Source: a virus
Virus record (IMG/VR): IMGVR_UViG_3300042564_004498
Span: 81,526-145,525 of that record
Strand: one strand, 5' to 3'
Length of the DNA stretch: 64,000 nucleotides
Part shown: positions 1 to 64,000 of the stretch, one piece after another
Numbering within the stretch: the stretch's first letter is position 1
Layout of the letters: each line of letters begins with the position of its first letter
Notes under the pieces: generated by a model
The model's database searches: none
Told to the model about the DNA's origin: nothing
Seen by the model: only the letters and a program-made list of their open reading frames with translations
Made by a program: the position numbers and the translations under genes

Positions 1-112
1 AACCACCTACAATAGAAAACTTAATAACATCGTTACTAATAACCGTAATTCGCCCTTTCTCTCTTACAGGATGTTGTTTTGACCAATCAATTATATTTTG
101 AATTGTTATCAT
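1..112 (-). CDS. Hypothetical protein, runs off the left window edge (MITIQNIIDWSKQHPVREKGRITVISNDVIKFSIVGG...)
   Basis: Manual translation; its ATG overlaps the TGA stop of the 109..402 ORF (ATGA coupling). Confidence 0.6.
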   Translation of the reverse strand, partial: MITIQNIIDWSKQHPVREKGRITVISNDVIKFSIVGG

Positions 113-402
113 TTTTGATTTCTAATTTGTTTTAACTTAACCTCTAATAAATCAATATTAAATCTGTCGTTTTTACTTTTGTTTGGTTTATTTCGTAACT
201 CCTTAATAAGCTCAATAACAGTTTCTTCCTCTGTTTTTTCTTTAACTTCCTCCTTAATCACATCCAAAGGAATGATTGGTTCAGGAATATTTTTTTTGAT
301 TTGTTTGTTAGCATGACTCTCACCAAGTTTATATGCTCCGTATAGAAGAGCTCCCGCTCCTGCGATTTTAAGGATTCCTCCTAATAATGTGTCTCTACTC
401 AT
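109..402 (-). CDS. Hypothetical protein with N-terminal hydrophobic/Gly-rich segment
   Basis: 97 aa ORF coupled to both neighbours; LLGGILKIAGAGALLYGAY segment. Confidence 0.7.
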   Translation of the reverse strand: MSRDTLLGGILKIAGAGALLYGAYKLGESHANKQIKKNIPEPIIPLDVIKEEVKEKTEEETVIELIKELRNKPNKSKNDRFNIDLLEVKLKQIRNQK

Positions 403-680
403 TTTGTTTCTAACGCCTCCATTTTAGATTTATTAATAAGATGTTCTGCCAGTGTGTAATTATCAACATTAGTTGTGATAATTGAATTAACCAAGTGTTT
501 GTGAGGAACATGAACTAAAAAATCAGTTCCGTTAAAGAATGTTAAATCATTCTTAAGTTCAATACAACCTTGAACCATTTTCAAAAACAGTTTGAATTGA
601 GTCGCGTTTACAAATGTTTCGCTCAAAAGTACACCGAATGTTTCGTGTTGAATCTTAATGTTATGTGAGTTCATGTTCAT
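399..680 (-). CDS. Hypothetical protein
   Basis: 93 aa ORF directly downstream of a TATCTTTG element (699-706). Confidence 0.7.
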   Translation of the reverse strand: MNMNSHNIKIQHETFGVLLSETFVNATQFKLFLKMVQGCIELKNDLTFFNGTDFLVHVPHKHLVNSIITTNVDNYTLAEHLINKSKMEALETK

Positions 681-698
681 ATCCCTTTGTTTAGATTA

Positions 699-727
699 CA
701 AAGATAAACATTATTTCTTTAGTAAAA
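699..727 (-). promoter_or_regulatory. Bacteroidetes-type promoter (-7 TATCTTTG, weaker -33 TTTA)
   Basis: Minus strand TTTACTAAAGAAATAATGTTTATCTTTG. Confidence 0.6.
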
Positions 728-739
728 AAATAATTAAAC

Positions 740-770
740 AAAAAAAGGTGTTACATCACTGTAACACCTT
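740..770 (-). terminator. Intrinsic terminator closing the large ncRNA
   Basis: 11-bp perfect stem AAGGTGTTACA/TGTAACACCTT, 4-nt loop, followed by a T-run on the minus strand. Confidence 0.85.
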
Positions 771-1640
771 CTTGGCTAATACGATGAGAATACTCGTCTT
801 ATTGAGAATCTTTAGAAGGATTATTGTTTCCCTTCGTTTCCACTATCTTTTGGATAGTAATCCTCATTGCCGATTAGTTAGACTAATCACTCCTTAAGGT
901 AATAACCACTCTCTTACTACTCTACTCTCTTCAACCTTGCGAGCTAACTCAGGATTCGACTCCTTAGAGGTTTTTGGTAAAAATACGATTGAACTTGGGA
1001 TTCTTTCGTGCCACGGACCGCCCGTGACTGTGTAGGCAACTTTCGTTATCACCTGACGAACACTTTTCCGTTTTTCTGTTAGTTTTTCACCTATTGAAAA
1101 GTTTGGTTTGTGTTGTGGATGAGTCCAAGTAGAGGTCCGTCTTAGGCTTCGTTATCTTTTGAACAACAAAATACCTGTCTACTCGGTGAGATATCCCTAT
1201 CTCCATATTTTAAGATTACTTCAAACGAACACCTTGGTAGATGTTTTGTAAGGTTAGTAGCGACACCACTCGTTCTCTAACTTACCTTTCGGTTTTAAGT
1301 CCCCTCTCATATTGGAGTCCGCAATAATATTGTTGGAACAATATTTTTTGCTTGACCCCTGTGACTTATTCTTATTGTTTTTCCAAACTCAGTTCAGGAA
1401 CCCACATTCCCAAACCATCCAACCACTTTCCCTAAAGCGTCGCCCTCAATACTCAAGGTCGGATGATATGTCACTTGTATACTCGAGTTCCATTTCTGAA
1501 ACCGCAATCCTGTTAACACAACAGGTTCACTTTATCCCCCTTTCGAGGTTTATTTGACGACCATATACAGCCGATTATCGTTTATTAAATTAGTCTCAAT
1601 GTCAACCCGAAGGTCTTGATATCAACATCTAAATGGATAA
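771..1640 (-). ncRNA. Large structured ncRNA (~870 nt), GOLLD-like candidate
   Basis: No credible ORF; GC higher than flanks; many hairpins with canonical tetraloops on the minus strand (ACC-GAAA-GGT 1284-1293, CCTC-GAAA-GGGG 1537-1548, ACC-TTCG-GGT 1605-1614; stems at 842-858, 872-888, 1326-1345, 1509-1525); own promoter, boxA and terminator; next to tRNAs. Ends approximate; family not verified. Confidence 0.7.
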
Positions 1641-1645
1641 TAATA

Positions 1646-1657
1646 TTTTCAAAGAAC
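1646..1657 (-). promoter_or_regulatory. boxA-like antitermination element
   Basis: Minus strand GTTCTTTGAAAA just before the ncRNA; resembles rRNA-leader boxA. Confidence 0.55.
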
Positions 1658-1670
1658 GTAATTCATATTA

Positions 1671-1720
1671 ATGAAGGAAAGGTCAACCTTACCGAAGTGG
1701 GATTTTAACCCTTCCTTCAT
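1671..1720 (-). other. Leader stem-loop between promoter and boxA
   Basis: ATGAAGGAAGGGTTAA pairs with TTGACCTTTCCTTCAT (16 bp including G-U pairs). Confidence 0.65.
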
Positions 1721-1733
1721 TTCAATTGTTTTA

Positions 1734-1765
1734 CAAAGGTAGATGAAAGTTTTGACACTGTCAAA
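1734..1765 (-). promoter_or_regulatory. Bacteroidetes-type promoter TTTG-N20-TACCTTTG
   Basis: Matches the -33/-7 consensus with a 20-nt spacer. Confidence 0.8.
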
Positions 1766-1868
1766 TTTTTATAAAACTTTTTTCTAACAATCTTACTCTG
1801 TTACTACCGATAGTGAGATTTGATTTCGGTGATTGTTAAAGACCAAATAGTGTTACCCGTTTGGTTTA

Positions 1869-1900
1869 CAAAGATAAGAAAGTTTTTTTGAACTGTCAAA
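1869..1900 (-). promoter_or_regulatory. Bacteroidetes-type promoter TTTG-N20-TATCTTTG
   Basis: Consensus match; near-identical copy at 2313-2344. Confidence 0.8.
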
Positions 1901-2006
1901 TCTTTTTTTAGAAATTTTGTGTTTATTTTTTTAATGACCAAAGTCAAAAACCATATTTTATAACACACCCTCTTTCATGGTCTTGGGGTTATCTCCAATT
2001 GTTTTA

Positions 2007-2038
2007 CAAAGATATGAATAACTTTTCAATTAATCAAA
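2007..2038 (-). promoter_or_regulatory. Bacteroidetes-type promoter TTTG-N20-TATCTTTG
   Basis: Consensus match. Confidence 0.8.
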
Positions 2039-2065
2039 CACTTTTTAAAACTTTTTTTTAATTAG

Positions 2066-2138
2066 TAGCGGGAGAAGGACTCGAACCTCCGACCTTATGG
2101 TTATGAGCCACACGAGCTGCCAACTGCTCTATCCCACG
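2066..2138 (-). tRNA. tRNA-Met(CAT), initiator-like
   Basis: Cloverleaf CGTGGGA..TCCCGCT-A with C1 mismatch; anticodon arm TGTGG-CTCATAA-CCATA; T-arm GGAGG-TTCGAGT-CCTTC; CCA not encoded. Confidence 0.9.
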
Positions 2139-2152
2139 ATGTTTGTTGTTAG

Positions 2153-2225
2153 TTGCGTAGGGCCGGAAACGAACCGACTTGGACTGGCTTATGAGACCAG
2201 TGAGATACCTTACCTCCCCCTCGCG
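2153..2225 (-). tRNA. Atypical tRNA(CAT), initiator-like or degenerate
   Basis: Anticodon arm CTGGT-CTCATAA-GCCAG; T-arm GTCGG-TTCGTTT-CCGGC; C1xA72 mismatch; one bulged A in the acceptor stem. Confidence 0.7.
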
Positions 2226-2236
2226 ATATATCATTA

Positions 2237-2247
2237 TTTTAAAGAAC
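2237..2247 (-). promoter_or_regulatory. boxA-like element upstream of the tRNA pair
   Basis: Minus strand GTTCTTTAAAA. Confidence 0.5.
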
Positions 2248-2312
2248 TTCAGATAAAAAATCCCACAAGCTACAAGGGTTTTCTCAAACTCACACTTGCG
2301 GGATTTGTTTCA

Positions 2313-2344
2313 CAAAGATAGGAAAGTTTTTTTGAACTGTCAAA
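2313..2344 (-). promoter_or_regulatory. Bacteroidetes-type promoter driving the tRNA pair
   Basis: TTTG-N20-TATCTTTG followed by a hairpin at 2258-2306. Confidence 0.8.
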
Positions 2345-2495
2345 TCTTTTTTTAACCGCGAAACATTTTCTGGGGTGTTTGTCCTTTCGGACATGAACAT
2401 ATAAATATGTCCTTTTTTTTAAAAATACAATAATATTATTGAAATGTCAAATAAAAATTCAAATACTATTATGTTTTCTAAAGTATTTATTTGAT

Positions 2496-2849
2496 ATGAA
2501 GGTAAGAATTAACGATAACAGTTTTAATGTAAAAACATTAATTGATAGAGAATCCCAATCAATTGGGATGATGGGTAAAGCATTTGATGGAACTTTTAAT
2601 GGATTGTTATTCTTAATGGATGGTAAGAAACAATGTTTTTGGATGAAGGGTTGTGTAATTCCATTAGACATAATCATTATAAAGAACAATGTGATTGTAA
2701 ATATACATCACGATTGTCCTCCATGTAATAATGAATTTGATTGTCCTTCCTATTGTGGAAACGGTAATATTGTATTAGAACTTGAGGGTGGTTCTTGTGA
2801 AATCCTCAACATTCAACCGGGTGATAGTATCACTTACGACTTATCTTAA
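2496..2849 (+). CDS. DUF192 family protein
   Basis: GMM..GLLF, FWMKG..IPLDIIII and VLELEGG motifs; start moved to ATG 2496, just after TATTTAT. Confidence 0.8.
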   Translation: MKVRINDNSFNVKTLIDRESQSIGMMGKAFDGTFNGLLFLMDGKKQCFWMKGCVIPLDIIIIKNNVIVNIHHDCPPCNNEFDCPSYCGNGNIVLELEGGSCEILNIQPGDSITYDLS

Positions 2850-4258
2850 TCCTCCGAAGAATTTTTAGACTCCTCAATTTTTTTCTTTAATACTTTTTGA
2901 AATTCAGTAGCAATCATTTTTGTAAACTTAACTGATGGTGAATCATCTTTCTCAGAATCATACTTATACTTACCTTGTGGTGGTCTTTTACCTCTACCTA
3001 AATAATTAAGTCCTGAGATATTGGTAATACATTTGTGACCACCAGAATTAGACTGAATTAAATCCCAAGCATTAATACCAATTTTATCCATCAATTCAAG
3101 TTCTTGTTCAGATAATTCATTGAATGGTTTTTCCATCATTCTTTCAATTTTTCCTAAGGCTTCTTCTCCACCGTCCATGAATACAAATTTTCCACCGTAA
3201 AGAGCGTCAAAGTCTTTAAAAGTAAAACCAACACTTTCAGGTCCAGCACTTGTTTCACTAACCCATTTCATAGTTGACAAAGGAATTTTCCTATCCTTTA
3301 ATTGAGATTCCCATCTAACCAAAACTTCTTGAGCTATCTCCCCAAGATTAACCCCTTTAAGTTCTCTTTCTTTTTTAAACGGATTACAAGATGCTTGAAC
3401 AAGACCCATCGGCCAAGCCATGATAAGAAAATCCGCCTCAGGATTATTTCTGAATGGTGTATATCTGTCGTAAGACCCAGGCTTAAACATACTACCCCCA
3501 CCGTATTGAAAAATAATGTTATCAGACACTGTTGGATAGTCTGCCATTTTGTCTGCATAATCTTGTGCATTTTTTTGTAAGTCTTCAGGTTTGGCGGCAT
3601 TTGTTTTTGTCATCCAAGCTCTAATGTTATTTAGTATAGACAATAAAGAAGGTTCAGAATCCATAACCAATCCTTCTAAAAATCCTGGTTTGTTTTTAAA
3701 AGCTAAAAGTAATTTGTTTATTACTAAACCTAATAACATTTTATTCTTTTGTAATGAAGAGTCTTTATCTATTCTGTAGATATAATTAACCACTTCTTTT
3801 GGTGTAATATCATGTTTTGCATAATCCGCAGAATCCACGGTATTAATCAATAATATATCAGATGATGGGAATAAATCTGTTGGTGAAACTACTTGAGAAA
3901 TAGTCTCAACATTTGAACGAGCCCCTCTAAATTGTTTGGAGGTACCCTTTTCAACACCAACTTGTTTATCGTGATGGTCTGTGTGAATCACAAACATTGG
4001 TTTACCATGAGCAAAATCTACTAGAACAGGCATTGTATCCCCTTGAGCGTCATTCTTTTTAACCGAGAACTCCTTATCACCATATTGTATAATATGGGCA
4101 CCAACAACATCAATACCGTTGTCTTCAAGGTATTTTTTCATCGCAATCGCTGTTGTTACCCCATCAAGGTCTTGGTGAAAATAAATCTCAGCTTTTTGAT
4201 ATCTTTTCTTTAAGGCGTTGATATTTCTCAACCCTGATTCTGATATAATTCTTTTCAT
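2846..4258 (-). CDS. DHH-family phosphoesterase-like protein
   Basis: HQDLDG, VDFAHG, TDHHD, DSAD and C-terminal GGH motifs. Confidence 0.75.
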   Translation of the reverse strand: MKRIISESGLRNINALKKRYQKAEIYFHQDLDGVTTAIAMKKYLEDNGIDVVGAHIIQYGDKEFSVKKNDAQGDTMPVLVDFAHGKPMFVIHTDHHDKQVGVEKGTSKQFRGARSNVETISQVVSPTDLFPSSDILLINTVDSADYAKHDITPKEVVNYIYRIDKDSSLQKNKMLLGLVINKLLLAFKNKPGFLEGLVMDSEPSLLSILNNIRAWMTKTNAAKPEDLQKNAQDYADKMADYPTVSDNIIFQYGGGSMFKPGSYDRYTPFRNNPEADFLIMAWPMGLVQASCNPFKKERELKGVNLGEIAQEVLVRWESQLKDRKIPLSTMKWVSETSAGPESVGFTFKDFDALYGGKFVFMDGGEEALGKIERMMEKPFNELSEQELELMDKIGINAWDLIQSNSGGHKCITNISGLNYLGRGKRPPQGKYKYDSEKDDSPSVKFTKMIATEFQKVLKKKIEESKNSSED

Positions 4259-4261
4259 AAA

Positions 4262-4609
4262 TTAAAATAATTTACTTATCCAAGCAACAGCTTTATCAAT
4301 AATGTCTTGGTCCAATCCTAATTTATGTAATGCTGTATATGTGTCAGGTCCTGGAATTCCGTCAGGGTTAATATTCTCTTTTTCTTGGAATTTTTTAAGA
4401 GCGTTAACCGTAGTTGGTCCCCATTTTTCATCCACAGGTATTTGGAATAATTTACCATTCACCCCAACTTTTTTCATTTTAAAATAATCATTAAGAGCCG
4501 TTTGTAATTCAAACACTTCTTGACTACTTAGTTGATTTTGTTCTTTAATAACTCTTCTAACTAATTTAGTTAAATCTGATTCTGTTAATCTTATAATTCT
4601 TTTTGCCAT
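4262..4609 (-). CDS. Peptidoglycan-binding domain protein with N-terminal LTESDL..IKE leader
   Basis: ELQTALN..DEKWGPTTVNALKKFQ..DGIPGPDT (PG_binding_1 pattern). Confidence 0.8.
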   Translation of the reverse strand: MAKRIIRLTESDLTKLVRRVIKEQNQLSSQEVFELQTALNDYFKMKKVGVNGKLFQIPVDEKWGPTTVNALKKFQEKENINPDGIPGPDTYTALHKLGLDQDIIDKAVAWISKLF

Positions 4610-4632
4610 TTTATTTTTTAATTTGTATTAAT

Positions 4633-5697
4633 TTACATTCCAGGGATTGGATTTACTTGTCCCGTGAATAAACCTCTTAAGAATTTAGCGAATGGGTCAC
4701 CTGTGACATTGTCACTTGACACACTCTGTGATATATCATCTGCGGTATTTTTGATAGGGTCTACTGGTGAGTTTCCTTCTTTAAACGATTGATTAAAATA
4801 TTCTTTAGATTCGGGAGTTTTCTGATAATCTTCCATTGACTTAATCATTTCATTTTCACTACCTAATTTTTTAATAACTTCTTCCGCTCCTACCCAATTT
4901 CCAATACCAATATAATCCAAGAACCCTAACCACCATTTGGTTTGCTGCATCATAATCTTTAATCTTCTACCTTCAGGGCTTCGGAACACTCTTGGAATTC
5001 CTCCGAAGAATGTTTGACTCAAAAATCCAGGTTTAGATAGTGCCGCAACATCAAATACTTTACTATCTTTCATCAAATCTTTAAGTGCCTGAATATCATG
5101 AATTTTAGCTTTACCTAACTTCATGTCGGCTTCTAATGATTTTGCCAAACCACTAACACCTTTACTTTTAGTACCCGCTCTACCCAATAAAGTGAAATAA
5201 TCCATAATAGTGTTCTTCATACCTTTGAATGGTCCCACAGGAAGTTCTTTTAAAAAACTATTAACTTTTTCTGCCCATCCACCAGTACCACCAGCACTTT
5301 GTAAGAATTTACCAACAGGTCCTGGGTCTTTAGCAAGACTTGAAATCATTTCAGTTGCTTTTGCAGGATTAGTTTTAGATAGTTTTATTGCCGCTTCTAA
5401 TTCTTTTGTTGCTTTGGAGCCAATTTTCATTGCTCCCATAACAGGCTTAGCGACAATGTCACCAACAAAAAATGGAACCGCAGCTACTAAACTTAAGACA
5501 CCAAAAAGGGTATCTCCTTGTATAAAATAAGAAATAGCATTGATTGAATCGGTGATTGGTGTTGGGTCTATGATACCGACAATATCCATCACATTGTTAT
5601 ACCACGCCTCATTAATTGTTTTCTCACCATTTTTATCTTTAATGATGGATTCTTTAATTAATTTTAATTGGTGTTCAGTAATTATAATTTCACTCAT
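4633..5697 (-). CDS. Putative head-packaged protein with pre-toxin-TG-like hydrophobic domain
   Basis: MDIVGIIDPTPITDSINAISYFIQGD..GVLSLVAAVP..GD segment; IIITEHQLKLIKE leader. Confidence 0.55.
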   Translation of the reverse strand: MSEIIITEHQLKLIKESIIKDKNGEKTINEAWYNNVMDIVGIIDPTPITDSINAISYFIQGDTLFGVLSLVAAVPFFVGDIVAKPVMGAMKIGSKATKELEAAIKLSKTNPAKATEMISSLAKDPGPVGKFLQSAGGTGGWAEKVNSFLKELPVGPFKGMKNTIMDYFTLLGRAGTKSKGVSGLAKSLEADMKLGKAKIHDIQALKDLMKDSKVFDVAALSKPGFLSQTFFGGIPRVFRSPEGRRLKIMMQQTKWWLGFLDYIGIGNWVGAEEVIKKLGSENEMIKSMEDYQKTPESKEYFNQSFKEGNSPVDPIKNTADDISQSVSSDNVTGDPFAKFLRGLFTGQVNPIPGM

Positions 5698-5729
5698 TTA
5701 ATCTTTTATTAATAAATATTCGTAGAAAC

Positions 5730-5755
5730 AAAAAAAAGGGTCAATGACCCTTTTA
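5730..5755 (-). terminator. Intrinsic terminator after the MTase operon
   Basis: AAAAGGGTC-AAT-GACCCTTTT hairpin with A/T runs. Confidence 0.6.
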
Positions 5756-6604
5756 TTATAAATCTAATTCTATTTGTTTGTTTTTATCTATAAAGTGTTG
5801 AACTCTATCAGTGGCCACTTTGGTATAATTCTCACTTAATTCAATCCCTATCCATCGTCTTCCACTTACTTCAGCAGCAACTAAACTAGTACCACTACCT
5901 GTGAATGGGTCCAAAACAATATCATTCCTATATGTTAATATTTTGATTGCCTTTAATGGTATATCCATTGAGAATGTCGCTTTGGTTTGTTGTTTAGTAT
6001 CTGCAAAATATTCCCATTGTCCATATACTAAACTCATAAACTCTTTCTTATCCTCATCTTGATACATCATCTTTTGTTTAATAGTACCATCCTCTTGTTC
6101 TAAATCAACCAATTCTCCTTTCCATTGTGATTCACCCTTAACCTTTTTAATACGGTCTTTCTTATAGGCCAATACTACACACTCTTTTGGATTATAAATG
6201 TATGGACTACTTGGTGACATCCATGAACCCCAAGCTGTGGTTTTACTTCTGTGTGGTGAGTTCTCATCAAGGTCTACAAGCCCATAGAATTTAAATCCAA
6301 CTTTCTTCATCACCGCCCAAAATTCAGACATAAATAATACTCTACCACCTCTATCTTGTACATTTACTTCATAAGGTATGTTTATTGCAACTCTACCATC
6401 ATCTTTTATTAACCGATATGCCTGTGTCAACCATTGTTCTGTAAATTCCCAATACTCATCCATCATCATTCTATCGTCATGACTATCATAATCAATACCA
6501 ACATTATATGGTGGAGAGGTTACAATTAAATCAATAGTTGACTCAGGAAGTTTAGCCATCTCAACAATACAATCTCCTTGAATAATTCTTTTTGTTTCTA
6601 ACAT
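5756..6604 (-). CDS. DNA methyltransferase, beta class (N4-C/N6-A)
   Basis: TSPPYN (motif IV) N-terminal to VLDPFTGSGT (motif I). Confidence 0.9.
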   Translation of the reverse strand: MLETKRIIQGDCIVEMAKLPESTIDLIVTSPPYNVGIDYDSHDDRMMMDEYWEFTEQWLTQAYRLIKDDGRVAINIPYEVNVQDRGGRVLFMSEFWAVMKKVGFKFYGLVDLDENSPHRSKTTAWGSWMSPSSPYIYNPKECVVLAYKKDRIKKVKGESQWKGELVDLEQEDGTIKQKMMYQDEDKKEFMSLVYGQWEYFADTKQQTKATFSMDIPLKAIKILTYRNDIVLDPFTGSGTSLVAAEVSGRRWIGIELSENYTKVATDRVQHFIDKNKQIELDL

Positions 6605-7005
6605 TATAATTTACCTTCTTGTTTTAATTGTTCTCTTATTTTGGTGGCTGAGATATCACTCACTTCTTGAGGTGGTAAATGCTCTATTATATCGTAACCA
6701 ACTCCTCTTCCAAAATTTACCGATTCAACATCAGGGATTACCATAACCTTAACTCTTCCCTCAATAATTAAATCATATAACTTGATAAGGATATTTTCAT
6801 AAACTTCTTGTGCTGTGAATGGGTTCTGTTCGTTAGGTTCTATGTCTCTAACACAGATTAAAACATTCTTACCTTGTTCAAGTCTTTGGTCTATCAACCA
6901 TCTGTGCCCATCGTGCCATGGTTGCCATCTTCCAATAAACATTGAGAATTGTTTACCAGGGTTATTTTTTAATTTTGGGTCTCCTTCTATGTGTATCTTT
7001 TCCAT
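6604..7005 (-). CDS. HxGH nucleotidyltransferase (cytidylyltransferase/NMNAT/ATP-sulfurylase-like fold)
   Basis: IGRWQPWHDGH and ISATKIR motifs; start reassigned to ATG 7005. Confidence 0.8.
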   Translation of the reverse strand: MEKIHIEGDPKLKNNPGKQFSMFIGRWQPWHDGHRWLIDQRLEQGKNVLICVRDIEPNEQNPFTAQEVYENILIKLYDLIIEGRVKVMVIPDVESVNFGRGVGYDIIEHLPPQEVSDISATKIREQLKQEGKL

Positions 7006-7006
7006 A

Positions 7007-7438
7007 TTATTTTTTAAATATTTTTTCAACACATTCGGCAACAGTGATGTTGTCGGTGCACATGTCAATGTAATTTTCTGTTGGTGGTTCATAGTCTTGA
7101 ACAAAGAATTGTTCCCTACCTCTTACCTCTGAAGTATAAACATAAACTTCTTTTATTGCATTTTCAAGTTTCTCTTTGAATGCATCTCTTTGTCCTTTGT
7201 AAGGAGACACTAATGATACTAAAACATTTTGTCCTTTGGAGTGAAGATATTGAGCCAAATGTTGAGCTAATTGTATATTCTTCATTCGTCCTTCTTTTGA
7301 ATAATCTTTATTATCAAATAATTCTCTAATATCATCACCATCAATATGGTACCAATTATTGAAGTACCTTAACTCCATAATTGATTTTGCCAATGTTGTC
7401 TTACCTGCACCAGGTTGTCCTGTTAACCAATAAATCAT
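7007..7438 (-). CDS. cysC: Adenylylsulfate (APS) kinase-like P-loop kinase
   Basis: WLTGQPGAGKTT, DGDDIR, VSLVSPY..R, YEPP motifs. Confidence 0.8.
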   Translation of the reverse strand: MIYWLTGQPGAGKTTLAKSIMELRYFNNWYHIDGDDIRELFDNKDYSKEGRMKNIQLAQHLAQYLHSKGQNVLVSLVSPYKGQRDAFKEKLENAIKEVYVYTSEVRGREQFFVQDYEPPTENYIDMCTDNITVAECVEKIFKK

Positions 7439-7665
7439 TTTTCTAAGTTTTTAATTTTTCTCTCCAAATACCATAAAGCTTTCTTTAAATCTTGGAGTTC
7501 TTTATCCGAGTCTTTTTTACCCGCTCTCGCAACATACTTAACAACATTGAAGATGTAAGCATCTTTATCAAGCCCCCAAGCCTCGCAAACTTTTACAACT
7601 TCATATGGATTATCCTGACCACCGTAATGTTCTGGGTGGTTAACCATTTCTTTATTTTTACTCAT
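7435..7665 (-). CDS. DUF3310 family protein
   Basis: VNHPEHY, FNVVKYVARAGKK, DLKKALWYL. Confidence 0.85.
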   Translation of the reverse strand: MSKNKEMVNHPEHYGGQDNPYEVVKVCEAWGLDKDAYIFNVVKYVARAGKKDSDKELQDLKKALWYLERKIKNLEK

Positions 7666-7883
7666 AATTTCACTATGTAATATTTCCCCAATTTAAGAGA
7701 CTTTTTATGGCCATTTCTAACAGAAAACAATGGTTTTGTGGTCACATTAATTCCAAACCCATTATTAAATCTAATAGACCATCCTGATGGTGAAGTACTA
7801 AATAAAATAGAATAATCAAATACTCTAATCACAGTTTGACTACAACCACTACCAATATAATATGTTTTCTTAGATATACACAT
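7662..7883 (-). CDS. Hypothetical protein
   Basis: 73 aa ORF in a coupled gene run. Confidence 0.6.
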   Translation of the reverse strand: MCISKKTYYIGSGCSQTVIRVFDYSILFSTSPSGWSIRFNNGFGINVTTKPLFSVRNGHKKSLKLGKYYIVKL

Positions 7884-7888
7884 AATGA

Positions 7889-8116
7889 TTATTGGTTATC
7901 ACTTCGTTTTCCTCTCTTAGTCGGTACTTGGTCGGTTACTTGGTCGGTTACTTGGTCGGTCTTTTTAACTTTACCTCTGTATTCTTTCCAATCTGATTTT
8001 GGTGTGTAAGCCCAGTTACCACCTTTTACTCTAATTCCAGCGTCATAGTCGGTAGTTCTCATAACTTCCCCTAATTCTCTACCTTTTGTTTGTCTAATTA
8101 ATTTAATGCACTTCAT
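7889..8116 (-). CDS. Small basic hypothetical protein with (T)DQV x3 repeat
   Basis: 75 aa ORF. Confidence 0.65.
   Translation of the reverse strand: MKCIKLIRQTKGRELGEVMRTTDYDAGIRVKGGNWAYTPKSDWKEYRGKVKKTDQVTDQVTDQVPTKRGKRSDNQ
7926..7960. repeat. 12-bp tandem repeat (acttggtcggtt) x~3, in frame
   Basis: Read directly from the sequence. Confidence 0.85.
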
Positions 8117-8318
8117 TGTTTCCTCCGTGTTTTTTATTGTTAATAATTATAAGAATTTCTTTATCTGACTTACCTTTACAATATAACTTATGAATAAAAT
8201 CACCCATCTTATCTTCAAAGATTAAAGCATCACTCTTACCATAATATTGTTTTAGCCTACCATTGTTTAAAGCATTAATACTTCCTTCAAGAGTAACCCA
8301 TCGTTTATTAAATCCCAT
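8103..8318 (-). CDS. Hypothetical protein
   Basis: 71 aa ORF overlapping its neighbour. Confidence 0.6.
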   Translation of the reverse strand: MGFNKRWVTLEGSINALNNGRLKQYYGKSDALIFEDKMGDFIHKLYCKGKSDKEILIIINNKKHGGNNEVH

Positions 8319-8335
8319 AAGTAATTATAAGAAAC

Positions 8336-9115
8336 TTATTTTTCAGAGTCAAAGGAATTCATCTTTTCAAGGTTAACAATTTGAAAAATGTATGCCATTA
8401 GTTTTCTTTTCATGATTGGAATCATGGTTTGTTCCATTGGTAGTTTTTGAGAACATTTCATCTCAAATATTGGAAGGTCTTTATAAGAATCTGTATGATT
8501 CCATTTTGTGAAAGTATTGATAACACTAGTTAGTGTCATCCCATTCAAAGTATTATCGTAAATTAAATTAATATAAGTTTTATTATTATGAGTATCCCCT
8601 TTTGGTTTTTTTATTTCATATTCCCAAACCATTAATTTTTCATTTTCTTTATCAAAATAAAACATATAACCCATACCAGAGATTAATCCTTTTTTGTTTT
8701 TTTTAAGAAAAATGTCTGTACTATCATAGGCTAAATTCCATATTGATTTTGCAATATTAAACGCATCAAATAATTTTCCACCTGAAAATGTAAGAGTCTT
8801 ATCTAACTCACTTTCTTCATCATTTGATAATTGTCTTGGTTTTTTTGAAATAAGTTCTTTAACAAGGATTTCATCATCACACGACTCAAATTTTTTATTA
8901 GTCAGTAATAATGTATTTTCTTTAACAATAGATTGTAAGTTCGCCAAATGTAGCGACAATTCAACAAAGTCAGGATATATTTCCAACTTATCAAATCCTT
9001 TTTCACATTTTTGTAAGTAATCTAATAAAGTATATTTGTTATATTCAAAATCAATAGGCTCTTTGAACATCCACTCAGGATTTAACTTAAATGATATTTT
9101 TTTCTTTCTTCCCAT
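8336..9115 (-). CDS. Hypothetical protein
   Basis: 259 aa ORF. Confidence 0.8.
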   Translation of the reverse strand: MGRKKKISFKLNPEWMFKEPIDFEYNKYTLLDYLQKCEKGFDKLEIYPDFVELSLHLANLQSIVKENTLLLTNKKFESCDDEILVKELISKKPRQLSNDEESELDKTLTFSGGKLFDAFNIAKSIWNLAYDSTDIFLKKNKKGLISGMGYMFYFDKENEKLMVWEYEIKKPKGDTHNNKTYINLIYDNTLNGMTLTSVINTFTKWNHTDSYKDLPIFEMKCSQKLPMEQTMIPIMKRKLMAYIFQIVNLEKMNSFDSEK

Positions 9116-9141
9116 TTTTCAATAATACAATTAATGATAAA

Positions 9142-10914
9142 TTAATCAATTCTGATTACATAAAATAACTCATCTTTCACATAAATCTCATCAGCACTAC
9201 CATCATAACTACTTATAGTTGCACCATACCCATCAGCATTTATCACTCCTTGGATAAAATCATCTTTGTCAATATAATTCTCCCAATCTAACCCATAATT
9301 TTGCATGAATTCTTCCGGGTCATAATTAACATCACGAACTAACTCATTAATCTTATCTTCAATCATATCCTCAGGGAAGTCTCCGTCAGGATTGGTTTCT
9401 ATTTCTTCAATCTCTTCTTTAAATTCTTCAATAAGTTCATTTAATTCATCAATCTTGTCTTGAATACTTTCATCTCCTTCACCACCATCCATATGACTTT
9501 CCATGTCATTAATATGGTTTTCAAGTTTTTCAATTTTATTATTCAAGATTTCAATTTTTTCTTCTTGGTCTTCAGATAACATTCTATCCTCATCACTAAA
9601 ATAAGATTCAGGACTATCTCTCACATCATTTTCATAAACATCTTCCGCTTCTTTAACAATAGCTTCGGTGTCCAAATACCCTTGAGCAAATCCTGAGTTA
9701 AATCCTGTATAACCAATATCATCAATTAAATTATCCACGTAGTCATAACAACTTTTTTGCATATCATCATCATCACCAACCCCATATCTTCTACCATCTA
9801 AATCAGCATCAATAACTTCAAATTCAGTTAAGTCATAATGTTGTCCCACAGGAACAATGTTGTACACATCAATATGTCCATCATAAGTTGTTAATTCATC
9901 CTCAAGAGCTTCAATTTCATCTAATATTTCAACATTTTCATCAGGTTCTCCTTCTCTTTCATCATCATCATATCTTCTTTTAAGTACCTCTATCTCATTA
10001 TTAATTCTTAGAATATCCGCCCTGTCATCATTAGTTAATACACTAACATCTGAATTTTCAACAAGAAAGTTTAGTAATGCATGGGCCTCTAATCCTTCAT
10101 CAGGACAATCACCATTCAAATCCCATTCCTCATCTTCTCTTCTCTCTTGAGCGTCTTCCCTCATTCCTTGAACTCTCTGTTGTTCTCTTAATCTTTCAAG
10201 TCTTTCTTTTTCTTTTTTGGCAGAAGCAATATCAGAATATATTTTAAGTTGTTCTCCGTATTCTTGTTGTAAATAAGAATCAACTGAAGATATTATTTCA
10301 TTAATTTTGTTTGTGTTGAGTATCCATCCATTTTTAATTGCCTCATCTTTCGCGTCATAATAAATTGTACCCCCATCAAATTTTCTTAATAACGCAACTT
10401 TATACAATGGGTCACTGGTTGCTTTAGTTCTATCTAAAATGTAGAATAACTTTCCATCTTCATTATATCTTTTGAATTGGTAATCAGATTCTGCCGCAGT
10501 ACACCACTTGGTACCTTTACCATAATAACACGAAGCGTCATGTGTTAATGGATTAACAACAAAAAACTTTCCATCATCATAAACAACATTACCACCCTCA
10601 ACTTTTTTAACATCTCTCCGAGCCCTATTATGATAGTTCACAATTGAGTTTATTAATTCATCAGCATTTTGATATTGTGTAATATCAGTTTTTGGTAGGT
10701 TTGTTGAAATCTTATCAAACCTTTCAAGAGCATCTACTAATTTGGTAAAGTTCTCATCAAAGTTAATGTTGTCAGATACCTTGCCTACCCACTCAAAATA
10801 TTTTTGTGGTACTTTCTCAATAATTTTGTTCAAATTTTCAGGTGAAAATTTCTTTCCATACTTGGATTTAAAGTCATCAACTCTTCCTTCTTGTATTAAT
10901 TTTAAAAAATCCAT
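9142..10914 (-). CDS. Acidic protein with 'ASCYYG..TKWCT' (PcfJ-related) domain and coiled coils
   Basis: 590 aa; domain shared with 16689..18008; LIQE leader. Confidence 0.7.
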   Translation of the reverse strand: MDFLKLIQEGRVDDFKSKYGKKFSPENLNKIIEKVPQKYFEWVGKVSDNINFDENFTKLVDALERFDKISTNLPKTDITQYQNADELINSIVNYHNRARRDVKKVEGGNVVYDDGKFFVVNPLTHDASCYYGKGTKWCTAAESDYQFKRYNEDGKLFYILDRTKATSDPLYKVALLRKFDGGTIYYDAKDEAIKNGWILNTNKINEIISSVDSYLQQEYGEQLKIYSDIASAKKEKERLERLREQQRVQGMREDAQERREDEEWDLNGDCPDEGLEAHALLNFLVENSDVSVLTNDDRADILRINNEIEVLKRRYDDDEREGEPDENVEILDEIEALEDELTTYDGHIDVYNIVPVGQHYDLTEFEVIDADLDGRRYGVGDDDDMQKSCYDYVDNLIDDIGYTGFNSGFAQGYLDTEAIVKEAEDVYENDVRDSPESYFSDEDRMLSEDQEEKIEILNNKIEKLENHINDMESHMDGGEGDESIQDKIDELNELIEEFKEEIEEIETNPDGDFPEDMIEDKINELVRDVNYDPEEFMQNYGLDWENYIDKDDFIQGVINADGYGATISSYDGSADEIYVKDELFYVIRID

Positions 10915-10996
10915 TAATCTTTTATTTAATAAATATCATTTTTATATTATAATTAAACCATAATCACTATTTATAGTAATAAAGTTATTGTTTAAT

Positions 10997-11587
10997 ATGG
11001 TAGGAGGGATTTACAAGATAGAAAATTTAATTGATGGTAAAGTTTATATCGGAAGTTCTATTAATATTATTAGCCGAAAACAAAAACATTTTTGGATGTT
11101 AAAAAAAGGGATTCACGATAATTGTCATCTCCAACATAGTTACAATAAATTTGGTGAGGATTCATTTATATTTGAAGTATTAGAAGAATGTAATAATAAA
11201 GATTTAATAATTAAAGAAAATTATCATATTTTTAAATATAAATCTAACAATAGCGAGTTTGGTTATAATTTGGCAACCGTAAATGAATTTAGAAGAAATA
11301 CATATAATAATGAAGTTAAAGTTAAATTGTCTAAATATAATTTAACCAAGAATGGTAATTTTAATACATATTCACTAACTAATATTCAAACTAATAAAGA
11401 ACACACATTTAATACATTAGTTGACGGCGCCAATTATTTAATTCAAAATGGATTTGCAAAAGGGAAATCTCGGAATGTGAGAATGAAATTATCAAACTCG
11501 CTTAGGGGGATTAAAGTTAACAATGGAAGTAAAACAGAAACAATAAGAAAAACTTGTTATAAACATAATTTTAATATAATAAACTAA
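10997..11587 (+). CDS. GIY-YIG homing endonuclease
   Basis: GIYKIENLIDGKVYIGSS..R..H, HLQHSYNKFG, E, GYN motifs. Confidence 0.9.
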   Translation: MVGGIYKIENLIDGKVYIGSSINIISRKQKHFWMLKKGIHDNCHLQHSYNKFGEDSFIFEVLEECNNKDLIIKENYHIFKYKSNNSEFGYNLATVNEFRRNTYNNEVKVKLSKYNLTKNGNFNTYSLTNIQTNKEHTFNTLVDGANYLIQNGFAKGKSRNVRMKLSNSLRGIKVNNGSKTETIRKTCYKHNFNIIN

Positions 11588-11602
11588 AAAAAACGAATCA
11601 CT

Positions 11603-11764
11603 ATGTCGTGTGGATGCAAAAATAAGCAAAATCAAACACCTGAGCAACAAACCGCTCAAGTTCAACAGGCACAAGCTGTTAAACAACAACAAACTGAAAG
11701 CATTAAACAAGCTATCAAGAAAACTGTTGAGAAGTACTACAATGTAAATAAAACCTCTAACTAA
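11603..11764 (+). CDS. Small Gln-rich protein MSCGCKNK... (53 aa, not in the ORF track)
   Basis: Manual translation; followed by a terminator. Confidence 0.7.
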   Translation: MSCGCKNKQNQTPEQQTAQVQQAQAVKQQQTESIKQAIKKTVEKYYNVNKTSN

Positions 11765-11784
11765 GGAATTTTACATAAATTAAC

Positions 11785-11814
11785 AGAGGGACAATGAAAA
11801 TTGCCCCTTTTTTT
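11785..11814 (+). terminator. Intrinsic terminator
   Basis: GAGGGACAAT-GAAA-ATTGCCCCTT followed by a T-run. Confidence 0.65.
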
Positions 11815-11826
11815 GTATTTATACAT

Positions 11827-12819
11827 ATGGATTTTAATGATATAGTAGAAAAATTTAATAATGGAGATTTAGATGTTGAAAAATATTTTAACGACTATGA
11901 GACTTTCTTCAGTGTATTAAAGAAAAGAGGTTTAATGAGTGAAATAGACCCAAATAATGCCACTGATGGTGACCAATGGCAAAATGAATATTTGTTATGG
12001 TTATACCATAATGATAAAACCGCCTTTAACAAATGGGTACCACCTCTATTGAATGATGTTATTTTTAAAGACGGTGTTTATTATTTGGATGTTGATGATA
12101 GAGGTGAGTTAAGTAAATTATTTTGTGATGGTAGAAATGATATCTCACGAAGTACTATTGAAGGTATTCTTAGCGGTGAAAGTGATTGGGACCCTTATTG
12201 GAACACAACCGATGATGTTTACAGAGATGTTGTTGAAGAGCTTAATGAAGACAATTTAAAACTTCTTGGTGAATACATTGTATCTAATCTTGAGGGTAAA
12301 GAAATTGAACCAGAAACCGAACTTTTGTCTGACATTGCAACATCCCAAGGAACTGAAAATCCAATCATTAATTATGAGAATGTTACTCAAATAATTAGAG
12401 ACGAAGAAACATTAAAATATTTGTGGGACACTGGATTACCAGAACTACACGGAGAATTGTATAGTATTCATAGTCAATCATATAATAATGCGTATGAAGA
12501 TACTGTTTGGGAAGAAGTTTGGAATGAACTTAGTACTTACTTTATAGGTCATGGCGAATGGGTATCAAGACCTCACAGATATAAAAAAGATACCGAAGTT
12601 CAACACTTTGTCATACCAATAGCCAATTTTGAATCCGATATTGTTAAATTTTTAGAAGATAATAAAGGTTACGGTAATTCAGGTACTTTAGAGTATTGGG
12701 GTAGTTACGTAGATGTTTTAAAAGAATGGGCTGATTGTTTGGGTGTTCGCTCACCAGATTACCCTGATTTTCAAAAAGTAGATAAAAATATAAATGAATT
12801 ATTTCCTGATTATATTTAA
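11827..12819 (+). CDS. Acidic hypothetical protein
   Basis: Long ORF; start reassigned to the ATG 4 nt after TATTTAT. Confidence 0.75.
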   Translation: MDFNDIVEKFNNGDLDVEKYFNDYETFFSVLKKRGLMSEIDPNNATDGDQWQNEYLLWLYHNDKTAFNKWVPPLLNDVIFKDGVYYLDVDDRGELSKLFCDGRNDISRSTIEGILSGESDWDPYWNTTDDVYRDVVEELNEDNLKLLGEYIVSNLEGKEIEPETELLSDIATSQGTENPIINYENVTQIIRDEETLKYLWDTGLPELHGELYSIHSQSYNNAYEDTVWEEVWNELSTYFIGHGEWVSRPHRYKKDTEVQHFVIPIANFESDIVKFLEDNKGYGNSGTLEYWGSYVDVLKEWADCLGVRSPDYPDFQKVDKNINELFPDYI

Positions 12820-12896
12820 TATTTTTATAATCTTCTATTCGTTTTATTTTTTAAAATCCCTATTATTCACTCAATAAATAATAATTTAACTTATTG

Positions 12897-13652
12897 ATGA
12901 ATTTAAAGAAAATCGGAAGTAATATCTTTGCAACAAATTTATTTGCAGATTTCATATTATCTAAAATACCAAAAGAAGAACAGTCTATCATAAAAGTGAT
13001 TGATTGTACCAACTTCTTTGTAATTAAAGGAAAAACAACTTATAATGAAGTTTTAGACATTTCAACTTTAACTTCAGAATTTGAAAAAAAATACAAATCA
13101 ATAATTAAAGATGTTAAAATAAGTCACTCGATTGACTTAATTGAATATGGTGTTGATATGTCATCTACATCAGAGATTACTCACACTTATTATTTTACCG
13201 ACAATTGTGCTTATAATCAAAAACAAATTGATTTATTTAAGTCTGAGGATTGTACATACACTAATGAATATGTCCCTAAAAAAATAACCAATGAAGAATT
13301 GGTTACTGTATCTGAATTTCCTCATGGATATTCTCTCGGCCAAGGTAGATTATTATATTACTACGGTAAACACATATTTTATAGTATTCCGTCAGATTAT
13401 TCAACACAATCATTAACATTCAATTTAACCACATTAAAAGATGAAGATGGTGATAACCTACTTAAAGTGTTTAACCCATATCTTGGAACCAATGACGATA
13501 GATTAGTTTCCGCAATTTTAGATGTTTTTGATTTTGATATGTCTTGGTTAAGTACTGAAATGAAAAAAGTGGATTGGAGTATAGAACTCACAAATCCACT
13601 TAAAGAATATTCTGTAATTAAAGAAAAAAATAAAGATTTAATTTTATTCTAA
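12897..13652 (+). CDS. Hypothetical protein, possibly a degenerate SAM-synthetase (MetK)-like fold
   Basis: NLFADFILSKI / NFFVIKGKTT / GRLLYYYGKHIFYSI loosely echo MetK segments; canonical catalytic motifs absent. Confidence 0.4.
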   Translation: MNLKKIGSNIFATNLFADFILSKIPKEEQSIIKVIDCTNFFVIKGKTTYNEVLDISTLTSEFEKKYKSIIKDVKISHSIDLIEYGVDMSSTSEITHTYYFTDNCAYNQKQIDLFKSEDCTYTNEYVPKKITNEELVTVSEFPHGYSLGQGRLLYYYGKHIFYSIPSDYSTQSLTFNLTTLKDEDGDNLLKVFNPYLGTNDDRLVSAILDVFDFDMSWLSTEMKKVDWSIELTNPLKEYSVIKEKNKDLILF

Positions 13653-13948
13653 ATAATTCCTACGTTTTTTCTATGTTGATTAACAATATCAACCGCTTCT
13701 GTAAGTTCATAATAATTTTTATCAGGAACATATAAAAAAGATTCATGGTTTTCACCATCACCTTCAATAATTAATAATGCAGGAATCATATCGTTTTCAG
13801 TTATTTGACTGAATGTGTCATATTCATCCTTATAGACCTCAATATCTCTATCAAAAAATTCAACACCTTCTTTAGTTAATAACTCTTTGAACTCTGTACA
13901 AAATGGACAACCTTGCATCGTGTACACAATAACATTTAAATCTTTCAT
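13649..13948 (-). CDS. Glutaredoxin
   Basis: VYTMQGCPFC active site and MIP cis-Pro motif. Confidence 0.85.
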   Translation of the reverse strand: MKDLNVIVYTMQGCPFCTEFKELLTKEGVEFFDRDIEVYKDEYDTFSQITENDMIPALLIIEGDGENHESFLYVPDKNYYELTEAVDIVNQHRKNVGII

Positions 13949-13953
13949 TTTAA

Positions 13954-14274
13954 TTAGTTTAACAAAGCAAGTACTTGGTCTGGTTGTAAAATCCCCGCTT
14001 GGGAGAATGTTTGCATTCCTTCCTTGAAGACTTTTATTGTTGGGACGCTTCTGATTCCTAACTCTCTCATATAATCCATATCACTTTCGATATCAAATTT
14101 ATACACCCCATATGTAGGTGTTCCTGTAGATTCTTTAATTAACGATTCATTAACTTTTTCTAAGTTAACTAACATTACTTTACATGGGCCACACCATGTT
14201 GCGAATAAATCTAATACAAAACTTTCTTTGTTAATAATTTTTTGTTTTAATTCTTCAGATGTTATTTGTTGCAT
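13954..14274 (-). CDS. trxA: Thioredoxin
   Basis: FATWCGPCK and GIRSVPT. Confidence 0.9.
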   Translation of the reverse strand: MQQITSEELKQKIINKESFVLDLFATWCGPCKVMLVNLEKVNESLIKESTGTPTYGVYKFDIESDMDYMRELGIRSVPTIKVFKEGMQTFSQAGILQPDQVLALLN

Positions 14275-14602
14275 TTTTAAATTGTTTTAATACTTGACCA
14301 ATAAATAAGTCAAATTCGTTTGATTGTTCTTGTTTATAGTGAATAGTTACTTCAATCATTTGTTGTTGACCAGTAATGTATTCATGTTCTCTAAATAAAT
14401 AAATATAAAACCCTTGTGTTGTTTTATACAATTTTTCTTTATAAATTCTTTTACCATCTGTATCCATAGTAAAATGACTATGAATTATGATTACCTTTTT
14501 ACCTCCAATAAATACATCAAATTCAATTGGTAGTGATAGAGTCATTGTTGAGAATATTTCTCCTTTCTCCTCAAGTTTTAATATGTACTTAGATATATTC
14601 AT
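14255..14602 (-). CDS. Hypothetical protein
   Basis: ORF coupled between the PcfJ-like gene and thioredoxin; start at second Met. Confidence 0.65.
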   Translation of the reverse strand: MNISKYILKLEEKGEIFSTMTLSLPIEFDVFIGGKKVIIIHSHFTMDTDGKRIYKEKLYKTTQGFYIYLFREHEYITGQQQMIEVTIHYKQEQSNEFDLFIGQVLKQFKNATNNI

Positions 14603-16266
14603 TAGAAAAGGTCCCACATAGATTTTTCTGCGCCATCAATATTTTTATAAGACCATTTTAATTCATTGTTTTCCCAATATGAATCAGAATTAAGTTTTAT
14701 ACCATTCTTACATTCCTTATCAATTTTAACCGTTTTGAATCTTTTGTCCTTTAAACAAGATAATACAACATCATCTAATTTAAATAGAATATCATTCCAT
14801 TCTTCCCCTAATTTATTATTAAATCTACCTAAACTTTGGATTCGTTTAATCTTAACTTTATCATCTTGTTTAGTAATATAATACTCAATAGTCGCTCTTT
14901 CGTAATTAGACTCATTTCTGAGAGATATAATGAACGAACTCGCCTTTCCAATGTATGCCTTCACACAGTTTGATTGCGTTGAGCTTTCCTCGTTATATTC
15001 GTAACTGTTGGTTAATAAGATTGGAGCGTATTCACCAATCTTATTTTGTATTTTATTCACAAAATATTCAGGGTAATTTCTTTGATAAAACCCTTGTTTA
15101 TAAAACTGAGCCTTATCCGTCCAATCCAAGTGTTCTCGTCTGAATTCATCTCTATTGTTTTCTGACAACCATCTTAAATCTCTCTCCCCGAATAATTTTA
15201 ATTCAGTGTACATTCTTATGTGGTCTTGAAAGGAATATGAATCCATCACCCCATCAACATAGACTCTTTTAAAAATAGAATAGACTCTTTTTAATTCATC
15301 ATTAGATATTAGTGTTTTAAATTCCACAGGAATATATGCATTATATTCTACTTTTGAACCTAACAATTTAGTAATTACGTCTCCATCTTGATTTAACCAA
15401 TCATCACCAAACATATCTTTAGCGTGCCGGTACAATCCAACATTCAAACTTTTACAAGTATGTAGAGCGGTCTTTAGTTTTTTACCTGATAATCCCTCAC
15501 TAATCATAAACGACTCAACAAGTTTATTACCATTTTTCTTTAATACTTTTCTTATTTTTGGACCAACAAGAATTGTTGAATAACAATCAAAGTTATTAGG
15601 ATATTTTATTTGTCTTTTATCTAAATAAAATTTAAATAATCTTTGACTAAAATCCATATCTCCAAAATCTTCTCTACCATCTAATTCAAACATGAATTTA
15701 GAAATGGCTTGGATAACAATATCATTATTACTATTACCAAAAATCATTGATAGACTGTTTTTAATCTTTGACTTCATTAAATTAATTGGGTCGTTACCAA
15801 AATAATTTCTATTAATTTTTTTAGAACACTTTATTTTATTTTGATAATTGTGAATAAATCCAGTATAAACATCACCAGTTCTTGTATTAACACTTATGTA
15901 ATCAATGTTTCTTGAAATCTTAAACCAAGTTTTACCCACTCTTCTATGTCTAAAACCATTGAAGAATTTTAAGGCAAGTTTATCCCCATTTTTTTCAACC
16001 ACAACCATTGCGGTATATTTTGTTATTTCATACATTGGATTACCATAATTCTCAACATATGTTTCCTCATCTTTTGTGGTTTTTTCAACAATAAATAATG
16101 GGTGTTTTGAAGTAGGTGGATTAAACTGATTAAAAGAAATTTCATCGTTTAACCAATCATCACTTGACGCAAGTTTTTTGTCCCCTCTCCAATTGATAGG
16201 TGATATGGATTTGTGTAAGACATTGGTATAAACTTGGTAACTTTGTTTGAATAGTTCTACTTTCAT
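14602..16266 (-). CDS. PcfJ-like domain protein
   Basis: C-terminal EESSTQSNCVKAY..IISLR..RATIEY..IQSLGRFN; ATG 4 nt after TATCTTTG. Confidence 0.7.
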   Translation of the reverse strand: MKVELFKQSYQVYTNVLHKSISPINWRGDKKLASSDDWLNDEISFNQFNPPTSKHPLFIVEKTTKDEETYVENYGNPMYEITKYTAMVVVEKNGDKLALKFFNGFRHRRVGKTWFKISRNIDYISVNTRTGDVYTGFIHNYQNKIKCSKKINRNYFGNDPINLMKSKIKNSLSMIFGNSNNDIVIQAISKFMFELDGREDFGDMDFSQRLFKFYLDKRQIKYPNNFDCYSTILVGPKIRKVLKKNGNKLVESFMISEGLSGKKLKTALHTCKSLNVGLYRHAKDMFGDDWLNQDGDVITKLLGSKVEYNAYIPVEFKTLISNDELKRVYSIFKRVYVDGVMDSYSFQDHIRMYTELKLFGERDLRWLSENNRDEFRREHLDWTDKAQFYKQGFYQRNYPEYFVNKIQNKIGEYAPILLTNSYEYNEESSTQSNCVKAYIGKASSFIISLRNESNYERATIEYYITKQDDKVKIKRIQSLGRFNNKLGEEWNDILFKLDDVVLSCLKDKRFKTVKIDKECKNGIKLNSDSYWENNELKWSYKNIDGAEKSMWDLF

Positions 16267-16270
16267 ACCA

Positions 16271-16303
16271 CAAAGATAATGAAAAATAAAAAAGGAGAAC
16301 AAA
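16271..16303 (-). promoter_or_regulatory. Bacteroidetes-type promoter (probably leaderless)
   Basis: TTTG-N21-TATCTTTG-N4-ATG. Confidence 0.7.
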
Positions 16304-16320
16304 TTTTGCTCTCCTTTTTT
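16288..16320. terminator. Terminator-like hairpin with A/T runs on both sides
   Basis: AAAAAAGGAGAACAAA..TTTGCTCTCCTTTTTT. Confidence 0.6.
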
Positions 16321-16326
16321 AATATT

Positions 16327-16662
16327 TTAAGACATTTTTTTTATTTCGTCTCTTATTCTTGCAGCTTCTTCATAATCTTCATTCTCAATTGCCGTATTCA
16401 GTCTATCAGTTAAGTCATAAACCGTTTCAGTATTTGAACTTTCAAGTCTTTTTTTCTCATTTAACTGAACACATATTTCAAGAATTTGTTTTCTAGTTAA
16501 AACATAGTCGTCCCCTTTTTTATAATTTTCAAATGAGAACTCTTTTAACATACGATAAAAATCTCGTTCCTTATCCTTTGGGACTAAACTAAGTAAGTCT
16601 TTTGGATTTTCTTTGAAAAATTTGACGAGTCCGCTTATGTAAACTTCAACATCAACATTCAT
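16327..16662 (-). CDS. UVR (UvrB/UvrC motif) domain protein
   Basis: C-terminal LNTAIENEDYEEAARIRDEIKK. Confidence 0.8.
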   Translation of the reverse strand: MNVDVEVYISGLVKFFKENPKDLLSLVPKDKERDFYRMLKEFSFENYKKGDDYVLTRKQILEICVQLNEKKRLESSNTETVYDLTDRLNTAIENEDYEEAARIRDEIKKMS

Positions 16663-16688
16663 ATTATTTTAATTTAAAAGTTAAACAA

Positions 16689-18008
16689 TTAGTCTTGAAG
16701 GTCCCACATTCCTCCACCCATGTCAGTTCCTTTCGCTTTGATTGCTTCAGGTACCTCAACATTATTACTTCCTTTTAAGTTTAAGAAATATAAGTTTGGT
16801 AAATTTACAATACATTCAGGAATTGTTCTTAATTCAGGATTGTTAATCAAAGCCAAGAATCTTAATTTAGGTAGTGTACAGATTGAATCCGGTATAGATG
16901 TTACACAATTATCCAATAAAATCATATTCAAATCTTTGAATCTTCCAATTTCTTCAGGAATTGTAATTACAATACCATTACCTTTATTATCTCTATTTTG
17001 GATTTGAAACTCTTTTAATGTATCTGGTAAATTACCAATCAAATCATCTAATCCGTAAAGAGCAATAAACTTACCAATTGCCCCGTGACTGAAACTATCA
17101 ATAACTAATTTCTCTCCACCCACAGTAAGACCTTTTGCAAATTCAGGTTTAAAGAAGTCTTTTAATTCTTGCATTGGTCCGTTTAATAACGCAACCAAAT
17201 CTTGTTGACGGTCATCTTTATCCATAAACTGAGCGTCAGGGAAATGGAATTGATATCTATTCTTAGGTAAACCTGTCATTGGGCTTACATCAGTATCATT
17301 AGGATTAAAAATAACATATAACGGACCCTTACTAATATATCTATCGAACCATGATGCGCCAGGAGCTGATGTACACCATCTTGTTTCTTGGTTATTACCA
17401 CCATAAAAACATGCTGCTTCTTTACCTACTGCGCCCTTATCATTAATTTCAATAACTCTCCAATCATCACCATCAAAAACAAGTTTACCACCAGGGTGAA
17501 CTTCCGCTTGTTTTCTTTCAGACTTAGTTGTTGTTGCCAATGTTAAGTCAAAATCTTTAACAGCATCGTATAATTGGTCAATGGTCATCTTATTGATGTC
17601 TTTCTCTCCTTTAATTCTTGCTTTAAATCTGTCAAACTTTTTAAGGTCATCAGTAACTTTATAAAGGTCTTCCATAAAGGTTGACTTTACTTGTGCCACT
17701 TCTCTATCGTATCCGTTATCACCAGGTTGTCTTTCTGTTGATGGTGTTAAATAATTTTTAATTAACCATTGAACATACTTACCAGCTTTTACTTTAGATA
17801 GGTCTTCAGATTTTGCGGTATCAATATCTACATTATTTAATTTAGTTGTAGGGTCAGCTTTAACTAAATCAATAAATTCTTTTTTACTTAATCGAGGCTT
17901 ACTTTTAACCCCACCTTTATTTTCTCCTGGTTTTGTCAAAGCATTAAATAATACTTCAAATCTTGATTGCTCGGATATAATAGTTCTTAATAACGACGTA
18001 AATTTCAT
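16689..18008 (-). CDS. WCT-motif (PcfJ-related) domain plus C-terminal leucine-rich repeats
   Basis: EAACFYGG..TRWCTSA; IPEEIGRFKDL..IPDSICTLPKLRFLAL..IPECIVNLPNLYFLNL. Confidence 0.75.
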   Translation of the reverse strand: MKFTSLLRTIISEQSRFEVLFNALTKPGENKGGVKSKPRLSKKEFIDLVKADPTTKLNNVDIDTAKSEDLSKVKAGKYVQWLIKNYLTPSTERQPGDNGYDREVAQVKSTFMEDLYKVTDDLKKFDRFKARIKGEKDINKMTIDQLYDAVKDFDLTLATTTKSERKQAEVHPGGKLVFDGDDWRVIEINDKGAVGKEAACFYGGNNQETRWCTSAPGASWFDRYISKGPLYVIFNPNDTDVSPMTGLPKNRYQFHFPDAQFMDKDDRQQDLVALLNGPMQELKDFFKPEFAKGLTVGGEKLVIDSFSHGAIGKFIALYGLDDLIGNLPDTLKEFQIQNRDNKGNGIVITIPEEIGRFKDLNMILLDNCVTSIPDSICTLPKLRFLALINNPELRTIPECIVNLPNLYFLNLKGSNNVEVPEAIKAKGTDMGGGMWDLQD

Positions 18009-18052
18009 CTATTTTGATTTATTAATAAATATATTGTGATTGCAAAAATATG

Positions 18053-18895
18053 CTAATAATTTAAGATTAACAACTCTTCCCCCATATTTTGTGTTTTTCC
18101 TTTTTTTGCCGCCGCAGCTTTAGCAAACTCTTTCTTTTCCCATCTGTATTGAATCTGAGGAAACCAAGTGTGTAATTGAGGAAAATCATAATAAGATAAA
18201 GAGAATTTTCCTTTAATATCTTTTAAACAATCTGCTAATCTCTCGTGGTCTGTGGTATCAAAGTCGTGGTTGTTATAGTAGTTCTCTGTTTTCCAATATG
18301 GAGGGTCAGCATAAACATAAGTTGATGGACTATCATATTTCTGAATAACCTCTTGGAAGTCCATATTTTCCACTTTAGTAATCTTCAAGAAATGTTCTAC
18401 CCATTCAGGTTTAGATAACTTATCTCTAAATGTAAGGTACTTTGATTTGTACTTCCCTTTTAAGTCAATAAACGAACTTGTTTCAGGTTTAGACCCCGAG
18501 AATACTTGAGCTAACACATAAGCATATTTAGCTGCAACAACGTAATCGTAAGCTTGTACGCTGAAATTGGTTCCAAATATTTCAGCTTGAAACCTGATAA
18601 ATTGTTCTTTATAGATGTCAGGTGTTGGAAACTCGTCCCTTTGTTGACAAGGAATATTATTCACTTCCTCCAATAATCTTTCAGGATTTTGAAGACATTG
18701 GAATAAATTGTAATTAAGTGGATTAAAGTCGTTATAGACAACTTCTTTTAAATTTGGGTACTTGGCTAGGTCCATGTTAAAGAACACCCAAAACATACCT
18801 GAAAATGGTTCTACATATGTTTCAATGTCTTGAGGTATGAATGGGACAATCCATTTACCTATTTTAGATTTCCCTCCGATGTATGATAACGCCAT
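18053..18895 (-). CDS. DNA adenine methyltransferase, Dam-like D12 class
   Basis: YIGGKS, YVEPFSG, YNDFN, YADPPY; start reassigned to the second Met. Confidence 0.9.
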   Translation of the reverse strand: MALSYIGGKSKIGKWIVPFIPQDIETYVEPFSGMFWVFFNMDLAKYPNLKEVVYNDFNPLNYNLFQCLQNPERLLEEVNNIPCQQRDEFPTPDIYKEQFIRFQAEIFGTNFSVQAYDYVVAAKYAYVLAQVFSGSKPETSSFIDLKGKYKSKYLTFRDKLSKPEWVEHFLKITKVENMDFQEVIQKYDSPSTYVYADPPYWKTENYYNNHDFDTTDHERLADCLKDIKGKFSLSYYDFPQLHTWFPQIQYRWEKKEFAKAAAAKKGKTQNMGEELLILNY

Positions 18896-18995
18896 AATTT
18901 TGTTTTTTTTAAAGTATAACAAATAAAAAATAAAAAAGCAAGTTTCTCTTTCAAATATTTTTTATTATATTTTAAGTAAATTAATATTTATCACT

Positions 18996-19172
18996 ATGGA
19001 AACAGTTGAAGGACAAATTATCGAAGAACAACCTAAAGAAGGATGTAAAAAATGTAATCAAAAACCAACATCAAGAAGACAGTATGCAACAATTGCTTTA
19101 GGATTTTATTTATTAAGTTCTGCAGTATATGGCACAATCGTTATGATTAAAAATTTAATTTCTCTTTTTTAA
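18996..19172 (+). CDS. Small membrane protein with CxxC (58 aa, not in the ORF track)
   Basis: METVEG..GCKKCNQ..ATIALGFYLLSSAVYGTIVMI; ATG 4 nt after TATTTAT. Confidence 0.65.
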   Translation: METVEGQIIEEQPKEGCKKCNQKPTSRRQYATIALGFYLLSSAVYGTIVMIKNLISLF

Positions 19173-20107
19173 TCAACTCGTTCAAACTTAACATTTAATT
19201 TAACATACATATCACCACCATTATATCCTTTATTTTTAAGTCTTAATGGTTTTGATGTGTCAAATAATTTAGGCGACGCCATCTGTAAATCACCATCAGG
19301 ATGTGGTATTAAAAATTTGTCTTTTTGAACTTCTTCTAAGTTGAGGTATAGATTATAAATTAAATCATTATTTATTTTTTCATACCCGTCTTTTGGTACC
19401 ATTTGTATTTGAAGAATCAAATCCCCATACTCACCATTTTTAAAATCTCCGGCATTGGCAACTTTTAAATATTGTCCATCATCAACCCCTTTAGGTAATG
19501 TCACATTAATTTCATTTGCCACAGATTTTATACCATTTCCACTACAATTATAACATTTATGTATTAGGGTGTATCCTCTTCCAGCACATGTTGGGCATGT
19601 TTGTCTAACTTGTTGTGTCATAAATCCAGTACCAAAAACTTTAACTTGGAACCCTTGTCCTTTACAAGTTCCGCAAGTTTGTTGGTCACCACCTTTTCCA
19701 TTACAAGGTTGACAATGATTATCCTTAACATAACGAATAGTTTTTTGAATACCTTTGTAAGACTCTATTGGAGACACCATCACCTTAACAATTTTGTCAG
19801 GAGCGTTTTTTCTCATAGGTTGTTGTCTAGATTGTTGAGATGCCCCTCCAAACATTTGGTTAAACATATCCTGAAATGACGAACCACCCCCGCCGCCAGC
19901 AAATGGATTATTTTTGGCTTGGTCGTATTGTGTTCGTTTACCCTCATTACCTAAGGTGTCGTAAGCTTCCGCAATATCTTTAAATTGTTCAGCGCCTTCA
20001 GGATTTATATCCGGGTGATATTTCTTAGAGAGGGTTCTGTATGATTTTTTAATCTCATTTGCAGACGATTTCTCTTCAACTTCTAAAATTTTATAGTAAT
20101 CTTTCAT
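19169..20107 (-). CDS. dnaJ: DnaJ chaperone
   Basis: J-domain KDYYKIL..YHPD, G/F-rich region, four CxxCxGxG repeats, C-terminal domain. Confidence 0.95.
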   Translation of the reverse strand: MKDYYKILEVEEKSSANEIKKSYRTLSKKYHPDINPEGAEQFKDIAEAYDTLGNEGKRTQYDQAKNNPFAGGGGGSSFQDMFNQMFGGASQQSRQQPMRKNAPDKIVKVMVSPIESYKGIQKTIRYVKDNHCQPCNGKGGDQQTCGTCKGQGFQVKVFGTGFMTQQVRQTCPTCAGRGYTLIHKCYNCSGNGIKSVANEINVTLPKGVDDGQYLKVANAGDFKNGEYGDLILQIQMVPKDGYEKINNDLIYNLYLNLEEVQKDKFLIPHPDGDLQMASPKLFDTSKPLRLKNKGYNGGDMYVKLNVKFERVD

Positions 20108-20109
20108 AT

Positions 20110-20754
20110 ATGGAGAACTACCTTGTAGTCTTGTTCAAAAATAAGACAAAGAAAAAAATAATAAATAAGTTCATCACTTATAATAGAGCTAAATTATTTT
20201 ATAATAAACTTGTTAAAGAATCTCAAGACATAATATTTGATGTTGAAGTTGAGTCGGGTAAGGAATGCAAATATGAGATTGGTATCATTGAGATGAGTGG
20301 TAGACAACTCGTACCTGTGTATATGACCGATGAGTATGGTAGAAGTATTAAAGTAAAATTAAATGAAGATGGTATGACTCTTTTTGAAATATCCCCATAC
20401 AAAAAAGATGAACTCATTTACGACATTAAAGAAGGTAAAAAAATTACAACCCAAGAATTAATTAAAAAATATCTTAAGGGTGATGGTATGAAAATGATTT
20501 CCGTATTAAACAATAAAATTGTTGTACAACAAGAAGAAAAGTTTTATTTATTTACATTAAAAACAGAACAAGAATCCGCAAGATTTGTTAATTGTTTATC
20601 TTCTTACTTTTTTAAAATAAAAAGAGGAGATTGTCTTTTTGTGAAAGACTACTCCTCGGCTCAAAGAAAATACCTTTATGGTATTTTAGAATCTAATGGT
20701 TTTGATAAGAAAGTACTTTATAGAAAATTTACTTCTCTACCTCAGTCAAAATAA
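20110..20754 (+). CDS. Hypothetical protein
   Basis: Long ORF divergent from dnaJ; start reassigned to MENYL. Confidence 0.75.
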   Translation: MENYLVVLFKNKTKKKIINKFITYNRAKLFYNKLVKESQDIIFDVEVESGKECKYEIGIIEMSGRQLVPVYMTDEYGRSIKVKLNEDGMTLFEISPYKKDELIYDIKEGKKITTQELIKKYLKGDGMKMISVLNNKIVVQQEEKFYLFTLKTEQESARFVNCLSSYFFKIKRGDCLFVKDYSSAQRKYLYGILESNGFDKKVLYRKFTSLPQSK

Positions 20755-20959
20755 AATGAAAATCAGTTCCTGAAATATCAATTGTAAATTGTTTGTGATG
20801 TCTATCAACTTCTCTAAAGTGATTAATAACACTGGTGTATTCACCTTTAGGTAATTCAAAAACTATAGTCGCCTTACCACTAAAAATGGTTTGACAAGAT
20901 TCAGCAATTAATGCTAATTTTTCTAATTCCCCAAAAGGATGATTTTTATTCTCTTCCAT
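20729..20959 (-). CDS. Hypothetical protein
   Basis: 76 aa ORF. Confidence 0.65.
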   Translation of the reverse strand: MEENKNHPFGELEKLALIAESCQTIFSGKATIVFELPKGEYTSVINHFREVDRHHKQFTIDISGTDFHFILTEVEK

Positions 20960-21117
20960 AAACTTATTTTTTTTGGTATAGGAAACATTTCTTCCTTCTT
21001 TAATTTAGTAATTTGTGAGATGTAATCCTGTTTAATTTTCTCAACTTGTTGTGAATCTTTTCGTTCCTCACTCTCTATCATTCTCAACAGTCTCTGTGAT
21101 TGGTCTGTCTTGCTCAT
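20923..21117 (-). CDS. Hypothetical protein
   Basis: 64 aa ORF overlapping neighbours. Confidence 0.55.
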   Translation of the reverse strand: MSKTDQSQRLLRMIESEERKDSQQVEKIKQDYISQITKLKKEEMFPIPKKISLWKRIKIILLGN

Positions 21118-21532
21118 ATGTTTCTAAATTTGGTTCTTCCTCCTTAATCTCTAAACTTGTGTCCCCTTCATCAAAATCAAAATATAGGTTTTGAAGTCTA
21201 TCTAAATCAGTTTTTTCAAATGTTTGTTTTAATTGGTCAACAGTTTGTTTAAACAGTCGTTCTTTTAATTCCCTTTCTTTATTTAACTTAATAATTTTGG
21301 CAATCTTTGTCAAAGTTATTGAAACATTATTTTCATTAATCTCGGAAACAAACGAAATACCTTTTAAATTTTGGTCATCTGAATCAAACCCAACGATTTG
21401 TCCCTCATCAATAATACTTTTTGGTAATGCCCATTTAGTTGGGAATAACATGTCAAAACTCAAATAAGTCTTTAATTTTCTTATTGAGTGTATGTATTCA
21501 ACAAACGGTGCTAATTCTTTATAAAAACTCAT
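21068..21532 (-). CDS. Hypothetical protein
   Basis: 154 aa ORF. Confidence 0.75.
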   Translation of the reverse strand: MSFYKELAPFVEYIHSIRKLKTYLSFDMLFPTKWALPKSIIDEGQIVGFDSDDQNLKGISFVSEINENNVSITLTKIAKIIKLNKERELKERLFKQTVDQLKQTFEKTDLDRLQNLYFDFDEGDTSLEIKEEEPNLETYEQDRPITETVENDRE

Positions 21533-21717
21533 TTTGCGTATAGATATGTGATTATGTAACTAATTGATAATGCAATGTAAATAAGTTCCCTGTTACTATA
21601 AACCAATGGTTTTGGTTCTCTAGATAACAGGGCTCCTATGAATTTTGTAACATTTTTCAATGATACTAATATTGTAAAAACAAATATAAAAAAATATATT
21701 GTGTCAATATTATGCAT
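21529..21717 (-). CDS. Small two-TM membrane protein
   Basis: Two hydrophobic stretches. Confidence 0.65.
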   Translation of the reverse strand: MHNIDTIYFFIFVFTILVSLKNVTKFIGALLSREPKPLVYSNRELIYIALSISYIITYLYAK

Positions 21718-21892
21718 TCTTTTCTGATTTGCTATGTTCTAAAATTTCTTTTCTGAATTGTTGAAGAGCGTCTTTCAACTCTTGAGCAGTTTTTCTAGTT
21801 CTAGTTCCCGCGCTTTTATTTCCTTTATAGAATTTAGTAGCATCAACTGATAGTAACTCAGTTAGTTCTTTAATTTTTTCTAATGTTTCCAT
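21710..21892 (-). CDS. Histone H1-like (Hc1 family) protein, Bacteroidetes type
   Basis: KFYKGNKSAGTRTRKTAQELK..FRKEI signature. Confidence 0.8.
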   Translation of the reverse strand: METLEKIKELTELLSVDATKFYKGNKSAGTRTRKTAQELKDALQQFRKEILEHSKSEKNA

Positions 21893-21973
21893 TTTTAATT
21901 TATAAATTAGTTTATTGTTTATTTTAGAATATTAACTTTTCTTACTCTGGTGTAAATAGAATTAAGGTTTTTT

Positions 21974-22447
21974 TTAACTAACACTTTTTTCCAACATCTT
22001 ATAAATTTGTGTTAATATGTCTAAATCAGATTTACTAAATGGTTTATAAACATCAAAAACTTCAAATAAAAAATTAGGGATAGACTCTTTTACACCCTTA
22101 TCAGGATGATTATAAAATGTGTCAATAAAAAATGATTTGAAATATTCTCGGTGTTCTCCCGATTCTTTAATAATGATATCTTCTTTTTTAAAGTCATTTA
22201 TAACTTTGCCCCAACACCAATCAAAATGTGATTCATTATCTTCTTGAGTGAGTAGTATTTTAGTCTCATAACTACTACTTGTATTACCCATGTAAGTGTC
22301 CGCGACAATATGATTCAAAGACTTGAATATATCACCGTACAACTCAATTTTTTCATAATTCATGTTATGAATATTAAACCAAATTGTTACTTCATCATTG
22401 GGGATTACCTTAGACATCCAATTAAAAAAATTCTCCATAGAGTTCAT
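21974..22447 (-). CDS. Hypothetical protein
   Basis: 157 aa ORF. Confidence 0.75.
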   Translation of the reverse strand: MNSMENFFNWMSKVIPNDEVTIWFNIHNMNYEKIELYGDIFKSLNHIVADTYMGNTSSSYETKILLTQEDNESHFDWCWGKVINDFKKEDIIIKESGEHREYFKSFFIDTFYNHPDKGVKESIPNFLFEVFDVYKPFSKSDLDILTQIYKMLEKSVS

Positions 22448-22486
22448 CTATGGAGAATATAATAAAATGATATTAAATGTGAATTT

Positions 22487-23794
22487 TTATTGAGTTTTTC
22501 TGTCGTAAGAAATTAGATTTTTCATCTTATTCATTTCTTCAGATACTATTTTTAACTTTTTATCTTCAACAGATTCAAGTTTGTTCATAATATTTTGAGC
22601 CTTAGCCGTAGAACTTTTACTACCTCTTTTGCTTTGTAATGAACCTGATTCCGTATTTTCCCCTGCAACATCAACAGGTTGTGATTGTCTTTTATAAGAA
22701 ACATTCATTTGTTCAGCACCATATAGATTCTCATCATAATTCTTTTTGAATTTATCTCCAAGTTTACTTTTACCTACATTACCTAATGCCTTTCCATCTT
22801 TATCAGTAACCGCATTACCCGTTGTTGAATCCCCTTTTAAGTATTTATCTATTTTCTTATCGTCGGGTTTAATTTCGTCATAAACTAAATTAGTCATACC
22901 AGGATAACTAAAAGCATCAATATACTCATCAACCGCCTCTGATGGATTATATTTCATCACTTTAGCGTCTTTATCCATTTGGTAATTACTTTGTGGGAAA
23001 TCGTCAGGATTTTCGTTGTACTCGCCACCACCCATGAACATATCCTTCATATAATCTTTCATTTTCTTAACAACCTCTTTAGAATAGTCATCATTTTCTT
23101 TTTTGTCTAAATCTAAAACTTTGTTAGTTTTTTTAAGACCTTGAGGTTCTTTAACTGAAATATTGTTTTTCTCTGCTATGTCTTTAATTTTTTGTTCAAT
23201 CACTAAAGTCTCAATCATATCAATTAATTCTTCTTCAGTTAATTTTAAAGATTTTGTACTTTCCTTAACACTTTTAAGTGTTAATGCTAAATTAACTTGT
23301 TTCAACAATGTAGAATCAGATGCCGATAATTTTTTATCTCCCTCACTTTTTTTCATTAATTCCTTTTTTAACGATTGTAATTTAGCGTTAGGGATTTTGT
23401 CACCTTCAGGTATTCCTAATTTTTTATGTAAAGCCCCTTTATTCATTTTAGTTTTTTGAATCCAATTTTTATCTTCCTTAGACTCATACATTTCGTCACC
23501 GCACTCATTACACTCATCCTCATCTATATCGTTATTATCAAAGAAAAATTCTTCAACTTCTTTCTTATGAGATTTAGCATCTCTTAATTTTTTGAAATCC
23601 GCAGCAGTGATTTTACCTTTTGGTTCGGCAACATCTATCTTTTTTTGACCACCTTTAAGTTCTTCTCCCATTTCAATTTCAGTCCATTCACCTTCATTGA
23701 TAGTTTTTGATAATTCTTTAACTTTACTCTCAATTTCTTCGTTTAGAATTCTTGAAACAAGTTTGTCAATATTTTTGTTAAAATTACTCATCAT
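22487..23794 (-). CDS. Probable head-internal/scaffold-like protein
   Basis: Highly charged; many (I/L/V)xE motifs; KNWIQK..KGALHKKLGIPEG module; TATTTAT upstream. Confidence 0.55.
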   Translation of the reverse strand: MMSNFNKNIDKLVSRILNEEIESKVKELSKTINEGEWTEIEMGEELKGGQKKIDVAEPKGKITAADFKKLRDAKSHKKEVEEFFFDNNDIDEDECNECGDEMYESKEDKNWIQKTKMNKGALHKKLGIPEGDKIPNAKLQSLKKELMKKSEGDKKLSASDSTLLKQVNLALTLKSVKESTKSLKLTEEELIDMIETLVIEQKIKDIAEKNNISVKEPQGLKKTNKVLDLDKKENDDYSKEVVKKMKDYMKDMFMGGGEYNENPDDFPQSNYQMDKDAKVMKYNPSEAVDEYIDAFSYPGMTNLVYDEIKPDDKKIDKYLKGDSTTGNAVTDKDGKALGNVGKSKLGDKFKKNYDENLYGAEQMNVSYKRQSQPVDVAGENTESGSLQSKRGSKSSTAKAQNIMNKLESVEDKKLKIVSEEMNKMKNLISYDRKTQ

Positions 23795-23816
23795 TATTGT
23801 TTTCTTATAAATATAT

Positions 23817-24674
23817 TTAATTGTGTCTTTTATTCATTTTTTCGTATTCATGTTCCAAAATAGTCTTAATAACATTCTCACTGATACCAATTTTACTAGA
23901 AACATTCTTGATTGCCTCTTTAACTGATTCGTTTTTACTAATTTTTACATTATTAATATCACCTTGATTACAATACGGGAATTTAGTACACTTCTTTTTT
24001 ATCTTAACAAATCCCCCACCAGGTATTTGAGTTTTTCTACTTGGACCCCAATCTTTCTTTTTAGTTGATTTAGCCCACATAGATGGTGATTCATACGCTC
24101 CACTTGAACCTGTAGTTGTGGCTTCTTTCGCCTCTACTTTTTCAACATCACTCTCTTTTAATTTTGGAGTTTCTCTTCTACTTCTTTCCCAAAATTCATC
24201 GTTACCTCCAAATACTGGTCCTGAATATGCACCTGAAGAACCTGAACCTGTGGCTTCCTTAGTTTCTTTTTTCTTACCGTCACAATGCGCTTTTTGACTA
24301 AAACCTTTTGGGTTTGAACAATTTATGGATTTTTTATATTTTTCACTCCACTTCTCGGTAACCTCGTTTTTATCACTTTTCATCCCTTTACCCATATTTG
24401 TTAATATAGTGTTTAAAACATCTGTAGTTAAACCAGGCGTTTTACCTCCAGGATAATATTTTGAATGACCTGTTTCGTCTTTAGTCTCTTTCTTTTTATT
24501 AAGTAAAAATTTCTTAATACTTCTTCTAATCATTGGTGTTTCATCTTCTGTTTCATCTTCTTTAACACCTTGTCTATAAGATGCATAATCAGTCATAGTT
24601 CCCTGATTAAGATTAACACTTGTATATGCTTTATCTAACCCGTCTTTGAATACTTCTTGTGCTGTTTTTGGCAT
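23817..24674 (-). CDS. Probable head-internal protein with repeated modules
   Basis: EKWSEKYKKSINCSNPKGFSQKAHC module; KEATxxGSSGAY x2. Confidence 0.55.
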   Translation of the reverse strand: MPKTAQEVFKDGLDKAYTSVNLNQGTMTDYASYRQGVKEDETEDETPMIRRSIKKFLLNKKKETKDETGHSKYYPGGKTPGLTTDVLNTILTNMGKGMKSDKNEVTEKWSEKYKKSINCSNPKGFSQKAHCDGKKKETKEATGSGSSGAYSGPVFGGNDEFWERSRRETPKLKESDVEKVEAKEATTTGSSGAYESPSMWAKSTKKKDWGPSRKTQIPGGGFVKIKKKCTKFPYCNQGDINNVKISKNESVKEAIKNVSSKIGISENVIKTILEHEYEKMNKRHN

Positions 24675-24676
24675 AG

Positions 24677-24922
24677 TTATGCGTTTTTAAGTCTTGGTTC
24701 CCAATAACTTCTATTCATCCACATAAATTGGTAGAACTCTCGGAACATTCTTAATGTGATGTCTTTAACATCACCTTCTAATTTACCTCTTTTGATTTCT
24801 TTACCGATTCTATCCAGTAATTTATCTTCAAATTGTTTAAGAGTATTATTTTCCATAAAGCTTTTTATTTCTTTACGAATTAATACTTCCATCTCTTTAA
24901 CTTCAGAACTAGTTAACGCCAT
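24677..24922 (-). CDS. Hypothetical protein
   Basis: 81 aa ORF. Confidence 0.7.
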   Translation of the reverse strand: MALTSSEVKEMEVLIRKEIKSFMENNTLKQFEDKLLDRIGKEIKRGKLEGDVKDITLRMFREFYQFMWMNRSYWEPRLKNA

Positions 24923-25322
24923 TATTTAGTATTAGATATGTTGTTGATATTATTCCAGCAAAAGTTCCAACTTTCCATAAAAAAGTTTTAGTTCTTTGAC
25001 TTTTTAATTCTTTATGTAAACTATTAGTTAACTCTTCAGACACTTTTAATTGTTCATTTTTTTTTACAATCATGAATTGATTATTTTTATCTTTAGTTGT
25101 TAATAAATTAATAATCGTGTCTTTTTGAGAGTCTTTCTCATTAAGTTTAAAAATTTTATCATTTAATAATTTTACTTCTTCTTTATACCCATCAAATTTC
25201 AATAAATCTTTATAGATTAATCTGGCTGTTTTGGTTGGGAGTATTACTTTAGTTGTATCTTGCTGTGAGTAACTGCTCCAGCTCAACATTACCAAAGTTA
25301 TTAACATTATTAACTTTCTCAT
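24909..25322 (-). CDS. Exported coiled-coil protein with signal peptide and C-terminal TM (spanin-like candidate)
   Basis: MRKLIMLITLVMLSWSSYS signal; hydrophobic C-terminus; overlaps the upstream TM/coiled-coil gene. Confidence 0.5.
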   Translation of the reverse strand: MRKLIMLITLVMLSWSSYSQQDTTKVILPTKTARLIYKDLLKFDGYKEEVKLLNDKIFKLNEKDSQKDTIINLLTTKDKNNQFMIVKKNEQLKVSEELTNSLHKELKSQRTKTFLWKVGTFAGIISTTYLILNNGVN

Positions 25323-25584
25323 TTGTTTTTTCTTTTACTATTGTTAAATTATTATCAATGTGATGAATTTCTTTTGTAATATTATTTACATTTTCTTTCA
25401 CCTCAAAAACTTTATCCTCAATTTTTTTATTTACAACCTGAACAGAGTCTACCTCTATTTGGATGTTTTCTATTTTTTCCTTGTAAGACTTAACATCAGT
25501 TTTAATACTATTTGTATTAAAAATGTTCCAAGCGACCAATACAATAACGATGATTAATAAAATGGTTTCTTTATTATCTTTCAT
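25249..25584 (-). CDS. N-terminal TM plus coiled-coil protein (i-spanin-like candidate)
   Basis: ILLIIVIVLVAW then heptad repeats; start reassigned to MKDNK. Confidence 0.5.
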   Translation of the reverse strand: MKDNKETILLIIVIVLVAWNIFNTNSIKTDVKSYKEKIENIQIEVDSVQVVNKKIEDKVFEVKENVNNITKEIHHIDNNLTIVKEKTNEKVNNVNNFGNVELEQLLTARYN

Positions 25585-25594
25585 AATTAATAAA

Positions 25595-26161
25595 TTATTG
25601 TGGTGATTCTTTAGTTTTCTTTCTATTAGCAAGTACTTTACCCCACTTAGATTTAAATTTTTGGTAAAATTGTTGTAATTTATTTAATGTGGTTAAAAAA
25701 TCTTCATCAACTTTAATCATGGTTCCATTGATGTATATTCCACTATTCTCACCTATTGATAAACTAAATTCAATGTCATCATCTATAAGCTTACCTGACC
25801 ACTCTACATTATTTTGGTAAACATTTAATGTATTAAAATCTGCTAAGTCAGAAACCTCATTAACAAACTCGTCCATAGTTTCTTGGAATGCAATTTTTTC
25901 ATCAGATGTAATATCTAATTCACTTCTATCTTTACCATGTAAAGCTAGTATACCACCAGAAATTCTGTATTTTTGGGTTTTATCTTTTTGAGTTGGATTC
26001 TCACCATTCTCAACTTCTTTGTCGGCTGTTTCATATTCGGCATCTTGTTGTATTCTACTTTCAACATCCGCGCCAACATTAACTTGTTGTTCAAACAATA
26101 ATTTAGACCTCTTTAATAGAGATTTAATTTCATCGTATCTTTCGTTATGCAAATTGCTCAT
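25595..26161 (-). CDS. Hypothetical protein
   Basis: 188 aa ORF. Confidence 0.75.
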   Translation of the reverse strand: MSNLHNERYDEIKSLLKRSKLLFEQQVNVGADVESRIQQDAEYETADKEVENGENPTQKDKTQKYRISGGILALHGKDRSELDITSDEKIAFQETMDEFVNEVSDLADFNTLNVYQNNVEWSGKLIDDDIEFSLSIGENSGIYINGTMIKVDEDFLTTLNKLQQFYQKFKSKWGKVLANRKKTKESPQ

Positions 26162-26750
26162 TTTCTAAAAATTTTCTAAAGGTTTCAAAATTAAATGATG
26201 GGTTTAGGTCAGTAAAGTTTGAATTAAAATTACTTCTTGTAACAATCCCTTCAAACTCGGAAATACCGTCAATTTTTACATTATGACCAATACATCTTTT
26301 ATCTATTTTATAATCACTAATTAATTGGTTACACAAATCCGCAGTTGATTTAATCTGTAAATCTGTATAGGGTTGCCAAAAAAAGTAATCTCTCCATTTT
26401 TTCTCGTAAACCTGTTGATTATAAATACTTCCTTTCCAGTTAATATAATAGTTGGTTAAAGGTTTCTTTTCTAACCATCCTAAATTCTCTAAACATATAA
26501 TTATAGAATTCCTGTTAATGTTAGATTCTTGAAAAAAATTGGTGTGTGAATCGTCAGAGAGTAGTTGTAAAATTTTACCTTCTCTTGTAATAATGTAATT
26601 GGGTATCTTATCAAATTTCCCATTATACCTAAGTTTAAGGGAAGTTAAATATTCTTTAACCTCCCTTGATGTATGACATAGGATTATTTGTTTTTTTTTC
26701 TTTTGTTTACCCGTAGGTTTGAAGTTTCCATATTTTTGGATATCAATCAT
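26145..26750 (-). CDS. N-acetylmuramoyl-L-alanine amidase (Amidase_2), putative endolysin
   Basis: IILCHTS, NYIITREGKILQL, NRNSIIICLEN, YTDLQ, IGHN. Confidence 0.75.
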   Translation of the reverse strand: MIDIQKYGNFKPTGKQKKKKQIILCHTSREVKEYLTSLKLRYNGKFDKIPNYIITREGKILQLLSDDSHTNFFQESNINRNSIIICLENLGWLEKKPLTNYYINWKGSIYNQQVYEKKWRDYFFWQPYTDLQIKSTADLCNQLISDYKIDKRCIGHNVKIDGISEFEGIVTRSNFNSNFTDLNPSFNFETFRKFLENEQFA

Positions 26751-27477
26751 TTCTTTTTGAATAACTCAAGACTTTTTTTTCAGTCCCATTTATTTCTTCT
26801 GAAGTGGTTAATGTTGAATCATCGGGTCCATCGTTCCCTATGGGACCTTCAAGCGAACCAAACTTTTGTTGGTTTAATTTCACTAACTCTTCCTCAAGTC
26901 TTTTTAAATCATCCTCAGTTGGTGTATACTTTTGGTTTTCAATTTCTCCTTCCATTTTTCCCGCTTGGAGACTTAGAGCTTCAATATCTATTGTTGGAGT
27001 TTCTATCGGTAATTTTTTTTTATCTTCTTCTTCAAATTTAACTAACATGTGTAAGAATGAAAGTGAAATTAAAGGTAACATTCCCCCTGAAAATAACGCT
27101 AAAAATCTTTTGTGCCCCGAAATATCTCCAACTCCAAGAAAACTAACTAGTGGGTCAACTAAATCAACCCAATCTTTAAACGCTTGACTATTAATATCAA
27201 TATATTGGTATGCAAAAAATATATTACCTATAAATTGGATTAAAGTAACAATACCAAATGGGAAATACACTTTTTTCCCCATCTGAGCAGATATTGCGGC
27301 CAATGCTGACAACGCAGCAATTTCAATACCAATTGATAAGTAAATTGCCCAACTAAAAGGATTAGATAATCCATACCATTTCGTTACATGGGAAATTGAC
27401 ACAAACGCAACGGTCAATATTGGAACCAAGAATGAAATGTATATTATTGTTTTAAAATTCCTTTGGAACCAATTCAT
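26743..27477 (-). CDS. Multi-pass membrane protein (holin/antiholin candidate)
   Basis: About 4 TM segments and an acidic tail; overlaps the amidase gene. Confidence 0.55.
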   Translation of the reverse strand: MNWFQRNFKTIIYISFLVPILTVAFVSISHVTKWYGLSNPFSWAIYLSIGIEIAALSALAAISAQMGKKVYFPFGIVTLIQFIGNIFFAYQYIDINSQAFKDWVDLVDPLVSFLGVGDISGHKRFLALFSGGMLPLISLSFLHMLVKFEEEDKKKLPIETPTIDIEALSLQAGKMEGEIENQKYTPTEDDLKRLEEELVKLNQQKFGSLEGPIGNDGPDDSTLTTSEEINGTEKKVLSYSKRND

Positions 27478-27761
27478 TATTTTTTTGTGTTTAATTTTTT
27501 TATTTCATTCTCAATTTCAGTTTGTCTTCTAACATCAATAAGTTTTCTATCAGTAGCCTGAATCATTCTTTTTTCCGCCTCAAGTCCTGATATTTGTAAT
27601 TGAATGTTTAATTCTTGTTTGGTGTATGTTGAATCTTTGATTGCCTCAATTTCTTTTTTAATTGATTTTATTTCTCTTGAATCTCCGCAACTTTTGAAGA
27701 ATCCTAATACGGCAATCACTAAAATAATTACTGTGAAGTTGTTTTCTAAAAATTTTTTCAT
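27477..27761 (-). CDS. Membrane-anchored or lipoprotein-like coiled-coil protein
   Basis: VIILVIAVLGFFKSC N-terminus. Confidence 0.6.
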   Translation of the reverse strand: MKKFLENNFTVIILVIAVLGFFKSCGDSREIKSIKKEIEAIKDSTYTKQELNIQLQISGLEAEKRMIQATDRKLIDVRRQTEIENEIKKLNTKK

Positions 27762-27794
27762 ATTAATTTGATTTAAATTTATTATTAAAATATA

Positions 27795-27822
27795 AAAGGT
27801 GTATTAAATAAATACACCCTTT
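27795..27822 (-). terminator. Terminator hairpin after sigma, containing a TATTTAT motif
   Basis: Minus strand AAGGGTGTATT-TATTT-AATACACCTTTT. Confidence 0.6.
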
Positions 27823-27830
27823 ACATCAAT

Positions 27831-28628
27831 TTATAAGTAGTCAAATAAAATTGCCGTCTCATTTCTTAATTTTCTGAGAGCTTTTTCTTTAATCTGCCGA
27901 ACTCTTTCTTTAGTTAAATCAAAATCATTCCCAATATCTTCCAATGTTCTTGTTGAACCCGATAACCCAAAATAGTCTTGAATTATCAATTTTTCTCGTC
28001 CATCTAAAACATCTAACATAGAAAACAGTTTATCTTTTAAAGTATCTTCACTAGATAATCCAGCATCTGCCAATTCAGCATTAGGGTTGTTTAATATATC
28101 CAACAATGTATCTCCATCTTCATTCAATGGATTATCTAAATTAACGGTATATGGTAAATTCACAAACTTTTCAGGTAATTCAATACCAGCCCTTTCCAAA
28201 TCTTTTTTGGCCCTATGAAGTTCTTGAACCACATTAACAGGTAGACGAATAGTTCTAGCATTTTCATTTAATGATTGTAAAATAGATTGTCTAACCCACC
28301 AAACAGCATAAGAAATAAATCTCAGTCTTTTAGACCAATCAAAATTCTCAATTGCTTTCATTAATCCAAGATTACCTTCGGCAATTAAATCAGATAGTTC
28401 TAACCCTTGATTTTGATATTGTTTACTCACAGTAATTACAAAACGTAAATTACCCTCTAACAACTCTTTTTGAATCTCTTTTGTTTGTTTTTCGGTTACA
28501 TTTTCCGATAGCATTATTTCTGCTAACTCTCTTTCTCTTTCAGGTGTCATAACTCTTAATTTCCTAAGGTCTTTAAGATAGTGACTAATTTCTTCTTGAT
28601 TAATTGGAATTGACGATTTTTCTTTCAT
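27831..28628 (-). CDS. Sigma-70 family factor, Bacteroidetes RpoD/SigA-like
   Basis: NLRFVITVSKQYQNQGL..DLIAEGNLGLMKA, FISYAVWWVRQSILQSL, TLEDIG..LTKERVRQIKEKAL; no region 1.1. Confidence 0.93.
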   Translation of the reverse strand: MKEKSSIPINQEEISHYLKDLRKLRVMTPERERELAEIMLSENVTEKQTKEIQKELLEGNLRFVITVSKQYQNQGLELSDLIAEGNLGLMKAIENFDWSKRLRFISYAVWWVRQSILQSLNENARTIRLPVNVVQELHRAKKDLERAGIELPEKFVNLPYTVNLDNPLNEDGDTLLDILNNPNAELADAGLSSEDTLKDKLFSMLDVLDGREKLIIQDYFGLSGSTRTLEDIGNDFDLTKERVRQIKEKALRKLRNETAILFDYL

Positions 28629-28631
28629 ATT

Positions 28632-29159
28632 TTATTTTTTACTGTATGTTTCTAAAATTTCTTTTTCAAACGCTGTTAATGAACTTACACCATCACAACA
28701 TATCTTATCTAATATTTGGTCTAAAGACGGTTCTTTAAGTTTGTCTTTTAAATTTAACCAAAATTGTGCCATAACTTCTTCATCTTCCTCTTCTTCAAAT
28801 TCTTCCATAAAATCCAAATTATTTTTAATACGAGACATCTCTAATCTCATATTAACATCCCCTGTAGGACTCTCCAAGTCAAATAAATTTTTTTTCGCCT
28901 CCTCAGGTAACGACACTGACACTTTGTCAGACATCTCTGTTAAAATAAATGAATCCGAAATACCATATAACACACCTGTTATGTAGTCAAACAATTCAAT
29001 TTTAGCAACCTCAGACGCAAAGTGATATAACATAACACCTTTAGAATACTGAAATTTTAAATTAGGGGAATCTACAATTGGTGTAATTGATAGAGCAATT
29101 TGTCTACAATCTTGTTCTGATTCAAAAAAACCGATTACGGTTAATAAGTAGTTAGTCAT
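28632..29159 (-). CDS. Hypothetical protein
   Basis: 175 aa; C-terminal SLDQILDKI..GVSSLTAFEKEIL helical motif; TATCTTTG at 29180-29187. Confidence 0.75.
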   Translation of the reverse strand: MTNYLLTVIGFFESEQDCRQIALSITPIVDSPNLKFQYSKGVMLYHFASEVAKIELFDYITGVLYGISDSFILTEMSDKVSVSLPEEAKKNLFDLESPTGDVNMRLEMSRIKNNLDFMEEFEEEEDEEVMAQFWLNLKDKLKEPSLDQILDKICCDGVSSLTAFEKEILETYSKK

Positions 29160-29203
29160 ATTAATTATTATAATTTATACAAAGATATGAATAATTTTTG
29201 AAA

Positions 29204-29695
29204 TTATCTTAACGAATAAACAATTTCACAATTATCTTTAACCCATTTTTCACTGAATGAAATGTGATTTGAAGATTTACTCATATTTTCAATTTTAACC
29301 TTAGCCTCTTCCAACACTATACTTGTTTCACATTTCCATATTTTTTCACAAACAAGTCCACTTTCTTTATTGAATGATGCGAAAAAAAACTCATCGTTTC
29401 TTTCAATACGATGAAGATTATCTTTGTGGATTCTGTCTAATTGGAAACTACCACCTTGTTTACAAGACAAGTATTCATATTTTTTATCACCCTCTAACGA
29501 AGTTGCGTCAGGACCATGTTTAGTCTTATGACATCTATGCCCTAAAATCTCAGAGATTATCCATTCTTTTAAAAATCCTGGTGTTAAAACATCTTGGGTA
29601 AACCCATTATCATTCTTTAATTGATTAATCAACCCCAATAAAACATTCAACGGATTGTCCATTGTTTTAATCTCTTCATATATTCTTTCTTCCAT
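29204..29695 (-). CDS. Possible PD-(D/E)XK restriction-endonuclease-like protein
   Basis: HGPDATSLEGDKKYEYLS motif; own promoter TTTG-N20-TATCTTTG at 29714-29745. Confidence 0.45.
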   Translation of the reverse strand: MEERIYEEIKTMDNPLNVLLGLINQLKNDNGFTQDVLTPGFLKEWIISEILGHRCHKTKHGPDATSLEGDKKYEYLSCKQGGSFQLDRIHKDNLHRIERNDEFFFASFNKESGLVCEKIWKCETSIVLEEAKVKIENMSKSSNHISFSEKWVKDNCEIVYSLR

Positions 29696-29759
29696 AGTCT
29701 ATTGTTATACGAGCAAAGATAAGACAATGTTTCATAATATCCAAAAAAAAAGTCCCACA

Positions 29760-32138
29760 TTATTGTGAGACTTTTGAAATGTTATCGGTCTTATTAATTT
29801 TAACCACATTATCAGCCCAATTTGAAATTAGTGGGTTATGACTAATCACAAATATTTTTTCAAAATAGTCTTTAAGTTTCATAAAGAAATCCCCAACCAT
29901 TTCAAGATTATCATTAGATACTTTACCCCAAGTCTCATCATACACTGATATGTTTGGTTTTGGTAATGAACATACTTTTGATAGTACCGCTCTAATGGCA
30001 AGTGCTCCAATTGTTTTTTCATACCCTGAACCTGCGGTCATTGGTTTTTCAACACCAGTACCATTATCAATCATTATGAAGTCAACCTCATTCTTATCGT
30101 TGATACGAATCTCCAAGTTAAAGAAACAAGAGTCCTGAAGTAACCTTTGAAGTTCAGAGTTGATTAATGGCATCATAGTTTTCATAATGATTTTACTAAT
30201 CCCGTTCTTACCATAGATGTCCACATAGATTTTATAAATCTTTTCTCTTTCAAACTCCTCGGCAATCTTAAGAATAACACTATTGTTTTTCTCAATACGT
30301 GCTTCAAGATTTTCAATTTGAGTTGAGTTGGTATTTTGAATTTTCTCATACCCTCTTTTCTCTCCAATCAATTCATCAATACGCAAACCAGCTTTAATTA
30401 ATTGACCATCAATCTCATTGTTCTTTTTGATTTTGTCCTGAACTTCTTGATACCTTCTAAGTTTGTCCTTAACCTGTTCAAGTTTTAAGTCATTTGCTTC
30501 TAAAGATAGTTCGTGTTTCTCCTTAATAAGTTTGTTTCTTTCATACTCATCAAAGTCTTTCTTAAGATTAACAAATCCTTGTTCTTTGCTGGTTAAGTCA
30601 CGCATTAACCCCTCTAATTGTCCTTTATGCGTGATAAAACCGGCAAGCTCACCTATTTTTGCGTTGGTTATTGCTGCATTCATCAGTTCAATACCACAAT
30701 GTTCGCATTTGATTCCACCATCAACCGAACTTTTAAGTTCTTCAATAGTTTTAATCTTTGCGTTGTTCTCCGCTTGTTTGGTAATCAACTCCTTAATCTC
30801 CTGTTTTACCTCATCGTGTTTGTCTTCGTGGTAAAATTCAGATGGTTCAACAACTTTAATCTCTTTGATTTGTCCTTTAATTCTATCACTTGAAGTTTCA
30901 AGGTCTGAGATATCTGACTGAAGTTTAATTGGATTTAAAATAATCAACTCTTGGTCTAAATCCGCAAACTTAGAATTAAGTAAATTGTCTTTGTAATCTT
31001 GACCTTTCTTAAGTCTTTCATCAACATCTCCAATGTTTTTGGTCATCTCTTTAATTTCATCCTTTTTTTGGATAATCTCTTCACCAGAAGTTTCATTGTC
31101 TTGTTTCAAAGACTCTGTGTTATAAACATTGGACATCATTCCTTTAGAAAATTCAGAATAAATTTCTTTACCTGTTTCTTCTTTCTTTTTAAGAAACTCT
31201 AATCCCAAAAATCTACTCAATACTTGACCACGAGCGGTTGGTTTTGATTCCAATAAGTCCTCAAGGTTGGATGCTGTTGTTACGATTGTCATTAAGAAGT
31301 CATCCATTGTTCCAATAGATTTCTTCATAAAGTCTTCCGTTTCTCTTCGTTGTTCTCCTGTAAAGTTTTGAAGTTGACCATCGGCAAGTTTCTTGAAGAA
31401 CTCAAGTTCTGTTTTAACATTCCATTCACCAGCCTTGGACTTCTTTCGTTCAATCTGACGAGCAATAATGTATTCCTCACCGTCAATTACGATGTCACCC
31501 TTAACACTAACTTTGTTAGAGTCTGTAAACCTATTAAAGATTTCTTCTGCTTTCTGGGTCTTCGTAGTGGTGTTAAAAAACAAGAACAATAGTAAGTCCA
31601 CCGTAAGTACAGTCTTACCACCAAAATTAGGTGGGTCTGACTCAACAACAGTAATACCATTACATTTCTCAAAATCAATTACTTGGTTATCACCATAAGA
31701 TAAAAAGTTACTGAACTCAATCTTTTTGATATACCATCTTTTGAATGGAGTAACCTCAACTTCGTTGGCCGCCATTCTGTTCTCCACCGCAAGGTCAATG
31801 TTCATAACTTGGTCTAAATGTTGTTCTTGCCCTTTAGACTCAAGTAATGATTTAATCAATTCCTTTTGATAATTTTTATCCATGATGTTTACAGAAACAT
31901 CAACAGTTTGTTGGGTCTCATCAGTTGTCTTCACCTTAGTGATAACATTGATGTTAGAGGAGTTATACTTCTTTATGAAGTATTGCTTTACCGACTTAAT
32001 TCTCTCTTGGGTAAAGTTTTCAGGAGTATCCTCCCAAATGACTTGGATGTAGGGATTCTCCAAAGCAGATACATCTATTTTGGTGCTCATATGGTTATAA
32101 TTAAATGTTGGTTGTGGATTGAATAAATCCCATGTCAT
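29760..32138 (-). CDS. SbcC/Rad50/T4 gp46-like recombination ATPase with N-terminal extension
   Basis: KKIEFSNFLSYG, NFGGKT Walker A, CEHC hook, SGYEK signature, YDE Walker B, ISH; alternative start at 32090. Confidence 0.9.
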   Translation of the reverse strand: MTWDLFNPQPTFNYNHMSTKIDVSALENPYIQVIWEDTPENFTQERIKSVKQYFIKKYNSSNINVITKVKTTDETQQTVDVSVNIMDKNYQKELIKSLLESKGQEQHLDQVMNIDLAVENRMAANEVEVTPFKRWYIKKIEFSNFLSYGDNQVIDFEKCNGITVVESDPPNFGGKTVLTVDLLLFLFFNTTTKTQKAEEIFNRFTDSNKVSVKGDIVIDGEEYIIARQIERKKSKAGEWNVKTELEFFKKLADGQLQNFTGEQRRETEDFMKKSIGTMDDFLMTIVTTASNLEDLLESKPTARGQVLSRFLGLEFLKKKEETGKEIYSEFSKGMMSNVYNTESLKQDNETSGEEIIQKKDEIKEMTKNIGDVDERLKKGQDYKDNLLNSKFADLDQELIILNPIKLQSDISDLETSSDRIKGQIKEIKVVEPSEFYHEDKHDEVKQEIKELITKQAENNAKIKTIEELKSSVDGGIKCEHCGIELMNAAITNAKIGELAGFITHKGQLEGLMRDLTSKEQGFVNLKKDFDEYERNKLIKEKHELSLEANDLKLEQVKDKLRRYQEVQDKIKKNNEIDGQLIKAGLRIDELIGEKRGYEKIQNTNSTQIENLEARIEKNNSVILKIAEEFEREKIYKIYVDIYGKNGISKIIMKTMMPLINSELQRLLQDSCFFNLEIRINDKNEVDFIMIDNGTGVEKPMTAGSGYEKTIGALAIRAVLSKVCSLPKPNISVYDETWGKVSNDNLEMVGDFFMKLKDYFEKIFVISHNPLISNWADNVVKINKTDNISKVSQ

Positions 32139-32139
32139 T

Positions 32140-32328
32140 TTATACGGTTGGAATTTGTTCTTTTAGTTTATCCTCGTCGTATTTCTTTTTTAACTCCTCC
32201 ATTTGTTCCTGCATTGACTTTTTAAATAAGTTTTGCATTGCGGTTTTTTCAGCATTAATTTTTTGGGTTCTTGCTGCCACTTTTTTTGCGTGAGCTTTAT
32301 CTCCGCCTCTTTTTTTAGATTTTGCCAT
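32140..32328 (-). CDS. Small basic hypothetical protein
   Basis: 62 aa, Lys-rich. Confidence 0.65.
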   Translation of the reverse strand: MAKSKKRGGDKAHAKKVAARTQKINAEKTAMQNLFKKSMQEQMEELKKKYDEDKLKEQIPTV

Positions 32329-32334
32329 AGTTAT

Positions 32335-32841
32335 TTAATTGTTATTTAATTCGTTATTCATTTCTTCTTGTATTTCTTCAATTGTCGGTGTTAGTTCGTT
32401 TTCAACTTGGTCTTGAAGTTTTTGAATAATCATGTCGTTAATTCGTTGGTATTGGTTATGATTATCTTCTCGTATTTCATTCTCGTTAGGTTCCTCTTCA
32501 TCATCCATATAGGAATTTAACCATTGAGGTCTCTCAGGAACTTTAATTGAATCTATTTTTTCAATCATCAGTTGAACTTCAGTCTTACTTCCTCTCAACA
32601 TTTTACCCATTTTAACTTTATTCTCAAGTCGAGTAAAATCTTTATAAAACGCATCCCCACCAATAAAATTAATATCAATTTCGTTATTCTCCAAATACTC
32701 AATAATATCAATCATGAGTTCATCATCATCAAGAATTCCCATATTATTACATAATGTAAATAAGTCAGTTGCCTTAATAATCCATCTTTGAACTTTCTTA
32801 TCATTAAGTTGTTTAACGATAAATTCATTTAATTTTTCCAC
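32335..32841 (-). CDS. Hypothetical protein
   Basis: 168 aa ORF. Confidence 0.7.
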   Translation of the reverse strand: MEKLNEFIVKQLNDKKVQRWIIKATDLFTLCNNMGILDDDELMIDIIEYLENNEIDINFIGGDAFYKDFTRLENKVKMGKMLRGSKTEVQLMIEKIDSIKVPERPQWLNSYMDDEEEPNENEIREDNHNQYQRINDMIIQKLQDQVENELTPTIEEIQEEMNNELNNN

Positions 32842-32842
32842 C

Positions 32843-33040
32843 CTACAATCCTTTTGCGATTATTTTAATTTGTTCAGTTATTACTTTACCATCAGGGTCA
32901 AACATTTTCCCATTCAAGTATTTTTTTAATTGTTTTTTTCCTAATTCAATAATTTTTGTATTAACATCGGTTTCATCTGAAGTCCACATTAAGTCTTCAA
33001 TTTTCACTGATACCACATACTCCGCAGATACTCTTTGCAT
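32843..33040 (-). CDS. Hypothetical protein
   Basis: ORF; start reassigned to MQRVS. Confidence 0.55.
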   Translation of the reverse strand: MQRVSAEYVVSVKIEDLMWTSDETDVNTKIIELGKKQLKKYLNGKMFDPDGKVITEQIKIIAKGL

Positions 33041-33041
33041 A

Positions 33042-33395
33042 TTATCCTTTTTTTGGTCGGTTTTCTTCATACCATTCAACAATTGCATTAATTGCCCATA
33101 CTGAACCTGAACCTAACATCCCGTCAAAGAACCATGATGCCCATGAACTAACTCCAAGCATTTCGTGTACTGGTGAATATAAGAAAATTCCAAATAAGAA
33201 TCCAACCCATACCGACGCACACATCATACATTTAATCATATCACTCACAAATATAAAGAACCCTCTGAAAGGAAAATGTGGTGTGTTTGATGCTTTATTA
33301 ATGGAGTTTCTTGGTCCATTAAAGATACTTCCGTAAACGATTATGTTGGTCATCCCATACGCCATAATCATCCATAATAATAGTTGTGTAATCAT
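33042..33395 (-). CDS. Membrane protein, DUF1360-like
   Basis: TM segments with CMMCASVWVG motif. Confidence 0.6.
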   Translation of the reverse strand: MITQLLLWMIMAYGMTNIIVYGSIFNGPRNSINKASNTPHFPFRGFFIFVSDMIKCMMCASVWVGFLFGIFLYSPVHEMLGVSSWASWFFDGMLGSGSVWAINAIVEWYEENRPKKG

Positions 33396-33403
33396 ATTTA
33401 TTT

Positions 33404-34060
33404 TTATTTATAAAGTTTATCGTCTAAATTAGACCCTTTTAAGAACATCGCTCTTTTATCGTCATTAAACTTTTGAATGTCTTCAATCGTTTTTTCGTAT
33501 TCTTTAATCTTTTTGTCTTTGTCAATGTTATCTTGTTTCAACTTTTGAACTGTATTTTGAAGGGCATCAAGTTTTGGTTTTAAACTATTATCAGTTGTCT
33601 CCTTTTCTACGACAACTTCTTTTATCACCTCTTTCTCTACAATGACTTCCTTAATAATTGGTTCTTGATTTTCCAACTGTTGTATTTTTAACAACAGTTC
33701 ATTTACTTTAGTTTCGTCCCAAATATTGTCTAAATTTGGGACAGACACTTCTTTAATTACTTCAACAACTTTTTCTACTATAACTTCCTTAATGACTTCA
33801 ATAGGTTTTTCAACATCAACATATTCAATCCTAATAACCTCTTTCTCCTCAACCACAGGAATCTCAACATACTTAATAATTTCTTTGATAACTTCTTTTT
33901 CAATAACTTCTTGGCCAGTATTCAAAAGTCCATATCTTTCTATATTAAATCCAACTGTAAAGGAATCCTTGACAACTGAACTAATCAGTAAATCATTTAG
34001 ATTACAATAAGACAATAAATCTTTATGTTCAGTAGTTGAGAGATTAAGTTTTACTTCCAT
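33404..34060 (-). CDS. Protein with (V/I)-I-K-E-V repeats and coiled coil
   Basis: IEKEVIKE / EVIKEVIVEKVVEVIKEV repeats. Confidence 0.75.
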   Translation of the reverse strand: MEVKLNLSTTEHKDLLSYCNLNDLLISSVVKDSFTVGFNIERYGLLNTGQEVIEKEVIKEIIKYVEIPVVEEKEVIRIEYVDVEKPIEVIKEVIVEKVVEVIKEVSVPNLDNIWDETKVNELLLKIQQLENQEPIIKEVIVEKEVIKEVVVEKETTDNSLKPKLDALQNTVQKLKQDNIDKDKKIKEYEKTIEDIQKFNDDKRAMFLKGSNLDDKLYK

Positions 34061-34061
34061 A

Positions 34062-34841
34062 TTAATAGTTAACTAATTTCTCAGTCCCTTCAATTAAACA
34101 ATCAATTGAGTTAATGTAGAACGATAAAAATGGTTTAGGGTTTGGTAAATCAACAAAATCATATTCATCTTTTTCAATATCATACACACCGTACCCATGT
34201 TTAGTTATTTTCTCCCCAAAGTTCTGTTGGATAGTAGAGCCAATCATATACGCTTTCTTTTCACCAGGTATATCAAACACTTGTCTCTTATGAATATCTC
34301 CACATAAAACAAGGTCACATCCTTTAAATTTACTGGTGTCAAACCCATCTTCAAATTTATATCCAATATCAGTATAAAGACCTTGTATTGGTCCATGGAA
34401 TAATCCAATATTTTTGTTTGTTGATTTTTGAACATCAGGTGGAATGTTATGTTCCATTAATGAGAATACACACCAATTAACATTGTCATCCTCATACACT
34501 CCTCTGTTCTTTAAATAGACAATGTTATCATTGTTAAGTGAATCAATGATTGGAGTTAAGGCATCAAGTCTGGTGTTGTTGTTCTCAAGGAAATCGTGAT
34601 TACCAATTATAACAATAGTCTTTGCAATTTTGGCACATTCTGTTAATATCCAAGCAACAAACTCAATAAGTTCGGGTGTCATTTGATTTTTAGAATGAAC
34701 TAAATCACCAGTAAAAACAATTCTATCAGGTTGAAGTGTTTTCCATTCTTTTAATGCGGACTCAAGTATTCCACGATATAAGTCGTGGTCTTTAAATAAC
34801 CTAACATGTAAGTCTGAAAAATGAACTAATCTATTAATCAT
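34062..34841 (-). CDS. SbcD/Mre11/T4 gp47-like metallophosphoesterase nuclease
   Basis: SDLH, TGDL, GNHD, FHG, GDIH, GSTIQQNFGE. Confidence 0.9.
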   Translation of the reverse strand: MINRLVHFSDLHVRLFKDHDLYRGILESALKEWKTLQPDRIVFTGDLVHSKNQMTPELIEFVAWILTECAKIAKTIVIIGNHDFLENNNTRLDALTPIIDSLNNDNIVYLKNRGVYEDDNVNWCVFSLMEHNIPPDVQKSTNKNIGLFHGPIQGLYTDIGYKFEDGFDTSKFKGCDLVLCGDIHKRQVFDIPGEKKAYMIGSTIQQNFGEKITKHGYGVYDIEKDEYDFVDLPNPKPFLSFYINSIDCLIEGTEKLVNY

Positions 34842-35073
34842 TAATTAATGTTTTTTCGTTTTCATCAAATGGATTAAATCCTTTATTTACATGACCGCAA
34901 GATTCACATTTATAAATCGGGAATGGTACCGTAGTATCTTCTGATGAACCAGTCATAAGTGCGGGAACTCTTTTAAGATAGATTACCTCATTGAAGTAAA
35001 TCCCTTCACATTTTTCACATTTAATTGTCGGGCAATCTCTTAAATTAATTTTTGGTTGCTGTAATTCGCTCAT
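34834..35073 (-). CDS. Zn-ribbon protein
   Basis: CEKC...CESCGH. Confidence 0.75.
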   Translation of the reverse strand: MSELQQPKINLRDCPTIKCEKCEGIYFNEVIYLKRVPALMTGSSEDTTVPFPIYKCESCGHVNKGFNPFDENEKTLIND

Positions 35074-35100
35074 ATTTTTTCTTTTAAATTTAGTTATTTT

Positions 35101-35946
35101 TTACTTCTTTGTCAAATATTTTTTCATATCCATACTTAAAATCATATTGATAACCTCTTGAGGTACTTTATACTCGTCGTACTCACCATCATCTTTCAAA
35201 TGGGATATAACACAACCAAGTAGTTTGATATCTTCATATTTGGTCCCTTTTAACATCTTTATAAGTAATTTACCATAGAATGGTAATTGAAGGTAGTAGT
35301 GCCCTAATGCGGTGTCAGGGAACTTATTAAATGGGACTTTCAATCTTTTGGTATAACTGGTCTCTTGGAAATTCTTTTTCTTATTTGTTTTCCAATCCGT
35401 AATAACCAATCCAAATCCTGTTTTGTCTTTGTTCATCATTAACCATACCTTATCGGGTTGACCTGTATAACCTAATTCAGGGTCTCCTAAAACCATCTCC
35501 GTATCTAATAACACAGCCCCTCTTTCTTCCATCAATTTAATATATTTATCCCCCGCACTAATCATCGCATCTCCTTTCATAATTTGAACCGCGTCACATT
35601 CAAAGATAGGTTGTCTAACTTCTTTGTAATTTCCATTACGTTCAATAATGTTTTTCTCCAATACAAAATGGACCCTACTACCCATATTTGTGGAGTAAGT
35701 TCCTGCCGCCGCCCACTCTTCAATTAACTCTTGTTGTCTTTGCGGGTCACCACCAGCTTTATTATAAGATGCTTGTTCTAACGGAAATTCTGTGTAAAAT
35801 TTCTTAAGTACTTTTGACACAGAAGGATAATCATTCCTACCATTCATTGTGTATATGTGGTCTGCCTCTTCAAAAGTTAACCCAAGTTCATTTTGTCTTT
35901 GAGATATTAATTCTCTTATCTCTTCGACAATTTTATTTAATTTCAT
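35101..35946 (-). CDS. PD-(D/E)XK superfamily exonuclease
   Basis: SVS, GSRVH, GQPD, ITDWKT, YYLQLPFY. Confidence 0.85.
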   Translation of the reverse strand: MKLNKIVEEIRELISQRQNELGLTFEEADHIYTMNGRNDYPSVSKVLKKFYTEFPLEQASYNKAGGDPQRQQELIEEWAAAGTYSTNMGSRVHFVLEKNIIERNGNYKEVRQPIFECDAVQIMKGDAMISAGDKYIKLMEERGAVLLDTEMVLGDPELGYTGQPDKVWLMMNKDKTGFGLVITDWKTNKKKNFQETSYTKRLKVPFNKFPDTALGHYYLQLPFYGKLLIKMLKGTKYEDIKLLGCVISHLKDDGEYDEYKVPQEVINMILSMDMKKYLTKK

Positions 35947-36847
35947 AATAATATTCTTCAATTTGACCTTTTAAATCACAGATGTCTTTGTCACCAGGTA
36001 ATTTAATAATCTTTATTTTATTGTATAACCTACCACCATTTAATTCATGGTATAATTTTAATCCGTCAGCCCAAGCATCACCGTCAACACAGATGATAAT
36101 ATTTCTTAACGCCTTTTCATATAAAGTTTCAAATAACAAAGCACTCATTTTCTTACCCAACATAACAATTGAGTTATTTAAGAAAAACCCATCAAACGCA
36201 CCTTCAACCAAATAAACATCTTCAAACCAATCAATAAGACCTTCATTAAATATGATTTCATCTTTAGGTACTGTTGGGTTTTTGTATTTCATTTTGTTTG
36301 CTACCCACGCTCTTGCAACAAAATAGTTAAGAGCCCCTTCTGTATTAAATGATGGTACTATAATTCTATAGGCGAAGTCACCAGATACGGTGTATCCAAT
36401 TTTATACTTTTCAATAATTTCTTCAGTAATACCTCTTGAGGTAAGATACCTCATGGCCTCAATGTGTGGAATAAATCTTGCGTTGGAATCCTTGAAGGTG
36501 GTGTATCCTTCGGGTAATCTTAATTTAGGTCGTTTAAGTTCTTCTTTCTTTAACTCCTCAGGTTTGATTAAATTATAAAGTTTCTTTTGTGCTTTGGTTC
36601 CATGTTTGTCAAATAGTTTACCAAGAGGTCCTTGAGTTCCGAATGTTTCCCCACAAGACCAACATTTATAAACATGTTTTCCATAATTAATCTCAAGGTT
36701 ACCTTTACCATCACCCCCATCTAACCCTTTTTCATCAGCACACACAGGACAGTCAAAAGATATTTGACCTTTAGATTCGTAATGTTGTTTGGGTCTTCCC
36801 AATACATCCGTAAGTAACTCAACTAATACCTCAATTTCGTCTGACAT
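35933..36847 (-). CDS. DNA primase (Zn finger plus TOPRIM)
   Basis: CPVC..CWSC, YLTSRGI, LVEGAFD, VDGDA, DKDICD. Confidence 0.88.
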   Translation of the reverse strand: MSDEIEVLVELLTDVLGRPKQHYESKGQISFDCPVCADEKGLDGGDGKGNLEINYGKHVYKCWSCGETFGTQGPLGKLFDKHGTKAQKKLYNLIKPEELKKEELKRPKLRLPEGYTTFKDSNARFIPHIEAMRYLTSRGITEEIIEKYKIGYTVSGDFAYRIIVPSFNTEGALNYFVARAWVANKMKYKNPTVPKDEIIFNEGLIDWFEDVYLVEGAFDGFFLNNSIVMLGKKMSALLFETLYEKALRNIIICVDGDAWADGLKLYHELNGGRLYNKIKIIKLPGDKDICDLKGQIEEYYYEIK

Positions 36848-36864
36848 ATTACAAATATAGTAAA

Positions 36865-37029
36865 TTATTTAGGATTGTCATCTTTTTTAGTAACACCCAC
36901 AATATGTTTTCTCCACCATTTCATAACAGAACTATCTTCATCAAAATATTTCTCAATTGTAAATGCTCCGAACACAAAAAGAATTGTGACGAAAGCCAAA
37001 AATAACCAAATAAATAAAACTATTCCCAT
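36865..37029 (-). CDS. Small membrane protein (54 aa, not in the ORF track)
   Basis: MGIVLFIWLFLAFVTILFVFGAF...KWWRKHIVG. Confidence 0.6.
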   Translation of the reverse strand: MGIVLFIWLFLAFVTILFVFGAFTIEKYFDEDSSVMKWWRKHIVGVTKKDDNPK

Positions 37030-37385
37030 CCTACTTTATTTATAAATCCGTAATCTTTTATATCAACATTAAAATAATACATTCTGTTTTTTACTTCCCA
37101 TAACATATTTTTTCTTAAAAATCTATTTAATTTAATTTTAGATACTCTATATCCCTTATGTTCAAGAATGGATGTGTCATACCATGTTTTATTTCCATTA
37201 ACAATCTTTACAAAAATCTTACCTTCAAAAACAACATCTATTTCATCTCGTGATGTATATTTACGATAGTTTTTAATTTTTATAATACCATCAAGATTTC
37301 CATCACAAATAGGGATTTCACCCAATTTTGGAAGTAACTTCTTAATTGATTTAGTTTCGGAATTAACAATGGTGTATCTTGACAT
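37020..37385 (-). CDS. Hypothetical protein
   Basis: ATG 4 nt after TTTG-N20-TATCTTTG (37390-37421). Confidence 0.7.
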   Translation of the reverse strand: MSRYTIVNSETKSIKKLLPKLGEIPICDGNLDGIIKIKNYRKYTSRDEIDVVFEGKIFVKIVNGNKTWYDTSILEHKGYRVSKIKLNRFLRKNMLWEVKNRMYYFNVDIKDYGFINKVGWE

Positions 37386-37413
37386 AAAACAAAGATACAA
37401 AAAAGATTTTAAT

Positions 37414-38022
37414 CTACCAAATTTCTTTCATCTTCATATAACCTAAAGCGGCACTATAAGCATCTGAAGAGTCAAAATTTTCTTTTTTAAGTGTATTGTT
37501 TCTGGTATAATTCCAAACAATTTGAGGTTCTCGTTTGGAGACTTGTTCCCATATTACGACTTTTTTATCAATGTCTTTTGGTAGACCACCGAATAAAACA
37601 TATTTTCCTTTGTCGTTGGGTTGTACTAAGTGTGGGAAGGCAAATTTTCTTGAATTGTAAGTAGAAATGAATTCTGGCACAACACCTAATATATCATATA
37701 CTTCTTTACAAACAAGGGTATTAAATCTTAATAGTGTTCCAACGGTATAAACATTATTTGAGTTTAAAAGTGGCTCCTCAATAATAACATAGGTGATTCC
37801 CATACCGACGTACGCCAAAAGTTTTTCTCTGAAGATGTTACTTTTTAACATTAACTCTTCAATCTTATTTTCAACTTTAGGTTTTGGTGTTGGAGAAACA
37901 TGAGTAAGTTCCAATAATTGTTGTGATTGAATATCAAATAACGCAAACCCAATTGTTTTTGTTGAAACATCTAACCCCAATACTTTTGGAGTATTTAATT
38001 CAATTTGTTGTCTATTTGTCAT
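37414..38022 (-). CDS. RuvC-like Holliday junction resolvase
   Basis: LGLDVSTKTIGFA, IIEEP, DSSDAYSAALG. Confidence 0.8.
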   Translation of the reverse strand: MTNRQQIELNTPKVLGLDVSTKTIGFALFDIQSQQLLELTHVSPTPKPKVENKIEELMLKSNIFREKLLAYVGMGITYVIIEEPLLNSNNVYTVGTLLRFNTLVCKEVYDILGVVPEFISTYNSRKFAFPHLVQPNDKGKYVLFGGLPKDIDKKVVIWEQVSKREPQIVWNYTRNNTLKKENFDSSDAYSAALGYMKMKEIW

Positions 38023-38100
38023 AATTAGAAAATTTGGGCTTCTATTATTCTCCCGTATTGATTATAAATTAACAAAATGAAATTGATTGTAAAGTTCTTA

Positions 38101-40314
38101 TTAAAAGTCTAATTTAACAACAAACTGTTGAATCCCTTGTCTTAACTCAGGAGATTGTAATTTTGAAATGACAATAAGGTCATAATTAGAATCATAAAGA
38201 GCTATCTCGGTTACATATGATTTTGTCCCTTTTGTCCATGTTGGGTTTGAAGTATTTGTAAATTGGTTACGATTTAAGTTAATAAGGTAATTCATTTCAT
38301 AAATTGTTGCGGTGATATCTGTTTCTAAATTCCCATAGAAATAAAACTCATCTCCAAAATTCATTTGACTAGTTTGTCCATTAAGAGGTAAACTTAATAT
38401 TGGTCCTAAATTGTAATAAGTTACACCAGTAGTTGGATTATAGTTATTAGTTGTAATTTGGAATGTTGTCCCTGTTATTGCATCCTGAGTAATATATCCG
38501 TTTGTTAAAGTCATACCTGTAGTCACATCAATAACTCTCCAAGCAGTTGGTGATGGTCTTGTATCACCAGTAACTATTTGACATAACAATTTCATTGAAT
38601 TTGCCGAGTATCCTGAAAATTCTACTTGTGATAAAAAATTAAATTCTGCTCCAAATCTAACAGCAACATTTAATGTGTTAGCAGTAACAGTTACATTAGG
38701 TCTAATTAAACTGTAATAGTTACAATGTAATGAGCTTGTTGCTCCTGAATTGGTATCAAATCTATATGTCACCCACATTCTTTCATCAGGGTTTGTTAAA
38801 ACACCTGTTGCAGTTGCATTATCAAAATCACAAGTATTAGGTGTTAATAATGATAATTTTGGGGCTGGTAATGTCCAGTTTCTATTTGATTTGTATGACA
38901 TTGCTGCAATTACTTCTTCATCATCAATAACTATAGTTTCTTGGTCAGGGAATACTTTACCAATTCTATTTAAATTACCATTATCATCAGGATTTGTATC
39001 CCACAAATGATAATATCTAATACCAGGGTCATTCATATCAAGATTTTTTGTGGATTTGATATAATATGGAATACATAACCCATTATAACCAGGTGGGTCA
39101 ATCCAAAATGTTTGCCCAATAGTATTTCCTGAAGATTTATGCCACATTAAAGTAGGGATAGTTAATTTAAAGTGTCTAGCTAATCCAATATCATTGGTAG
39201 GGTTTTGAGGGTCGTAAGGTTGTGTTGCGAATTTTTCCCCATAAACATTATCAATATCTTGATTAGTATAATGAATAATTGCAATTGCCTTTTGGTCTTG
39301 AGGTCTAACTAACATTGGTTCATCAAATGAATTAAAATAGTAAACTTGACTAGTATCTGTTTGACCACTTGGTTCTTGGTAACCTAAATATTCTTTAGTT
39401 CCAATGTATGTTGCGGAATTATATTGAGTAAAATCTTCATAAGTACTTGCATAAACACCCGCAGGACTTTCACTCCATGGAATATTCATATTCCAAATTA
39501 AAGTGTTTTCACGATTTCTTACATCACAAGGAGATTCAAAATTAAGAGTGTCTGTTTGCCAAAAAGGGGCTGGTGTTATAAAATCATACAATTGAGTCAT
39601 ACCTGATGGATAAACATAAATCCTAGCGTAATAACTATCAGGAATTAATCCTGTATATGTTGGTAACTTCCTATCTAATGTTATTGTAAATGTATCACCA
39701 GTGGTCCCTGTAACAGGGTTCATCCCTTGAATTTTATAGGTTAAAATTTGATTTGTACCAAAGTTGCCACACCCTCCGTTACCATCCAAAACAATAGTTA
39801 CATAATCATTAATTTGAGGAGTTCCTGTTGTTGTTTGATTACAAGTATTAGGGTCAAACTCAATATTAATTGTTGTTTGTCCTGTCATTGTTGACATATC
39901 AATCCAATAATTTGATGTAATTGTATAAGCAGAAGATGTTTCTATTAAAGTAGATGCTGATGTAAAAAACCCTTTAGGTCCTGCTGCATTATAAACAGAT
40001 TGTATTTGGTTATCCATAAAAGGAATACCGTAGGTACCTCCATTACTTCCTTCAACATAATAAGGATATTTAACATTTTGTTTATTTGATTGTGGTGAAC
40101 CAGTATCATTTTGAGCGTTAAATGCTGGCATCAAAATATTATTATTTGTTTGGTTATAAGCAGGAGACGCCGACTTTAATGCGGTGTAATTCACCTCACT
40201 ATCTCCTATTTGAAAATAAGAAATAGTAAAATTACCTTGAGAGATATTTCTTCTTCCAACGTCGGTTAACCTTGTATTAATCAGCCCTGCTGTATTTTTA
40301 ATAATATATGCCAT
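38101..40314 (-). CDS. Virion structural protein (baseplate/tail-associated)
   Basis: N-terminal LTDVGRRNISQG..YFQIGDSEVNY; C-terminal VTEIALYD..LIVISKL..VVKLDF; TATTTAT upstream. Confidence 0.65.
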   Translation of the reverse strand: MAYIIKNTAGLINTRLTDVGRRNISQGNFTISYFQIGDSEVNYTALKSASPAYNQTNNNILMPAFNAQNDTGSPQSNKQNVKYPYYVEGSNGGTYGIPFMDNQIQSVYNAAGPKGFFTSASTLIETSSAYTITSNYWIDMSTMTGQTTINIEFDPNTCNQTTTGTPQINDYVTIVLDGNGGCGNFGTNQILTYKIQGMNPVTGTTGDTFTITLDRKLPTYTGLIPDSYYARIYVYPSGMTQLYDFITPAPFWQTDTLNFESPCDVRNRENTLIWNMNIPWSESPAGVYASTYEDFTQYNSATYIGTKEYLGYQEPSGQTDTSQVYYFNSFDEPMLVRPQDQKAIAIIHYTNQDIDNVYGEKFATQPYDPQNPTNDIGLARHFKLTIPTLMWHKSSGNTIGQTFWIDPPGYNGLCIPYYIKSTKNLDMNDPGIRYYHLWDTNPDDNGNLNRIGKVFPDQETIVIDDEEVIAAMSYKSNRNWTLPAPKLSLLTPNTCDFDNATATGVLTNPDERMWVTYRFDTNSGATSSLHCNYYSLIRPNVTVTANTLNVAVRFGAEFNFLSQVEFSGYSANSMKLLCQIVTGDTRPSPTAWRVIDVTTGMTLTNGYITQDAITGTTFQITTNNYNPTTGVTYYNLGPILSLPLNGQTSQMNFGDEFYFYGNLETDITATIYEMNYLINLNRNQFTNTSNPTWTKGTKSYVTEIALYDSNYDLIVISKLQSPELRQGIQQFVVKLDF

Positions 40315-40340
40315 TGTTAATAAATATTTGTTATATTTTT

Positions 40341-42911
40341 TTATTCTAAAAGACTACAATTGATTACGTCAGAAGGACAAGGGTCTAATTGAAAAACACA
40401 TCCTTGACCATAATCACAGTAGTAACCTCCACCATAAGTACAACCAACCTCAACCGCTAAACAAACAACATTTGATATGTCATTTTTGTCTCTAATTGCA
40501 ACATAGTTAAGTCCATTAGGTACTGATGTGTATGTGTTACTTCCTGTAACATCAACAAACGACCCTGCTAAAGCAGCTCCACATCCGGTGTAATAAGTAC
40601 TTGTCATTTGATATTCACCTGAACCTCCTACAAAACGATTAAAAACTACTGAAGCTTCTTCAGTGTTTGCACAATAGACATTTGATTTTGCATTTACTGA
40701 TAAAACAATATCATCAGACCCTGGAGTATAATCTAAAGTATTTTCGTTAATTGTTAAGAATTGTGAATCCGCAACCACATCACAACAAGAACATCCTAAT
40801 ATTGATGGTGTAATCAATTGTGCATATATCAGTTGTGTTAAATTAGTCAAACAATTATTAGCTTCTTGTCCATCCACAATTGACAATGTTGAGGTATCAA
40901 GAATAATCACAGGAGATGTTCTACTTACCTTTAAATTATAGGTGTCAGCTTCAGAAATTATTGTTTGTTCATTCGGACTACAATTAGGTCTTGTTGTTGC
41001 CCCATCAGATATTGATTGTGTTAAAGTTGGTGTTTTAACAACACCTCCTTGTGTTACATTGAATGTATCCGTAATTGTTCCAGTACCTGGCCCATTATAA
41101 GTTTTTTGTGATGATAACACTAATCCAAATTCTATTTCAACACCTATAGGTAATTCAGGAACTGTAATAATTTGTACTGTTGTTGTTCTTGAATTAAAGT
41201 TTGGTGTTACACTACTAACAACATTGTCAGTATTTGCGCTTACTGTTAATTGGTAAGTTACAGGTATTTCGTCATAAGATACTGTAATTGTTTGTGTAAC
41301 TACGGTACCAAGAGCATCTTGTACTGTTATTGTATAAGATTTAGGGCATAATCCACCAAAATAATTATTACTTTGATATGTGTTACCACCATCAATTGAA
41401 TACAAGTATGGAGCTGCTCCATTAAACGCTGAAACCGTGATTCCACCATTACATTTAGTTCCGGTATTACAACTACTATTTTCTGCCATTAATGAAATTT
41501 GTAAAGGTATTGTTGTAGGGCAAGTCCCTTTAGTCACTGAGATTGTTCCGATTGCTTTTCCTCCATAATAATTCCATGAAGAATTAGGTATTTCAGAAGT
41601 ATTTGTACTTGCAAGTATACTATCCTGTAATGTAAATAACTCAGTTGTACCAAGAACATAAATTTCCCATCTATTATTAGTTAAACTCCATATTATTTCA
41701 TTTCTACTATCACTCCAAGTAAATTTACCATTTTTATATCCATTACATACAAATTGATAAGGCCCTTCAGTTGCCAACCCACTACTGTCATAAGTTATTA
41801 AACAAAGGTTAACACATTTCAATGGTGACGTAGGTGTTGGAGTTGTCGTAGGTGTTGGAGTTGGAGCATTAGTTGCCGCCATTAGACTACATATTGTTGT
41901 TGCAGTATAATCACCATAGTAATCAACCACCGTTACCTCATAATCACCCTGAGCCATCCCTACCAATGTTTGGCTTCTTTGCCCACGGGCCCAATTATAT
42001 GTATAAGGACTTGTCCCTCCTGTCACAATTAAAGATAAAATACCATCTAACGACTTTGAATTACTCGGTTGTACAATAGGGTTACAAGTAATTCCCATTT
42101 CAAATAAAGTAAAAACATCACAATTATTTTTAAGTTTACGAACTTGACTATTTGTTGGTGTCTGTGTTGGAGTTCTTGTTAATGTAGGTGTGGTTGTACT
42201 TGTTGGTGTTACTGTTGGAGTATTAGTATTAGTTGGTGTTGGTGTTTGAGTTCCTGTTGGTGTTGGTGTTGGACAATTTACTGATGCCGGGCTAAATAAT
42301 TTAGTAACTCCATTAGATGAACTACCATAATTTAATGTAACCAAAATACCTACCTCAGTTCCTTGTATAAAATTCCCACAACAATCCGTGTAATAGTAAT
42401 TACCTGTTGTAACACCTTGTCCACATGATATTGGTGTTGTAGATGGTGTTGGGTTAGGTGTTCTTGTATTGGTTGGAGTACTTGTATTAGTTGGAGTATT
42501 AGTTGGTGTTCTAGTTAAAGTTGGCGTTTGAGTTGGTGTTCCTGTGTTAGTTGGAGTTTGAGTTGGTGTTTGAGTTGGTGATAACGACGGTTCTGGTTCG
42601 GGAGGAGACCCATAACAATCAATAAATGTAGTACAATTAGTTTCTAAATTTGTAAATGTTACTGCAGGTACATAAACATTTGGACCGGTAAACCCATATC
42701 GTGTTGTAGGAGTCAACCCATTACCAACACAAAGATAAAGTGTATATCCATCTGCACCGTCTATTAAAGGAAATGTGTAAAGACTACTATTAGTGTAAAA
42801 TCCATTACATTGTAAATACCCAATATACAATGGATTACCACCACTTTGAGCGTCATCTATTGGTACAAAGACTTCAAAACAATTACAAAATTCTATTGGT
42901 ACTGCTGCCAT
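40341..42911 (-). CDS. Cys-rich, Pro/Thr-repeat virion protein with SprB-like repeats
   Basis: TPT tracts; GGTSPYTYNW..GDYEVTVVD and GAAPYLYSIDGG..YTITVQD. Confidence 0.75.
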   Translation of the reverse strand: MAAVPIEFCNCFEVFVPIDDAQSGGNPLYIGYLQCNGFYTNSSLYTFPLIDGADGYTLYLCVGNGLTPTTRYGFTGPNVYVPAVTFTNLETNCTTFIDCYGSPPEPEPSLSPTQTPTQTPTNTGTPTQTPTLTRTPTNTPTNTSTPTNTRTPNPTPSTTPISCGQGVTTGNYYYTDCCGNFIQGTEVGILVTLNYGSSSNGVTKLFSPASVNCPTPTPTGTQTPTPTNTNTPTVTPTSTTTPTLTRTPTQTPTNSQVRKLKNNCDVFTLFEMGITCNPIVQPSNSKSLDGILSLIVTGGTSPYTYNWARGQRSQTLVGMAQGDYEVTVVDYYGDYTATTICSLMAATNAPTPTPTTTPTPTSPLKCVNLCLITYDSSGLATEGPYQFVCNGYKNGKFTWSDSRNEIIWSLTNNRWEIYVLGTTELFTLQDSILASTNTSEIPNSSWNYYGGKAIGTISVTKGTCPTTIPLQISLMAENSSCNTGTKCNGGITVSAFNGAAPYLYSIDGGNTYQSNNYFGGLCPKSYTITVQDALGTVVTQTITVSYDEIPVTYQLTVSANTDNVVSSVTPNFNSRTTTVQIITVPELPIGVEIEFGLVLSSQKTYNGPGTGTITDTFNVTQGGVVKTPTLTQSISDGATTRPNCSPNEQTIISEADTYNLKVSRTSPVIILDTSTLSIVDGQEANNCLTNLTQLIYAQLITPSILGCSCCDVVADSQFLTINENTLDYTPGSDDIVLSVNAKSNVYCANTEEASVVFNRFVGGSGEYQMTSTYYTGCGAALAGSFVDVTGSNTYTSVPNGLNYVAIRDKNDISNVVCLAVEVGCTYGGGYYCDYGQGCVFQLDPCPSDVINCSLLE

Positions 42912-42972
42912 TATTAATTCCTTTTATTATAAGTATAATCTTTAGTTATTTTATCTGTAGATTTTATTGTTA

Positions 42973-44259
42973 TTAACATCCTGATGGGTCTGAAGAAGTG
43001 ATTTGCCCTAACCCTCCTGTCACAACATATATCGCAGTTCCGTTTGAATAATAACCATTCACTGTAGGGATTGTTAATCCTGAATTAGAGTATAAATACT
43101 CTCCAATATTTGGTCCGATTCCTCCCGAGACTGTTCCATAAATTGTACTTGGTGATGAAATATAATCATTACAAGCATCAATTTCATTTGCACCAAAACC
43201 TAAACTATACACATAATAAGACCTTGTTGGTGTTTGAGTTTGAGTTGGAGTTTCTGTATTTGTAGGTGTATTTGTAGGAGTATTAGTTGGTGTTTCTGTA
43301 TTAGTCGGAGTTGAGGTGGGTGTTAATCCTATAGTAACCGAAGGTGTTGGTGTTATTGTTTCAGTTGGTGTTGGTGTCATTGTTTCGGTTGGTGTTGGTG
43401 TCTCTGTATTAGTTGGAGTGTTTGTTGGCGTTTCAGTATTAGTCGGAGTGTTGGTTGGTGTCTCGGTATTAGTCGGAGTGTTTGTTGATGTTTGAGTATT
43501 AGTTGGAGTACTTGTAGATGTTTGAGTTTGGGTAATAGTTGGCGTTGGCGTTTGACCAATAGTTGGAGTATTAGTCGGTGTTGACGTAATAGTTGGCGTA
43601 GGAGTAATTAAATTAGTACAAAGTACATAACTCATAATTTGACCAGATAAGTTTATTTGAACTGCGTAATAAAGACCTCCCCAATACATTAGAATAAATC
43701 TATCTTGACCATCATATGGTGTGTATAAAACTCCATCATATAAATTTTGATAAACAGTAACTCCAATAACAGGAATTAAATTCGCCTCATTTATGTAAGT
43801 GTATAATACAGTTAAAGATAATGTATCACTACAAGTGTTTGCCGAAGTGGTAAAAGTATTTTGACCAATAAAATGTGAAGAAGCAATTGGTGTTACTGAA
43901 GGAGTAGGTGTTTGAGTTGCAGTGTTTGTTGGTGTTGCAGTGTTTGTTGTAGTATTTGTTGGTGTTTGAGTTGGTGTTGATGTGCTAGTTGATGTGACTG
44001 TAGGGGTTTGTGTCATCGTAGGTGTAACACTAGCGGTCGGAGTTGGTGTGATATAAACAAATTCACCATCAATACATCCGTTAGTATCAATAATTTTAAT
44101 TAAATAAGTAGAATTGTCTACAGGGTCAGGAACTTCAAACGTAAATGGTACTACCGAGATTGTTGCAACATATACACAATCTCCGCTAGTAGGCCCGCAA
44201 TAGTAAATTTCGGCCGGTGTGTTTGCAGTTATTGATGTTATTGTTACTAGTTGTCCCAT
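42973..44259 (-). CDS. Pro/Thr-repeat (mucin-like) virion protein
   Basis: Long TPTNTETPTNTPT tracts between small beta domains. Confidence 0.75.
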   Translation of the reverse strand: MGQLVTITSITANTPAEIYYCGPTSGDCVYVATISVVPFTFEVPDPVDNSTYLIKIIDTNGCIDGEFVYITPTPTASVTPTMTQTPTVTSTSTSTPTQTPTNTTTNTATPTNTATQTPTPSVTPIASSHFIGQNTFTTSANTCSDTLSLTVLYTYINEANLIPVIGVTVYQNLYDGVLYTPYDGQDRFILMYWGGLYYAVQINLSGQIMSYVLCTNLITPTPTITSTPTNTPTIGQTPTPTITQTQTSTSTPTNTQTSTNTPTNTETPTNTPTNTETPTNTPTNTETPTPTETMTPTPTETITPTPSVTIGLTPTSTPTNTETPTNTPTNTPTNTETPTQTQTPTRSYYVYSLGFGANEIDACNDYISSPSTIYGTVSGGIGPNIGEYLYSNSGLTIPTVNGYYSNGTAIYVVTGGLGQITSSDPSGC

Positions 44260-44477
44260 TATTGTACTATTGTTGTTCCTACTATGACACAGTTATTTGA
44301 ATCGATAACTTTTAACATATACGAAGGTGATGTATTATATGGCGCTGGTATATCAAAAACATATGGTATTACAGATGTTGTTGAATAGTAAAAACATCCC
44401 GTACCATTTGCTTGACATACGTAGATATCATAAGGTGATTGACCTGTTATTGAACTAATTGTTACCTGTACCGCCAT
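44259..44477 (-). CDS. Small beta-rich protein paralogous to the N-terminus of 42973..44259
   Basis: VTISSITG..YDIYVC..C..P..F..P.P..Y..KVIDSNNC. Confidence 0.75.
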   Translation of the reverse strand: MAVQVTISSITGQSPYDIYVCQANGTGCFYYSTTSVIPYVFDIPAPYNTSPSYMLKVIDSNNCVIVGTTIVQ

Positions 44478-47400
44478 TATTTATTTTTTTTTCTTCTTTT
44501 TTTAGATGTTATTAATTTATAAACCATGACAGAGAATTTATTACCAACATAATGTATCAATTTTCCAAGTTTATTATCTTCAGGTAATACTCCCATCATA
44601 TAAGCCATGTGTTCAGACCAAGGTTTAGTTATTAAATAGAAATATTTAGAATATTGTGGATGTTTAGTTAAGAAATTAACCACAGGTTTTGCCCAAGTTA
44701 AATAACCAAACAATCCTTCTCTATTTGTTTTTAACATTAATCTACCAAACTTCTCATCCGCTTCCCAAATTTCTTTAGGTAAGAATCCTTGACGATATAA
44801 TAAATCACATATGATTTTTGAACCTGTTCCACCCCCTATTGGACCTATTGGCCCAACTATAATTCCAACACAAGAATTACCTATTTCTACAATAGTACCT
44901 GTGTTATCAATTCTAAATGAACCGTAAAAAGACAAGAATGACCCCGAAGCTGCATACCAACCAGGTGTTGTCACTAATGTTGGCGACCCAAACAGTGGAT
45001 TATTATAAAGTTGGGAACCAATTGTAATTCCATTAGTAAAAGTATAAAACCCTAATACAGCTCCTGCGGAATTACCTGCAAAACAAGCTGCTGAATTACC
45101 ATCATACGGACCAACTACGTTATAAGTTTGTACAGGTGCTGGTGGAGTATAAGTTAAACAACTATTACAATCATTAAAAACATTTGAAGTATATCCCGCA
45201 AAGAAATCAACACTAGAAGTTAATGGGAAAACCGTTGATGGTGCAGCATAACCTGTATTAAATCTTCCAAGATAATTCCAACAAGTTCCATAAACATTAA
45301 AACATTGTCCTTCCGTTGTCACCAAAGGAGATTTTACATCTTGAATCATTTGTGTTTTAAGAGTATTTGGTGATATTGGATTACAACTTTCATACACATA
45401 AACATAATTAGGTGTTGTTGAAGGTGTCGGTGTTACAGTTGGTGTTGTTGTCTGAGTTGGTGTTTGAGTTAATGTTTGATTAGGTGTTGGAGGTGGTGTA
45501 GTACCTATCGTTGCTGTTGTTGTTGGTGTTACAGTATTTGTTGGAGTGTTCGTAGGTGTTTTAGTTTGGGTTGGAGTTGGCGTAGATGTAGAACTAGACG
45601 TTACTGTAGGTGTTGGTGTTGGATATACATTACAATTACTACAAACCGCATAAATCTGAAGTATACTATTAACATTTGCATTTGACGATATATTATCATT
45701 ATCACTAATATAAGTAACACAATGCAATCCACCAGCAATTTCAACTAACATACTCATTCCAATGACAACAGGTACTCCCAAATACACAAGACTATTTGTA
45801 ACATAGTATTCTTGACCTGATTGACAATCTATAAGTACTTTAACCGACACACAAGTAAATGTTTCATCTAACATTTGGAATGTTGCTTGTCCTGACGCAT
45901 TAACAGTTCTTGTTAAAGTAACCGAAGGTGTTAAAGTAACTGTTGGTGTTACGGCTGGAGTATATCCACTCATACTAAATGAAATTCCAACACCATTACA
46001 AATATCACCCGTTGGTGTAGGTGTTGGCGTCACCCCTAAAGTATCAAATGTAAAATTCACATCGTCACATGCAATACTTGGCGTTGGTGTTGGTAATGGT
46101 TCCCAATCACAATCAAAATATGCTGTAAAATCAAAAATAGAACAATTAACCGCTGTTGGCGTTGGCGTTGGACAAATACCTGTAGTAAAACTATTGGCTG
46201 AAATGTCAGGACAATCTGATTTACATGGACTAGCACCTGTTAAATAACAAGTACCTCCTAAACTATTAGATAAACACCAATATGTTGTTGTGATAGAACT
46301 ATAATAATAAATTACACCAGCACTCGTACCGTCACCTGAATAACTCGGAAAACCATTATATGTTGACCCTGCGGTATAATTTCCACTATAACCCGATAAT
46401 GATGGCAAAGTTGTGTAAAAACAAAATTGACTATATTCACATGCAAAAGGTGTTGGGGATGGTGTTGGAGTGTTACCCGGTGTTGCAGTATTTGTTGGTG
46501 TTATAGTGTTTGTTGGTGTTGTGGTGTTTGTTGGTGTTGTGGTGGGTGTAGATGTATTGGTTGGTGTTGGTGTTGGACACGCCATTTGACCAATAAACAC
46601 ACTACCAATAGATGGATATACAGTTCCAATAGCAGAATAAGTTATTACCGTGGCAATGCCATTAAAATAAGGCCCTGTAATTGAATATACATCACCAACA
46701 GATAATGTACCAGGGACATTTTCAAATCTAAATTGATTTGAAGGATTACTACATTCCTCAAATAAATAAATATCGTATGGTTCACTTGGTGTTACTGTTG
46801 GAGTCGCAGTATTAGTTGGTGTTACTGTTGGGGTTGTAGTATTAGTTGGTGTATTTGTTGGAGTTGCAGTATTAGTTGGTGTTGGACTAGGTGTCGGTGG
46901 TGGTGGCTCACAATCACCATCTGCAGTACAACCATCTCCTGCAAATATAATTGCATTTGTTAAAGTCACCGTTGACCCTAAAGGCCCATAACGAAAATAT
47001 GGATATCCCCCTGAGTCGGTACATATGTAATATGTGTTATAACCAGGATTTATTGTAGTATTATATGGCATTGATGTAACCATATTTAATAATATAGTAT
47101 CCCCAAAATTATTGAGATAATCTACATATAAATCATCAACACCATCCGTAAGCTCCGATGGATAGACTCCAGTCCCATTAGGGATTTCAAGAGTAAAACA
47201 TTTTCCAATTGTACAAGGATAATAGTCTATAAGAAGACCTGTCCCACCACTAATAGTATAACAACCATAAGGTGCAATACCTGTTGCAGAACTATAATAC
47301 CCATCTGGTAAAACATTTGTACAAGGACTATTATTATCATAAAATATTGATAGACCTACTATTGGCGGGTTATAATTTGAATATACGTCAACAGAATTAT

Positions 47401-47812
47401 CAATAGTACAGGCGGTATAACAACTAATTGTACTATAATTAAATTTCTGAAGATAAATACATCCAGCCTCTGTTTGAGTTGGTGTATTTGTTGGCGTTTG
47501 AGTCGGAGTTTCCGTTGGTGATGGTGTAGGAGGAATACAAGGGACACCAGGTGCTTCTGTACTATTAATTGCACTAACAACTATATCACTATTATAATAA
47601 TAAAGGTATGGATACCCATATGTAAAATAATCGGTACAAGCTGACGCAGTATAAGGACCTGCAACCGTAAACGGTTCCGTAACTACATTACCATAACAAT
47701 CATAATAGTCAACAAATACAGTGTTATCCAAAAAAGGATACACATTACTGTTTGATGTTGCAGCAGCAATATCAATACTACTAATCGTTAATTCTAAATA
47801 AGTACAAGCCAT
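44477..47812 (-). CDS. Large Cys-rich Pro/Thr-repeat virion protein with C-terminal KIIC..LY..G domain
   Basis: 1111 aa; several TPT linkers. Confidence 0.75.
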   Translation of the reverse strand: MACTYLELTISSIDIAAATSNSNVYPFLDNTVFVDYYDCYGNVVTEPFTVAGPYTASACTDYFTYGYPYLYYYNSDIVVSAINSTEAPGVPCIPPTPSPTETPTQTPTNTPTQTEAGCIYLQKFNYSTISCYTACTIDNSVDVYSNYNPPIVGLSIFYDNNSPCTNVLPDGYYSSATGIAPYGCYTISGGTGLLIDYYPCTIGKCFTLEIPNGTGVYPSELTDGVDDLYVDYLNNFGDTILLNMVTSMPYNTTINPGYNTYYICTDSGGYPYFRYGPLGSTVTLTNAIIFAGDGCTADGDCEPPPPTPSPTPTNTATPTNTPTNTTTPTVTPTNTATPTVTPSEPYDIYLFEECSNPSNQFRFENVPGTLSVGDVYSITGPYFNGIATVITYSAIGTVYPSIGSVFIGQMACPTPTPTNTSTPTTTPTNTTTPTNTITPTNTATPGNTPTPSPTPFACEYSQFCFYTTLPSLSGYSGNYTAGSTYNGFPSYSGDGTSAGVIYYYSSITTTYWCLSNSLGGTCYLTGASPCKSDCPDISANSFTTGICPTPTPTAVNCSIFDFTAYFDCDWEPLPTPTPSIACDDVNFTFDTLGVTPTPTPTGDICNGVGISFSMSGYTPAVTPTVTLTPSVTLTRTVNASGQATFQMLDETFTCVSVKVLIDCQSGQEYYVTNSLVYLGVPVVIGMSMLVEIAGGLHCVTYISDNDNISSNANVNSILQIYAVCSNCNVYPTPTPTVTSSSTSTPTPTQTKTPTNTPTNTVTPTTTATIGTTPPPTPNQTLTQTPTQTTTPTVTPTPSTTPNYVYVYESCNPISPNTLKTQMIQDVKSPLVTTEGQCFNVYGTCWNYLGRFNTGYAAPSTVFPLTSSVDFFAGYTSNVFNDCNSCLTYTPPAPVQTYNVVGPYDGNSAACFAGNSAGAVLGFYTFTNGITIGSQLYNNPLFGSPTLVTTPGWYAASGSFLSFYGSFRIDNTGTIVEIGNSCVGIIVGPIGPIGGGTGSKIICDLLYRQGFLPKEIWEADEKFGRLMLKTNREGLFGYLTWAKPVVNFLTKHPQYSKYFYLITKPWSEHMAYMMGVLPEDNKLGKLIHYVGNKFSVMVYKLITSKKRRKKNK

Positions 47813-47977
47813 AATTTTTCCCTTACACTATAAATAACCTAATATTGGTTTTTATACAAAATAAAAGATAGAATGATTATAATTTTAATAAAGATGTTAT
47901 TTCTGTTATTTTAATTAAGACATTTAGACATAAATTAGCTCCCTCAATTGAAGTTATTAAAGAGAAACTATTGTAAA

Positions 47978-50515
47978 TTATTGTACCCAATCTATCCCGC
48001 CTTCTCCTTCTGAACCTGCATCACCAAACCAACCAAAATTTACTTGCCAATCATAAGTACCTGCTGGTAGCGTAAAACTTGTTGAATACGCATTTCCATC
48101 ATTTGGAGGTGATACTATCTCTACATATCTATTTGTTGCCGGGGTTGCGGTACCTACCCAAATATTTGTAGATGCTGACCCACCTCCAACAACAAACGGT
48201 ATGTATACATAAGCCCTAAAAGTAACAGGGTCACCTATTATTTCAACAGTCCCATTTAATTCAGTACTCCCTCCTGAAGGGTCTCCTCCATAACCAACGT
48301 ATGGGTCACCAAACCACTCTACTGAATTAGGTGGCGGCGTTGTTGAAGGTGTTGGTGTATTAGTCGGGGTTTGAGTTGGTGTTGGGACGTTTGGTGGGCA
48401 CCCAACTAAAAATGTCCATGCGGTACCTATTATCGGAGCAGTAATAACTACCAAACATGTTTCAGGTAATGCTGATGTTTTTGTAAAACTAGTACTTCCC
48501 GACCCAGGACCTGACACGTTAGGATAACCCAAAGCATTTAACTCTGAGTTATAGTATGATTCTCCTCTAAACCCTGTATCAATAACTAAACTACCGTTAT
48601 AATAAATTTGGAATTGGTCAGGCACGCTATACGCATCATATGTAAATGGAATAGTACCCGTCCCTCTTCCAAGTTGGATGGTATATTCAAAATATCCCCT
48701 TCCTCCACTACCACCATTTACAGCGACATTACATACTCCATTACCCGTAATAATCTCATATGGTGTTGCAGTTGGTGTTACTGTTGGAGTTGTAGTGTTA
48801 GTTGGGGTCGGACTAGGTGTTGGTGGTTGAAATCCACAGAAATAAACAGAATTTCCATTATATGTTACCGTTGTTGGTGTCACGCCTGTTATTTCCATTG
48901 TTGCTGTACTTGCTCCACCCGTTACTAACACATTATTAGCGGTTTCACCAGATTGTTCTAATGAATAAATCGTTATCGAGAAATCATATTGATTTGAAGG
49001 ATTATCGTCATCTTTAATATACCCTGTAACAGTGACATTTTCTGAAACAGGCCACGGGTCTAAAGCGACATTTACGCCATAGTAATTATTAATCCCAGTT
49101 TGGGGAACTGGAGATATTACAGTACCAATAAGCGATATACAATTAATAGGTATTGAAGTTGTTGAAGGTGTTGGCGTATAAGTTTGTGTGTTTGTTGGTG
49201 TTTGTGTAGGAGTTTTTGTTGGTGTTGGCGAGACACAAGCAGTCCTAATAATACCAGCTTGAGAAATAACTGATGACGCATATATCACTATTGGAGTATC
49301 ATCCCATATATTAGTAAGACTAATTAAAACACCATAATTATTATAATAATCAATATATCCCCCTGTCGGATGTGCCGGGTCTGGATTATTGTAAATCCCT
49401 ATAACATTGTAACAAGTCACAGACAATTGAGTGACTGTAGGTGTTCGGGTTGGAGTTGGTGTTAATTGAGGACAATAGGTTGGAGTTACGCAAATATTTG
49501 TATCTGACCCGTTATATCTTGTCAGTAATGCATTATAGTTACTTACAATCTCATTGGATGTTAATCCTCTATTAAAAATTTGAACTTCTGATATTATACC
49601 ATTATAATATTCAGTTGTATCTGTTAATCCTATTGTAAGATTATTGGCGTTAGGGACATTATGTCCTATTGGTAAATCAGAACCAATTAAAACACCATTA
49701 ACCCAAATACTTCTTGTTGTTCCATTAAAAGTTGCAACAGCGTTATACCAATTACCATTAGTTATTGTTGTTGTTACATTCAAATCATTTGAACCCCATG
49801 AATTAGATAAACCTGTTGTAGTAAGTTTAAACGCGTTTACTTGATTTGTAGTTCCATAATTACCCCACCCGACAAGACCTTGATTAGATGATATTGTATT
49901 TATGAAGAACCAAACACTTATTGTATAATTTGAATTACCAATAGGAATATTTGTTGGCGTAGTAAAAGAAATATATCGATTGATACCATTAAAACTTAGA
50001 TACCCTTTTGAACCTGAGTTGTAAGTAACCCCATTAACCAATGTTCCATTATTGTTGGGATTGTTAGTTAAGTCATACCATACAGTACCTGTTTTTGGGT
50101 ATGAAGAAGGTAATCCTGCGTCAAGATTTAATGTATTACCACTTGTAACAATTTGTGGATAGTTTTGATTGGTCACAAATACTCCATTTGTTATTGCCCA
50201 ATTCATCGCTGTTGATAAAGTTAGAAATGGACCTTCGGATTTTGCTCTTGCAACTCTATTAATAAGATTAATCAAACTATTATCAGACAAATCACTAGTA
50301 CAATAACATAACATAAATGCTTCCGCCTCAGTTGTCTTATTCATAAAATAAGAATCAATTAGAAGATTATAGTTATTACACACCCCACAAGTCGGACACC
50401 AATCCAAATTAGTTAAATTAACAGAATTGTTAACCGCGACTGAGACCCTACTGGTATTTAACGCCCAATCTTGATTACTACCTGCGTTATACGCCATCAA
50501 ACTAGTACATGCCAT
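47978..50515 (-). CDS. LamG/concanavalin-like domain virion protein with Pro/Thr linkers
   Basis: LNLDAG..SYP..GTVWYDL..YTISVWF..WYNAVATFNG..IFNRGLTSNEI..NYNA. Confidence 0.8.
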   Translation of the reverse strand: MACTSLMAYNAGSNQDWALNTSRVSVAVNNSVNLTNLDWCPTCGVCNNYNLLIDSYFMNKTTEAEAFMLCYCTSDLSDNSLINLINRVARAKSEGPFLTLSTAMNWAITNGVFVTNQNYPQIVTSGNTLNLDAGLPSSYPKTGTVWYDLTNNPNNNGTLVNGVTYNSGSKGYLSFNGINRYISFTTPTNIPIGNSNYTISVWFFINTISSNQGLVGWGNYGTTNQVNAFKLTTTGLSNSWGSNDLNVTTTITNGNWYNAVATFNGTTRSIWVNGVLIGSDLPIGHNVPNANNLTIGLTDTTEYYNGIISEVQIFNRGLTSNEIVSNYNALLTRYNGSDTNICVTPTYCPQLTPTPTRTPTVTQLSVTCYNVIGIYNNPDPAHPTGGYIDYYNNYGVLISLTNIWDDTPIVIYASSVISQAGIIRTACVSPTPTKTPTQTPTNTQTYTPTPSTTSIPINCISLIGTVISPVPQTGINNYYGVNVALDPWPVSENVTVTGYIKDDDNPSNQYDFSITIYSLEQSGETANNVLVTGGASTATMEITGVTPTTVTYNGNSVYFCGFQPPTPSPTPTNTTTPTVTPTATPYEIITGNGVCNVAVNGGSGGRGYFEYTIQLGRGTGTIPFTYDAYSVPDQFQIYYNGSLVIDTGFRGESYYNSELNALGYPNVSGPGSGSTSFTKTSALPETCLVVITAPIIGTAWTFLVGCPPNVPTPTQTPTNTPTPSTTPPPNSVEWFGDPYVGYGGDPSGGSTELNGTVEIIGDPVTFRAYVYIPFVVGGGSASTNIWVGTATPATNRYVEIVSPPNDGNAYSTSFTLPAGTYDWQVNFGWFGDAGSEGEGGIDWVQ

Positions 50516-50636
50516 CTATATTATTTTTTGTTTTTTGATACTATTATAAATAACGCGATTTATCCTTTTTCTAAAATTTGATTAAGATTCTTTTAATAAT
50601 AAAAATAAAGTGAATGATGTGAGGTATTTATGGTAT

Positions 50637-50816
50637 ATGAAACTTCTAAAAACCATAGAAAATATTATTAAAGAAGCTGAGGAACAATACAATGCCGCTT
50701 GTGATAATAATGTGTCAATTGAGGAACTTGATAGATTGGAAAAACATTATAAAGATTCTTTAAAATTAATGAATCTGTACAAATCAAAGGAAATAAATTC
50801 TAATGAAAACAATTAA
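50637..50816 (+). CDS. Small hypothetical protein with IENIIKE leader
   Basis: ATG 5 nt after TATTTAT. Confidence 0.6.
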   Translation: MKLLKTIENIIKEAEEQYNAACDNNVSIEELDRLEKHYKDSLKLMNLYKSKEINSNENN

Positions 50817-50828
50817 TTTAATATAATA

Positions 50829-51671
50829 TTATTTAACCGCCTCACAAATTCCACCTTCAGAATAAGTTTGATACCCTCTTTGTTGTAACCAACTATAGAT
50901 TTCATCTTTTTTATCTTGAGGTAAATTATAATCCTCAAATATTATAAAATTTGGTAATGTAATTTTAGTTTCATCAATACCCATAATTAATTGAGCATCC
51001 AATCCTTCAACATCAAGGTGCAACCAATCTATTTGACCACCGCATTCATTTAGAATTAAGTCTGTAATACTAATTGAATCTCTTTTGGTTGAATTGATTT
51101 CTTCCGTTTCCCAATGTCTAATCACATTTTCAACAACAGTATTTGTATACCCCTCACCTCCTTCAAAAAATTCAACTTCACCACCATTTGGTGTAATTAA
51201 TTTTTGAATAGATTTAACTAATGATTTATTTTTGTAGTTATCTTTTAATTTTTGAAATTGTGTGTCGGACGCTTCAACTAATACCACATTACATTCTCTT
51301 TTTTGAACAATTGGTACCCATTCTCCAAACTCACCGTCGTGAGTCCCAATAACCAATCCTTTTGGAAACTTACCATTAGACAAAACAGATTTATTATACA
51401 TCCATAAAGATTTATAGAAATGATTTCCATGTTCCATAACATCCCATACTTTTGTGTAAATAATCCTATCTTTTGAATCCGTGATTTCAACATCAAACAT
51501 TTCAGTATTTGGGTAAGACCCAAACCAATTATCATTTAATTTGGTAGACCATTGTACCTCACCGCTAACATGTTTTTTTATTTTTAATTTTAAAGGTAAA
51601 TTTTGATTATATTTATTAATCTGACCAACATTAACCCTAATACCTTCTGAATTGTATGTTACTGTAATCAT
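50829..51671 (-). CDS. FkbM-like SAM-dependent methyltransferase with N-terminal beta domain
   Basis: VIGTHDG, VLVEA, IDWLHLDVEGLD, IIFE. Confidence 0.75.
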   Translation of the reverse strand: MITVTYNSEGIRVNVGQINKYNQNLPLKLKIKKHVSGEVQWSTKLNDNWFGSYPNTEMFDVEITDSKDRIIYTKVWDVMEHGNHFYKSLWMYNKSVLSNGKFPKGLVIGTHDGEFGEWVPIVQKRECNVVLVEASDTQFQKLKDNYKNKSLVKSIQKLITPNGGEVEFFEGGEGYTNTVVENVIRHWETEEINSTKRDSISITDLILNECGGQIDWLHLDVEGLDAQLIMGIDETKITLPNFIIFEDYNLPQDKKDEIYSWLQQRGYQTYSEGGICEAVK

Positions 51672-52216
51672 TTTTTATGTTTTTCTATAAAATGGTTTAT
51701 ATCTTGACTCCACAGTACCATGGCTTCTTCTTTGATTTTACTTTCTTCCCAATCCCACCAAGCAATATCTAGTAGGTTTTTAATTTGTTCTTCCTCAAAT
51801 CTATATTTTATATGTTTTGCAGGATTTCCACCAACAACAGAATAAGGTTCAACATCTTTGGTAACCAATGCACCCGCGGCAACAATTGCCCCATGTCCAA
51901 TTTTAATTCCCGACATTATTGTCGCTTTCGCACCAACCCAAACATCACTACCAACCGTAATATTACCTTTACAAGATGGATGGCCCATCTCCATGTGCAT
52001 ACTTGCAATCTCAGGAGTAACCGGTCCCCATAATTGAGAACTTGTTGTTATCCAATCAGGTCTATGATTTGCGTGTAAGAAGAAATTACAATCTCTTCCA
52101 ATGGAACAATATTTCCCAACATGAATTTCATACTCATTACTCCAAGAAATTATGTTGACATTCCTATCGTAATAAGTTCCTCTATCTGATTTCCATAAAT
52201 GTATATTCTCTATCAT
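51668..52216 (-). CDS. Hexapeptide-repeat O-acetyltransferase (CatB/Vat-like)
   Basis: VGKYCSIG, NH, VGSDVWVG..GIKIGHGAIVAAGALVTKDV..VGGNPAK..RF, WWDW. Confidence 0.85.
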   Translation of the reverse strand: MIENIHLWKSDRGTYYDRNVNIISWSNEYEIHVGKYCSIGRDCNFFLHANHRPDWITTSSQLWGPVTPEIASMHMEMGHPSCKGNITVGSDVWVGAKATIMSGIKIGHGAIVAAGALVTKDVEPYSVVGGNPAKHIKYRFEEEQIKNLLDIAWWDWEESKIKEEAMVLWSQDINHFIEKHKK

Positions 52217-53127
52217 GATTTTATAAATGTGTTTTCTCCAATATTATTTACATGATGGCTTAAATCAAATGTTTCACCATCATTTGTGATAATTAATTCA
52301 TCTGTATTTAAAAATGGTAATTCAATTTCATCCCATTCCCTAACTTCATAATTATTTTCAAACGAATCTGTTTTAACATTAAAATGTTTTATTCCACCAA
52401 AATCATAGAAAACAATTTTCATATTATCTGTCAGAGTTTTATGAATGAAACATTTAAATTTATTGGATGGAGAACAATTAAAAAAATCTTTATTTGATAG
52501 GAGATATATTAAATCTTCAATAGGTTGTTCTTCTATTACACCTGGTATTAATTTTACCGCTCTATGTAACCACGAAAAAGCGTCAAAATCACTTTCCACT
52601 AAATAACTTTCTTTGGTTATTAACATTTTAAATTTAATCAAATGTTCCCTATCCAACGAGATTAAATGTAAACCAATTGCCCAAGTCATACCATCTCTGT
52701 AAGAAGGGAAAAAACTATTTTTTTTATTGTCATTAAAAACTGATTCAACGTATGGTGTAATGTTTATATCATATATCATTGGGAAAAATATTTCGTAGTC
52801 CATTGATAAAGCAAAATCTGCCATTCTTTTAAATTGTAATAATCCCGCATATCCGTAATCCGGATATGTTGTTGTCATGGTGAGGTTAACTCCATTAAAA
52901 TTACCGGTCCACCACTGAAAATAAGACTTTTCAGGCCAATTTAACACCGGATTTTCTTTTGAAAATATTGCATAATCACAAAGTTCAATAACTTCATCAT
53001 TTAATTTTAAAGGACTTATTATCATTACATCAACACCTAATGATTTTATTTTTTTTATATTTTCAATTAATAAATCAAGTTTTTCTTGATTATCACAAAA
53101 AGTACTTATCAATGCGATTTTTTTCAT
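52213..53127 (-). CDS. Putative glycosyltransferase-like protein (paralog family, copy 1)
   Basis: N-terminal pattern and xYD motif shared with three nearby paralogs. Confidence 0.5.
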   Translation of the reverse strand: MKKIALISTFCDNQEKLDLLIENIKKIKSLGVDVMIISPLKLNDEVIELCDYAIFSKENPVLNWPEKSYFQWWTGNFNGVNLTMTTTYPDYGYAGLLQFKRMADFALSMDYEIFFPMIYDINITPYVESVFNDNKKNSFFPSYRDGMTWAIGLHLISLDREHLIKFKMLITKESYLVESDFDAFSWLHRAVKLIPGVIEEQPIEDLIYLLSNKDFFNCSPSNKFKCFIHKTLTDNMKIVFYDFGGIKHFNVKTDSFENNYEVREWDEIELPFLNTDELIITNDGETFDLSHHVNNIGENTFIKS

Positions 53128-53139
53128 TATTTTGTTTTT

Positions 53140-54138
53140 TTAAGTATAAATTGTATAATTTGTTTTTTTAAAAATTTCTCGTAAATTCTTATCAAATTTT
53201 ATTTCATTTTTCTTTTTTCCATTAACTAATGTGATTATTGAATCAATATTGTTAATATCACCAATTTCATCCATTTTCCATTCAAATTTATTAACTTCTT
53301 TAAATGTTATAATTTTTTCATTGTTAACAATAAAATTAACATTTATTGGTTCGTCATCTTTGTTGTTCCAAACTATTACAGAAACTTTATTTTCTTTTGT
53401 GTTATAAAATGGGACTGTCCAATAATTCATAGTTTCTTTAGAAGTATTATTAGATAATGCAAATTTTATATCTTTTAATTTAACATGGTCATAATTTTTA
53501 ATATGAATGGTATTACCATTCATATTCATAATGTCATTTGTAATTTTTTCATTAGTTTTTGATGTACTATTAAATAAAATTTCTAATAATTTTTCTTTAT
53601 CGTAAGATGTTAATAATTCATTTATTGAATCCACTTTGAATGACATGAAATTACCAATAGGCCATGCAATGTTTTCTTCATAACCCCTTTCTTCTTTTTG
53701 AATAACAACATTATCATATTCATCCAACAATTTTGAATTATCATATAATTCCGATAAATCATTCATAATTGTATCATACTCAATATAATGTACCTTTTTG
53801 TATTTAAACATTTTTGCAAATCCTAATCCTGCCGTAACCAATCTATAAACTGCCAAATATGTACTATTTTGACCGATATATGTTGATAGGATAGTCATTC
53901 CTTCAATTGGTGAAAACCAAGGTTGGTTTAGATATTTCAAATCAGTAATTAAATCATTATTCTTATCATAAAAAACATAATCAACTTTTTTAGTAATATA
54001 TGATGGTATTTCAGTATGACTACAAATTAAAATATCATATTCATTACGACATTTTTGTAGTGAATTAACACACTCATTTAATAGGGATTCTCTCTCGTCA
54101 TCGGGACAATGTGCACCAATTAAAATTAATTCTTTCAT
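53140..54138 (-). CDS. Putative glycosyltransferase-like protein (copy 2)
   Basis: KVDYVFYDKNN, YKKVHYIEYD; start reassigned to MKELIL. Confidence 0.55.
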   Translation of the reverse strand: MKELILIGAHCPDDERESLLNECVNSLQKCRNEYDILICSHTEIPSYITKKVDYVFYDKNNDLITDLKYLNQPWFSPIEGMTILSTYIGQNSTYLAVYRLVTAGLGFAKMFKYKKVHYIEYDTIMNDLSELYDNSKLLDEYDNVVIQKEERGYEENIAWPIGNFMSFKVDSINELLTSYDKEKLLEILFNSTSKTNEKITNDIMNMNGNTIHIKNYDHVKLKDIKFALSNNTSKETMNYWTVPFYNTKENKVSVIVWNNKDDEPINVNFIVNNEKIITFKEVNKFEWKMDEIGDINNIDSIITLVNGKKKNEIKFDKNLREIFKKTNYTIYT

Positions 54139-54139
54139 A

Positions 54140-54718
54140 TTATTTAATTTTTTTTGCAGGGCATCCAACATAAACACCACCCTCTTCAATGTGTTTAACA
54201 ACTGCGGAGTTCATACCAATCGTAGCTAAACTATGAACTGATAACTTTTCTCGTATTGATGAGTTACTACCCATATAAACTAAACTATAAATTGTAACAT
54301 TACCTGAAACAATTGCACCAGGCATTGCACTAAAATAATCTCCAATTCTACAATCGTGTCCAATGTGATTACCCCTATTTAATATTGAATGTTTCCCTAT
54401 TTTTATATTTGTTGTGAGTATTGAATAAGCCCCAACAAAACTTCCCTCCCCAATTTCAACATCTTCCATTATTAATGCGGTTGGATGTATAAAAGTGAAA
54501 AATTGAATCCCCTCGGGTAATCTTTGTGAAATGTCAAATCTATCTTTAGAATCTGAAATTGCAATCATTACAATGTGTTTGGTAGGGTCTAATTTAGACA
54601 AGGGTTGTGTATCATCATCAACATATTGTTCATCAACAAATCGGTCTAATTTACACCCCATTTGAGCCATAACTTCTCTCGCATGACCCCCATTTCCAAT
54701 TAATACTTTTATCATCAT
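54140..54718 (-). CDS. NeuD/PglD-type sugar acetyltransferase
   Basis: IGNGGHAREV, FIHPTA, IGHD, hexapeptide repeats, VGCPAK. Confidence 0.9.
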   Translation of the reverse strand: MMIKVLIGNGGHAREVMAQMGCKLDRFVDEQYVDDDTQPLSKLDPTKHIVMIAISDSKDRFDISQRLPEGIQFFTFIHPTALIMEDVEIGEGSFVGAYSILTTNIKIGKHSILNRGNHIGHDCRIGDYFSAMPGAIVSGNVTIYSLVYMGSNSSIREKLSVHSLATIGMNSAVVKHIEEGGVYVGCPAKKIK

Positions 54719-55329
54719 AATTTTTTAATTATTTTACGATAGTTTGAATATAATTCAGTAATATAATCCGCAAAAGTTAACATAAAATAGTCCACCGATT
54801 CTTTTGGTCTCAAAGTAGTTGTTCTATCTAATCCCCAAGTATAGTCATCAAAAATAAGAATACCCCCTTTTTTTAATACCCCCCAAGACATTATACTATC
54901 CATCATAACATATGGGGCGGTGTGATTACCATCAATAAAAATTATATCATACATTTTTTGTTCCGTAATTAAAGATGGTAAAATCTTATTAGAAAACCCT
55001 TGTCGTATAATAACTTTATCACTATCACCACTTTCAATAATATTATGTAAAAATATTTCTTTAGTTTTTCTCTCGGTTAACATCCATTCATTGTCTTCGT
55101 TATTATAGGAATTTAAACTATCATGGTCTTGACTATAATTCATCCAAGGGTCAACACAAGTAATGGTTGAATTTTTATTTTGTAAAATATTATCCAAAAA
55201 CCATATGGTTGATTTTCCTTCAAAAGAACCAACTTCAAGAATGTGTAATTCTTTTTTAACCCCTAATTCATTTAAAATTGATAGCCCGTCATCGTTAAAC
55301 CAATTTTCTGTAAAAGTATAATTTTTCAT
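54715..55329 (-). CDS. Class I SAM-dependent methyltransferase (Methyltransf_24-like)
   Basis: LEVGSFEGKS, CVDPW, IFIDGNH, GGILIFDDY. Confidence 0.85.
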   Translation of the reverse strand: MKNYTFTENWFNDDGLSILNELGVKKELHILEVGSFEGKSTIWFLDNILQNKNSTITCVDPWMNYSQDHDSLNSYNNEDNEWMLTERKTKEIFLHNIIESGDSDKVIIRQGFSNKILPSLITEQKMYDIIFIDGNHTAPYVMMDSIMSWGVLKKGGILIFDDYTWGLDRTTTLRPKESVDYFMLTFADYITELYSNYRKIIKKL

Positions 55330-55970
55330 TTTTTGTAAATTTCGTATTTTGATAAGTCAGGATATGGTAATTCTAAATCCTCATTATGTTTTTTAGTTCC
55401 GTCTAAATTATAAAATTGTGTCATCATTAATATCCCTCTTGCCGATAACTCAGGCATCATATAGAAATTCCATCCTAACATATCAAAGTTGTCATCATGA
55501 TATGAACATTCTCTTCTTCCGCTAAATCTTGCTCGTTTAAACCATAACATCGCTTGATAATCATCGGTTAAAATCGCGCCACCTTTACTTAATTTTAAAG
55601 TTTTATATGGGCCTGTGAATGAAACACACATATGTGATTTTGGGACATACATGTCAGCTGTGAATCTTAACGCTGAGTCCCAAACATTACTTGGCGATAG
55701 TTCGTAAGCCCCTTTAATCTTATCACCCTCAACCGGTGTAAAATTAACTTTTAACCCTGCGTGAATTATTTCACATGGTACCGATGGATATGTCTTTGAT
55801 GGACAATCTATGGTATCACCAGTTAATGTTTTCTTTATATTCTTTTCGTAGTATAACGCTAAGAATAATGCGTTACTCATATTATCTAACGCAATTGCGT
55901 GAGGAGCTCCTGTGTAATCGCATAATGCTTTCTCAAAATCTTCAGTTATTTTATGTACTCCTTGTGCCAT
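55326..55970 (-). CDS. DegT/DnrJ/EryC1/StrS-family sugar aminotransferase, short form
   Basis: FEKALCDYTG, TYPSVP..IIHAG, DSA, SFTGPYKTL..GGAILTDD, GWNFYM. Confidence 0.8.
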   Translation of the reverse strand: MAQGVHKITEDFEKALCDYTGAPHAIALDNMSNALFLALYYEKNIKKTLTGDTIDCPSKTYPSVPCEIIHAGLKVNFTPVEGDKIKGAYELSPSNVWDSALRFTADMYVPKSHMCVSFTGPYKTLKLSKGGAILTDDYQAMLWFKRARFSGRRECSYHDDNFDMLGWNFYMMPELSARGILMMTQFYNLDGTKKHNEDLELPYPDLSKYEIYKK

Positions 55971-55972
55971 TT

Positions 55973-56929
55973 TTAATTAATTGTATTCTTATTAATATAA
56001 ATATTTTTATCTGTTTTATTAAAATCTATTGAATTTCTTAGTGTATTGTTAACTAATATTATAATACTTTGAATACTGTCAATATCACCAATATCTCTTA
56101 AAATCCAATAACCAGGTTTTACCGTGTAATTAAGTATAATTGAATCATTAACAATTAGTTTAATTTCCATATTTTTTATTTCATCTTGACCCCAAGAAAA
56201 TAATACCATCTTTTTTGAATTATTATCATAAACAGGCACCACCCATTGGTATTCCGTAATATCACTATTTAATTGTATTTTTACTCCAATATTTTCTAAA
56301 AGTTTCATGTCTTTTGTTAAAACATTATCACTTTCATTTATTAACCCCATGTGATATTCTTCTGCGGCATTTGTCATATCACCATTAAAATAATTCATTA
56401 ATTTTTCTTTTGATGTATTAAACCATGAATCCGATATTTTCAATAAATTATATGAAACTGGCGCGGTTGGATACGAAAAATGTTTCCATTTATACCAAAT
56501 GATTGGGTGTATGTCTAAAAGTTTAGAATTGTCTTTAATTTCAATATCACTTTTAATTTCGCAATCGTACTCAAAAAAATGGACTTTAACATAATCTAAA
56601 TTTTTTGCGCTTTTTAATCCAAATAAAAGTAATCTTAAGCACGTAAACCCATGATTATATTTTTTACATTCAGTTGTCTTAACAGTAAAATCACTATTAG
56701 CGAAAACCATCTTATATTTTGACTTAATATCAGTTAATAACAAATTTTCCTTTTCATAAACAATGTAGTCCACTTTATCCGAAATATCTTGTGGAACAAA
56801 CGAATGTGTTGCAATCATAATATCAAATTCATCATTATTAATATCATTAACTAAAGTTCTTAATAATTCTTGTCTTTTGTTATCAGGAGAATAATTTAAT
56901 ATTAAAATCAATTCTTTATTTTTTTCCAT
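55973..56929 (-). CDS. Putative glycosyltransferase-like protein (copy 3)
   Basis: KVDYIVYEKEN, NHG, YVKVHFFEYD. Confidence 0.55.
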   Translation of the reverse strand: MEKNKELILILNYSPDNKRQELLRTLVNDINNDEFDIMIATHSFVPQDISDKVDYIVYEKENLLLTDIKSKYKMVFANSDFTVKTTECKKYNHGFTCLRLLLFGLKSAKNLDYVKVHFFEYDCEIKSDIEIKDNSKLLDIHPIIWYKWKHFSYPTAPVSYNLLKISDSWFNTSKEKLMNYFNGDMTNAAEEYHMGLINESDNVLTKDMKLLENIGVKIQLNSDITEYQWVVPVYDNNSKKMVLFSWGQDEIKNMEIKLIVNDSIILNYTVKPGYWILRDIGDIDSIQSIIILVNNTLRNSIDFNKTDKNIYINKNTIN

Positions 56930-56930
56930 G

Positions 56931-57941
56931 TTAATGAAAGTCAATTACGTTTATTATGTCCTTAAAATATTCTTCAAATAATAGTTCATCTCTATCATAT
57001 ACTAACATTTTTTCAACATTATTTGGTAAAGCGATATATGACCAAGCCCCATATGACCCAAATTCTTGAATTATTTCTTTTTCAGTACCATCATTAAATT
57101 TAACAAGTATTCTTCTAAAGTCAGGTTCTGATTTTACATTTTTACTATAAATCACAATCTCATCAGGATGGTCTTGTTTTAAATAAAATTTTGTTACACA
57201 TTCTTTATATTTTTTATCATCATAAACTCTAGTTTGTTTTGTATTCCAAAGAGTACTATCAAATTCAGTAAAAAATCCTTCTTTAATATAAATCTCATTA
57301 GGATTTAATTTTTTAACATTTTCATACATGAATCTTTCCATTATTAAAAAATCACGATTACCAAATTCTGATTCTAAAAAATTAATATAATCTTGTTCGC
57401 AAGTTATATTCGAAAAATTATCTAAGAAATAATCAATCTCACAGAAAAAATAATGTACTGACATTGATGAATGGTCCCCATGATTATCAACAAAAAAAAC
57501 ACCCTTTTTACCACTTAAAATACATTCATCATTTAATCCTTTAATTTTAATTTTAGTTTTTTCAGTTAATCTAGCGTCATATTCCATTTTATAAAAATGA
57601 GTATAACCCAACTCTTTAGCCATTCTAACCGAACGAAATAAACTAATTAAAACAGATAATCCATGGTTTTGAGTATGAGGAAAACAATTTGAAACTTTAA
57701 ACCAATCGTACTGTGTCCAATAGTTTACATAATCATATTTTGAATATTTTTCTTTGAATAATTGATTTTTTTTATCATAGAAAAAATAATCAACTTTATC
57801 TTGAACTTCTTTTGAAGTTGTTGTATTAGACATTAATAATAAATCGTCACCTATTGTTTTAACCGAATCAATAAAATTTATTAAGATACCTTCTTCTTGT
57901 TTGTCAGTAACAAATGCATCTAAAATTATTATTGGTCTCAT
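56931..57941 (-). CDS. Putative glycosyltransferase-like protein (copy 4)
   Basis: KVDYFFYDKKN, NHGLSV, YTHFYKMEYD. Confidence 0.55.
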   Translation of the reverse strand: MRPIIILDAFVTDKQEEGILINFIDSVKTIGDDLLLMSNTTTSKEVQDKVDYFFYDKKNQLFKEKYSKYDYVNYWTQYDWFKVSNCFPHTQNHGLSVLISLFRSVRMAKELGYTHFYKMEYDARLTEKTKIKIKGLNDECILSGKKGVFFVDNHGDHSSMSVHYFFCEIDYFLDNFSNITCEQDYINFLESEFGNRDFLIMERFMYENVKKLNPNEIYIKEGFFTEFDSTLWNTKQTRVYDDKKYKECVTKFYLKQDHPDEIVIYSKNVKSEPDFRRILVKFNDGTEKEIIQEFGSYGAWSYIALPNNVEKMLVYDRDELLFEEYFKDIINVIDFH

Positions 57942-58009
57942 TATTTTTTAGTTAGTATTTGAAATATAGACAATATCCCCTATATTTCAACTAAAATAAT
58001 CACATAATA

Positions 58010-60283
58010 ATGAAGAAAATATTTGCACATGGTTCTTACATTGGGAACACAGGTTATAATCAACATACAAGAGACTTTTTTAGACATTTATCAAAACATG
58101 CCCAGATAAAAGTTAGAAATTTTACTGTAGGTAGTTCTTGGGATGGGATAAGTCCTGAACCACATAATAACGAGCCGTATTTTAACGATACAGATAGAAA
58201 ATTACTGTACGAACAAATCCTTTGGAATACAGATAAAACAAGAGGTAATCATAAAATTTATGAAGACCCATCAAAAGATTTTTTCCCTGATGTTAACATT
58301 GTATTATGTGAAACAAACCACCATTTATTTTACGATGAATATTATGGACCAAAAATTGCATATAATGTTTGGGAATCCACATTACAACCTGAAGGTTATT
58401 TCAACAAATTAAAAGAATTTGATGAATTATGGGTACCATCAAAATGGCAAAGAGATTGTACTATCTCTCAAGGTTATGACCCAAGTAAAATTAAAGTTGT
58501 TCCTGAAGGTGTTGATGTTAATACTTTCTTTCCTGAAGATACTTCACATGAATTAACCTCAGATGGAAGATTTAAATTCTTTTTAGCAGGTAGATGGGAT
58601 TATAGAAAATCAATTAAAGAAATTATTGAGACATTTCTTAAAACTTTTGATAAAGATGAACCAGTTGATTTAATTATTTCTGTTGATAACCCATTTTCAG
58701 GTGATGGTATGAAAACTACGGAAGAAAGATTAGAACATTACGGATTAAACGATGACAGAATTAAAATATTACATTTCCCTCCAAGAGAAGAATATATTAA
58801 AATATTAAAATCTTGTGACGCGTTTGTATCATGTGCAAGGTCTGAAGGATGGAACCTACCACTTATTGAAGCGATGGCTTGTGGTACACCATCTATCTAT
58901 TCAAACTGTTCAGGTCAATTAGAATTTGCTGAAGGTAAAGGTTTACCCGTTAAAATTGTGGGTGAAAAACCAGTTGATGCCAGTACCTATAGTCATTTTA
59001 ACGATTCTATTGGAAACTACTACGAACCTGACTTTAATGATTTAGGTAAACAGATGTGGAATGTAGTTACTAATCACCAACACTATAAACAAATAGCATT
59101 AGAAGAATCTGAAATTATTAGAAAAGAATTTAATTGGGAACATGTTGCAGAAATTGGGATAAAAACAATTAACGAATTTTTGGAAAAAACTCTTAAAGTT
59201 GAGGACACTAATAAAACAATAATTACTTACTTTGATGGACCAAGAGTTGAAATTAAAGGTAATCACAATAATAAATACTTTGTTGAATTTATTGATGGTG
59301 AAGGTAAAGTTAGATTTTCAGACACCATAACCAACAATATGTGGACTTCTTGTGGTATAAAATATTATGTTCCATGGACAATTAAAATAAATGGTAAAGT
59401 TGTTGAAAATTTTAGTTTAGACAATAAAAAAGTTTTAATCAGATTTGAATCCAAATCAATTGGTGATACTATTGCTTGGTCACCATATGCAGTTGAGTTA
59501 ATGAAACAAAGAAATTGTAAGGTAGTATTATCAACTTTTCATAATGAATGGTTCAAAGGTTTAGATTCATATAAAAATATTGAATTTATTAATCCAGGAC
59601 ATTCTTCAGATTGTGACGTTATCTATAAATTAGGATGGTTTAAAGATGATAAAACAGGATGGAAAAGATTTGATATGCACCCAAATCAAGTAAACTTAAT
59701 TCCCCTACAAAAAACAGCAACAGATATTTTAGGTTTAGATTTCAAAGAAATTAATCATGGTGTTAATTTCAAATTATCTAAAAGACCAATAAAAAACAAA
59801 TATGTTGTATTTGGTCCACAATCAACTGCCGGTTGTAAAGAATGGGTTTTAGAAAATTGGATAACATTATCTAAAATGTTAAAAGAAATTGGTTATGAAA
59901 TTATGATATTATCCCTTAATGATTATAAAATAGATGGAGTACATGTTAACACAACTAAAGATTGGAATGAAGTTATGAATTGTTTATATCATTCAGAATT
60001 TTTTGTAGGTTTAAGTTCGGGACTATCTTGGGTTAATTGGTCATTAAATAAAAAAACAGTTATGATATCAGGTTTTAGTGAAGATAGTCATGAATGTCAA
60101 ACCAATGTGACACGAGTATCAAATAATGTTTGTATTAAATGTTGGAATGACCCTGTATTAGTATTTAATCCTGGTGATTGGGATTGGTGTCCTGTTTATA
60201 AAAACACCGAAAGACAACATATTTGTCAAAAATCAATAACGCCTCTACAAGTATTTAACTCATTACCAATAATTAAAGATTAA
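58010..60283 (+). CDS. Fusion of a GT4-family glycosyltransferase and an AAH/TibC-like protein O-heptosyltransferase domain
   Basis: N-half VPEGVD, SEGWNLPLIEAMACGTP; C-half SKSIGDTIAW, STAGCKEW, FVGLSSGLSW..VMISGFS and four-Cys CIKCWN..WCP..C. Confidence 0.85.
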   Translation: MKKIFAHGSYIGNTGYNQHTRDFFRHLSKHAQIKVRNFTVGSSWDGISPEPHNNEPYFNDTDRKLLYEQILWNTDKTRGNHKIYEDPSKDFFPDVNIVLCETNHHLFYDEYYGPKIAYNVWESTLQPEGYFNKLKEFDELWVPSKWQRDCTISQGYDPSKIKVVPEGVDVNTFFPEDTSHELTSDGRFKFFLAGRWDYRKSIKEIIETFLKTFDKDEPVDLIISVDNPFSGDGMKTTEERLEHYGLNDDRIKILHFPPREEYIKILKSCDAFVSCARSEGWNLPLIEAMACGTPSIYSNCSGQLEFAEGKGLPVKIVGEKPVDASTYSHFNDSIGNYYEPDFNDLGKQMWNVVTNHQHYKQIALEESEIIRKEFNWEHVAEIGIKTINEFLEKTLKVEDTNKTIITYFDGPRVEIKGNHNNKYFVEFIDGEGKVRFSDTITNNMWTSCGIKYYVPWTIKINGKVVENFSLDNKKVLIRFESKSIGDTIAWSPYAVELMKQRNCKVVLSTFHNEWFKGLDSYKNIEFINPGHSSDCDVIYKLGWFKDDKTGWKRFDMHPNQVNLIPLQKTATDILGLDFKEINHGVNFKLSKRPIKNKYVVFGPQSTAGCKEWVLENWITLSKMLKEIGYEIMILSLNDYKIDGVHVNTTKDWNEVMNCLYHSEFFVGLSSGLSWVNWSLNKKTVMISGFSEDSHECQTNVTRVSNNVCIKCWNDPVLVFNPGDWDWCPVYKNTERQHICQKSITPLQVFNSLPIIKD

Positions 60284-60312
60284 AAAAAAAGGGACTTAGA
60301 GTCCCTTTTTTT
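60283..60312. terminator. Bidirectional terminator between converging genes
   Basis: A-run GGGACT-TAG-AGTCCC T-run. Confidence 0.8.
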
Positions 60313-63300
60313 ATATTATTGCTTTATATTCTAATAATACTTTTTCAACATCTTTACGTTCTGCATATATTAAGTAGAACACATTAATATTATCACAAGT
60401 ACTATCAATGAATACTTTATTATCTTTAACTTCAACTACATAGTTTTCACAAGGATATCCTATTGATGTTAAGTTTACCGTAAAACTATCTTCGTGGACT
60501 AATCCAATCCAATAATCAGGTAATTCAATTACTTTATCAGTTGCTTTACCTCTAAAATAAACTCCATGTTCTGGTCCCTCTAATACACCGTATCTTAATC
60601 TATACCCCTCTTTTGTTGGGTGGGGAATGTCAAATGATTTTGACGCCGCTGTTAATGCTCCTGTTATTGCAGTATCACCAGTAACTCTTAAAGTACTTCC
60701 ATCAAACCTTAAATTAACCTCACCATTAATAACACCTGATGTTCCAGTTGCAGTTATTACGTAATTGTCAACATTATTTAAAATAGTTGCAGAACCTGAT
60801 GTTCCTGACGAACCACTTGAACCGCTAGTTCCTGACGAACCTGATGAACCTGATGTACCACTTGAACCTGAAGAACCTGATGTACCACTTGAACCAGATG
60901 TTCCTGATGAACCAGATGTTCCTGAAGAACCGCTTGAACCGCTAGTTCCTGATGAACCTGATGTACCGCTTGAACCTGATTTACCTGAAGAACCACTTGA
61001 ACCTGAAGTTCCTGAAGAACCACTTAAACCTGATGTACCGCTTGAACCTGAACTTCCGCTAGTTCCTGACGAACCACTTGAACCGCTAGTTCCTGACGAA
61101 CCACTTGAACCGCTAGTTCCTGAAGAACCTGATGTACCGCTTGAACCTGATTTACCTGAAGAACCACTTGAACCTGAAGTTCCTGATGAACCAGATGTTC
61201 CTGAAGAACCACTTGAACCTGAACTTCCGCTAGTTCCTGAAGAACCGCTCGAACCTGATGTTCCTGATGAACCTGATGTACCGCTTGAACCAGATGTTCC
61301 TGATGAACCGCTTGAACCTGAAGTTCCTGAAGAACCACTTGAACCGCTAGTTCCTGAAGAACCTGATGTACCGCTTGAACCTGATTTACCTGAAGAACCA
61401 CTTGAACCTGAAGTTCCTGAAGAACCACTTGAACCTGAAGTTCCTGAAGAACCGCTTGAACCTGAAGTTCCTGATGAACCGCTTGAACCGCTAGTTCCTG
61501 ATGAACCTGATGTACCACTTGAACCAGATGTTCCTGATGAACCAGATGTTCCTGAAGAACCGCTTGAACCTGATGTACCGCTTGAACCTGAACTTCCGCT
61601 AGTTCCTGACGAACCACTTGAACCTGATGTACCGCTTGAACCTGATGTACCACTTGAACCAGATGTTCCTGATGAACCAGATGTTCCTGAAGAACCGCTT
61701 GAACCGCTAGTTCCTGATGAACCTGATGTACCACTTGAACCAGATGTTCCTGATGAACCAGATGTTCCTGAAGAACCGCTTGAACCGCTAGTTCCTGAAG
61801 AACCTGATGTTCCTGATGAACCTGATGTACCGCTTGAACCAGATGTTCCTGAAGAACCGCTTGAACCGCTAGTTCCTGATGAACCTGATGTACCGCTTGA
61901 ACCTGATTTACCTGAAGAACCGCTTGAACCTGAAGTTCCTGATGAACCACTTGAACCTGAAGTTCCTGAAGAACCACTTGAACCTGAAGTTCCTGAAGAA
62001 CCACTTGAACCTGAAGTTCCTGAAGAACCACTTGAACCTGATGTACCGCTTGAACCTGATGTACCGCTTGAACCAGATGTTCCTGATGAACCAGATGTTC
62101 CTGAAGAACCGCTTGAACCTGAAGTTCCTGAAGAACCACTTGAACCGCTAGTTCCTGAAGAACCTGATGTACCACTTGAACCAGATGTTCCTGATGAACC
62201 AGATGTTCCTGAAGAACCACTTGAACCTGATGTACCGCTTGAACCAGATGTTCCTGATGAACCGCTTGAACCTGAAGAACCGCTTGAACCTGAAGTTCCT
62301 GAAGAACCACTTGAACCTGATGTACCGCTTGAACCTGAACTTCCGCTAGTTCCTGACGAACCACTTGAACCGCTAGTTCCTGAAGAACCTGATGTACCAC
62401 TTGAACCAGATGTTCCTGATGAACCAGATGTTCCTGAAGAACCGCTTGAACCGCTAGTTCCTGAAGAACCTGAACTTCCGCTAGTTCCTGATGAACCTGA
62501 TGCACCGCTTGAGCCAGAGGTTCCTGAAGAACCTGATGAACCGCTTGAACCTGAACTACCACTAGTTCCAGAAGAACCATCTGTACCGTCAATACCTGAA
62601 CAACCTGTTACTCCACTAGTTCCTGATGAACCGCTTGAACCTGATGTTCCTGAAGAACCGCTTGAACCGCTAGTTCCTGATGAACCACTTGAACCAGATG
62701 TTCCTGAAGAACCTGATGTACCTGAACTTCCGCTAGTTCCTGAAGAACCGCTTGAACCGCTAGTTCCTGATGAACCTGAACTTCCGCTAGTTCCTGAAGA
62801 ACCACTTGAACCAGATGTTCCTGAAGAACCTGAACTTCCGCTAGTTCCTGAAGAACCGCTAGTTCCTGAAGAACCTGATGTACCTGAACTTCCGCTAGTT
62901 CCTGACGAACCACTTGAACCGCTAGTTCCTGAAGAACCACTTGAACCGCTAGTTCCTGAAGAACCACTTGAACCTGATGTTCCTGAAGAACCTGATGTAC
63001 CTGAACTTCCGCTAGTTCCTGAAGAACCGCTTGAACCGCTAGTTCCTGAAGAACCACTTGAACCAGATGTTCCTGAAGAACCTGAACTTCCGCTAGTTCC
63101 TGAAGAACCACTTGAACCGCTAGTTCCTGAAGAACCACTTGAACCGCTAGTTCCTGAAGAACCACTTGAACCGCTAGTTCCTGAAGAACCACTTGAACCT
63201 GATGTTCCTGAAGAACCACTTGAACCGCTAGTTCCTGAAGAACCGCTTGAACCGCTAGTTCCTGAAGAACCGCTTGAACCGCTAGTTCCTGATGAACCTG

Positions 63301-64000
63301 AACTTCCGCTAGTTCCTGAAGAACCACTTGAACCGCTAGTTCCTGAAGAACCTGATGTACCGCTTGAACCAGATGTTCCTGATGAACCTGAACTTCCACT
63401 AGTTCCTGAAGAACCGCTTGAACCGCTAGTTCCTGAAGAACCTGATGTACCGCTTGAACCAGATGTTCCTGAAGAACCTGAACTTCCGCTAGTTCCTGAA
63501 GAACCTGATGTACCGCTTGAACCAGATGTTCCTGAAGAACCGCTTGAACCGCTAGTTCCTGAAGAACCGCTTGAACCGCTAGTTCCTGAAGAACCGCTTG
63601 AACCGCTAGTTCCTGAAGAACCGCTTGAACCGCTAGTTCCTGATGAACCGCTTGAACCTGATGTTCCTGAAGAACCGCTTGAACCGCTAGTTCCTGATGA
63701 ACCACTTGAACCAGATGTTCCTGAAGAACCTGATGTACCTGAACTTCCGCTAGTTCCTGAAGAACCGCTTGAACCGCTAGTTCCTGATGAACCTGAACTT
63801 CCGCTAGTTCCTGAAGAACCACTTGAACCAGATGTTCCTGAAGAACCTGAACTTCCGCTAGTTCCTGAAGAACCGCTAGTTCCTGAAGAACCTGATGTAC
63901 CTGAACTTCCGCTAGTTCCTGACGAACCACTTGAACCGCTAGTTCCTGAAGAACCACTTGAACCGCTAGTTCCTGAAGAACCACTTGAACCTGATGTTCC
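60311..64000 (-). CDS. Giant Gly-Ser-Thr repeat fibre protein (5' end outside window, at least 1229 aa) with C-terminal chaperone-like domain
   Basis: True frame reads ..GTSGSSGSSGTS..GSATILNNVDNYVITATG..KSFDIPHPTKEGYRLRYGVLEGPEHGVYFRG..IELPDYWIGLV..AERKDVEKVLLEYKAII*; frame spot-checked at both ends and at interruptions, no stop found. Confidence 0.88.
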   Translation of the reverse strand, partial: GTSGSSGSSGTSGSSGSSGTSGSSGSSGTSGSSGTSGSSGTSGSSGTSGSSGSSGTSGSSGSSGTSGSSGSSGTSGSSGSSGTSGSSGTSGSSGTSGSSGSSGTSGSSGSSGTSGSSGSSGTSGSSGSSGTSGSSGSSGTSGSSGSSGTSGSSGSSGTSGSSGTSGSSGTSGSSGSSGTSGSSGTSGSSGTSGSSGSSGTSGSSGSSGTSGSSGTSGSSGTSGSSGSSGTSGSSGSSGTSGSSGSSGTSGSSGSSGTSGSSGSSGTSGSSGSSGTSGSSGSSGTSGSSGSSGTSGSSGSSGTSGSSGSSGTSGSSGSSGTSGSSGSSGTSGSSGTSGSSGTSGSSGSSGTSGSSGSSGTSGSSGSSGTSGSSGTSGSSGTSGSSGTSGSSGSSGTSGSSGSSGTSGSSGSSGTSGSSGSSGTSGSSGTSGSSGTSGSSGSSGTSGSSGSSGTSGSSGSSGTSGVTGCSGIDGTDGSSGTSGSSGSSGSSGSSGTSGSSGASGSSGTSGSSGSSGTSGSSGSSGTSGSSGTSGSSGTSGSSGTSGSSGSSGTSGSSGSSGTSGSSGSSGTSGSSGSSGSSGSSGTSGSSGTSGSSGSSGTSGSSGTSGSSGTSGSSGTSGSSGSSGTSGSSGSSGTSGSSGTSGSSGTSGSSGTSGSSGSSGTSGSSGSSGTSGSSGSSGTSGSSGSSGTSGSSGSSGKSGSSGTSGSSGTSGSSGSSGTSGSSGTSGSSGTSGSSGTSGSSGSSGTSGSSGTSGSSGTSGSSGTSGSSGSSGTSGSSGTSGSSGTSGSSGTSGSSGSSGTSGSSGSSGTSGSSGSSGTSGSSGTSGSSGTSGSSGTSGSSGSSGTSGSSGSSGTSGSSGSSGTSGSSGSSGKSGSSGTSGSSGTSGSSGSSGTSGSSGSSGTSGSSGTSGSSGTSGSSGSSGTSGSSGSSGSSGTSGSSGTSGSSGSSGKSGSSGTSGSSGTSGSSGSSGTSGSSGSSGTSGSSGSSGTSGLSGSSGTSGSSGSSGKSGSSGTSGSSGTSGSSGSSGTSGSSGTSGSSGTSGSSGSSGTSGSSGSSGTSGSSGSSGTSGSATILNNVDNYVITATGTSGVINGEVNLRFDGSTLRVTGDTAITGALTAASKSFDIPHPTKEGYRLRYGVLEGPEHGVYFRGKATDKVIELPDYWIGLVHEDSFTVNLTSIGYPCENYVVEVKDNKVFIDSTCDNINVFYLIYAERKDVEKVLLEYKAII
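60794..64000. repeat. 9-bp unit tandem repeat (~356 units) encoding GSS/GTS
   Basis: Plus-strand units such as tgaagaacc, gcttgaacc, gctagttcc, agatgttcc. Confidence 0.95.

Follow-up and report, generated by a model that had tools for sequence, protein, structure and literature searches.

The minus strand from position 1765 to position 735 of the DNA considered here very probably carries a gene for GOLLD RNA that belongs to a large phage of freshwater type, which is the best explanation of the unit as a whole. This unit is self-contained and non-coding and consists, in the direction of transcription, of a promoter, a leader hairpin, a boxA-like word, a structured RNA and a terminator (Table 1). 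The RNA itself, at 1641-781, is GOLLD, a described family, and it has all of the defining features of this family that can be tested on a sequence. As a GOLLD copy it is complete and ordinary for such a phage, its rRNA-like leader being the only less familiar feature.

GOLLD is among the largest non-coding RNAs of bacteria or phages. It is encoded by phages or prophages, usually near tRNA genes, its expression goes up in lytic growth and, as has been known since 2025, it forms RNA-only cages that are larger than the ribosome. The stretch of DNA analysed (64,000 nucleotides, called the window in the following) runs from base 81526 to base 145525 of an IMG/VR virus record of 145.5 kb, whose completeness CheckV puts at 48%, so that the genome is probably of about 300 kb.

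Table 1. Predicted features of the GOLLD unit and of its upstream region in the window (positions given 5' to 3' on the minus strand)
Feature	Positions	Strand	Remarks
Second boxA-like word, GTTCTTTAAAA	2247-2237	-	upstream of the tRNA-Met pair; exact GYTCTTTAANA
tRNA-Met(CAT) pair	2224-2154 and 2138-2065	-	upstream of GOLLD; Rfam, ARAGORN
Promoter, Bacteroidota type	1765-1734	-	TTTG (1765-1762), 20 nt, TACCTTTG (1741-1734)
Leader hairpin, 17-bp stem	1721-1671	-	between promoter and boxA-like word, where rrn leaders have boxB
boxA-like word, GTTCTTTGAAAA	1657-1646	-	single-stranded, 4 nt upstream of helix P1
GOLLD 5' domain	1641-1187	-	about 455 nt, P1 and about 20 further helices
GOLLD 3' domain, P14-P27	1186-781	-	406 nt, the part modelled by RF02032
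A-rich internal linker	1124-1060	-	about 65 nt, unpaired, poorly conserved, length-variable among homologs; counterpart of J13/15
Hairpin L21a	963-952	-	loop G-UCGA-A (CG form)
Hairpin L21b	947-931	-	loop CGCAA
Intrinsic terminator	773-735	-	14-bp stem 773-742, GUGA loop, then UUUUUUUGUUU

Identity of the RNA

Using the covariance models of Rfam, we obtained a match to RF02032 (GOLLD) at 781-1186 of the window, on the minus strand, which scores 323.2 bits where the gathering score is 150. The match spans model positions 1-416 of 416, that is the whole model, and its E-value is between 2.6e-93 and 8.8e-92, the latter value being that obtained when the entire window is scanned. Besides GOLLD, just two tRNAs are found at E<=1 in window 600-2500, where ROOL, OLE, RNase P, tmRNA and introns are all absent. 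An earlier, sequence-only reading of this DNA had proposed a possibly divergent GOLLD as its first choice, had kept ROOL as a shorter alternative and a new large ncRNA class as another, and had asked for precisely this search. Its first choice was right, and the copy is closer to the family than the word divergent suggested, since every position of the model is covered at more than twice the gathering score; the RNA is confirmed and its novelty lowered by the same result. The ROOL alternative is lost, with zero match in window 600-2500 even at the permissive threshold, the new class is excluded by the full-length match, and the failure of that reading to find RNase P or tmRNA signatures is borne out. 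It had also relied on a phage location and a tRNA neighbourhood, and both hold, as the record is that of a virus and two tRNA-Met genes lie 0.4-0.6 kb upstream.

A new large RNA class, or a ROOL RNA, that merely resembles GOLLD has therefore a negligible probability. For it one may quote that no Rfam model exists for the 5' half and that the leader hairpin is unlike that of the relatives. Against it stand the full-length match to RF02032, the lack at E<=1 of any match to ROOL, OLE, RNase P, tmRNA or introns, and a 5' half whose entire length has homology with the 5' halves of over 100 further GOLLD loci; this homology together with the Rfam result refutes both the new class and ROOL. Hardly any weight is left, either, for a coding role of the region, with one small protein or several. 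It does offer ORFs of 30-81 aa, but all six frames of 770-1670 contain 10-23 stop codons each, the longest ORF, of 81 aa in this copy, changes strand, frame and position among the homologs, and the substitutions are compensatory in pairs, with no codon periodicity. The remark that almost 1 kb is here devoid of a credible ORF is thus supported, and the conserved protein-coding signal that the sequence-only reading had proposed to look for was not found, no ORF keeping its frame, strand or position across the 52 homologs.

Secondary structure and covariation

The folded conserved core, 1641-781, is 861 nt long, close to the 870 nt or so that had been estimated from the sequence. The single-sequence fold has an energy of -232.8 kcal/mol (z -3.7), and helices of the minus strand are capped by GNRA and UUCG loops, for example CUUCGG, CGAAAG and CAGAAAUG, which is how the strand had been correctly recognised.

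We then considered 52 distinct full-length copies, the window's own included, aligned by MAFFT (alignment A1, mean column identity 70%). RNAalifold proposes 190 pairs for these copies, 123 of which show double compensatory changes. The 105 pairs of the 5' domain are canonical in 97.6% of cases and 76 of them have double changes, whereas a control in which the partners are slid by 1-3 columns gives 35-41% canonical pairs and 21-35 double changes. For the 3' domain, 80 pairs are found, 98.7% canonical and 46 with double changes, against 41-49% and 7-17, respectively, in the same control. Covariation among homologs, which had been suggested as a check, is thus present, independently, in both halves of the RNA (185 local predicted pairs, about 98% canonical, versus about 40% when shifted). 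The structure is far beyond chance, and the 5' domain is, in this GOLLD clade, as constrained as the 3' domain for which a model exists.

Helix P1 was recovered by folding each copy separately, as a length-variable insertion is blurred in the MAFFT alignment. It is formed by AUUAUC (1641-1636) and GAUAAU (1579-1574), closes the 5' domain and carries the insertion of variable length at its distal end. P1 continues with UCAG/CUGA, which is UUAG/CUAA in the window, and it folds in most of the 52 homologs.

Features of the cage

Two solved structures allow the RNA to be compared with known cages. The env-38 GOLLD, of 833 nt, forms a 14-mer cage of D7 symmetry (PDB 9MEE; Kretsch et al. 2025, PMC12286853) in which the 5' domains make up the caps and the 3' domains the rings, with the disordered J13/15 linker directed inward (PMC12286853). 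The GOLLD of Streptococcus agalactiae, of 700 nt and lacking P21b, forms a 12-mer, and published GOLLDs vary between 10-, 12- and 14-mers (review PMC12990946). The kissing loops L21a and L21b correspond to bridges B8 and B9 (PMC12286853, PMC12990946), and a GC/CG swap in L21a is evidence that bridge B8 is a symmetric intermolecular kissing contact (PMC12286853).

In our alignment the two central bases of L21a form a self-complementary dinucleotide in 52 of 52 copies, being GC in 33, CG in 17 (window included) and AU in 2, which is the GC/CG swap of the published argument, and L21b contains GC in all of them. The linker of the window contains no tRNA according to ARAGORN. By homology with the env-38 and S. 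agalactiae RNAs, the RNA of the window would fold protein-free, its 5' domain making a cap and its 3' domain a ring, and would self-assemble, in some 12-14 copies, into a closed RNA-only cage, held in part by the symmetric kissing loops L21a and L21b and with its A-rich linker pointing inward. Cage formation and copy number are here extrapolated, the agreement of this RNA with the cage features being one at the level of sequence.

Expression signals of the unit

Promoters were searched with the pattern TTTG-N18-21-TAnnTTTG, which has nine matches in the window, four of them at 1734-2344 and all of these on the minus strand. The promoter that had been suggested at 1734-1765 is among them and reads TTTG-N20-TAnnTTTG, which we take to be the -33/-7 promoter consensus of Bacteroidota; it is of this type and does not follow the sigma-70 consensus. 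Transcription would start near 1727. The copies at 1869-1900 and 2313-2344 are nearly identical, all four matches, contained in less than 620 nt, face the tRNAs and GOLLD, and short non-coding units lie between them. Similarly, in relatives such as L024, L074 and L112, a promoter, a small hairpin and GTTCTTTRAAA are found before an unassigned unit of about 150 nt, which begins ...TTGGTTATAGAAACAGTCTAGGTCCG and is located upstream of GOLLD.

Positions 1642-1730 form a leader that is outside the folded core. The leader hairpin folds with -24.2 kcal/mol (z -4.83), none of 200 shuffled sequences being as stable, and relatives have in the same place a shorter hairpin, ATCGGA-N4-TCCGAT. At the other end of the unit, the terminator that had been placed at 740-770 is indeed present, with a stem directly followed by UUUUUUU (-17.8 kcal/mol, z -5.75).

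For the boxA announced by the sequence-only reading, a boxA-like word was indeed found. Compared with the boxA consensus of gamma-proteobacteria, GYTCTTTAANA (Baniulyte et al. 2017, PMC5725501), GTTCTTTGAAA (1657-1647) agrees at 10 of 11 positions, with G in place of A. The form GTTCTTTRAAA occurs just twice in the 145.5-kb record, on the same strand, once before GOLLD and once before the tRNA-Met pair. To count it more widely we used the whole 11-mer, the 9-mer GTTCTTTRA being too loose (143 unexplained copies): in 116 sequences (115 related loci and the window, 1.13 Mb) there are 94 copies, versus 4 of the reversed control. GOLLD is preceded by 72 of these 94 copies, and several of those that are not before GOLLD still follow a module made of a promoter and a small hairpin. 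In the 52 homologs, G14 and T18 are invariant and the other positions of the word are at least 90% conserved, and no covarying partner of the word was found in the alignment of these copies. The order in the 635-kb phage LR745206 is tRNA-Met, hairpin, GTTCTTTGAAA, GOLLD. The 642-kb phage LR756502 (L002), at about 1270-1400, has a GOLLD homolog with no GTTCTTTRA upstream; what precedes it there resembles a tRNA, although ARAGORN makes no call, and the leader is therefore not universal. No paper linking GOLLD with boxA or with antitermination was among the top results of our literature search, and the motif used as a text word returned chance primer matches only.

From these signals we infer that the leader may be an rRNA-style antitermination signal that shields a long untranslated transcript from Rho and aids its folding. 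The host RNA polymerase would start near the position given above, the nascent GUUCUUUGAAAA, directly after the leader hairpin, would recruit NusB/NusE as in rRNA leaders, and the 0.9-kb untranslated transcript could in this way escape Rho termination and fold co-transcriptionally up to the terminator at 773-742; expression and processing of the unit are likewise read from its signals. In the wider form of this proposal, the GOLLD of large Bacteroidota-type phages and the phage tRNAs would be made by a hijacked rRNA-style pathway, with a host promoter, a hairpin, boxA and antitermination by Nus factors, and here we consider the arguments for and against to be evenly balanced.

The word could have another role, although we find this rather doubtful, as a processing or stability element (for instance a single-stranded site, of RNase E/G or RNase P-leader type, by which the mature 5' ends of GOLLD and of the tRNAs would be set) or as a 5' tail of the folded RNA. 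GTTCTTTGAAA is AU-rich and unpaired, and it is placed 4 nt before P1 and 12-22 nt ahead of the 5' ends of tRNAs, positions at which one would expect cuts during maturation; against this, 10-11 of the 11 positions of the word agree with the published boxA consensus, and it comes after a hairpin close to the promoter, an arrangement also seen in rrn leaders. As for a folded tail, RNAalifold pairs the UUGA of the word with the invariant 3' loop UCUCA, but this pairing with the 3' terminal loop was rejected, as it shows no covariation and the loop, L27, is engaged in tertiary contacts in the solved structure (PMC12286853). Processing and antitermination are in any case compatible and do not exclude each other. 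It is unlikely, and a little more so, that GOLLD is the distal part of a long stable-RNA operon which starts at the upstream promoters and includes the tRNA-Met genes, the promoter at 1765-1734 adding little. Such an operon would account for four promoter matches of the same orientation within 620 nt, for a minus strand without a terminator-like site between the tRNAs and GOLLD, and for the tRNA-Met placed directly before the GOLLD leader in LR745206. However, the promoter at 1765-1734 fits the motif completely and has its own hairpin and boxA-like word, and in 97 of the 116 GOLLD loci (window included) no same-strand tRNA is found in the 1.5 kb upstream, which implies that GOLLD is usually expressed alone. 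We retain, for the window, a GOLLD unit that would be transcribed from its own promoter through an antitermination-type leader.

With regard to the tRNA neighbours, the tRNA-Met(CAT) at 2154-2224 is barely over its Rfam threshold (30.3 bits versus 29) and has 92.6% identity over 54 nt to Aeromonas phages AhSzw-1 and Akh-2, being named 'tRNA-Pseudo-CAT' in one record. A role of the GOLLD cage at the translation apparatus would seem to be the likeliest, because initiator-type tRNA genes adjoin the unit and because ribosomes have reportedly been recovered with GOLLD in a pull-down.

Distribution of the clade and phage context

Relatives were collected from viral contigs by means of a 23-nt degenerate core pattern, which gave 115 loci, all of them (115/115) homologous to the window sequence by nhmmer. 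The limits common to the loci are at about 1662 and about 778 of the window. In distant members, homology is limited to window positions from about 1657-1665 to about 778-783, and in close members it extends into the upstream promoters. The contigs concerned are mostly of 50-300 kb, many of them above 100 kb, and the best match to the GOLLD of the window is found on a viral contig of 308.6 kb (L012). Full-length homologs are present in the two uncultured huge phages, LR745206 and LR756502, and Rfam gives 287-315 bits for four relatives, among which LR745206 has 287 bits. GenBank phages include no close relative: the RNA is matched only by these two huge phages and by a short stretch of an Acinetobacter phage, and the other parts of the first 25 kb of the window have no match except a 54-nt piece of tRNA. 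When the core pattern was searched in the genomes of 185,579 bacterial and archaeal species, 6 contigs were matched and none was homologous by nhmmer, so that prophages give no indication of the host. This GOLLD clade thus seems to belong to large phages of lytic type and not to sequenced bacterial genomes or their prophages. No paper among the top results of the literature search links GOLLD with jumbo or huge phages.

Two relatives carry a tmRNA on the opposite strand within a few kb of GOLLD (L024:6034-6424 (+), 105 bits, and L074:2804-3190 (+), 65 bits), and none was found in the window.

Among the genes of the window are some for virion structural proteins and one for an SbcC-like nuclease. 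The four genes nearest to GOLLD (97, 93, 136 and 470 aa; 109-680 and 2439-4258) have no PHROGs match at E<=1e-5. Bacteroidota may be the host phylum, as suggested by the two features that bear on it, the promoter motif and the low G+C. The protein bS21 is a marker of a clade of freshwater Bacteroidota phages with genomes of about 300 kb; it is absent from this fragment, which is uninformative. Towards the end of the window, at 60000-64000, the G+C climbs from about 30% to 41-48% and very long overlapping ORFs, of 1229 aa and 1078 aa, can be drawn on the two strands, so that this end differs in composition from the remainder of the phage.

The copy in the window adds little by itself, and the set of 115 related viral loci, with 52 distinct full-length copies aligned (the window's own included), together with two phages of more than 600 kb, is more useful. 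Interest lies in the function of GOLLD and in its rRNA-style leader. The expression signals of the clade look like those of rRNA operons, and they suggest how GOLLD may reach high levels and fold during transcription; the hijacked pathway, if true, would offer a handle on the expression and the study of the cage in vivo.

Comparison with known systems

ROOL resembles GOLLD as a phage or prophage RNA found near tRNA genes, which forms RNA-only cages and is of a similar size class, but its sequence and fold are unrelated, and ROOL has no match at E<=1 in window 600-2500.

The env-38 GOLLD is much closer. Both RNAs have two domains (455 and 406 nt here, 420 and 413 nt in env-38), the likeness of the 5' domain being one of domain size. 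Both have a variable internal linker and a palindromic L21a dinucleotide, and the window has L21a as well as L21b, as does env-38, whereas the S. agalactiae GOLLD has no P21b. Both are of phage origin and are located downstream of a Met-tRNA (for env-38, PMC12286853). The window differs in its L21a, which has CG, in UCGA, where GC is the commoner form. With respect to env-38 and other published GOLLDs, it differs further by the clade-specific insertion in P1, and by a gene that lies in a large phage fragment with Bacteroidota-type promoters and a leader made of a hairpin and a boxA-like word.

The leader of rrn operons, with its boxB-boxA-boxC arrangement and the factors NusA, NusB, NusE, NusG, SuhB and S4, is the third point of comparison. 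The cargo is here a phage RNA and not rRNA, and no boxC was recognised downstream of the boxA-like word. The likeness concerns the strong promoter or promoters, the hairpin and the single-stranded word that matches boxA, and it extends to the cargo, since in both cases a long, untranslated and highly folded stable RNA is produced along with tRNAs, that is to say transcripts that would need protection from Rho.

Follow-up and report, generated by a model that had tools for sequence, protein, structure and literature searches.

Enzymes of the BAHT family, to which TibC and Aah of Escherichia coli belong, are protein-specific, and the TibC dodecamer requires a thumb, a beta-hairpin tipped by the hydrophobic pair FV. 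In the serine-rich-repeat system, hundreds of Ser/Thr residues are O-glycosylated sequentially in the cytoplasm by a GT-B (GT4) initiator and then by several GT-A-type extenders, without a lipid carrier. The rhamnose-anthrose glycan of BclA ends in anthrose, which is an O-methylated, N-acylated 4-amino-4,6-dideoxyhexose. In TibC, D110 is catalytic, K230 binds the sugar, and C339, C342, C358, and C370 form the iron finger (PMC4358343). Serine-rich-repeat adhesins of streptococci and staphylococci are glycosylated by GtfA/GtfB plus extending glycosyltransferases (cited in PMC8498110). In mycobacteriophages, phage-encoded glycosyltransferases O-glycosylate the phage's own structural proteins, giving phage-encoded virion glycosylation a precedent (Freeman et al. 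2023, as cited in PMC12619734).

The window analyzed here, a stretch of 64,000 nucleotides, comes from an uncultured freshwater giant phage (virus record IMGVR_UViG_3300042564_004498). It contains ten soluble sugar enzymes at 50829-60283, adjoined by a long G/S/T fiber gene: FkbM and class-I methyltransferases, CatB/Vat-like and VioB/NeuD-like acetyltransferases, a mini-DegT, four paralogues with a predicted GT-A fold, and a GT4-TibC/Aah fusion. All ten sugar-handling genes claimed by the initial annotation are present at the coordinates given there; nine are encoded on the minus strand (50829-57941), each overlapping or abutting the next, and the plus strand carries the fusion (58010-60283). 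We propose that these genes may well form an island with which the phage O-glycosylates proteins in the cytoplasm, and that the main acceptor would be its own collagen-like (G-S/T-S)n fiber, a reading that we regard as reasonably likely. The features, with their coordinates in the window, are:

40341..50515, minus strand: four multidomain PT-linker proteins of 856, 428, 1111, and 845 aa, possible extra acceptors whose membership is uncertain
50829..51671, minus strand: FkbM-family methyltransferase (PF05050, E=1e-9)
51668..52216, minus strand: CatB/Vat-class hexapeptide acyltransferase (best NCBIfam match CatB at 145 bits, far under the 350-bit cut-off, hence a class-level placement only)
52213..53127, minus strand: predicted GT-A-fold paralogue 1, 304 aa
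53140..54201, minus strand: predicted GT-A-fold paralogue 2, start uncertain (TTG 54201 or ATG 54135)
54140..54718, minus strand: NeuD/PglB/VioB-type N-acetyltransferase for NDP-4-amino-4,6-dideoxyhexoses (TIGR03570, PDB VioB)
54715..55329, minus strand: class-I SAM methyltransferase, Methyltransf_24 / O-methyltransferase-like (Methyltransf_24, E=1e-19)
55326..55970, minus strand: mini-DegT, 214 aa (PF01041, PLP lysine candidate K123)
55973..56944, minus strand: predicted GT-A-fold paralogue 3, 323 aa
56931..57941, minus strand: predicted GT-A-fold paralogue 4, 336 aa, the modelled member
57959..57990, no strand: perfect 10-bp inverted repeat TGAAATATAG-N10-CTATATTTCA
58010..60283, plus strand: GT4-TibC/Aah fusion, 757 aa (profile and PDB matches, residue alignment)
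60284..60312, no strand: bidirectional intrinsic-terminator-like hairpin (13-bp stem, flanking A-run and T-run)
60311..60787, minus strand: C-terminal fiber tip domain (phrog_17490, E=3.6e-39, motif FDIPHPTKEG)
60788..64000, minus strand: collagen-like shaft of the fiber, the proposed glycan acceptor (triplet count, PF01391)

The fusion protein combines a GT4 glycosyltransferase domain (approximately aa 97-381) with a TibC/Aah-type (BAHT) protein O-glycosyltransferase domain (aa 406-751). TIGR04414 gave 205.4-207.6 bits in two profile searches, above its curated equivalog cut-off of 200, and residues 28-380 of TibC (PDB 4rap) were matched with E=4.8e-33. D486, within a GD motif, aligns to TibC D110 and K610 to TibC K230, and C708/C711/C727/C739 align gap-free to the iron-finger cysteines C339/C342/C358/C370; D486, K610, and the four cysteines do not vary among 17 diverse homologues from phages. 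By sequence, the C-terminal half is a bona fide BAHT-family domain, in agreement with the earlier description of this half as TibC-like. In a single pairwise alignment, the thumb of the fusion is 3 residues shorter than that of TibC and its tip reads GV instead of the hydrophobic FV; the fusion may therefore assemble and handle its substrate differently from TibC, which counts against the fiber reading. The protein specificity of BAHT enzymes also speaks against a role of the glycosyltransferases in the hypermodification of phage DNA, an explanation that we consider highly improbable. No thymidylate-synthase-like hydroxymethylase was found in the contig, and for Flavobacterium phage immuto, which carries the mini-DegT/NeuD pair, the nucleosides found in the DNA were dA, dC, dT, and fdPreQ1, none reported to bear a sugar (bioRxiv 10.1101/2023.04.13.536721). 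The point in favor of this explanation is that DNA is a known target of GT-B and GT-A enzymes from phages (PMC12619734).

None of the four GT-like paralogues has a match in Pfam or NCBIfam. The AF2 model of paralogue 4 (pLDDT 83.4) consists of a GT-A domain (aa 1-238) followed by a C-terminal beta-sandwich, and it matches BoGT6a, WrtF, TarP, mannosylglycerate synthase, and LH3 with Z=12.5-13.4 and rmsd of 2.9-3.8 A over 160-195 residues. From this one modelled member, the four paralogues are predicted to be GT-A-fold enzymes, which bears out their initial assignment as GT-like. An invariant Y-D pair (Y121-D122 of paralogue 4), which is not a canonical DxD, follows strand 115-120. The GT-A nucleotide-sugar-binding fold is also found in nucleotidyltransferases. 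Elsewhere, members of the family are fused to FkbM, to GT4, and once to GT4 plus GT9 in one protein; GT-A paralogues are present beside the fusion in most fusion loci, across distant clades.

Among the tailoring enzymes, the NeuD/VioB-like protein scores 160.0 bits with TIGR03570 (subfamily cut-off 160.8) and matches PDB VioB 7txp over its full length (E=1.7e-28). The DegT aminotransferase of the initial annotation does belong to PF01041 (49.9 bits, gathering cut-off 19.8), but it is a reduced rather than a full-length form: its 214 aa, compared with the two-domain norm of ~360-390 aa, match just two stretches of the profile (26-97 and 167-245); positions 98-166 and 246-360 have no counterpart, and the C-terminal domain is lacking. 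Approximately 40% of the normal enzyme is thus missing, which counts against the fiber-glycan reading. Across the more than 7,500 clusters of this family, the short form is usual; the candidate PLP lysine K123 is invariant and aligns to K186 of perosamine synthase, and the fold compares with those of sugar aminotransferases at TM(query) 0.5-0.57.

DegT, NeuD-type, methyl- and acetyltransferase, GT4, and GT-A proteins belong to the usual repertoire of O-antigen and capsule loci, and a similar cluster in immuto has been annotated in cell-wall terms. The genes could accordingly form an auxiliary metabolic island that remodels host surface glycans (LPS core/O-antigen, capsule, S-layer, or host glycoproteins) for superinfection exclusion or progeny release; the promoter-like site of the operon, which is host-type and not the putative late motif, fits this explanation and counts against the fiber reading. 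However, all ten enzymes are soluble, with TM segments in 0/10, and the 145-kb contig (48% of the genome) contains no initiating phosphoglycosyltransferase, flippase, polymerase, ligase, or polytopic membrane protein, and neither Wzy_C/PglL nor an autotransporter (no match to PF03797). Moreover, the signature enzyme falls in the protein-specific BAHT family, the LPS heptosyltransferase I profile reaching only 24.5 bits on the fusion compared with ~205 for TIGR04414, and the association with collagen-like fiber genes described below is strong and specific. We consider the remodeling of host glycans rather unlikely.

The operon and the fusion gene diverge across a 68-bp gap that contains the inverted repeat at 57959..57990. 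A TTGAAA-16-TATATT promoter-like site coincides with this repeat on both strands, so that one symmetric divergent promoter-like palindrome is common to operon and fusion. Because of their adjacency, this shared element, and the domain fusions found elsewhere, the nine-gene operon putatively feeds the same glycan as the fusion. A division of roles, with the fusion modifying the fiber and the operon making a modified NDP-sugar for another purpose, would be consistent with the variable operon content among fusion-keeping relatives (NeuD plus mini-DegT are present in some loci only), with the size of the mini-DegT family (more than 7,500 clusters vs ~2,500 fusion proteins), and with the presence of the mini-DegT/NeuD pair in immuto, which is without TibC. 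The shared palindrome, together with GT-A paralogues that accompany the fusion across distant clades and are joined to GT4, GT4 plus GT9, or FkbM in other proteins, makes such a division quite improbable.

The fiber gene (60311-64000, minus strand) is convergent with the fusion, and the hairpin fills the gap between them; the contig end cuts the gene, and its N-terminus is missing. Its shaft comprises at least 356 G-X-Y triplets without interruption (the gene being truncated by the contig end), with 216 GSS and 129 GTS among the 356 and Ser at the Y position in 352. The approximately two hydroxyl residues per triplet claimed initially correspond to a count of 1.97 over these 356 triplets, which contain no Pro and 6 charged residues. 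PF01391 (collagen) matches the final repeats with E=1.6e-9, and the Ser codons of the gene come from both families (406 TCN, 163 AGY). Typical prokaryotic collagens have ~19-31% Pro at X and ~32-48% Thr at Y (PMC8968730), and the shaft departs from their Pro-, charge-, and Thr-rich composition in its lack of Pro and in a Y position that is nearly always Ser. The length of the fiber is estimated at ~300 nm or more. The tip domain is common to a fiber of immuto, T4-like cyanophage proteins, and the second fiber of this phage, and the immuto counterpart is annotated as a tail-fiber-like protein within the structural module.

The co-occurrence of TibC-like and GSS-repeat genes, suggested earlier as a check, proved strongly positive in phage loci, complete relatives, and bacterial genomes. 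Counting a locus as linked when 12 or more consecutive G-X-Y triplets lay no farther than 10 kb away, we found linkage at 25/80 fusion loci vs 0/80 control loci of the same lineage, and at 11/19 of the fusion loci with full flanks. Among 29 related records chosen through an unrelated gene, TibC and (G-S/T-S)n were both present in 15 and both absent in 11, with TibC alone in 3 and the repeat alone in 0 (Fisher p=1e-5), co-occurrence counts that are not phylogenetically independent and in fragments partly reflect physical linkage; in all 3 records with TibC alone, its gene lies at most 6 kb from a contig end. In bacterial genomes, including complete Methylobacter and Methylomicrobium chromosomes, a G-T/S-S collagen-like ORF was present at 17/67 TibC-homologue loci, often 110-260 bp away. 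Fibers near the fusion vary in orientation, and their tip domains differ between clades. We found no published description of the TibC-collagen pairing in the literature. Counting against the fiber as acceptor are the many fusion loci without a collagen gene within 10 kb and the Pro-rich, Ser/Thr-poor collagen neighbors at L031, L038, and L077. It also counts against it that the characterized BAHT acceptors are beta-helical autotransporter passengers, with collagen-like repeats not among them; the neighbor of the fusion here is the collagen-like fiber and not an autotransporter passenger.

The enzymes might instead glycosylate other phage or virion proteins, such as the PT-linker proteins, capsid, sheath, or a Cys-rich STIGGG fiber, the collagen fiber being a mere neighbor in a variable fiber/accessory island. 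PT linkers are classic O-glycosylation sites, and the proteins that bear them are encoded directly upstream (40.3-50.5 kb). In each, globular domains are joined by 3-7 TPTxTP linkers of just 9-23 aa; T makes up 14-26% and P 7-11% of the four proteins, and one contains a LamG domain. What remains of their original description as Pro/Thr mucin-like virion proteins is the short linkers: as multidomain proteins with globular parts, they are not mucin-like throughout, and they are at most candidate virion proteins, with no homologues in isolated phages and only weak PHROG matches. In another phage group, the fusion gene is flanked by the major-head and tail-sheath genes, and the 10 kb around it hold no collagen gene. 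This head-sheath position also speaks for the fiber reading, as does the cultured Microcystis phage Mel-JY01, in which the fusion gene comes after a Ser-rich 'structural protein'. The second fiber, flanked by Hld genes, is Cys-rich with ~15-residue S-T-I-G-G-G repeats that are more like autotransporter passenger repeats. However, homologues of the PT proteins occur at only part of the fusion loci, and those of the STIGGG fiber turn up in a complete genome that has no TibC (G004) but not in four that do have it, whereas (G-S/T-S)n and TibC are concordant in 7/7 complete genomes and small G-T/S-S collagen-like genes directly adjoin bacterial TibC homologues. A different acceptor is, in our view, unlikely. 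The collagen linkage and the lack of membrane or lipid-carrier glycosylation machinery in the contig make O-glycosylation of the fiber the best reading; the original own-fiber proposal is partly supported, by the BAHT domain, the GT-A folds, and the TibC-GSS co-occurrence, with the PT-linker proteins as possible extra acceptors at most.

If the fiber is the acceptor, as gene linkage suggests, the TibC-type domain would place the first sugar directly on the Ser/Thr hydroxyls of the repeat, with a putative donor that is probably ADP-heptose. The contig encodes HldD-, HldA-, and HldC-like enzymes (best NCBIfam E=1.5e-53, 1.2e-38, and 5.8e-30, all under cut-offs), but their genes lie ~100 kb from the island, at the STIGGG fiber, which counts against this donor, and ADP-heptose genes do not track TibC, with the Hld kinase in 1/7 complete relatives vs TibC in 5/7. 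The glycan would then be lengthened by the GT4 domain of the fusion together with as many as four GT-A enzymes. Judging from family chemistry, the mini-DegT and the VioB/NeuD-like acetyltransferase could take an NDP-4-keto-6-deoxyhexose supplied by the host and make from it a 4-amino-4,6-dideoxyhexose bearing an N-acetyl group, which the two methyltransferases and the CatB-like acyltransferase would decorate; neither a 4,6-dehydratase nor a nucleotidyltransferase was found in the contig, a point against the fiber-glycan reading. Every step would be soluble and nucleotide-sugar-driven, without a lipid carrier, and would take place inside the infected cell, before the fiber is assembled or while it is.

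The likely pay-off, on which we can only speculate, would be a proline-free triple helix that is hydrated or stabilized, or a glycan coat on a fiber of this length; stability, adhesion, and shielding as benefits of a virion glycan are equally speculative. A likeness for a glycan-dependent triple helix is the galactosyl-threonine of Riftia, a tube worm, in its cuticle collagen. It is conceivable, if doubtful, that the glycan is needed for structure, and that a dense cover of O-linked sugars, on nearly every Ser/Thr, allows the proline-free, uncharged (G-S/T-S)n to fold as a stable collagen triple helix. In that case, a BAHT-type enzyme with a collagen-like partner would constitute a widespread two-component 'glyco-collagen' system that would serve aquatic phages by the thousands, and some bacteria as well, in building fibers of 0.3 to ~1 micrometer.

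The closest described counterparts are the TibC-TibA and Aah-AIDA-I pairs of E. coli (BAHT; TIGR04414; PDB 4RAP/4RB4; PMC4358343), whose catalytic domain is homologous to that of the fusion. In E. coli, a soluble cytoplasmic enzyme hyperglycosylates Ser in a long repetitive protein encoded next door, as the fusion would in the phage, and genes of the ADP-heptose pathway lie in the phage contig that carries the fusion. In contrast to the beta-helical autotransporter passenger of E. coli, the presumed phage acceptor is a collagen-like G-S/T-S fiber. Moreover, the phage enzyme, with its altered thumb hairpin, is fused to GT4 and accompanied by four GT-A and tailoring enzymes, so an oligosaccharide would be expected rather than the single heptose of the E. 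coli type. BclA, the exosporium glycoprotein of Bacillus anthracis/cereus (PMC8968730), resembles the proposed fiber as an O-glycosylated collagen-like G-X-Y filament with hydroxyl residues, and its anthrose is the type of sugar expected from an aminotransferase, a VioB/NeuD-type acyltransferase, and methyltransferases. It differs in its GPT-rich repeats (Pro at X, Thr at Y, compared with no Pro and Ser at Y in the phage fiber), in its other glycosyltransferases with no BAHT enzyme, and in being a bacterial spore protein and not a virion component. With the serine-rich-repeat system, the proposed island shares GT4 and several predicted GT-A enzymes that would act without a lipid carrier, whereas the BAHT initiating family and the putative collagen-like acceptor are peculiar to the phage, which has no accessory Sec export. 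In mycobacteriophages, it is the C-terminal ends of the capsid and tail-tube subunits that carry the glycans, the enzymes belong to other families, the hosts are Gram-positive actinobacteria, and the modification was shown by mass spectrometry, whereas the present system is deduced from genes. Finally, Mimivirus and other giant viruses (PMC9614988) decorate their surface fibrils by means of a complete virus-encoded toolkit that includes amino-sugar biosynthesis, and Mimivirus likewise encodes collagen-like proteins; these viruses infect eukaryotes, and their enzymes are unrelated and include no BAHT domain, whereas the phage described here has a bacterial host and a tail-fiber-like putative acceptor.

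The source contig (145,525 bp, GC content of 31.6%) has a CheckV completeness of 48%, and the window forms its final 64 kb. Among the relatives recovered through an unrelated gene encoding an SbcC-like nuclease, some records of 308-326 kb are complete according to CheckV, which indicates that the phage is an uncultured jumbo phage of ~320 kb. Replication genes (primase, exonuclease, SbcC-like) occupy the window to the left of ~38 kb, while the features considered here lie at its right end:

50829-57941, minus strand: operon-like run of nine sugar-enzyme genes, which overlap or abut
55326-55970, minus strand: gene within this run encoding a 214-aa reduced PLP-fold protein of the DegT family (mini-DegT)
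57959-57990, both strands: perfect palindrome TGAAATATAG-N10-CTATATTTCA in the 68-bp divergent gap
58010-60283, plus strand: GT4-TibC fusion gene, divergent from the operon (68-bp gap)
60311-64000, minus strand: collagen-like fiber gene, convergent with the fusion gene (27-bp gap)

On the basis of comparative genomics, we propose that this phage-encoded island probably O-glycosylates the fiber. The fusion gene encodes a 757-aa protein composed of a GT4 domain (approximately aa 97-381) and a TibC/Aah domain (aa 406-751). The relationship of its C-terminal half to TibC, suspected in the initial annotation, was borne out: the domain scores 205.4 and 207.6 bits against the curated TIGR04414 equivalog (cut-off of 200) and aligns with TibC residues 28-380 (E=4.8e-33). 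The residues defined as essential in TibC are D110 (catalytic), K230 (sugar-binding), and C339/C342/C358/C370 (iron-coordinating) (PMC4358343); their counterparts in the alignment are D486, K610, and C708/C711/C727/C739, none of which varies across 17 diverse phage homologs. The thumb hairpin forming the TibC dodecamer is shortened in the phage protein, with the FV tip changed to GV. Judged by its sequence, the enzyme is a member of the BAHT family, with a presumed acceptor and setting unlike those of every characterized member. The fusion family comprises more than 2,500 sequence clusters from freshwater and marine metagenomes and occurs in jumbo and T4-like myoviruses. In the related virus records G006-G026, the domain is found in ORFs of 397, 424, 701, 773, 1033, 1234, 1456, and 1921 aa, which suggests that the domain has been shuffled very actively into multi-enzyme proteins.

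The initial count of ten sugar-handling genes proved correct, based on family searches and, for four unassigned paralogs, on a GT-A fold model. By family searches, the operon encodes two methyltransferases (one FkbM, one Methyltransf_24), a member of the DegT family, an N-acetyltransferase of the NeuD/PglB/VioB type (160.0 bits for a cut-off of 160.8; match to VioB 7txp, E=1.7e-28), and a CatB/Vat-class hexapeptide acyltransferase, whose 145 bits against a 350-bit cut-off allow assignment at the class level only. The four paralogs share ~20% mutual identity and have no Pfam or NCBIfam match. The model of one of them (29 homologs, pLDDT 83.4) shows a GT-A fold in residues 1-238, followed by a beta-sandwich, and the fold matches many GT-A glycosyltransferases (Z 12.5-13.4 over 160-195 residues, rmsd 2.9-3.8 A). 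This family comprises ~1,700 clusters at 50% identity.

The mini-DegT retains the PLP-lysine region (K123) and lacks ~40% of a normal enzyme; in its model (pLDDT 78), the fold resembles a sugar-aminotransferase core (TM 0.5-0.57). More than 7,500 clusters (90% identity) belong to its family, nearly all of exactly 214 aa and 81-93% identical, whereas its neighbors in the same loci share only 50-80% identity. The protein is a cut-down version of the PLP fold that evolves under exceptionally strong constraint. Its presence alongside the VioB-like acetyltransferase suggests the formation of an N-acetyl-4-amino-4,6-dideoxyhexose from host NDP-4-keto-6-deoxyhexose. The contig, representing 48% of the genome, encodes no dehydratase, second epimerase, or RmlA-type nucleotidyltransferase, and relatives carry dehydratases elsewhere in their genomes.

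None of the ten sugar enzymes contains TM-like segments. In the contig (48% of the genome), no polytopic membrane protein was found except a 244-aa ORF with four segments, and neither a Wzy_C/PglL-type enzyme nor an autotransporter was detected. This fits a route in which soluble enzymes would add sugars directly and one after another to an acceptor in the cytoplasm, here the collagen-like fiber, and not a lipid-linked surface-polysaccharide pathway. Remodeling of the host surface as the role of the island is disfavored by the enzyme family, by the absent membrane machinery, and by the specific tie to the fiber described below. The enzyme family likewise speaks against glycosylation of phage DNA, which we also disfavor. 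Flavobacterium phage immuto, which has the mini-DegT/NeuD pair in common with our phage (73% nucleotide identity), contains dA, dC, dT, and fdPreQ1 in its DNA, with no sugar-bearing nucleoside reported (bioRxiv 10.1101/2023.04.13.536721). No ThyA-like enzyme is encoded in the contig (48% of the genome).

The presumed acceptor is rich in hydroxyl groups. The partial fiber ORF contains 356 uninterrupted G-X-Y triplets (216 GSS, 129 GTS, and 11 others), which average 1.97 hydroxyl residues each. It lacks proline, has six charged residues, and carries Ser at position Y in 352 of the 356 triplets, a composition different from that of typical prokaryotic collagens, in which position X is taken by Pro and position Y by Thr (PMC8968730). 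Ser codons are drawn from both families (TCN 406, AGY 163), and the DNA repeat is only ~70% regular, which indicates that conservation acts on the protein sequence and not on the DNA repeat. The C-terminal domain (159 residues) matches phrog_17490 (E=3.6e-39), shares 57% identity with the tip of the immuto 'tail fiber-like protein' located within the structural module of that phage, and also matches proteins from many T4-like cyanophages; a PDB sequence search with this domain returned no relatives. This homology anchors the minus-strand frame as the real fiber frame. An antisense frame (60765-63998, plus strand, 1,078 aa, P-D/E-E-P-L-type repeats) and two further long repeat-derived frames over the fiber gene were rejected as by-products of the triplet repeat. 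The contig terminates within the repeat, and the ends of other loci (L003, L006, L023, L024) likewise lie inside (G-S/T-S)n. Assemblies of this lineage therefore break at the repeat and consistently lose part of the fiber gene; in relatives, the fiber reaches at least 3,327 aa (locus L005).

Co-occurrence of TibC with GSS-repeat genes, which the initial annotation had put forward as a check of fiber glycosylation, was observed in phage loci, related records, and bacterial genomes. Among 80 IMG/VR loci with a fusion homolog (37-80% identity), a collagen-like run of at least 12 G-X-Y triplets within 10 kb was present at 25 (11 of the 19 with full flanks); no such run occurred at any of 80 control loci from the same lineage, centered on its SbcC-like gene. 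The neighboring fibers lie up- or downstream on either strand and end in at least three different C-terminal domains; their repeats are mostly of the G-S/T-S type and Pro-rich in some clades. In 29 related records chosen regardless of TibC and searched for the pattern (GGN WSN WSN)x6, the TibC-by-repeat 2x2 table was 15/3/0/11 (Fisher p=1e-5). The reversed control pattern had zero matches in every record. In all three discordant records TibC lies less than 6 kb from a contig end, and each of the seven complete genomes has either both features (five) or neither (two). In bacterial genomes, a G-T/S-S collagen-like ORF occurs at 17 of 67 loci with a TibC homolog, often 110-260 bp away. Methylobacter and Methylomicrobium loci (L184, L190, L198, L207) contain G-T-S collagen-like genes of 230-340 aa, 130-260 bp from the TibC homolog. 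Complete Methylobacter and Methylomicrobium chromosomes are among the 17 loci, and the methanotroph gene pair may represent a bacterial or prophage version of the enzyme-substrate pair proposed for the phage. The loci and records counted at these levels are not independent of each other phylogenetically, and joint absence in fragments partly reflects missing sequence. At every level examined, the data nevertheless point in the same direction and are consistent with a TibC-collagen association.

The palindrome in the divergent gap is unique (0 expected by chance) and coincides with mirror-image TTGAAA-16-TATATT promoter-like sites, one for each divergent transcription unit, operon and fusion; it could serve as an operator as well. 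A sigma-70 scan was overall at chance (74 sites found, 76 expected), and only this symmetric site was noted. A bidirectional terminator-like hairpin occupies the fusion-fiber gap. The T4-type late box TATAAATA occurs 11 times in the window, against an expectation of 12.6, and for lack of enrichment it was discarded as an argument on timing. On the minus strand, TATTTAT (40320, 47830, 50546) is found 6, 18, and 31 nt ahead of the starts of three genes, encoding a 737-aa protein and two of the Pro/Thr-linker proteins described below (1111 and 845 aa), respectively; it is lacking ahead of the operon and of the fusion, and a further copy (55997) precedes mini-DegT by 27 nt. An operon acting independently of the fusion appears unlikely, given the common divergent palindrome and the GT-A paralogs, which accompany the fusion in most loci, distant clades included, and whose family elsewhere forms fusions with FkbM methyltransferases, with GT4, or, in one 1,289-aa protein, with GT4 plus GT9.

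Another phage protein might be the main acceptor, which we regard as unlikely. The four proteins at 40.3-50.5 kb, initially described as mucin-like, consist of globular domains joined by 3-7 TPTxTP linkers per protein, each linker 9-23 residues long; a LamG domain occurs in one of the four and a weak SprB repeat in one. They may be extra acceptors. Neither they nor their 737-aa neighbor have a homolog among 50,697 isolated-phage records. A second fiber is encoded elsewhere in the contig:

contig 36629-40420: Cys-rich second fiber, 1,264 aa, with S-T-I-G-G-G repeats and the tip domain of the collagen-like fiber
contig 36629-42400 (10627-17088 in locus L085): second fiber with flanking genes, ~100 kb upstream of the operon/fusion island

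Its flanks contain HldD/HldA/HldC-like, HAD phosphatase, cupin, sulfotransferase, radical-SAM, and FkbM genes, and the region may be a separate second fiber-decoration island. The HldD-, HldA-, and HldC-like proteins match TIGR02197/02198/02199 best (E=1.5e-53, 1.2e-38, and 5.8e-30; all under the cut-offs), which makes ADP-heptose a plausible donor in this phage, with HAD and cupin proteins as possible stand-ins for GmhB and GmhA. Judging from the relatives, ADP-heptose genes are not general among TibC carriers: the kinase is present in only one of seven complete relatives, and phage Hld genes were rejected as obligatory TibC partners. The STIGGG fiber was also rejected as a partner, as its homologs do not track TibC in complete genomes.

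Among the 50,697 isolated-phage records, a TibC domain was found only in Microcystis phage Mel-JY01 and three huge-phage metagenome records. Mel-JY01 provides a cultured carrier; the domain forms the C-terminus of a 1,226-aa GT4-containing protein encoded directly after a Ser-rich 'structural protein'. In another phage group (L054 9626-16389; L021 9986-14528; L074 8908-13121), GT4-TibC belongs to the structural module, where it is flanked by the genes for the major head protein and adaptor on one side and by that for the tail sheath on the other; GT4 and TibC are separate adjacent genes in some phages, and there is no collagen-like gene within 10 kb. Our literature search found no description of BAHT enzymes in phages or of glycosylated phage collagen fibers, and nothing relevant on Mel-JY01.

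If fiber glycosylation is correct, a very large set of phages from aquatic habitats would glycosylate their own receptor-binding or whisker fibers, and in lakes and oceans, phage-made glycans would be part of how phages and hosts recognize each other chemically. An enzyme family whose known role has so far been confined to glycosylating the adhesins of enteric pathogens would serve phages, extending the range of BAHT acceptors to collagen-like repeats and their setting to virions, and the GT-A and mini-DegT families would gain a function.

Virus-associated glycosylation has precedents in giant virus fibrils (PMC9614988) and in mycobacteriophages, whose virions are reported to be glycosylated by phage enzymes (cited in PMC12619734). 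With soluble enzymes acting directly and in sequence on an acceptor in the cytoplasm, the proposed phage system would resemble TibC-TibA, Aah, and the glycosylation of serine-rich-repeat adhesins. It would also work like the glycosylation of the collagen-like protein BclA, on which anthrose is made by an enzyme set resembling the aminotransferase, VioB-like acetyltransferase, and two methyltransferases found here.

What the first reader, a model, noticed from the sequence alone, without database searches (positions are those of the whole stretch)
60311..64000. Hidden giant ORF: about 356 consecutive Gly-X-Y triplets made almost only of Ser/Thr, without Pro
The ORF track shows only shadow frames (QELAVQ...). 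The real frame has Gly at every third position from 60794 to the window edge, almost all GSS or GTS with rare GKS/GAS/GLS. This is collagen periodicity without the Pro or charged residues that normally stabilise bacterial and phage collagens. Glycosylation could supply that stability, or the chain may form a polyglycine-II bundle. At the collagen rise (~0.29 nm/residue) the visible part alone would span roughly 300 nm. It ends in a KSFDIPHP..EGPE..YFRG domain of the type seen at phage fibre C-termini (probable trimerisation or autocleaved chaperone).
Basis: partly seen in the sequence, partly recalled or inferred. Interest (0 to 1): 0.8.

Follow-up and report, generated by a model that had tools for sequence, protein, structure and literature searches.

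The report
Proline-free collagen-like phage fibre, probably sugar-coated
The end of this giant-phage contig holds the last 1,229 codons of a virion fibre gene built from over 300 Gly-Ser/Thr-Ser triplets, next to an enzyme of the family that attaches sugars to serines of bacterial adhesins, so the phage probably makes a sugar-coated collagen-like filament that nobody has tested at the bench.

Summary
The minus-strand frame 60311-64000 is open. It reads 357 consecutive Gly-X-Y triplets (216 GSS, 130 GTS, no Pro, 6 charged residues), then a 158-residue C-terminal part.

Two caveats. The window ends at the contig end, and the last 368 bases exactly repeat 62616-62983. Only about 316 triplets are therefore uniquely assembled, and the start of the gene is missing.

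- **Real gene family:** closed ORFs in other viral contigs have 289-925 such triplets and the same C-terminal domain.
- **C-terminal domain:** it has no Pfam model, yet 11,458 cluster representatives match it, always at the protein's end. Its fold resembles distal knobs of phage fibres and tailspikes.
- **Neighbouring gene:** the convergent 757-residue gene fuses a GT4 transferase to a TibC/Aah-type protein O-heptosyltransferase. It scores above the curated cut-off, and the catalytic Asp and the four iron-finger Cys are conserved. The pairing recurs in relatives and, with a different fibre C-terminus, in Microcystis phage Mel-JY01.
- **Sugar supply:** the same phage record has ADP-heptose pathway-like genes.

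Best reading: an O-glycosylated, proline-free collagen-like virion fibre. The triple helix and the glycosylation are both inferred. This scan noted the same pairing in at least eight other genomes. New variant of a known kind.

The parts
60788..64000 (-). Collagen-type repeat: 357 Gly-X-Y triplets (X = Ser 61% / Thr 37%, Y = Ser 99%). It is open at the contig end. 63633-64000 is an exact copy of 62616-62983.
60641..60787 (-). Neck after the repeat (motif NNVDNYVITATGT..GE.NLRFDGSTL.VTG). The same motif follows the repeats in other fibres, including one with a different C-terminal domain (L017).
60314..60640 (-). Conserved C-terminal 'HPTK' domain of about 109 aa (K..F.I.HPTK...L....EG....Y.RG ... 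ERK....E). Stop codon at 60311-60313. It is beta-rich, and residues 80-150 of the modelled segment resemble distal knobs of phage fibres and tailspikes.
60284..60312 (.). Bidirectional intrinsic terminator hairpin (A-run, GGGACT..AGTCCC, T-run) shared by the two convergent genes
58010..59224 (+). N-terminal half of the 757-aa glycosyltransferase: GT4 (GT-B) domain
59225..60283 (+). C-terminal half: TibC/Aah-type protein O-heptosyltransferase (BAHT, TIGR04414). D486 aligns with TibC D110. C708/C711/C727/C739 align with the iron-finger Cys339/342/358/370.
50829..57941 (-). Context, sugar-tailoring genes: an FkbM methyltransferase, two hexapeptide acyltransferases (one with a weak, sub-threshold PglD N-terminal hit), a Methyltransf_24 protein, a DegT-like protein, and three paralogous proteins of about 330 aa with no family match.
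47978..50515 (-). Context: 845-aa virion structural protein with a ConA-like lectin domain (Laminin_G_3). Homologues lie just downstream of HPTK-domain fibre genes in many other phages.

Best explanation
This is the 3' part of a gene for a very long virion fibre of a large, low-GC uncultured phage.

**Shaft.** It is a proline-free, nearly uncharged collagen-type repeat, (Gly-Ser/Thr-Ser)n.

**C-terminus.** A conserved neck and a beta-sandwich domain follow. They most likely bring three chains into register, so that the shaft zips up from the C-terminus towards the N-terminus, and they form the distal end of the fibre.

**Glycosylation.** In the infected cell's cytoplasm, the adjacent convergent enzyme attaches sugars to the Ser/Thr hydroxyls, above all the almost invariant Y-position Ser. 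That enzyme fuses a TibC/Aah-type protein O-heptosyltransferase to a GT4 domain. The first sugar is probably heptose from phage-made ADP-heptose. The GT4 domain and the neighbouring sugar-tailoring genes then extend or modify it.

**Role of the glycan.** It would do what proline, hydroxyproline and salt bridges do in other collagens: stiffen the chain and stabilise the helix. It would also shield the fibre from proteases.

**Shown:** the frame and repeat, the homology of the C-terminal domain, the identity of the enzyme family, and the recurring gene pairing.

**Inferred:** that the fibre is the enzyme's substrate, the nature of the sugar, the triple helix, the trimer, and where the fibre sits on the virion.
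For: **The gene**
- Open frame with 357 G-X-Y triplets and codon-level signs of selection on the protein.
- PF01391 Collagen scores 485.5 bits.

**Relatives**
- Closed full-length relatives exist in independent metagenome contigs, with 289-925 triplets, no Pro and the same C-terminal domain. One is a 3,488-aa ORF in the 735-kb phage LR756501.
- X and Y positions differ consistently across relatives: X = S/T/I/V, Y = S/D/N/A. That points to a defined structural environment rather than a random spacer.

**C-terminal domain**
- phrog_17490 at 3.5e-39, and phage 'tail fiber-like protein' hits.
- 11,458 representatives match at E <= 0.001, and in all 150 listed hits the match lies at the protein's C-terminus.
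- Best fold matches are C-terminal parts of phage tailspikes and fibres. The top one is 7eea_A (Z 8.1, rmsd 2.0, 65 residues aligned), followed by AP22 gp53 and the R2 pyocin fibre.

**The enzyme**
- TIGR04414 scores 205.4 and 207.6 bits against a cut-off of 200.
- TibC (PDB 4RAP) matches at E 4.8e-33, with the catalytic Asp and all four iron-finger Cys aligned.
- It is the only such gene in the record.

**The pairing**
- The TibC-like gene sits convergent, mostly about 50 nt beyond the fibre stop (further in some loci), in L003-L020, L022 and L029, at 36-78% identity. tblastn at E 1e-3 finds it in none of about 45 loci whose HPTK protein lacks such repeats.
- Independently, Microcystis phage Mel-JY01 has a (G-T/S-S)n ORF with an unrelated C-terminus 1.7 kb from a TibC-like domain.

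**Sugar supply**
- HldC-, HldA- and HldD-like genes lie in the same record.

**Literature**
- (Gly-Pro-Thr)10 is a random coil but becomes triple-helical when galactosylated, and collagen folds from a C-terminal nucleus (PMC11923368).
Against: - No experiment or structure prediction here shows a trimer, a triple helix or any glycan.
- The repeat has neither imino acids nor KGE/KGD-type salt bridges, the stabilisers documented for collagens. A stable triple helix is therefore not assured.
- Some relatives replace Gly by Ala, Lys, Asn or Arg every 7-10 triplets (L018, L023, L029, L039). That would interrupt a collagen helix.
- TibC's known substrates are beta-helical autotransporter passengers, not collagen-like chains.
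- No TibC-like gene was detected near the fibres of L021, L023, L027, L028 or L039, partly because flanks are short. In LR756501 it lies 180 kb from the 3,488-aa fibre.
- The heptose-pathway hits are all below their curated cut-offs.
- The fold match at Z 8.1 is within the range the tool calls common for unmatched models.
- The repeat length at the contig edge is partly an assembly loop.
Confidence: 0.55

Rival explanations
1. Same gene and same glycosylation, but the shaft is not a collagen triple helix. Instead it is a mucin-like, heavily O-glycosylated extended chain (a 'bottle-brush' tether), or some other glycine-dependent fold such as polyglycine-II packing. The C-terminal domain still holds three chains together.
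For: - No Pro and almost no charged pairs, so the known collagen stabilisers are absent.
- Non-Gly triplets recur regularly in some relatives.
- Ser/Thr make up about two thirds of the residues, as in mucin domains, and a dedicated Ser-glycosylating enzyme lies next door.
Against: - Gly is kept at every third residue through 357 triplets here and up to 925 in relatives with different codon patterns. X and Y also differ consistently. A disordered spacer needs neither.
- No turn-forming breaks exist that would allow a compact polyglycine-II bundle.
- Repeat homogenisation by recombination could mimic part of this regularity, so the argument is not decisive.
Confidence: 0.25
2. The fibre is real but is not the substrate of the neighbouring enzyme. 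The TibC-like/GT4 protein and the sugar genes would instead modify another phage protein, the host envelope or lipopolysaccharide (for superinfection exclusion), or DNA.
For: - Phage glycosyltransferases are usually read as agents of host-surface or DNA modification (PMC7029224; PMC10202952).
- The GT is not adjacent to the fibre in every relative.
- The same record has another fibre with its own sugar cluster.
Against: - TIGR04414 is a family of protein O-heptosyltransferases that hyperglycosylate serines of repeat proteins, not lipid or DNA enzymes.
- The tight convergent pairing with Gly-Ser/Thr fibres holds across 36-78% identity, and it recurs with an unrelated fibre C-terminus in Mel-JY01.
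- tblastn finds it in none of about 45 loci whose HPTK protein lacks such repeats.
Confidence: 0.1
3. Assembly artefact or non-coding simple repeat: the long open frame is a by-product of a 9-nt DNA repeat that short-read assembly has inflated.
For: - The contig ends inside the repeat, and its last 368 nt duplicate an internal stretch.
- Near-identical contigs disagree in repeat number and show frameshifts.
- Two other frames are also largely open.
Against: - Many independent assemblies have closed ORFs with start, repeat and homologous C-terminal domain in one frame.
- Synonymous Ser codons from both codon families are used, and there are only 10 distinct tripeptides in this frame.
- The frame is continuous with a domain that has thousands of homologues.
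- Only the repeat number is doubtful, not the existence of the gene.
Confidence: 0.03

Closest known systems
BclA of the Bacillus anthracis exosporium and the Riftia cuticle collagen (collagen helices with glycosylated Thr)
   Same: - Gly-X-Y repeats with a hydroxyl residue in the Y position that carries O-linked sugar.
- A C-terminal globular domain at the tip.
- Glycosylation stands in for hydroxyproline as the stabiliser (PMC11923368; details of BclA and Riftia are from established knowledge).
   Different: - Those repeats are Gly-Pro-Thr or otherwise Pro-rich. Here there is no Pro at all, and Y is Ser rather than Thr.
- The repeat is several times longer.
- The C-terminal domain is the phage 'HPTK' domain.
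- The candidate transferase belongs to the TibC/Aah family.
TibC-TibA and Aah-AIDA-I of E. coli (bacterial autotransporter heptosyltransferases, BAHT; TIGR04414; PDB 4RAP/4RB4)
   Same: - The enzyme half scores above the curated cut-off and keeps the catalytic Asp and the four iron-binding Cys.
- It is encoded next to a highly repetitive Ser-rich protein that would be hyperglycosylated in the cytoplasm.
- ADP-heptose pathway-like genes are at hand.
   Different: - It is encoded by a phage and fused to a GT4 domain.
- The neighbouring candidate substrate is a collagen-like fibre, not a beta-helical autotransporter passenger.
- Oligomeric state and sugar donor are untested.
Collagen-like phage tail fibres ('Bacteriophage collagen', Smith et al. 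1998; P-SSM2 orf028; E. coli prophage EPclA)
   Same: Gly-X-Y runs in phage fibre genes. Cyanophage P-SSM2 orf028 was already described as Gly-X-Y in which X and Y are often Pro, Ser or Thr (PMC1079782).
   Different: Known examples contain Pro and/or many charged residues (EPclA: Pro in X and about 22% charged residues). They are far shorter, and none has been linked to a dedicated protein glycosyltransferase.
Virion O-glycosylation of mycobacteriophages (Freeman et al. 2023, as cited in PMC12619734)
   Same: Phage-encoded glycosyltransferases decorate the phage's own virion proteins.
   Different: There the glycans sit on C-terminal extensions of capsid and tail-tube subunits. The enzymes are from other families, and no collagen-like acceptor is involved.

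Membership tests
Collagen triple-helix repeat proteins (Pfam PF01391) | Gly at every third residue over many consecutive triplets, with a score above the Pfam gathering threshold | tested here: met
   357 consecutive triplets. PF01391 scores 485.5 bits against a cut-off of 27.2.
Collagen triple-helix repeat proteins (Pfam PF01391) | Known stabilisers of the helix: Pro/Hyp in X/Y, or KGE/KGD-type interchain salt bridges | tested here: not met
   0 Pro and 6 charged residues among 714 X/Y positions. The stabilisers are as described in PMC11923368.
Collagen triple-helix repeat proteins (Pfam PF01391) | Three chains wound into a triple helix | not testable with these tools
This needs CD, protease resistance or EM.
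Bacterial autotransporter heptosyltransferases (BAHT; TIGR04414 hepto_Aah_TibC) | Score at or above the curated equivalog cut-off (200 bits) | tested here: met
   205.4 bits for residues 406-751. 207.6 bits in the six-frame search of the record. TibC 4RAP matches at E 4.8e-33.
Bacterial autotransporter heptosyltransferases (BAHT; TIGR04414 hepto_Aah_TibC) | Catalytic Asp (TibC D110) and four iron-finger Cys (339, 342, 358, 370) | tested here: met
   D486 and C708/C711/C727/C739 align with them (alignment; TibC residue numbers from PMC4358343).
Bacterial autotransporter heptosyltransferases (BAHT; TIGR04414 hepto_Aah_TibC) | Partner substrate is an autotransporter adhesin with a beta-helical passenger | tested here: not met
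   The adjacent repeat protein is a collagen-like phage fibre. No autotransporter was seen in the window ORFs that were scanned.
Bacterial autotransporter heptosyltransferases (BAHT; TIGR04414 hepto_Aah_TibC) | Uses ADP-heptose as donor | tested here: inconclusive
   HldC-, HldA- and HldD-like genes are in the same record. All score below their curated cut-offs: 104 of 181.5, 133 of 345 and 182 of 274.6 bits. Donor specificity cannot be read from sequence.
Phage fibre C-terminal 'HPTK' domain (phrog_17490 / phrog_28536; no Pfam model) | Significant match to the family profile, located at the extreme C-terminus | tested here: met
   phrog_17490 at 3.5e-39 and phrog_28536 at 7.8e-33. There are 20 invariant columns among 38 diverse members. 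11,458 representatives match at E <= 0.001, and in all 150 listed hits the match is C-terminal.
Intramolecular chaperone / autocleaving C-terminal domain of phage fibres (Peptidase_S74) | Match to the Pfam model | tested here: not met
   No Pfam family matched the C-terminal 179 aa at E <= 0.01. No PDB sequence match was found.

The most novel reading that the evidence does not exclude
These phages build filaments hundreds of nanometres long from a collagen triple helix with no imino acids and no salt bridges. The helix is held together only by dense O-glycosylation, which a phage-borne TibC-type enzyme installs on nearly every Y-position serine. That would be a third, purely glycan-based way of stabilising collagen, and a new class of virion post-translational modification.
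Probability: 0.35. Interest if true: 0.8.

Novelty: new variant of a known kind. Interest (0 to 1): 0.62.

Why it matters
**For collagen biophysics.** This is a natural test of whether glycosylation alone can hold a triple helix together. The repeat is hundreds of triplets long and lacks both proline and charge pairs, which current folding models treat as the stabilisers.

**For phage biology.**
- It would extend virion glycosylation, shown so far for mycobacteriophage capsid and tail-tube proteins, to fibres of large aquatic phages.
- It would give a phage role to an enzyme family known only from bacterial adhesin glycosylation.
- A sugar-coated fibre hundreds of nanometres long could change how these phages find hosts, resist proteases and stick to particles.

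**For annotation.** Such genes are easily mis-annotated. In the GenBank record of Microcystis phage Mel-JY01, shadow frames are annotated in place of the fibre gene. The C-terminal domain has over 11,000 cluster representatives and still no Pfam family.

Tried and rejected
- **Trimer prediction.** Complex prediction (three copies of the C-terminal part) was not available. Nothing was learned about trimerisation.
- **Extending the gene.** The window ends at the contig end. The other contig end has no repeat, and the record has no other G-X-Y run.
- **Structure searches with the C-terminal part.** The PDB sequence search gave nothing meaningful. Foldseek against the PDB gave no match at E <= 0.001. 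Only the wider VIA search gave fibre and tailspike knobs, at Z 5-8.
- **The repeat finder on the array.** The output was uninformative. A custom script then found the 368-nt terminal duplication.
- **First try for the heptose cluster.** I fetched the wrong stretch and corrected it.
- **Protein-database searches.** They returned very few Gly-Ser/Thr architectures among the top hits (3 of 120, 3 of 142). Yet about a third of the best 80 DNA loci have them. I could not decide whether this reflects gene-calling failures on the repeat or ranking bias.
- **Literature.** Searches for phage plus heptosyltransferase/TibC/collagen, and for Mel-JY01, found no paper describing this system. The held library lacks most subscription journals.
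- **Rejected readings.** The polyglycine-II bundle and the autocleaving chaperone were considered but left without positive evidence.


Full report
**Observation**

With open ends allowed, the minus strand of 60311-64000 is one open frame of 1,229 codons. It begins, at the window edge, with 357 uninterrupted Gly-X-Y triplets (60788-64000): 216 GSS, 130 GTS, 4 GKS and seven singletons. X is Ser (61%) or Thr (37%), and Y is Ser in 99% of triplets. There is no proline and there are six charged residues.

This is the coding frame, for four reasons:
- It is the only stop-free minus-strand frame.
- It has 10 distinct tripeptides and an amino-acid entropy of 1.49 bits, against 15-32 tripeptides and 2.2-3.1 bits in the other five frames.
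- Ser is written with both TCN (407) and AGY (163) codons, and Gly with GGT (235) and GGA (121), with no non-Gly codon at 357 Gly positions.
- It continues in phase into a 158-residue non-repeat end that has strong homologues.

Pfam's Collagen model scores the ORF at 485.5 bits.

**Limits of the assembly**

The window is the last 64 kb of a 145,525-bp IMG/VR virus record that CheckV rates about 48% complete. The gene's 5' part is therefore missing. The other contig end holds no repeat, and the record has no second G-X-Y run.

The last 368 nt (63633-64000) are an exact copy of 62616-62983. This looks like an assembler re-entering a loop, so about 316 triplets are uniquely placed. Near-identical contigs from other samples differ in repeat number or carry frameshifts inside the repeat (L007, L010, L011, L012). 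The gene is real, but its exact length is not known.

**A family, not a one-off**

A scan of viral contigs with the C-terminal part found 561 relatives. Among the best 80 loci, roughly a third carry Gly-Ser/Thr repeats. Several are closed ORFs inside contigs:

| Locus | ORF length (aa) | Triplets |
|---|---|---|
| L017 | 1,072 | 289 |
| L021 | 1,658 | 465 |
| L010 | 2,059 | 574 |
| L004 | 2,735 | 705 |
| L018 | 3,352 | 892 |
| L027 | 3,278 | 925 consecutive |

The 735-kb phage LR756501 has a 3,488-aa ORF with 848 triplets and the same end.

These proteins have short N-terminal parts (about 45-300 aa) and one to three repeat blocks separated by small globular inserts. A neck motif follows, then the conserved C-terminal domain. 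Proline is absent or nearly absent throughout, and the X/Y asymmetry is kept (X = S/T/I/V, Y = S/D/N/A). Some relatives replace Gly by Ala, Lys, Asn or Arg every 7-10 triplets.

**The C-terminal domain**

No Pfam or NCBIfam model matches it, and neither does any PDB sequence. It does match phrog_17490 (3.5e-39) and phrog_28536. It is 57% identical to the end of the 'putative tail fiber-like protein' of Flavobacterium phage immuto, a 587-aa protein without collagen repeats. It is also found in many Synechococcus and Prochlorococcus myophages.

An alignment of 38 diverse members has 20 invariant columns, including K..F.I.HPTK, EG, Y.RG and ER. A profile search of 1.84 billion cluster representatives found 11,458 members at E <= 0.001 and 2,538 at E <= 1e-30. 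In all 150 listed hits the match lies at the extreme C-terminus.

The AlphaFold2 monomer is beta-rich and confident over residues 60-165 of the modelled segment (mean pLDDT 76.7). Foldseek found nothing at E <= 0.001. The wider structural search put C-terminal parts of phage tailspikes and fibres on top:
- Cyanophage Pam1 tailspike 7eea_A: Z 8.1, rmsd 2.0, 65 residues aligned.
- AP22 gp53, Z 6.4.
- R2 pyocin fibre, Z 6.0.
- K64-1 depolymerase.
- The Oekolampad receptor-binding protein.

The top Z is borderline by the tool's own calibration, so I read it only as 'distal knob-like'.

This domain is conserved across phages of unrelated hosts, while the parts upstream of it vary freely. I therefore favour a role in assembly, as a registration and trimerisation nucleus, or as a dock for a partner, over a role as the host-specific binder. 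This is inference.

One possible partner is a ConA-like (Laminin_G_3) structural protein, here at 47978-50515. Homologues lie 0-5 kb downstream of the HPTK-domain gene in 18 of the viral-contig loci and in phage immuto.

**The neighbour**

The 757-aa gene 58010-60283 is convergent with the fibre gene. The two share a bidirectional terminator at 60284-60312.
- Its N-terminal half is a GT4 glycosyltransferase.
- Its C-terminal half (406-751) matches TIGR04414, 'autotransporter strand-loop-strand O-heptosyltransferase' (Aah/TibC), at 205.4 bits. The curated equivalog cut-off is 200 (207.6 bits).
- It matches TibC (PDB 4RAP) at E 4.8e-33.
- In that alignment D486 lies on TibC's catalytic D110. C708, C711, C727 and C739 lie on the four iron-finger cysteines 339, 342, 358 and 370 (TibC residues from PMC4358343).

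TibC and Aah are cytoplasmic enzymes that hyperglycosylate serines of repetitive adhesin passengers with heptose. This is the only such gene in the 145-kb record.

The same record also carries HldC-, HldA- and HldD-like genes, which are ADP-heptose pathway enzymes. These are best hits but below the curated cut-offs.

Between the transferase and the other large structural genes lie several sugar-tailoring genes:
- an FkbM methyltransferase;
- two hexapeptide acyltransferases (one with a weak PglD N-terminal hit);
- a Methyltransf_24 protein;
- a DegT-like protein.

**Linkage of fibre and enzyme**

The TibC-like half is found convergent and mostly about 50 nt beyond the fibre stop in L003-L020, L022 and L029, at 36-78% identity. 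In L017 and L029 it lies about 3-4 kb away. It appears either alone or as the GT4 fusion. tblastn at E 1e-3 finds it in none of about 45 loci whose HPTK-domain protein has no Gly-Ser/Thr repeat. These loci are related to one another, so this is not a statistical proof.

An independent case removes the shared C-terminal domain as a confounder. Among 50,697 phage records only four hold a TibC-like gene. One is the cultured Microcystis phage Mel-JY01. There the domain ends a 1,226-aa multi-domain protein annotated as 'methyltransferase FkbM'. About 1.7 kb upstream lies an open frame of at least 1,016 aa, running off the record start, that reads (G-T/S-S)n and has an unrelated C-terminus. GenBank annotates shadow frames on the opposite strand in its place.

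There are counter-examples. No TibC-like gene was detected near the fibres of L021, L023, L027, L028 or L039, in part because the flanks are short. In LR756501 it lies 180 kb from the giant fibre, next to a smaller G/S/T-rich ORF.

**How it most likely works**

- Shown: the gene, its repeat, the family of its C-terminal domain, the family of the enzyme next door, and their recurrent pairing.
- Inferred: the enzyme glycosylates the fibre's Ser/Thr hydroxyls in the cytoplasm. Three chains are registered by the neck and HPTK domain and zip from the C-terminus to the N-terminus into a collagen-type helix. The glycan supplies the stability that proline and salt bridges give elsewhere.

The literature supports the plausibility. 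Collagens fold from a C-terminal nucleus. (Gly-Pro-Thr)10 is a random coil until its threonines are galactosylated. Thr-containing triplets are over-represented in bacterial and viral collagens, and KGD/KGE salt bridges are otherwise the common stabiliser (13% KGD in viral collagens). The present protein lacks those salt bridges (PMC11923368).

In BclA, the Riftia collagen and animal collagens, glycosylation falls on the Y position (established knowledge). Here Y is the almost invariant Ser.

At 0.286 nm per residue, the uniquely assembled repeat would span about 270 nm and the full assembled repeat about 306 nm. That holds only if the shaft is a triple helix.

**Rivals**

The main rival keeps the gene and the glycosylation but denies the helix. 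It proposes a mucin-like glycosylated tether or another glycine-dependent packing. The lack of known stabilisers and the periodic non-Gly triplets in some relatives support it. The strict Gly periodicity and the X/Y asymmetry speak against it.

A second rival has the enzyme acting on something other than the fibre. A third treats the repeat as an artefact; that affects only the repeat count.

**Known or new**

Collagen-like repeats in phage fibres have been known since 1998. Cyanophage P-SSM2 orf028 was described in 2005 as Gly-X-Y rich in Pro, Ser and Thr (PMC1079782). Glycosylated collagen-like fibres are known from Bacillus exosporia, and phage virion glycosylation from mycobacteriophages (Freeman et al. 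2023, as cited in PMC12619734).

I found no paper in the held library that describes proline-free Gly-Ser/Thr fibres of this length, or a phage TibC-type enzyme. This scan has already flagged the same fibre-plus-TibC pairing in at least eight other genomes, and on this same stretch. Those notes agree with what I tested here.

I class it as a new variant of a known kind. It is of solid but not exceptional interest until glycosylation or the helix is shown at the bench.

Noticed in passing
L086 (Microcystis phage Mel-JY01, PP395634.1) 1-3052: GenBank annotates two minus-strand 'hypothetical proteins' (1-651 and 739-2298, reading PEVPRVPLVPELP...). These look like shadow frames. The plus-strand frame 2-3052 is open for at least 1,016 aa, runs off the record start, and reads (G-T/S-S)n with a globular C-terminus. 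The real fibre gene therefore seems to be mis-annotated and split by the record's start point.
   Followed up: partly
window 47978-50515 (-), and loci L002, L024, L036, L038, L043, L045, L052, L057, L064, L068, L069: A ConA-like lectin (Laminin_G_3) structural protein lies 0-5 kb downstream of the HPTK-domain fibre gene in 18 of the viral-contig loci and in Flavobacterium phage immuto. In the window, the sugar-gene cluster 50829-60283 separates the two, as if it had been inserted between them. This protein may be a tip partner of the HPTK domain.
   Followed up: partly
L017 1-4446 (+): Directly upstream of the HPTK-type fibre gene lies a second Gly-Ser/Thr-Ser/Asp fibre gene. It is at least 1,481 aa long and open at the contig start. 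It has the same neck motif (NSNVDNFVLTATGTAGTIQGE) but a different C-terminal domain. More fibre genes may therefore lie beyond the window's contig end.
   Followed up: no
L089 16750-20343 (+) (LR756501): The 735-kb phage that carries a 3,488-aa Gly-Ser/Thr fibre also has, 4 kb downstream, a 1,198-aa collagen-like ORF of the classical Pro-rich kind (G 28%, P 22%, T 15%, 257 consecutive triplets). Both collagen types thus coexist in one phage.
   Followed up: no
G000:C1:28500-42500 (about 39-53 kb before the window start): A second fibre gene (1,263 aa, genome 36626-40417, minus strand) is flanked by HldC-, HldA- and HldD-like genes, a radical SAM gene and other sugar-related genes. This is a second fibre-plus-glycan cluster in the same phage. 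Only the heptose-pathway genes were checked here.
   Followed up: partly
window 53140-54201, 55973-56944 and 56931-57941 (-): Three paralogous proteins of 323-353 aa, with no Pfam or PHROG assignment, sit inside the sugar-gene cluster. They are conserved in L016, L019, L020 and L022. They are candidates for unrecognised glycan-modifying enzymes.
   Followed up: no
window 60001-64000: GC content rises from about 0.30 across the window to 0.41-0.48 in the repeat, purely because of the Gly and Ser codons. This could mislead composition-based calls of foreign DNA.
   Followed up: no
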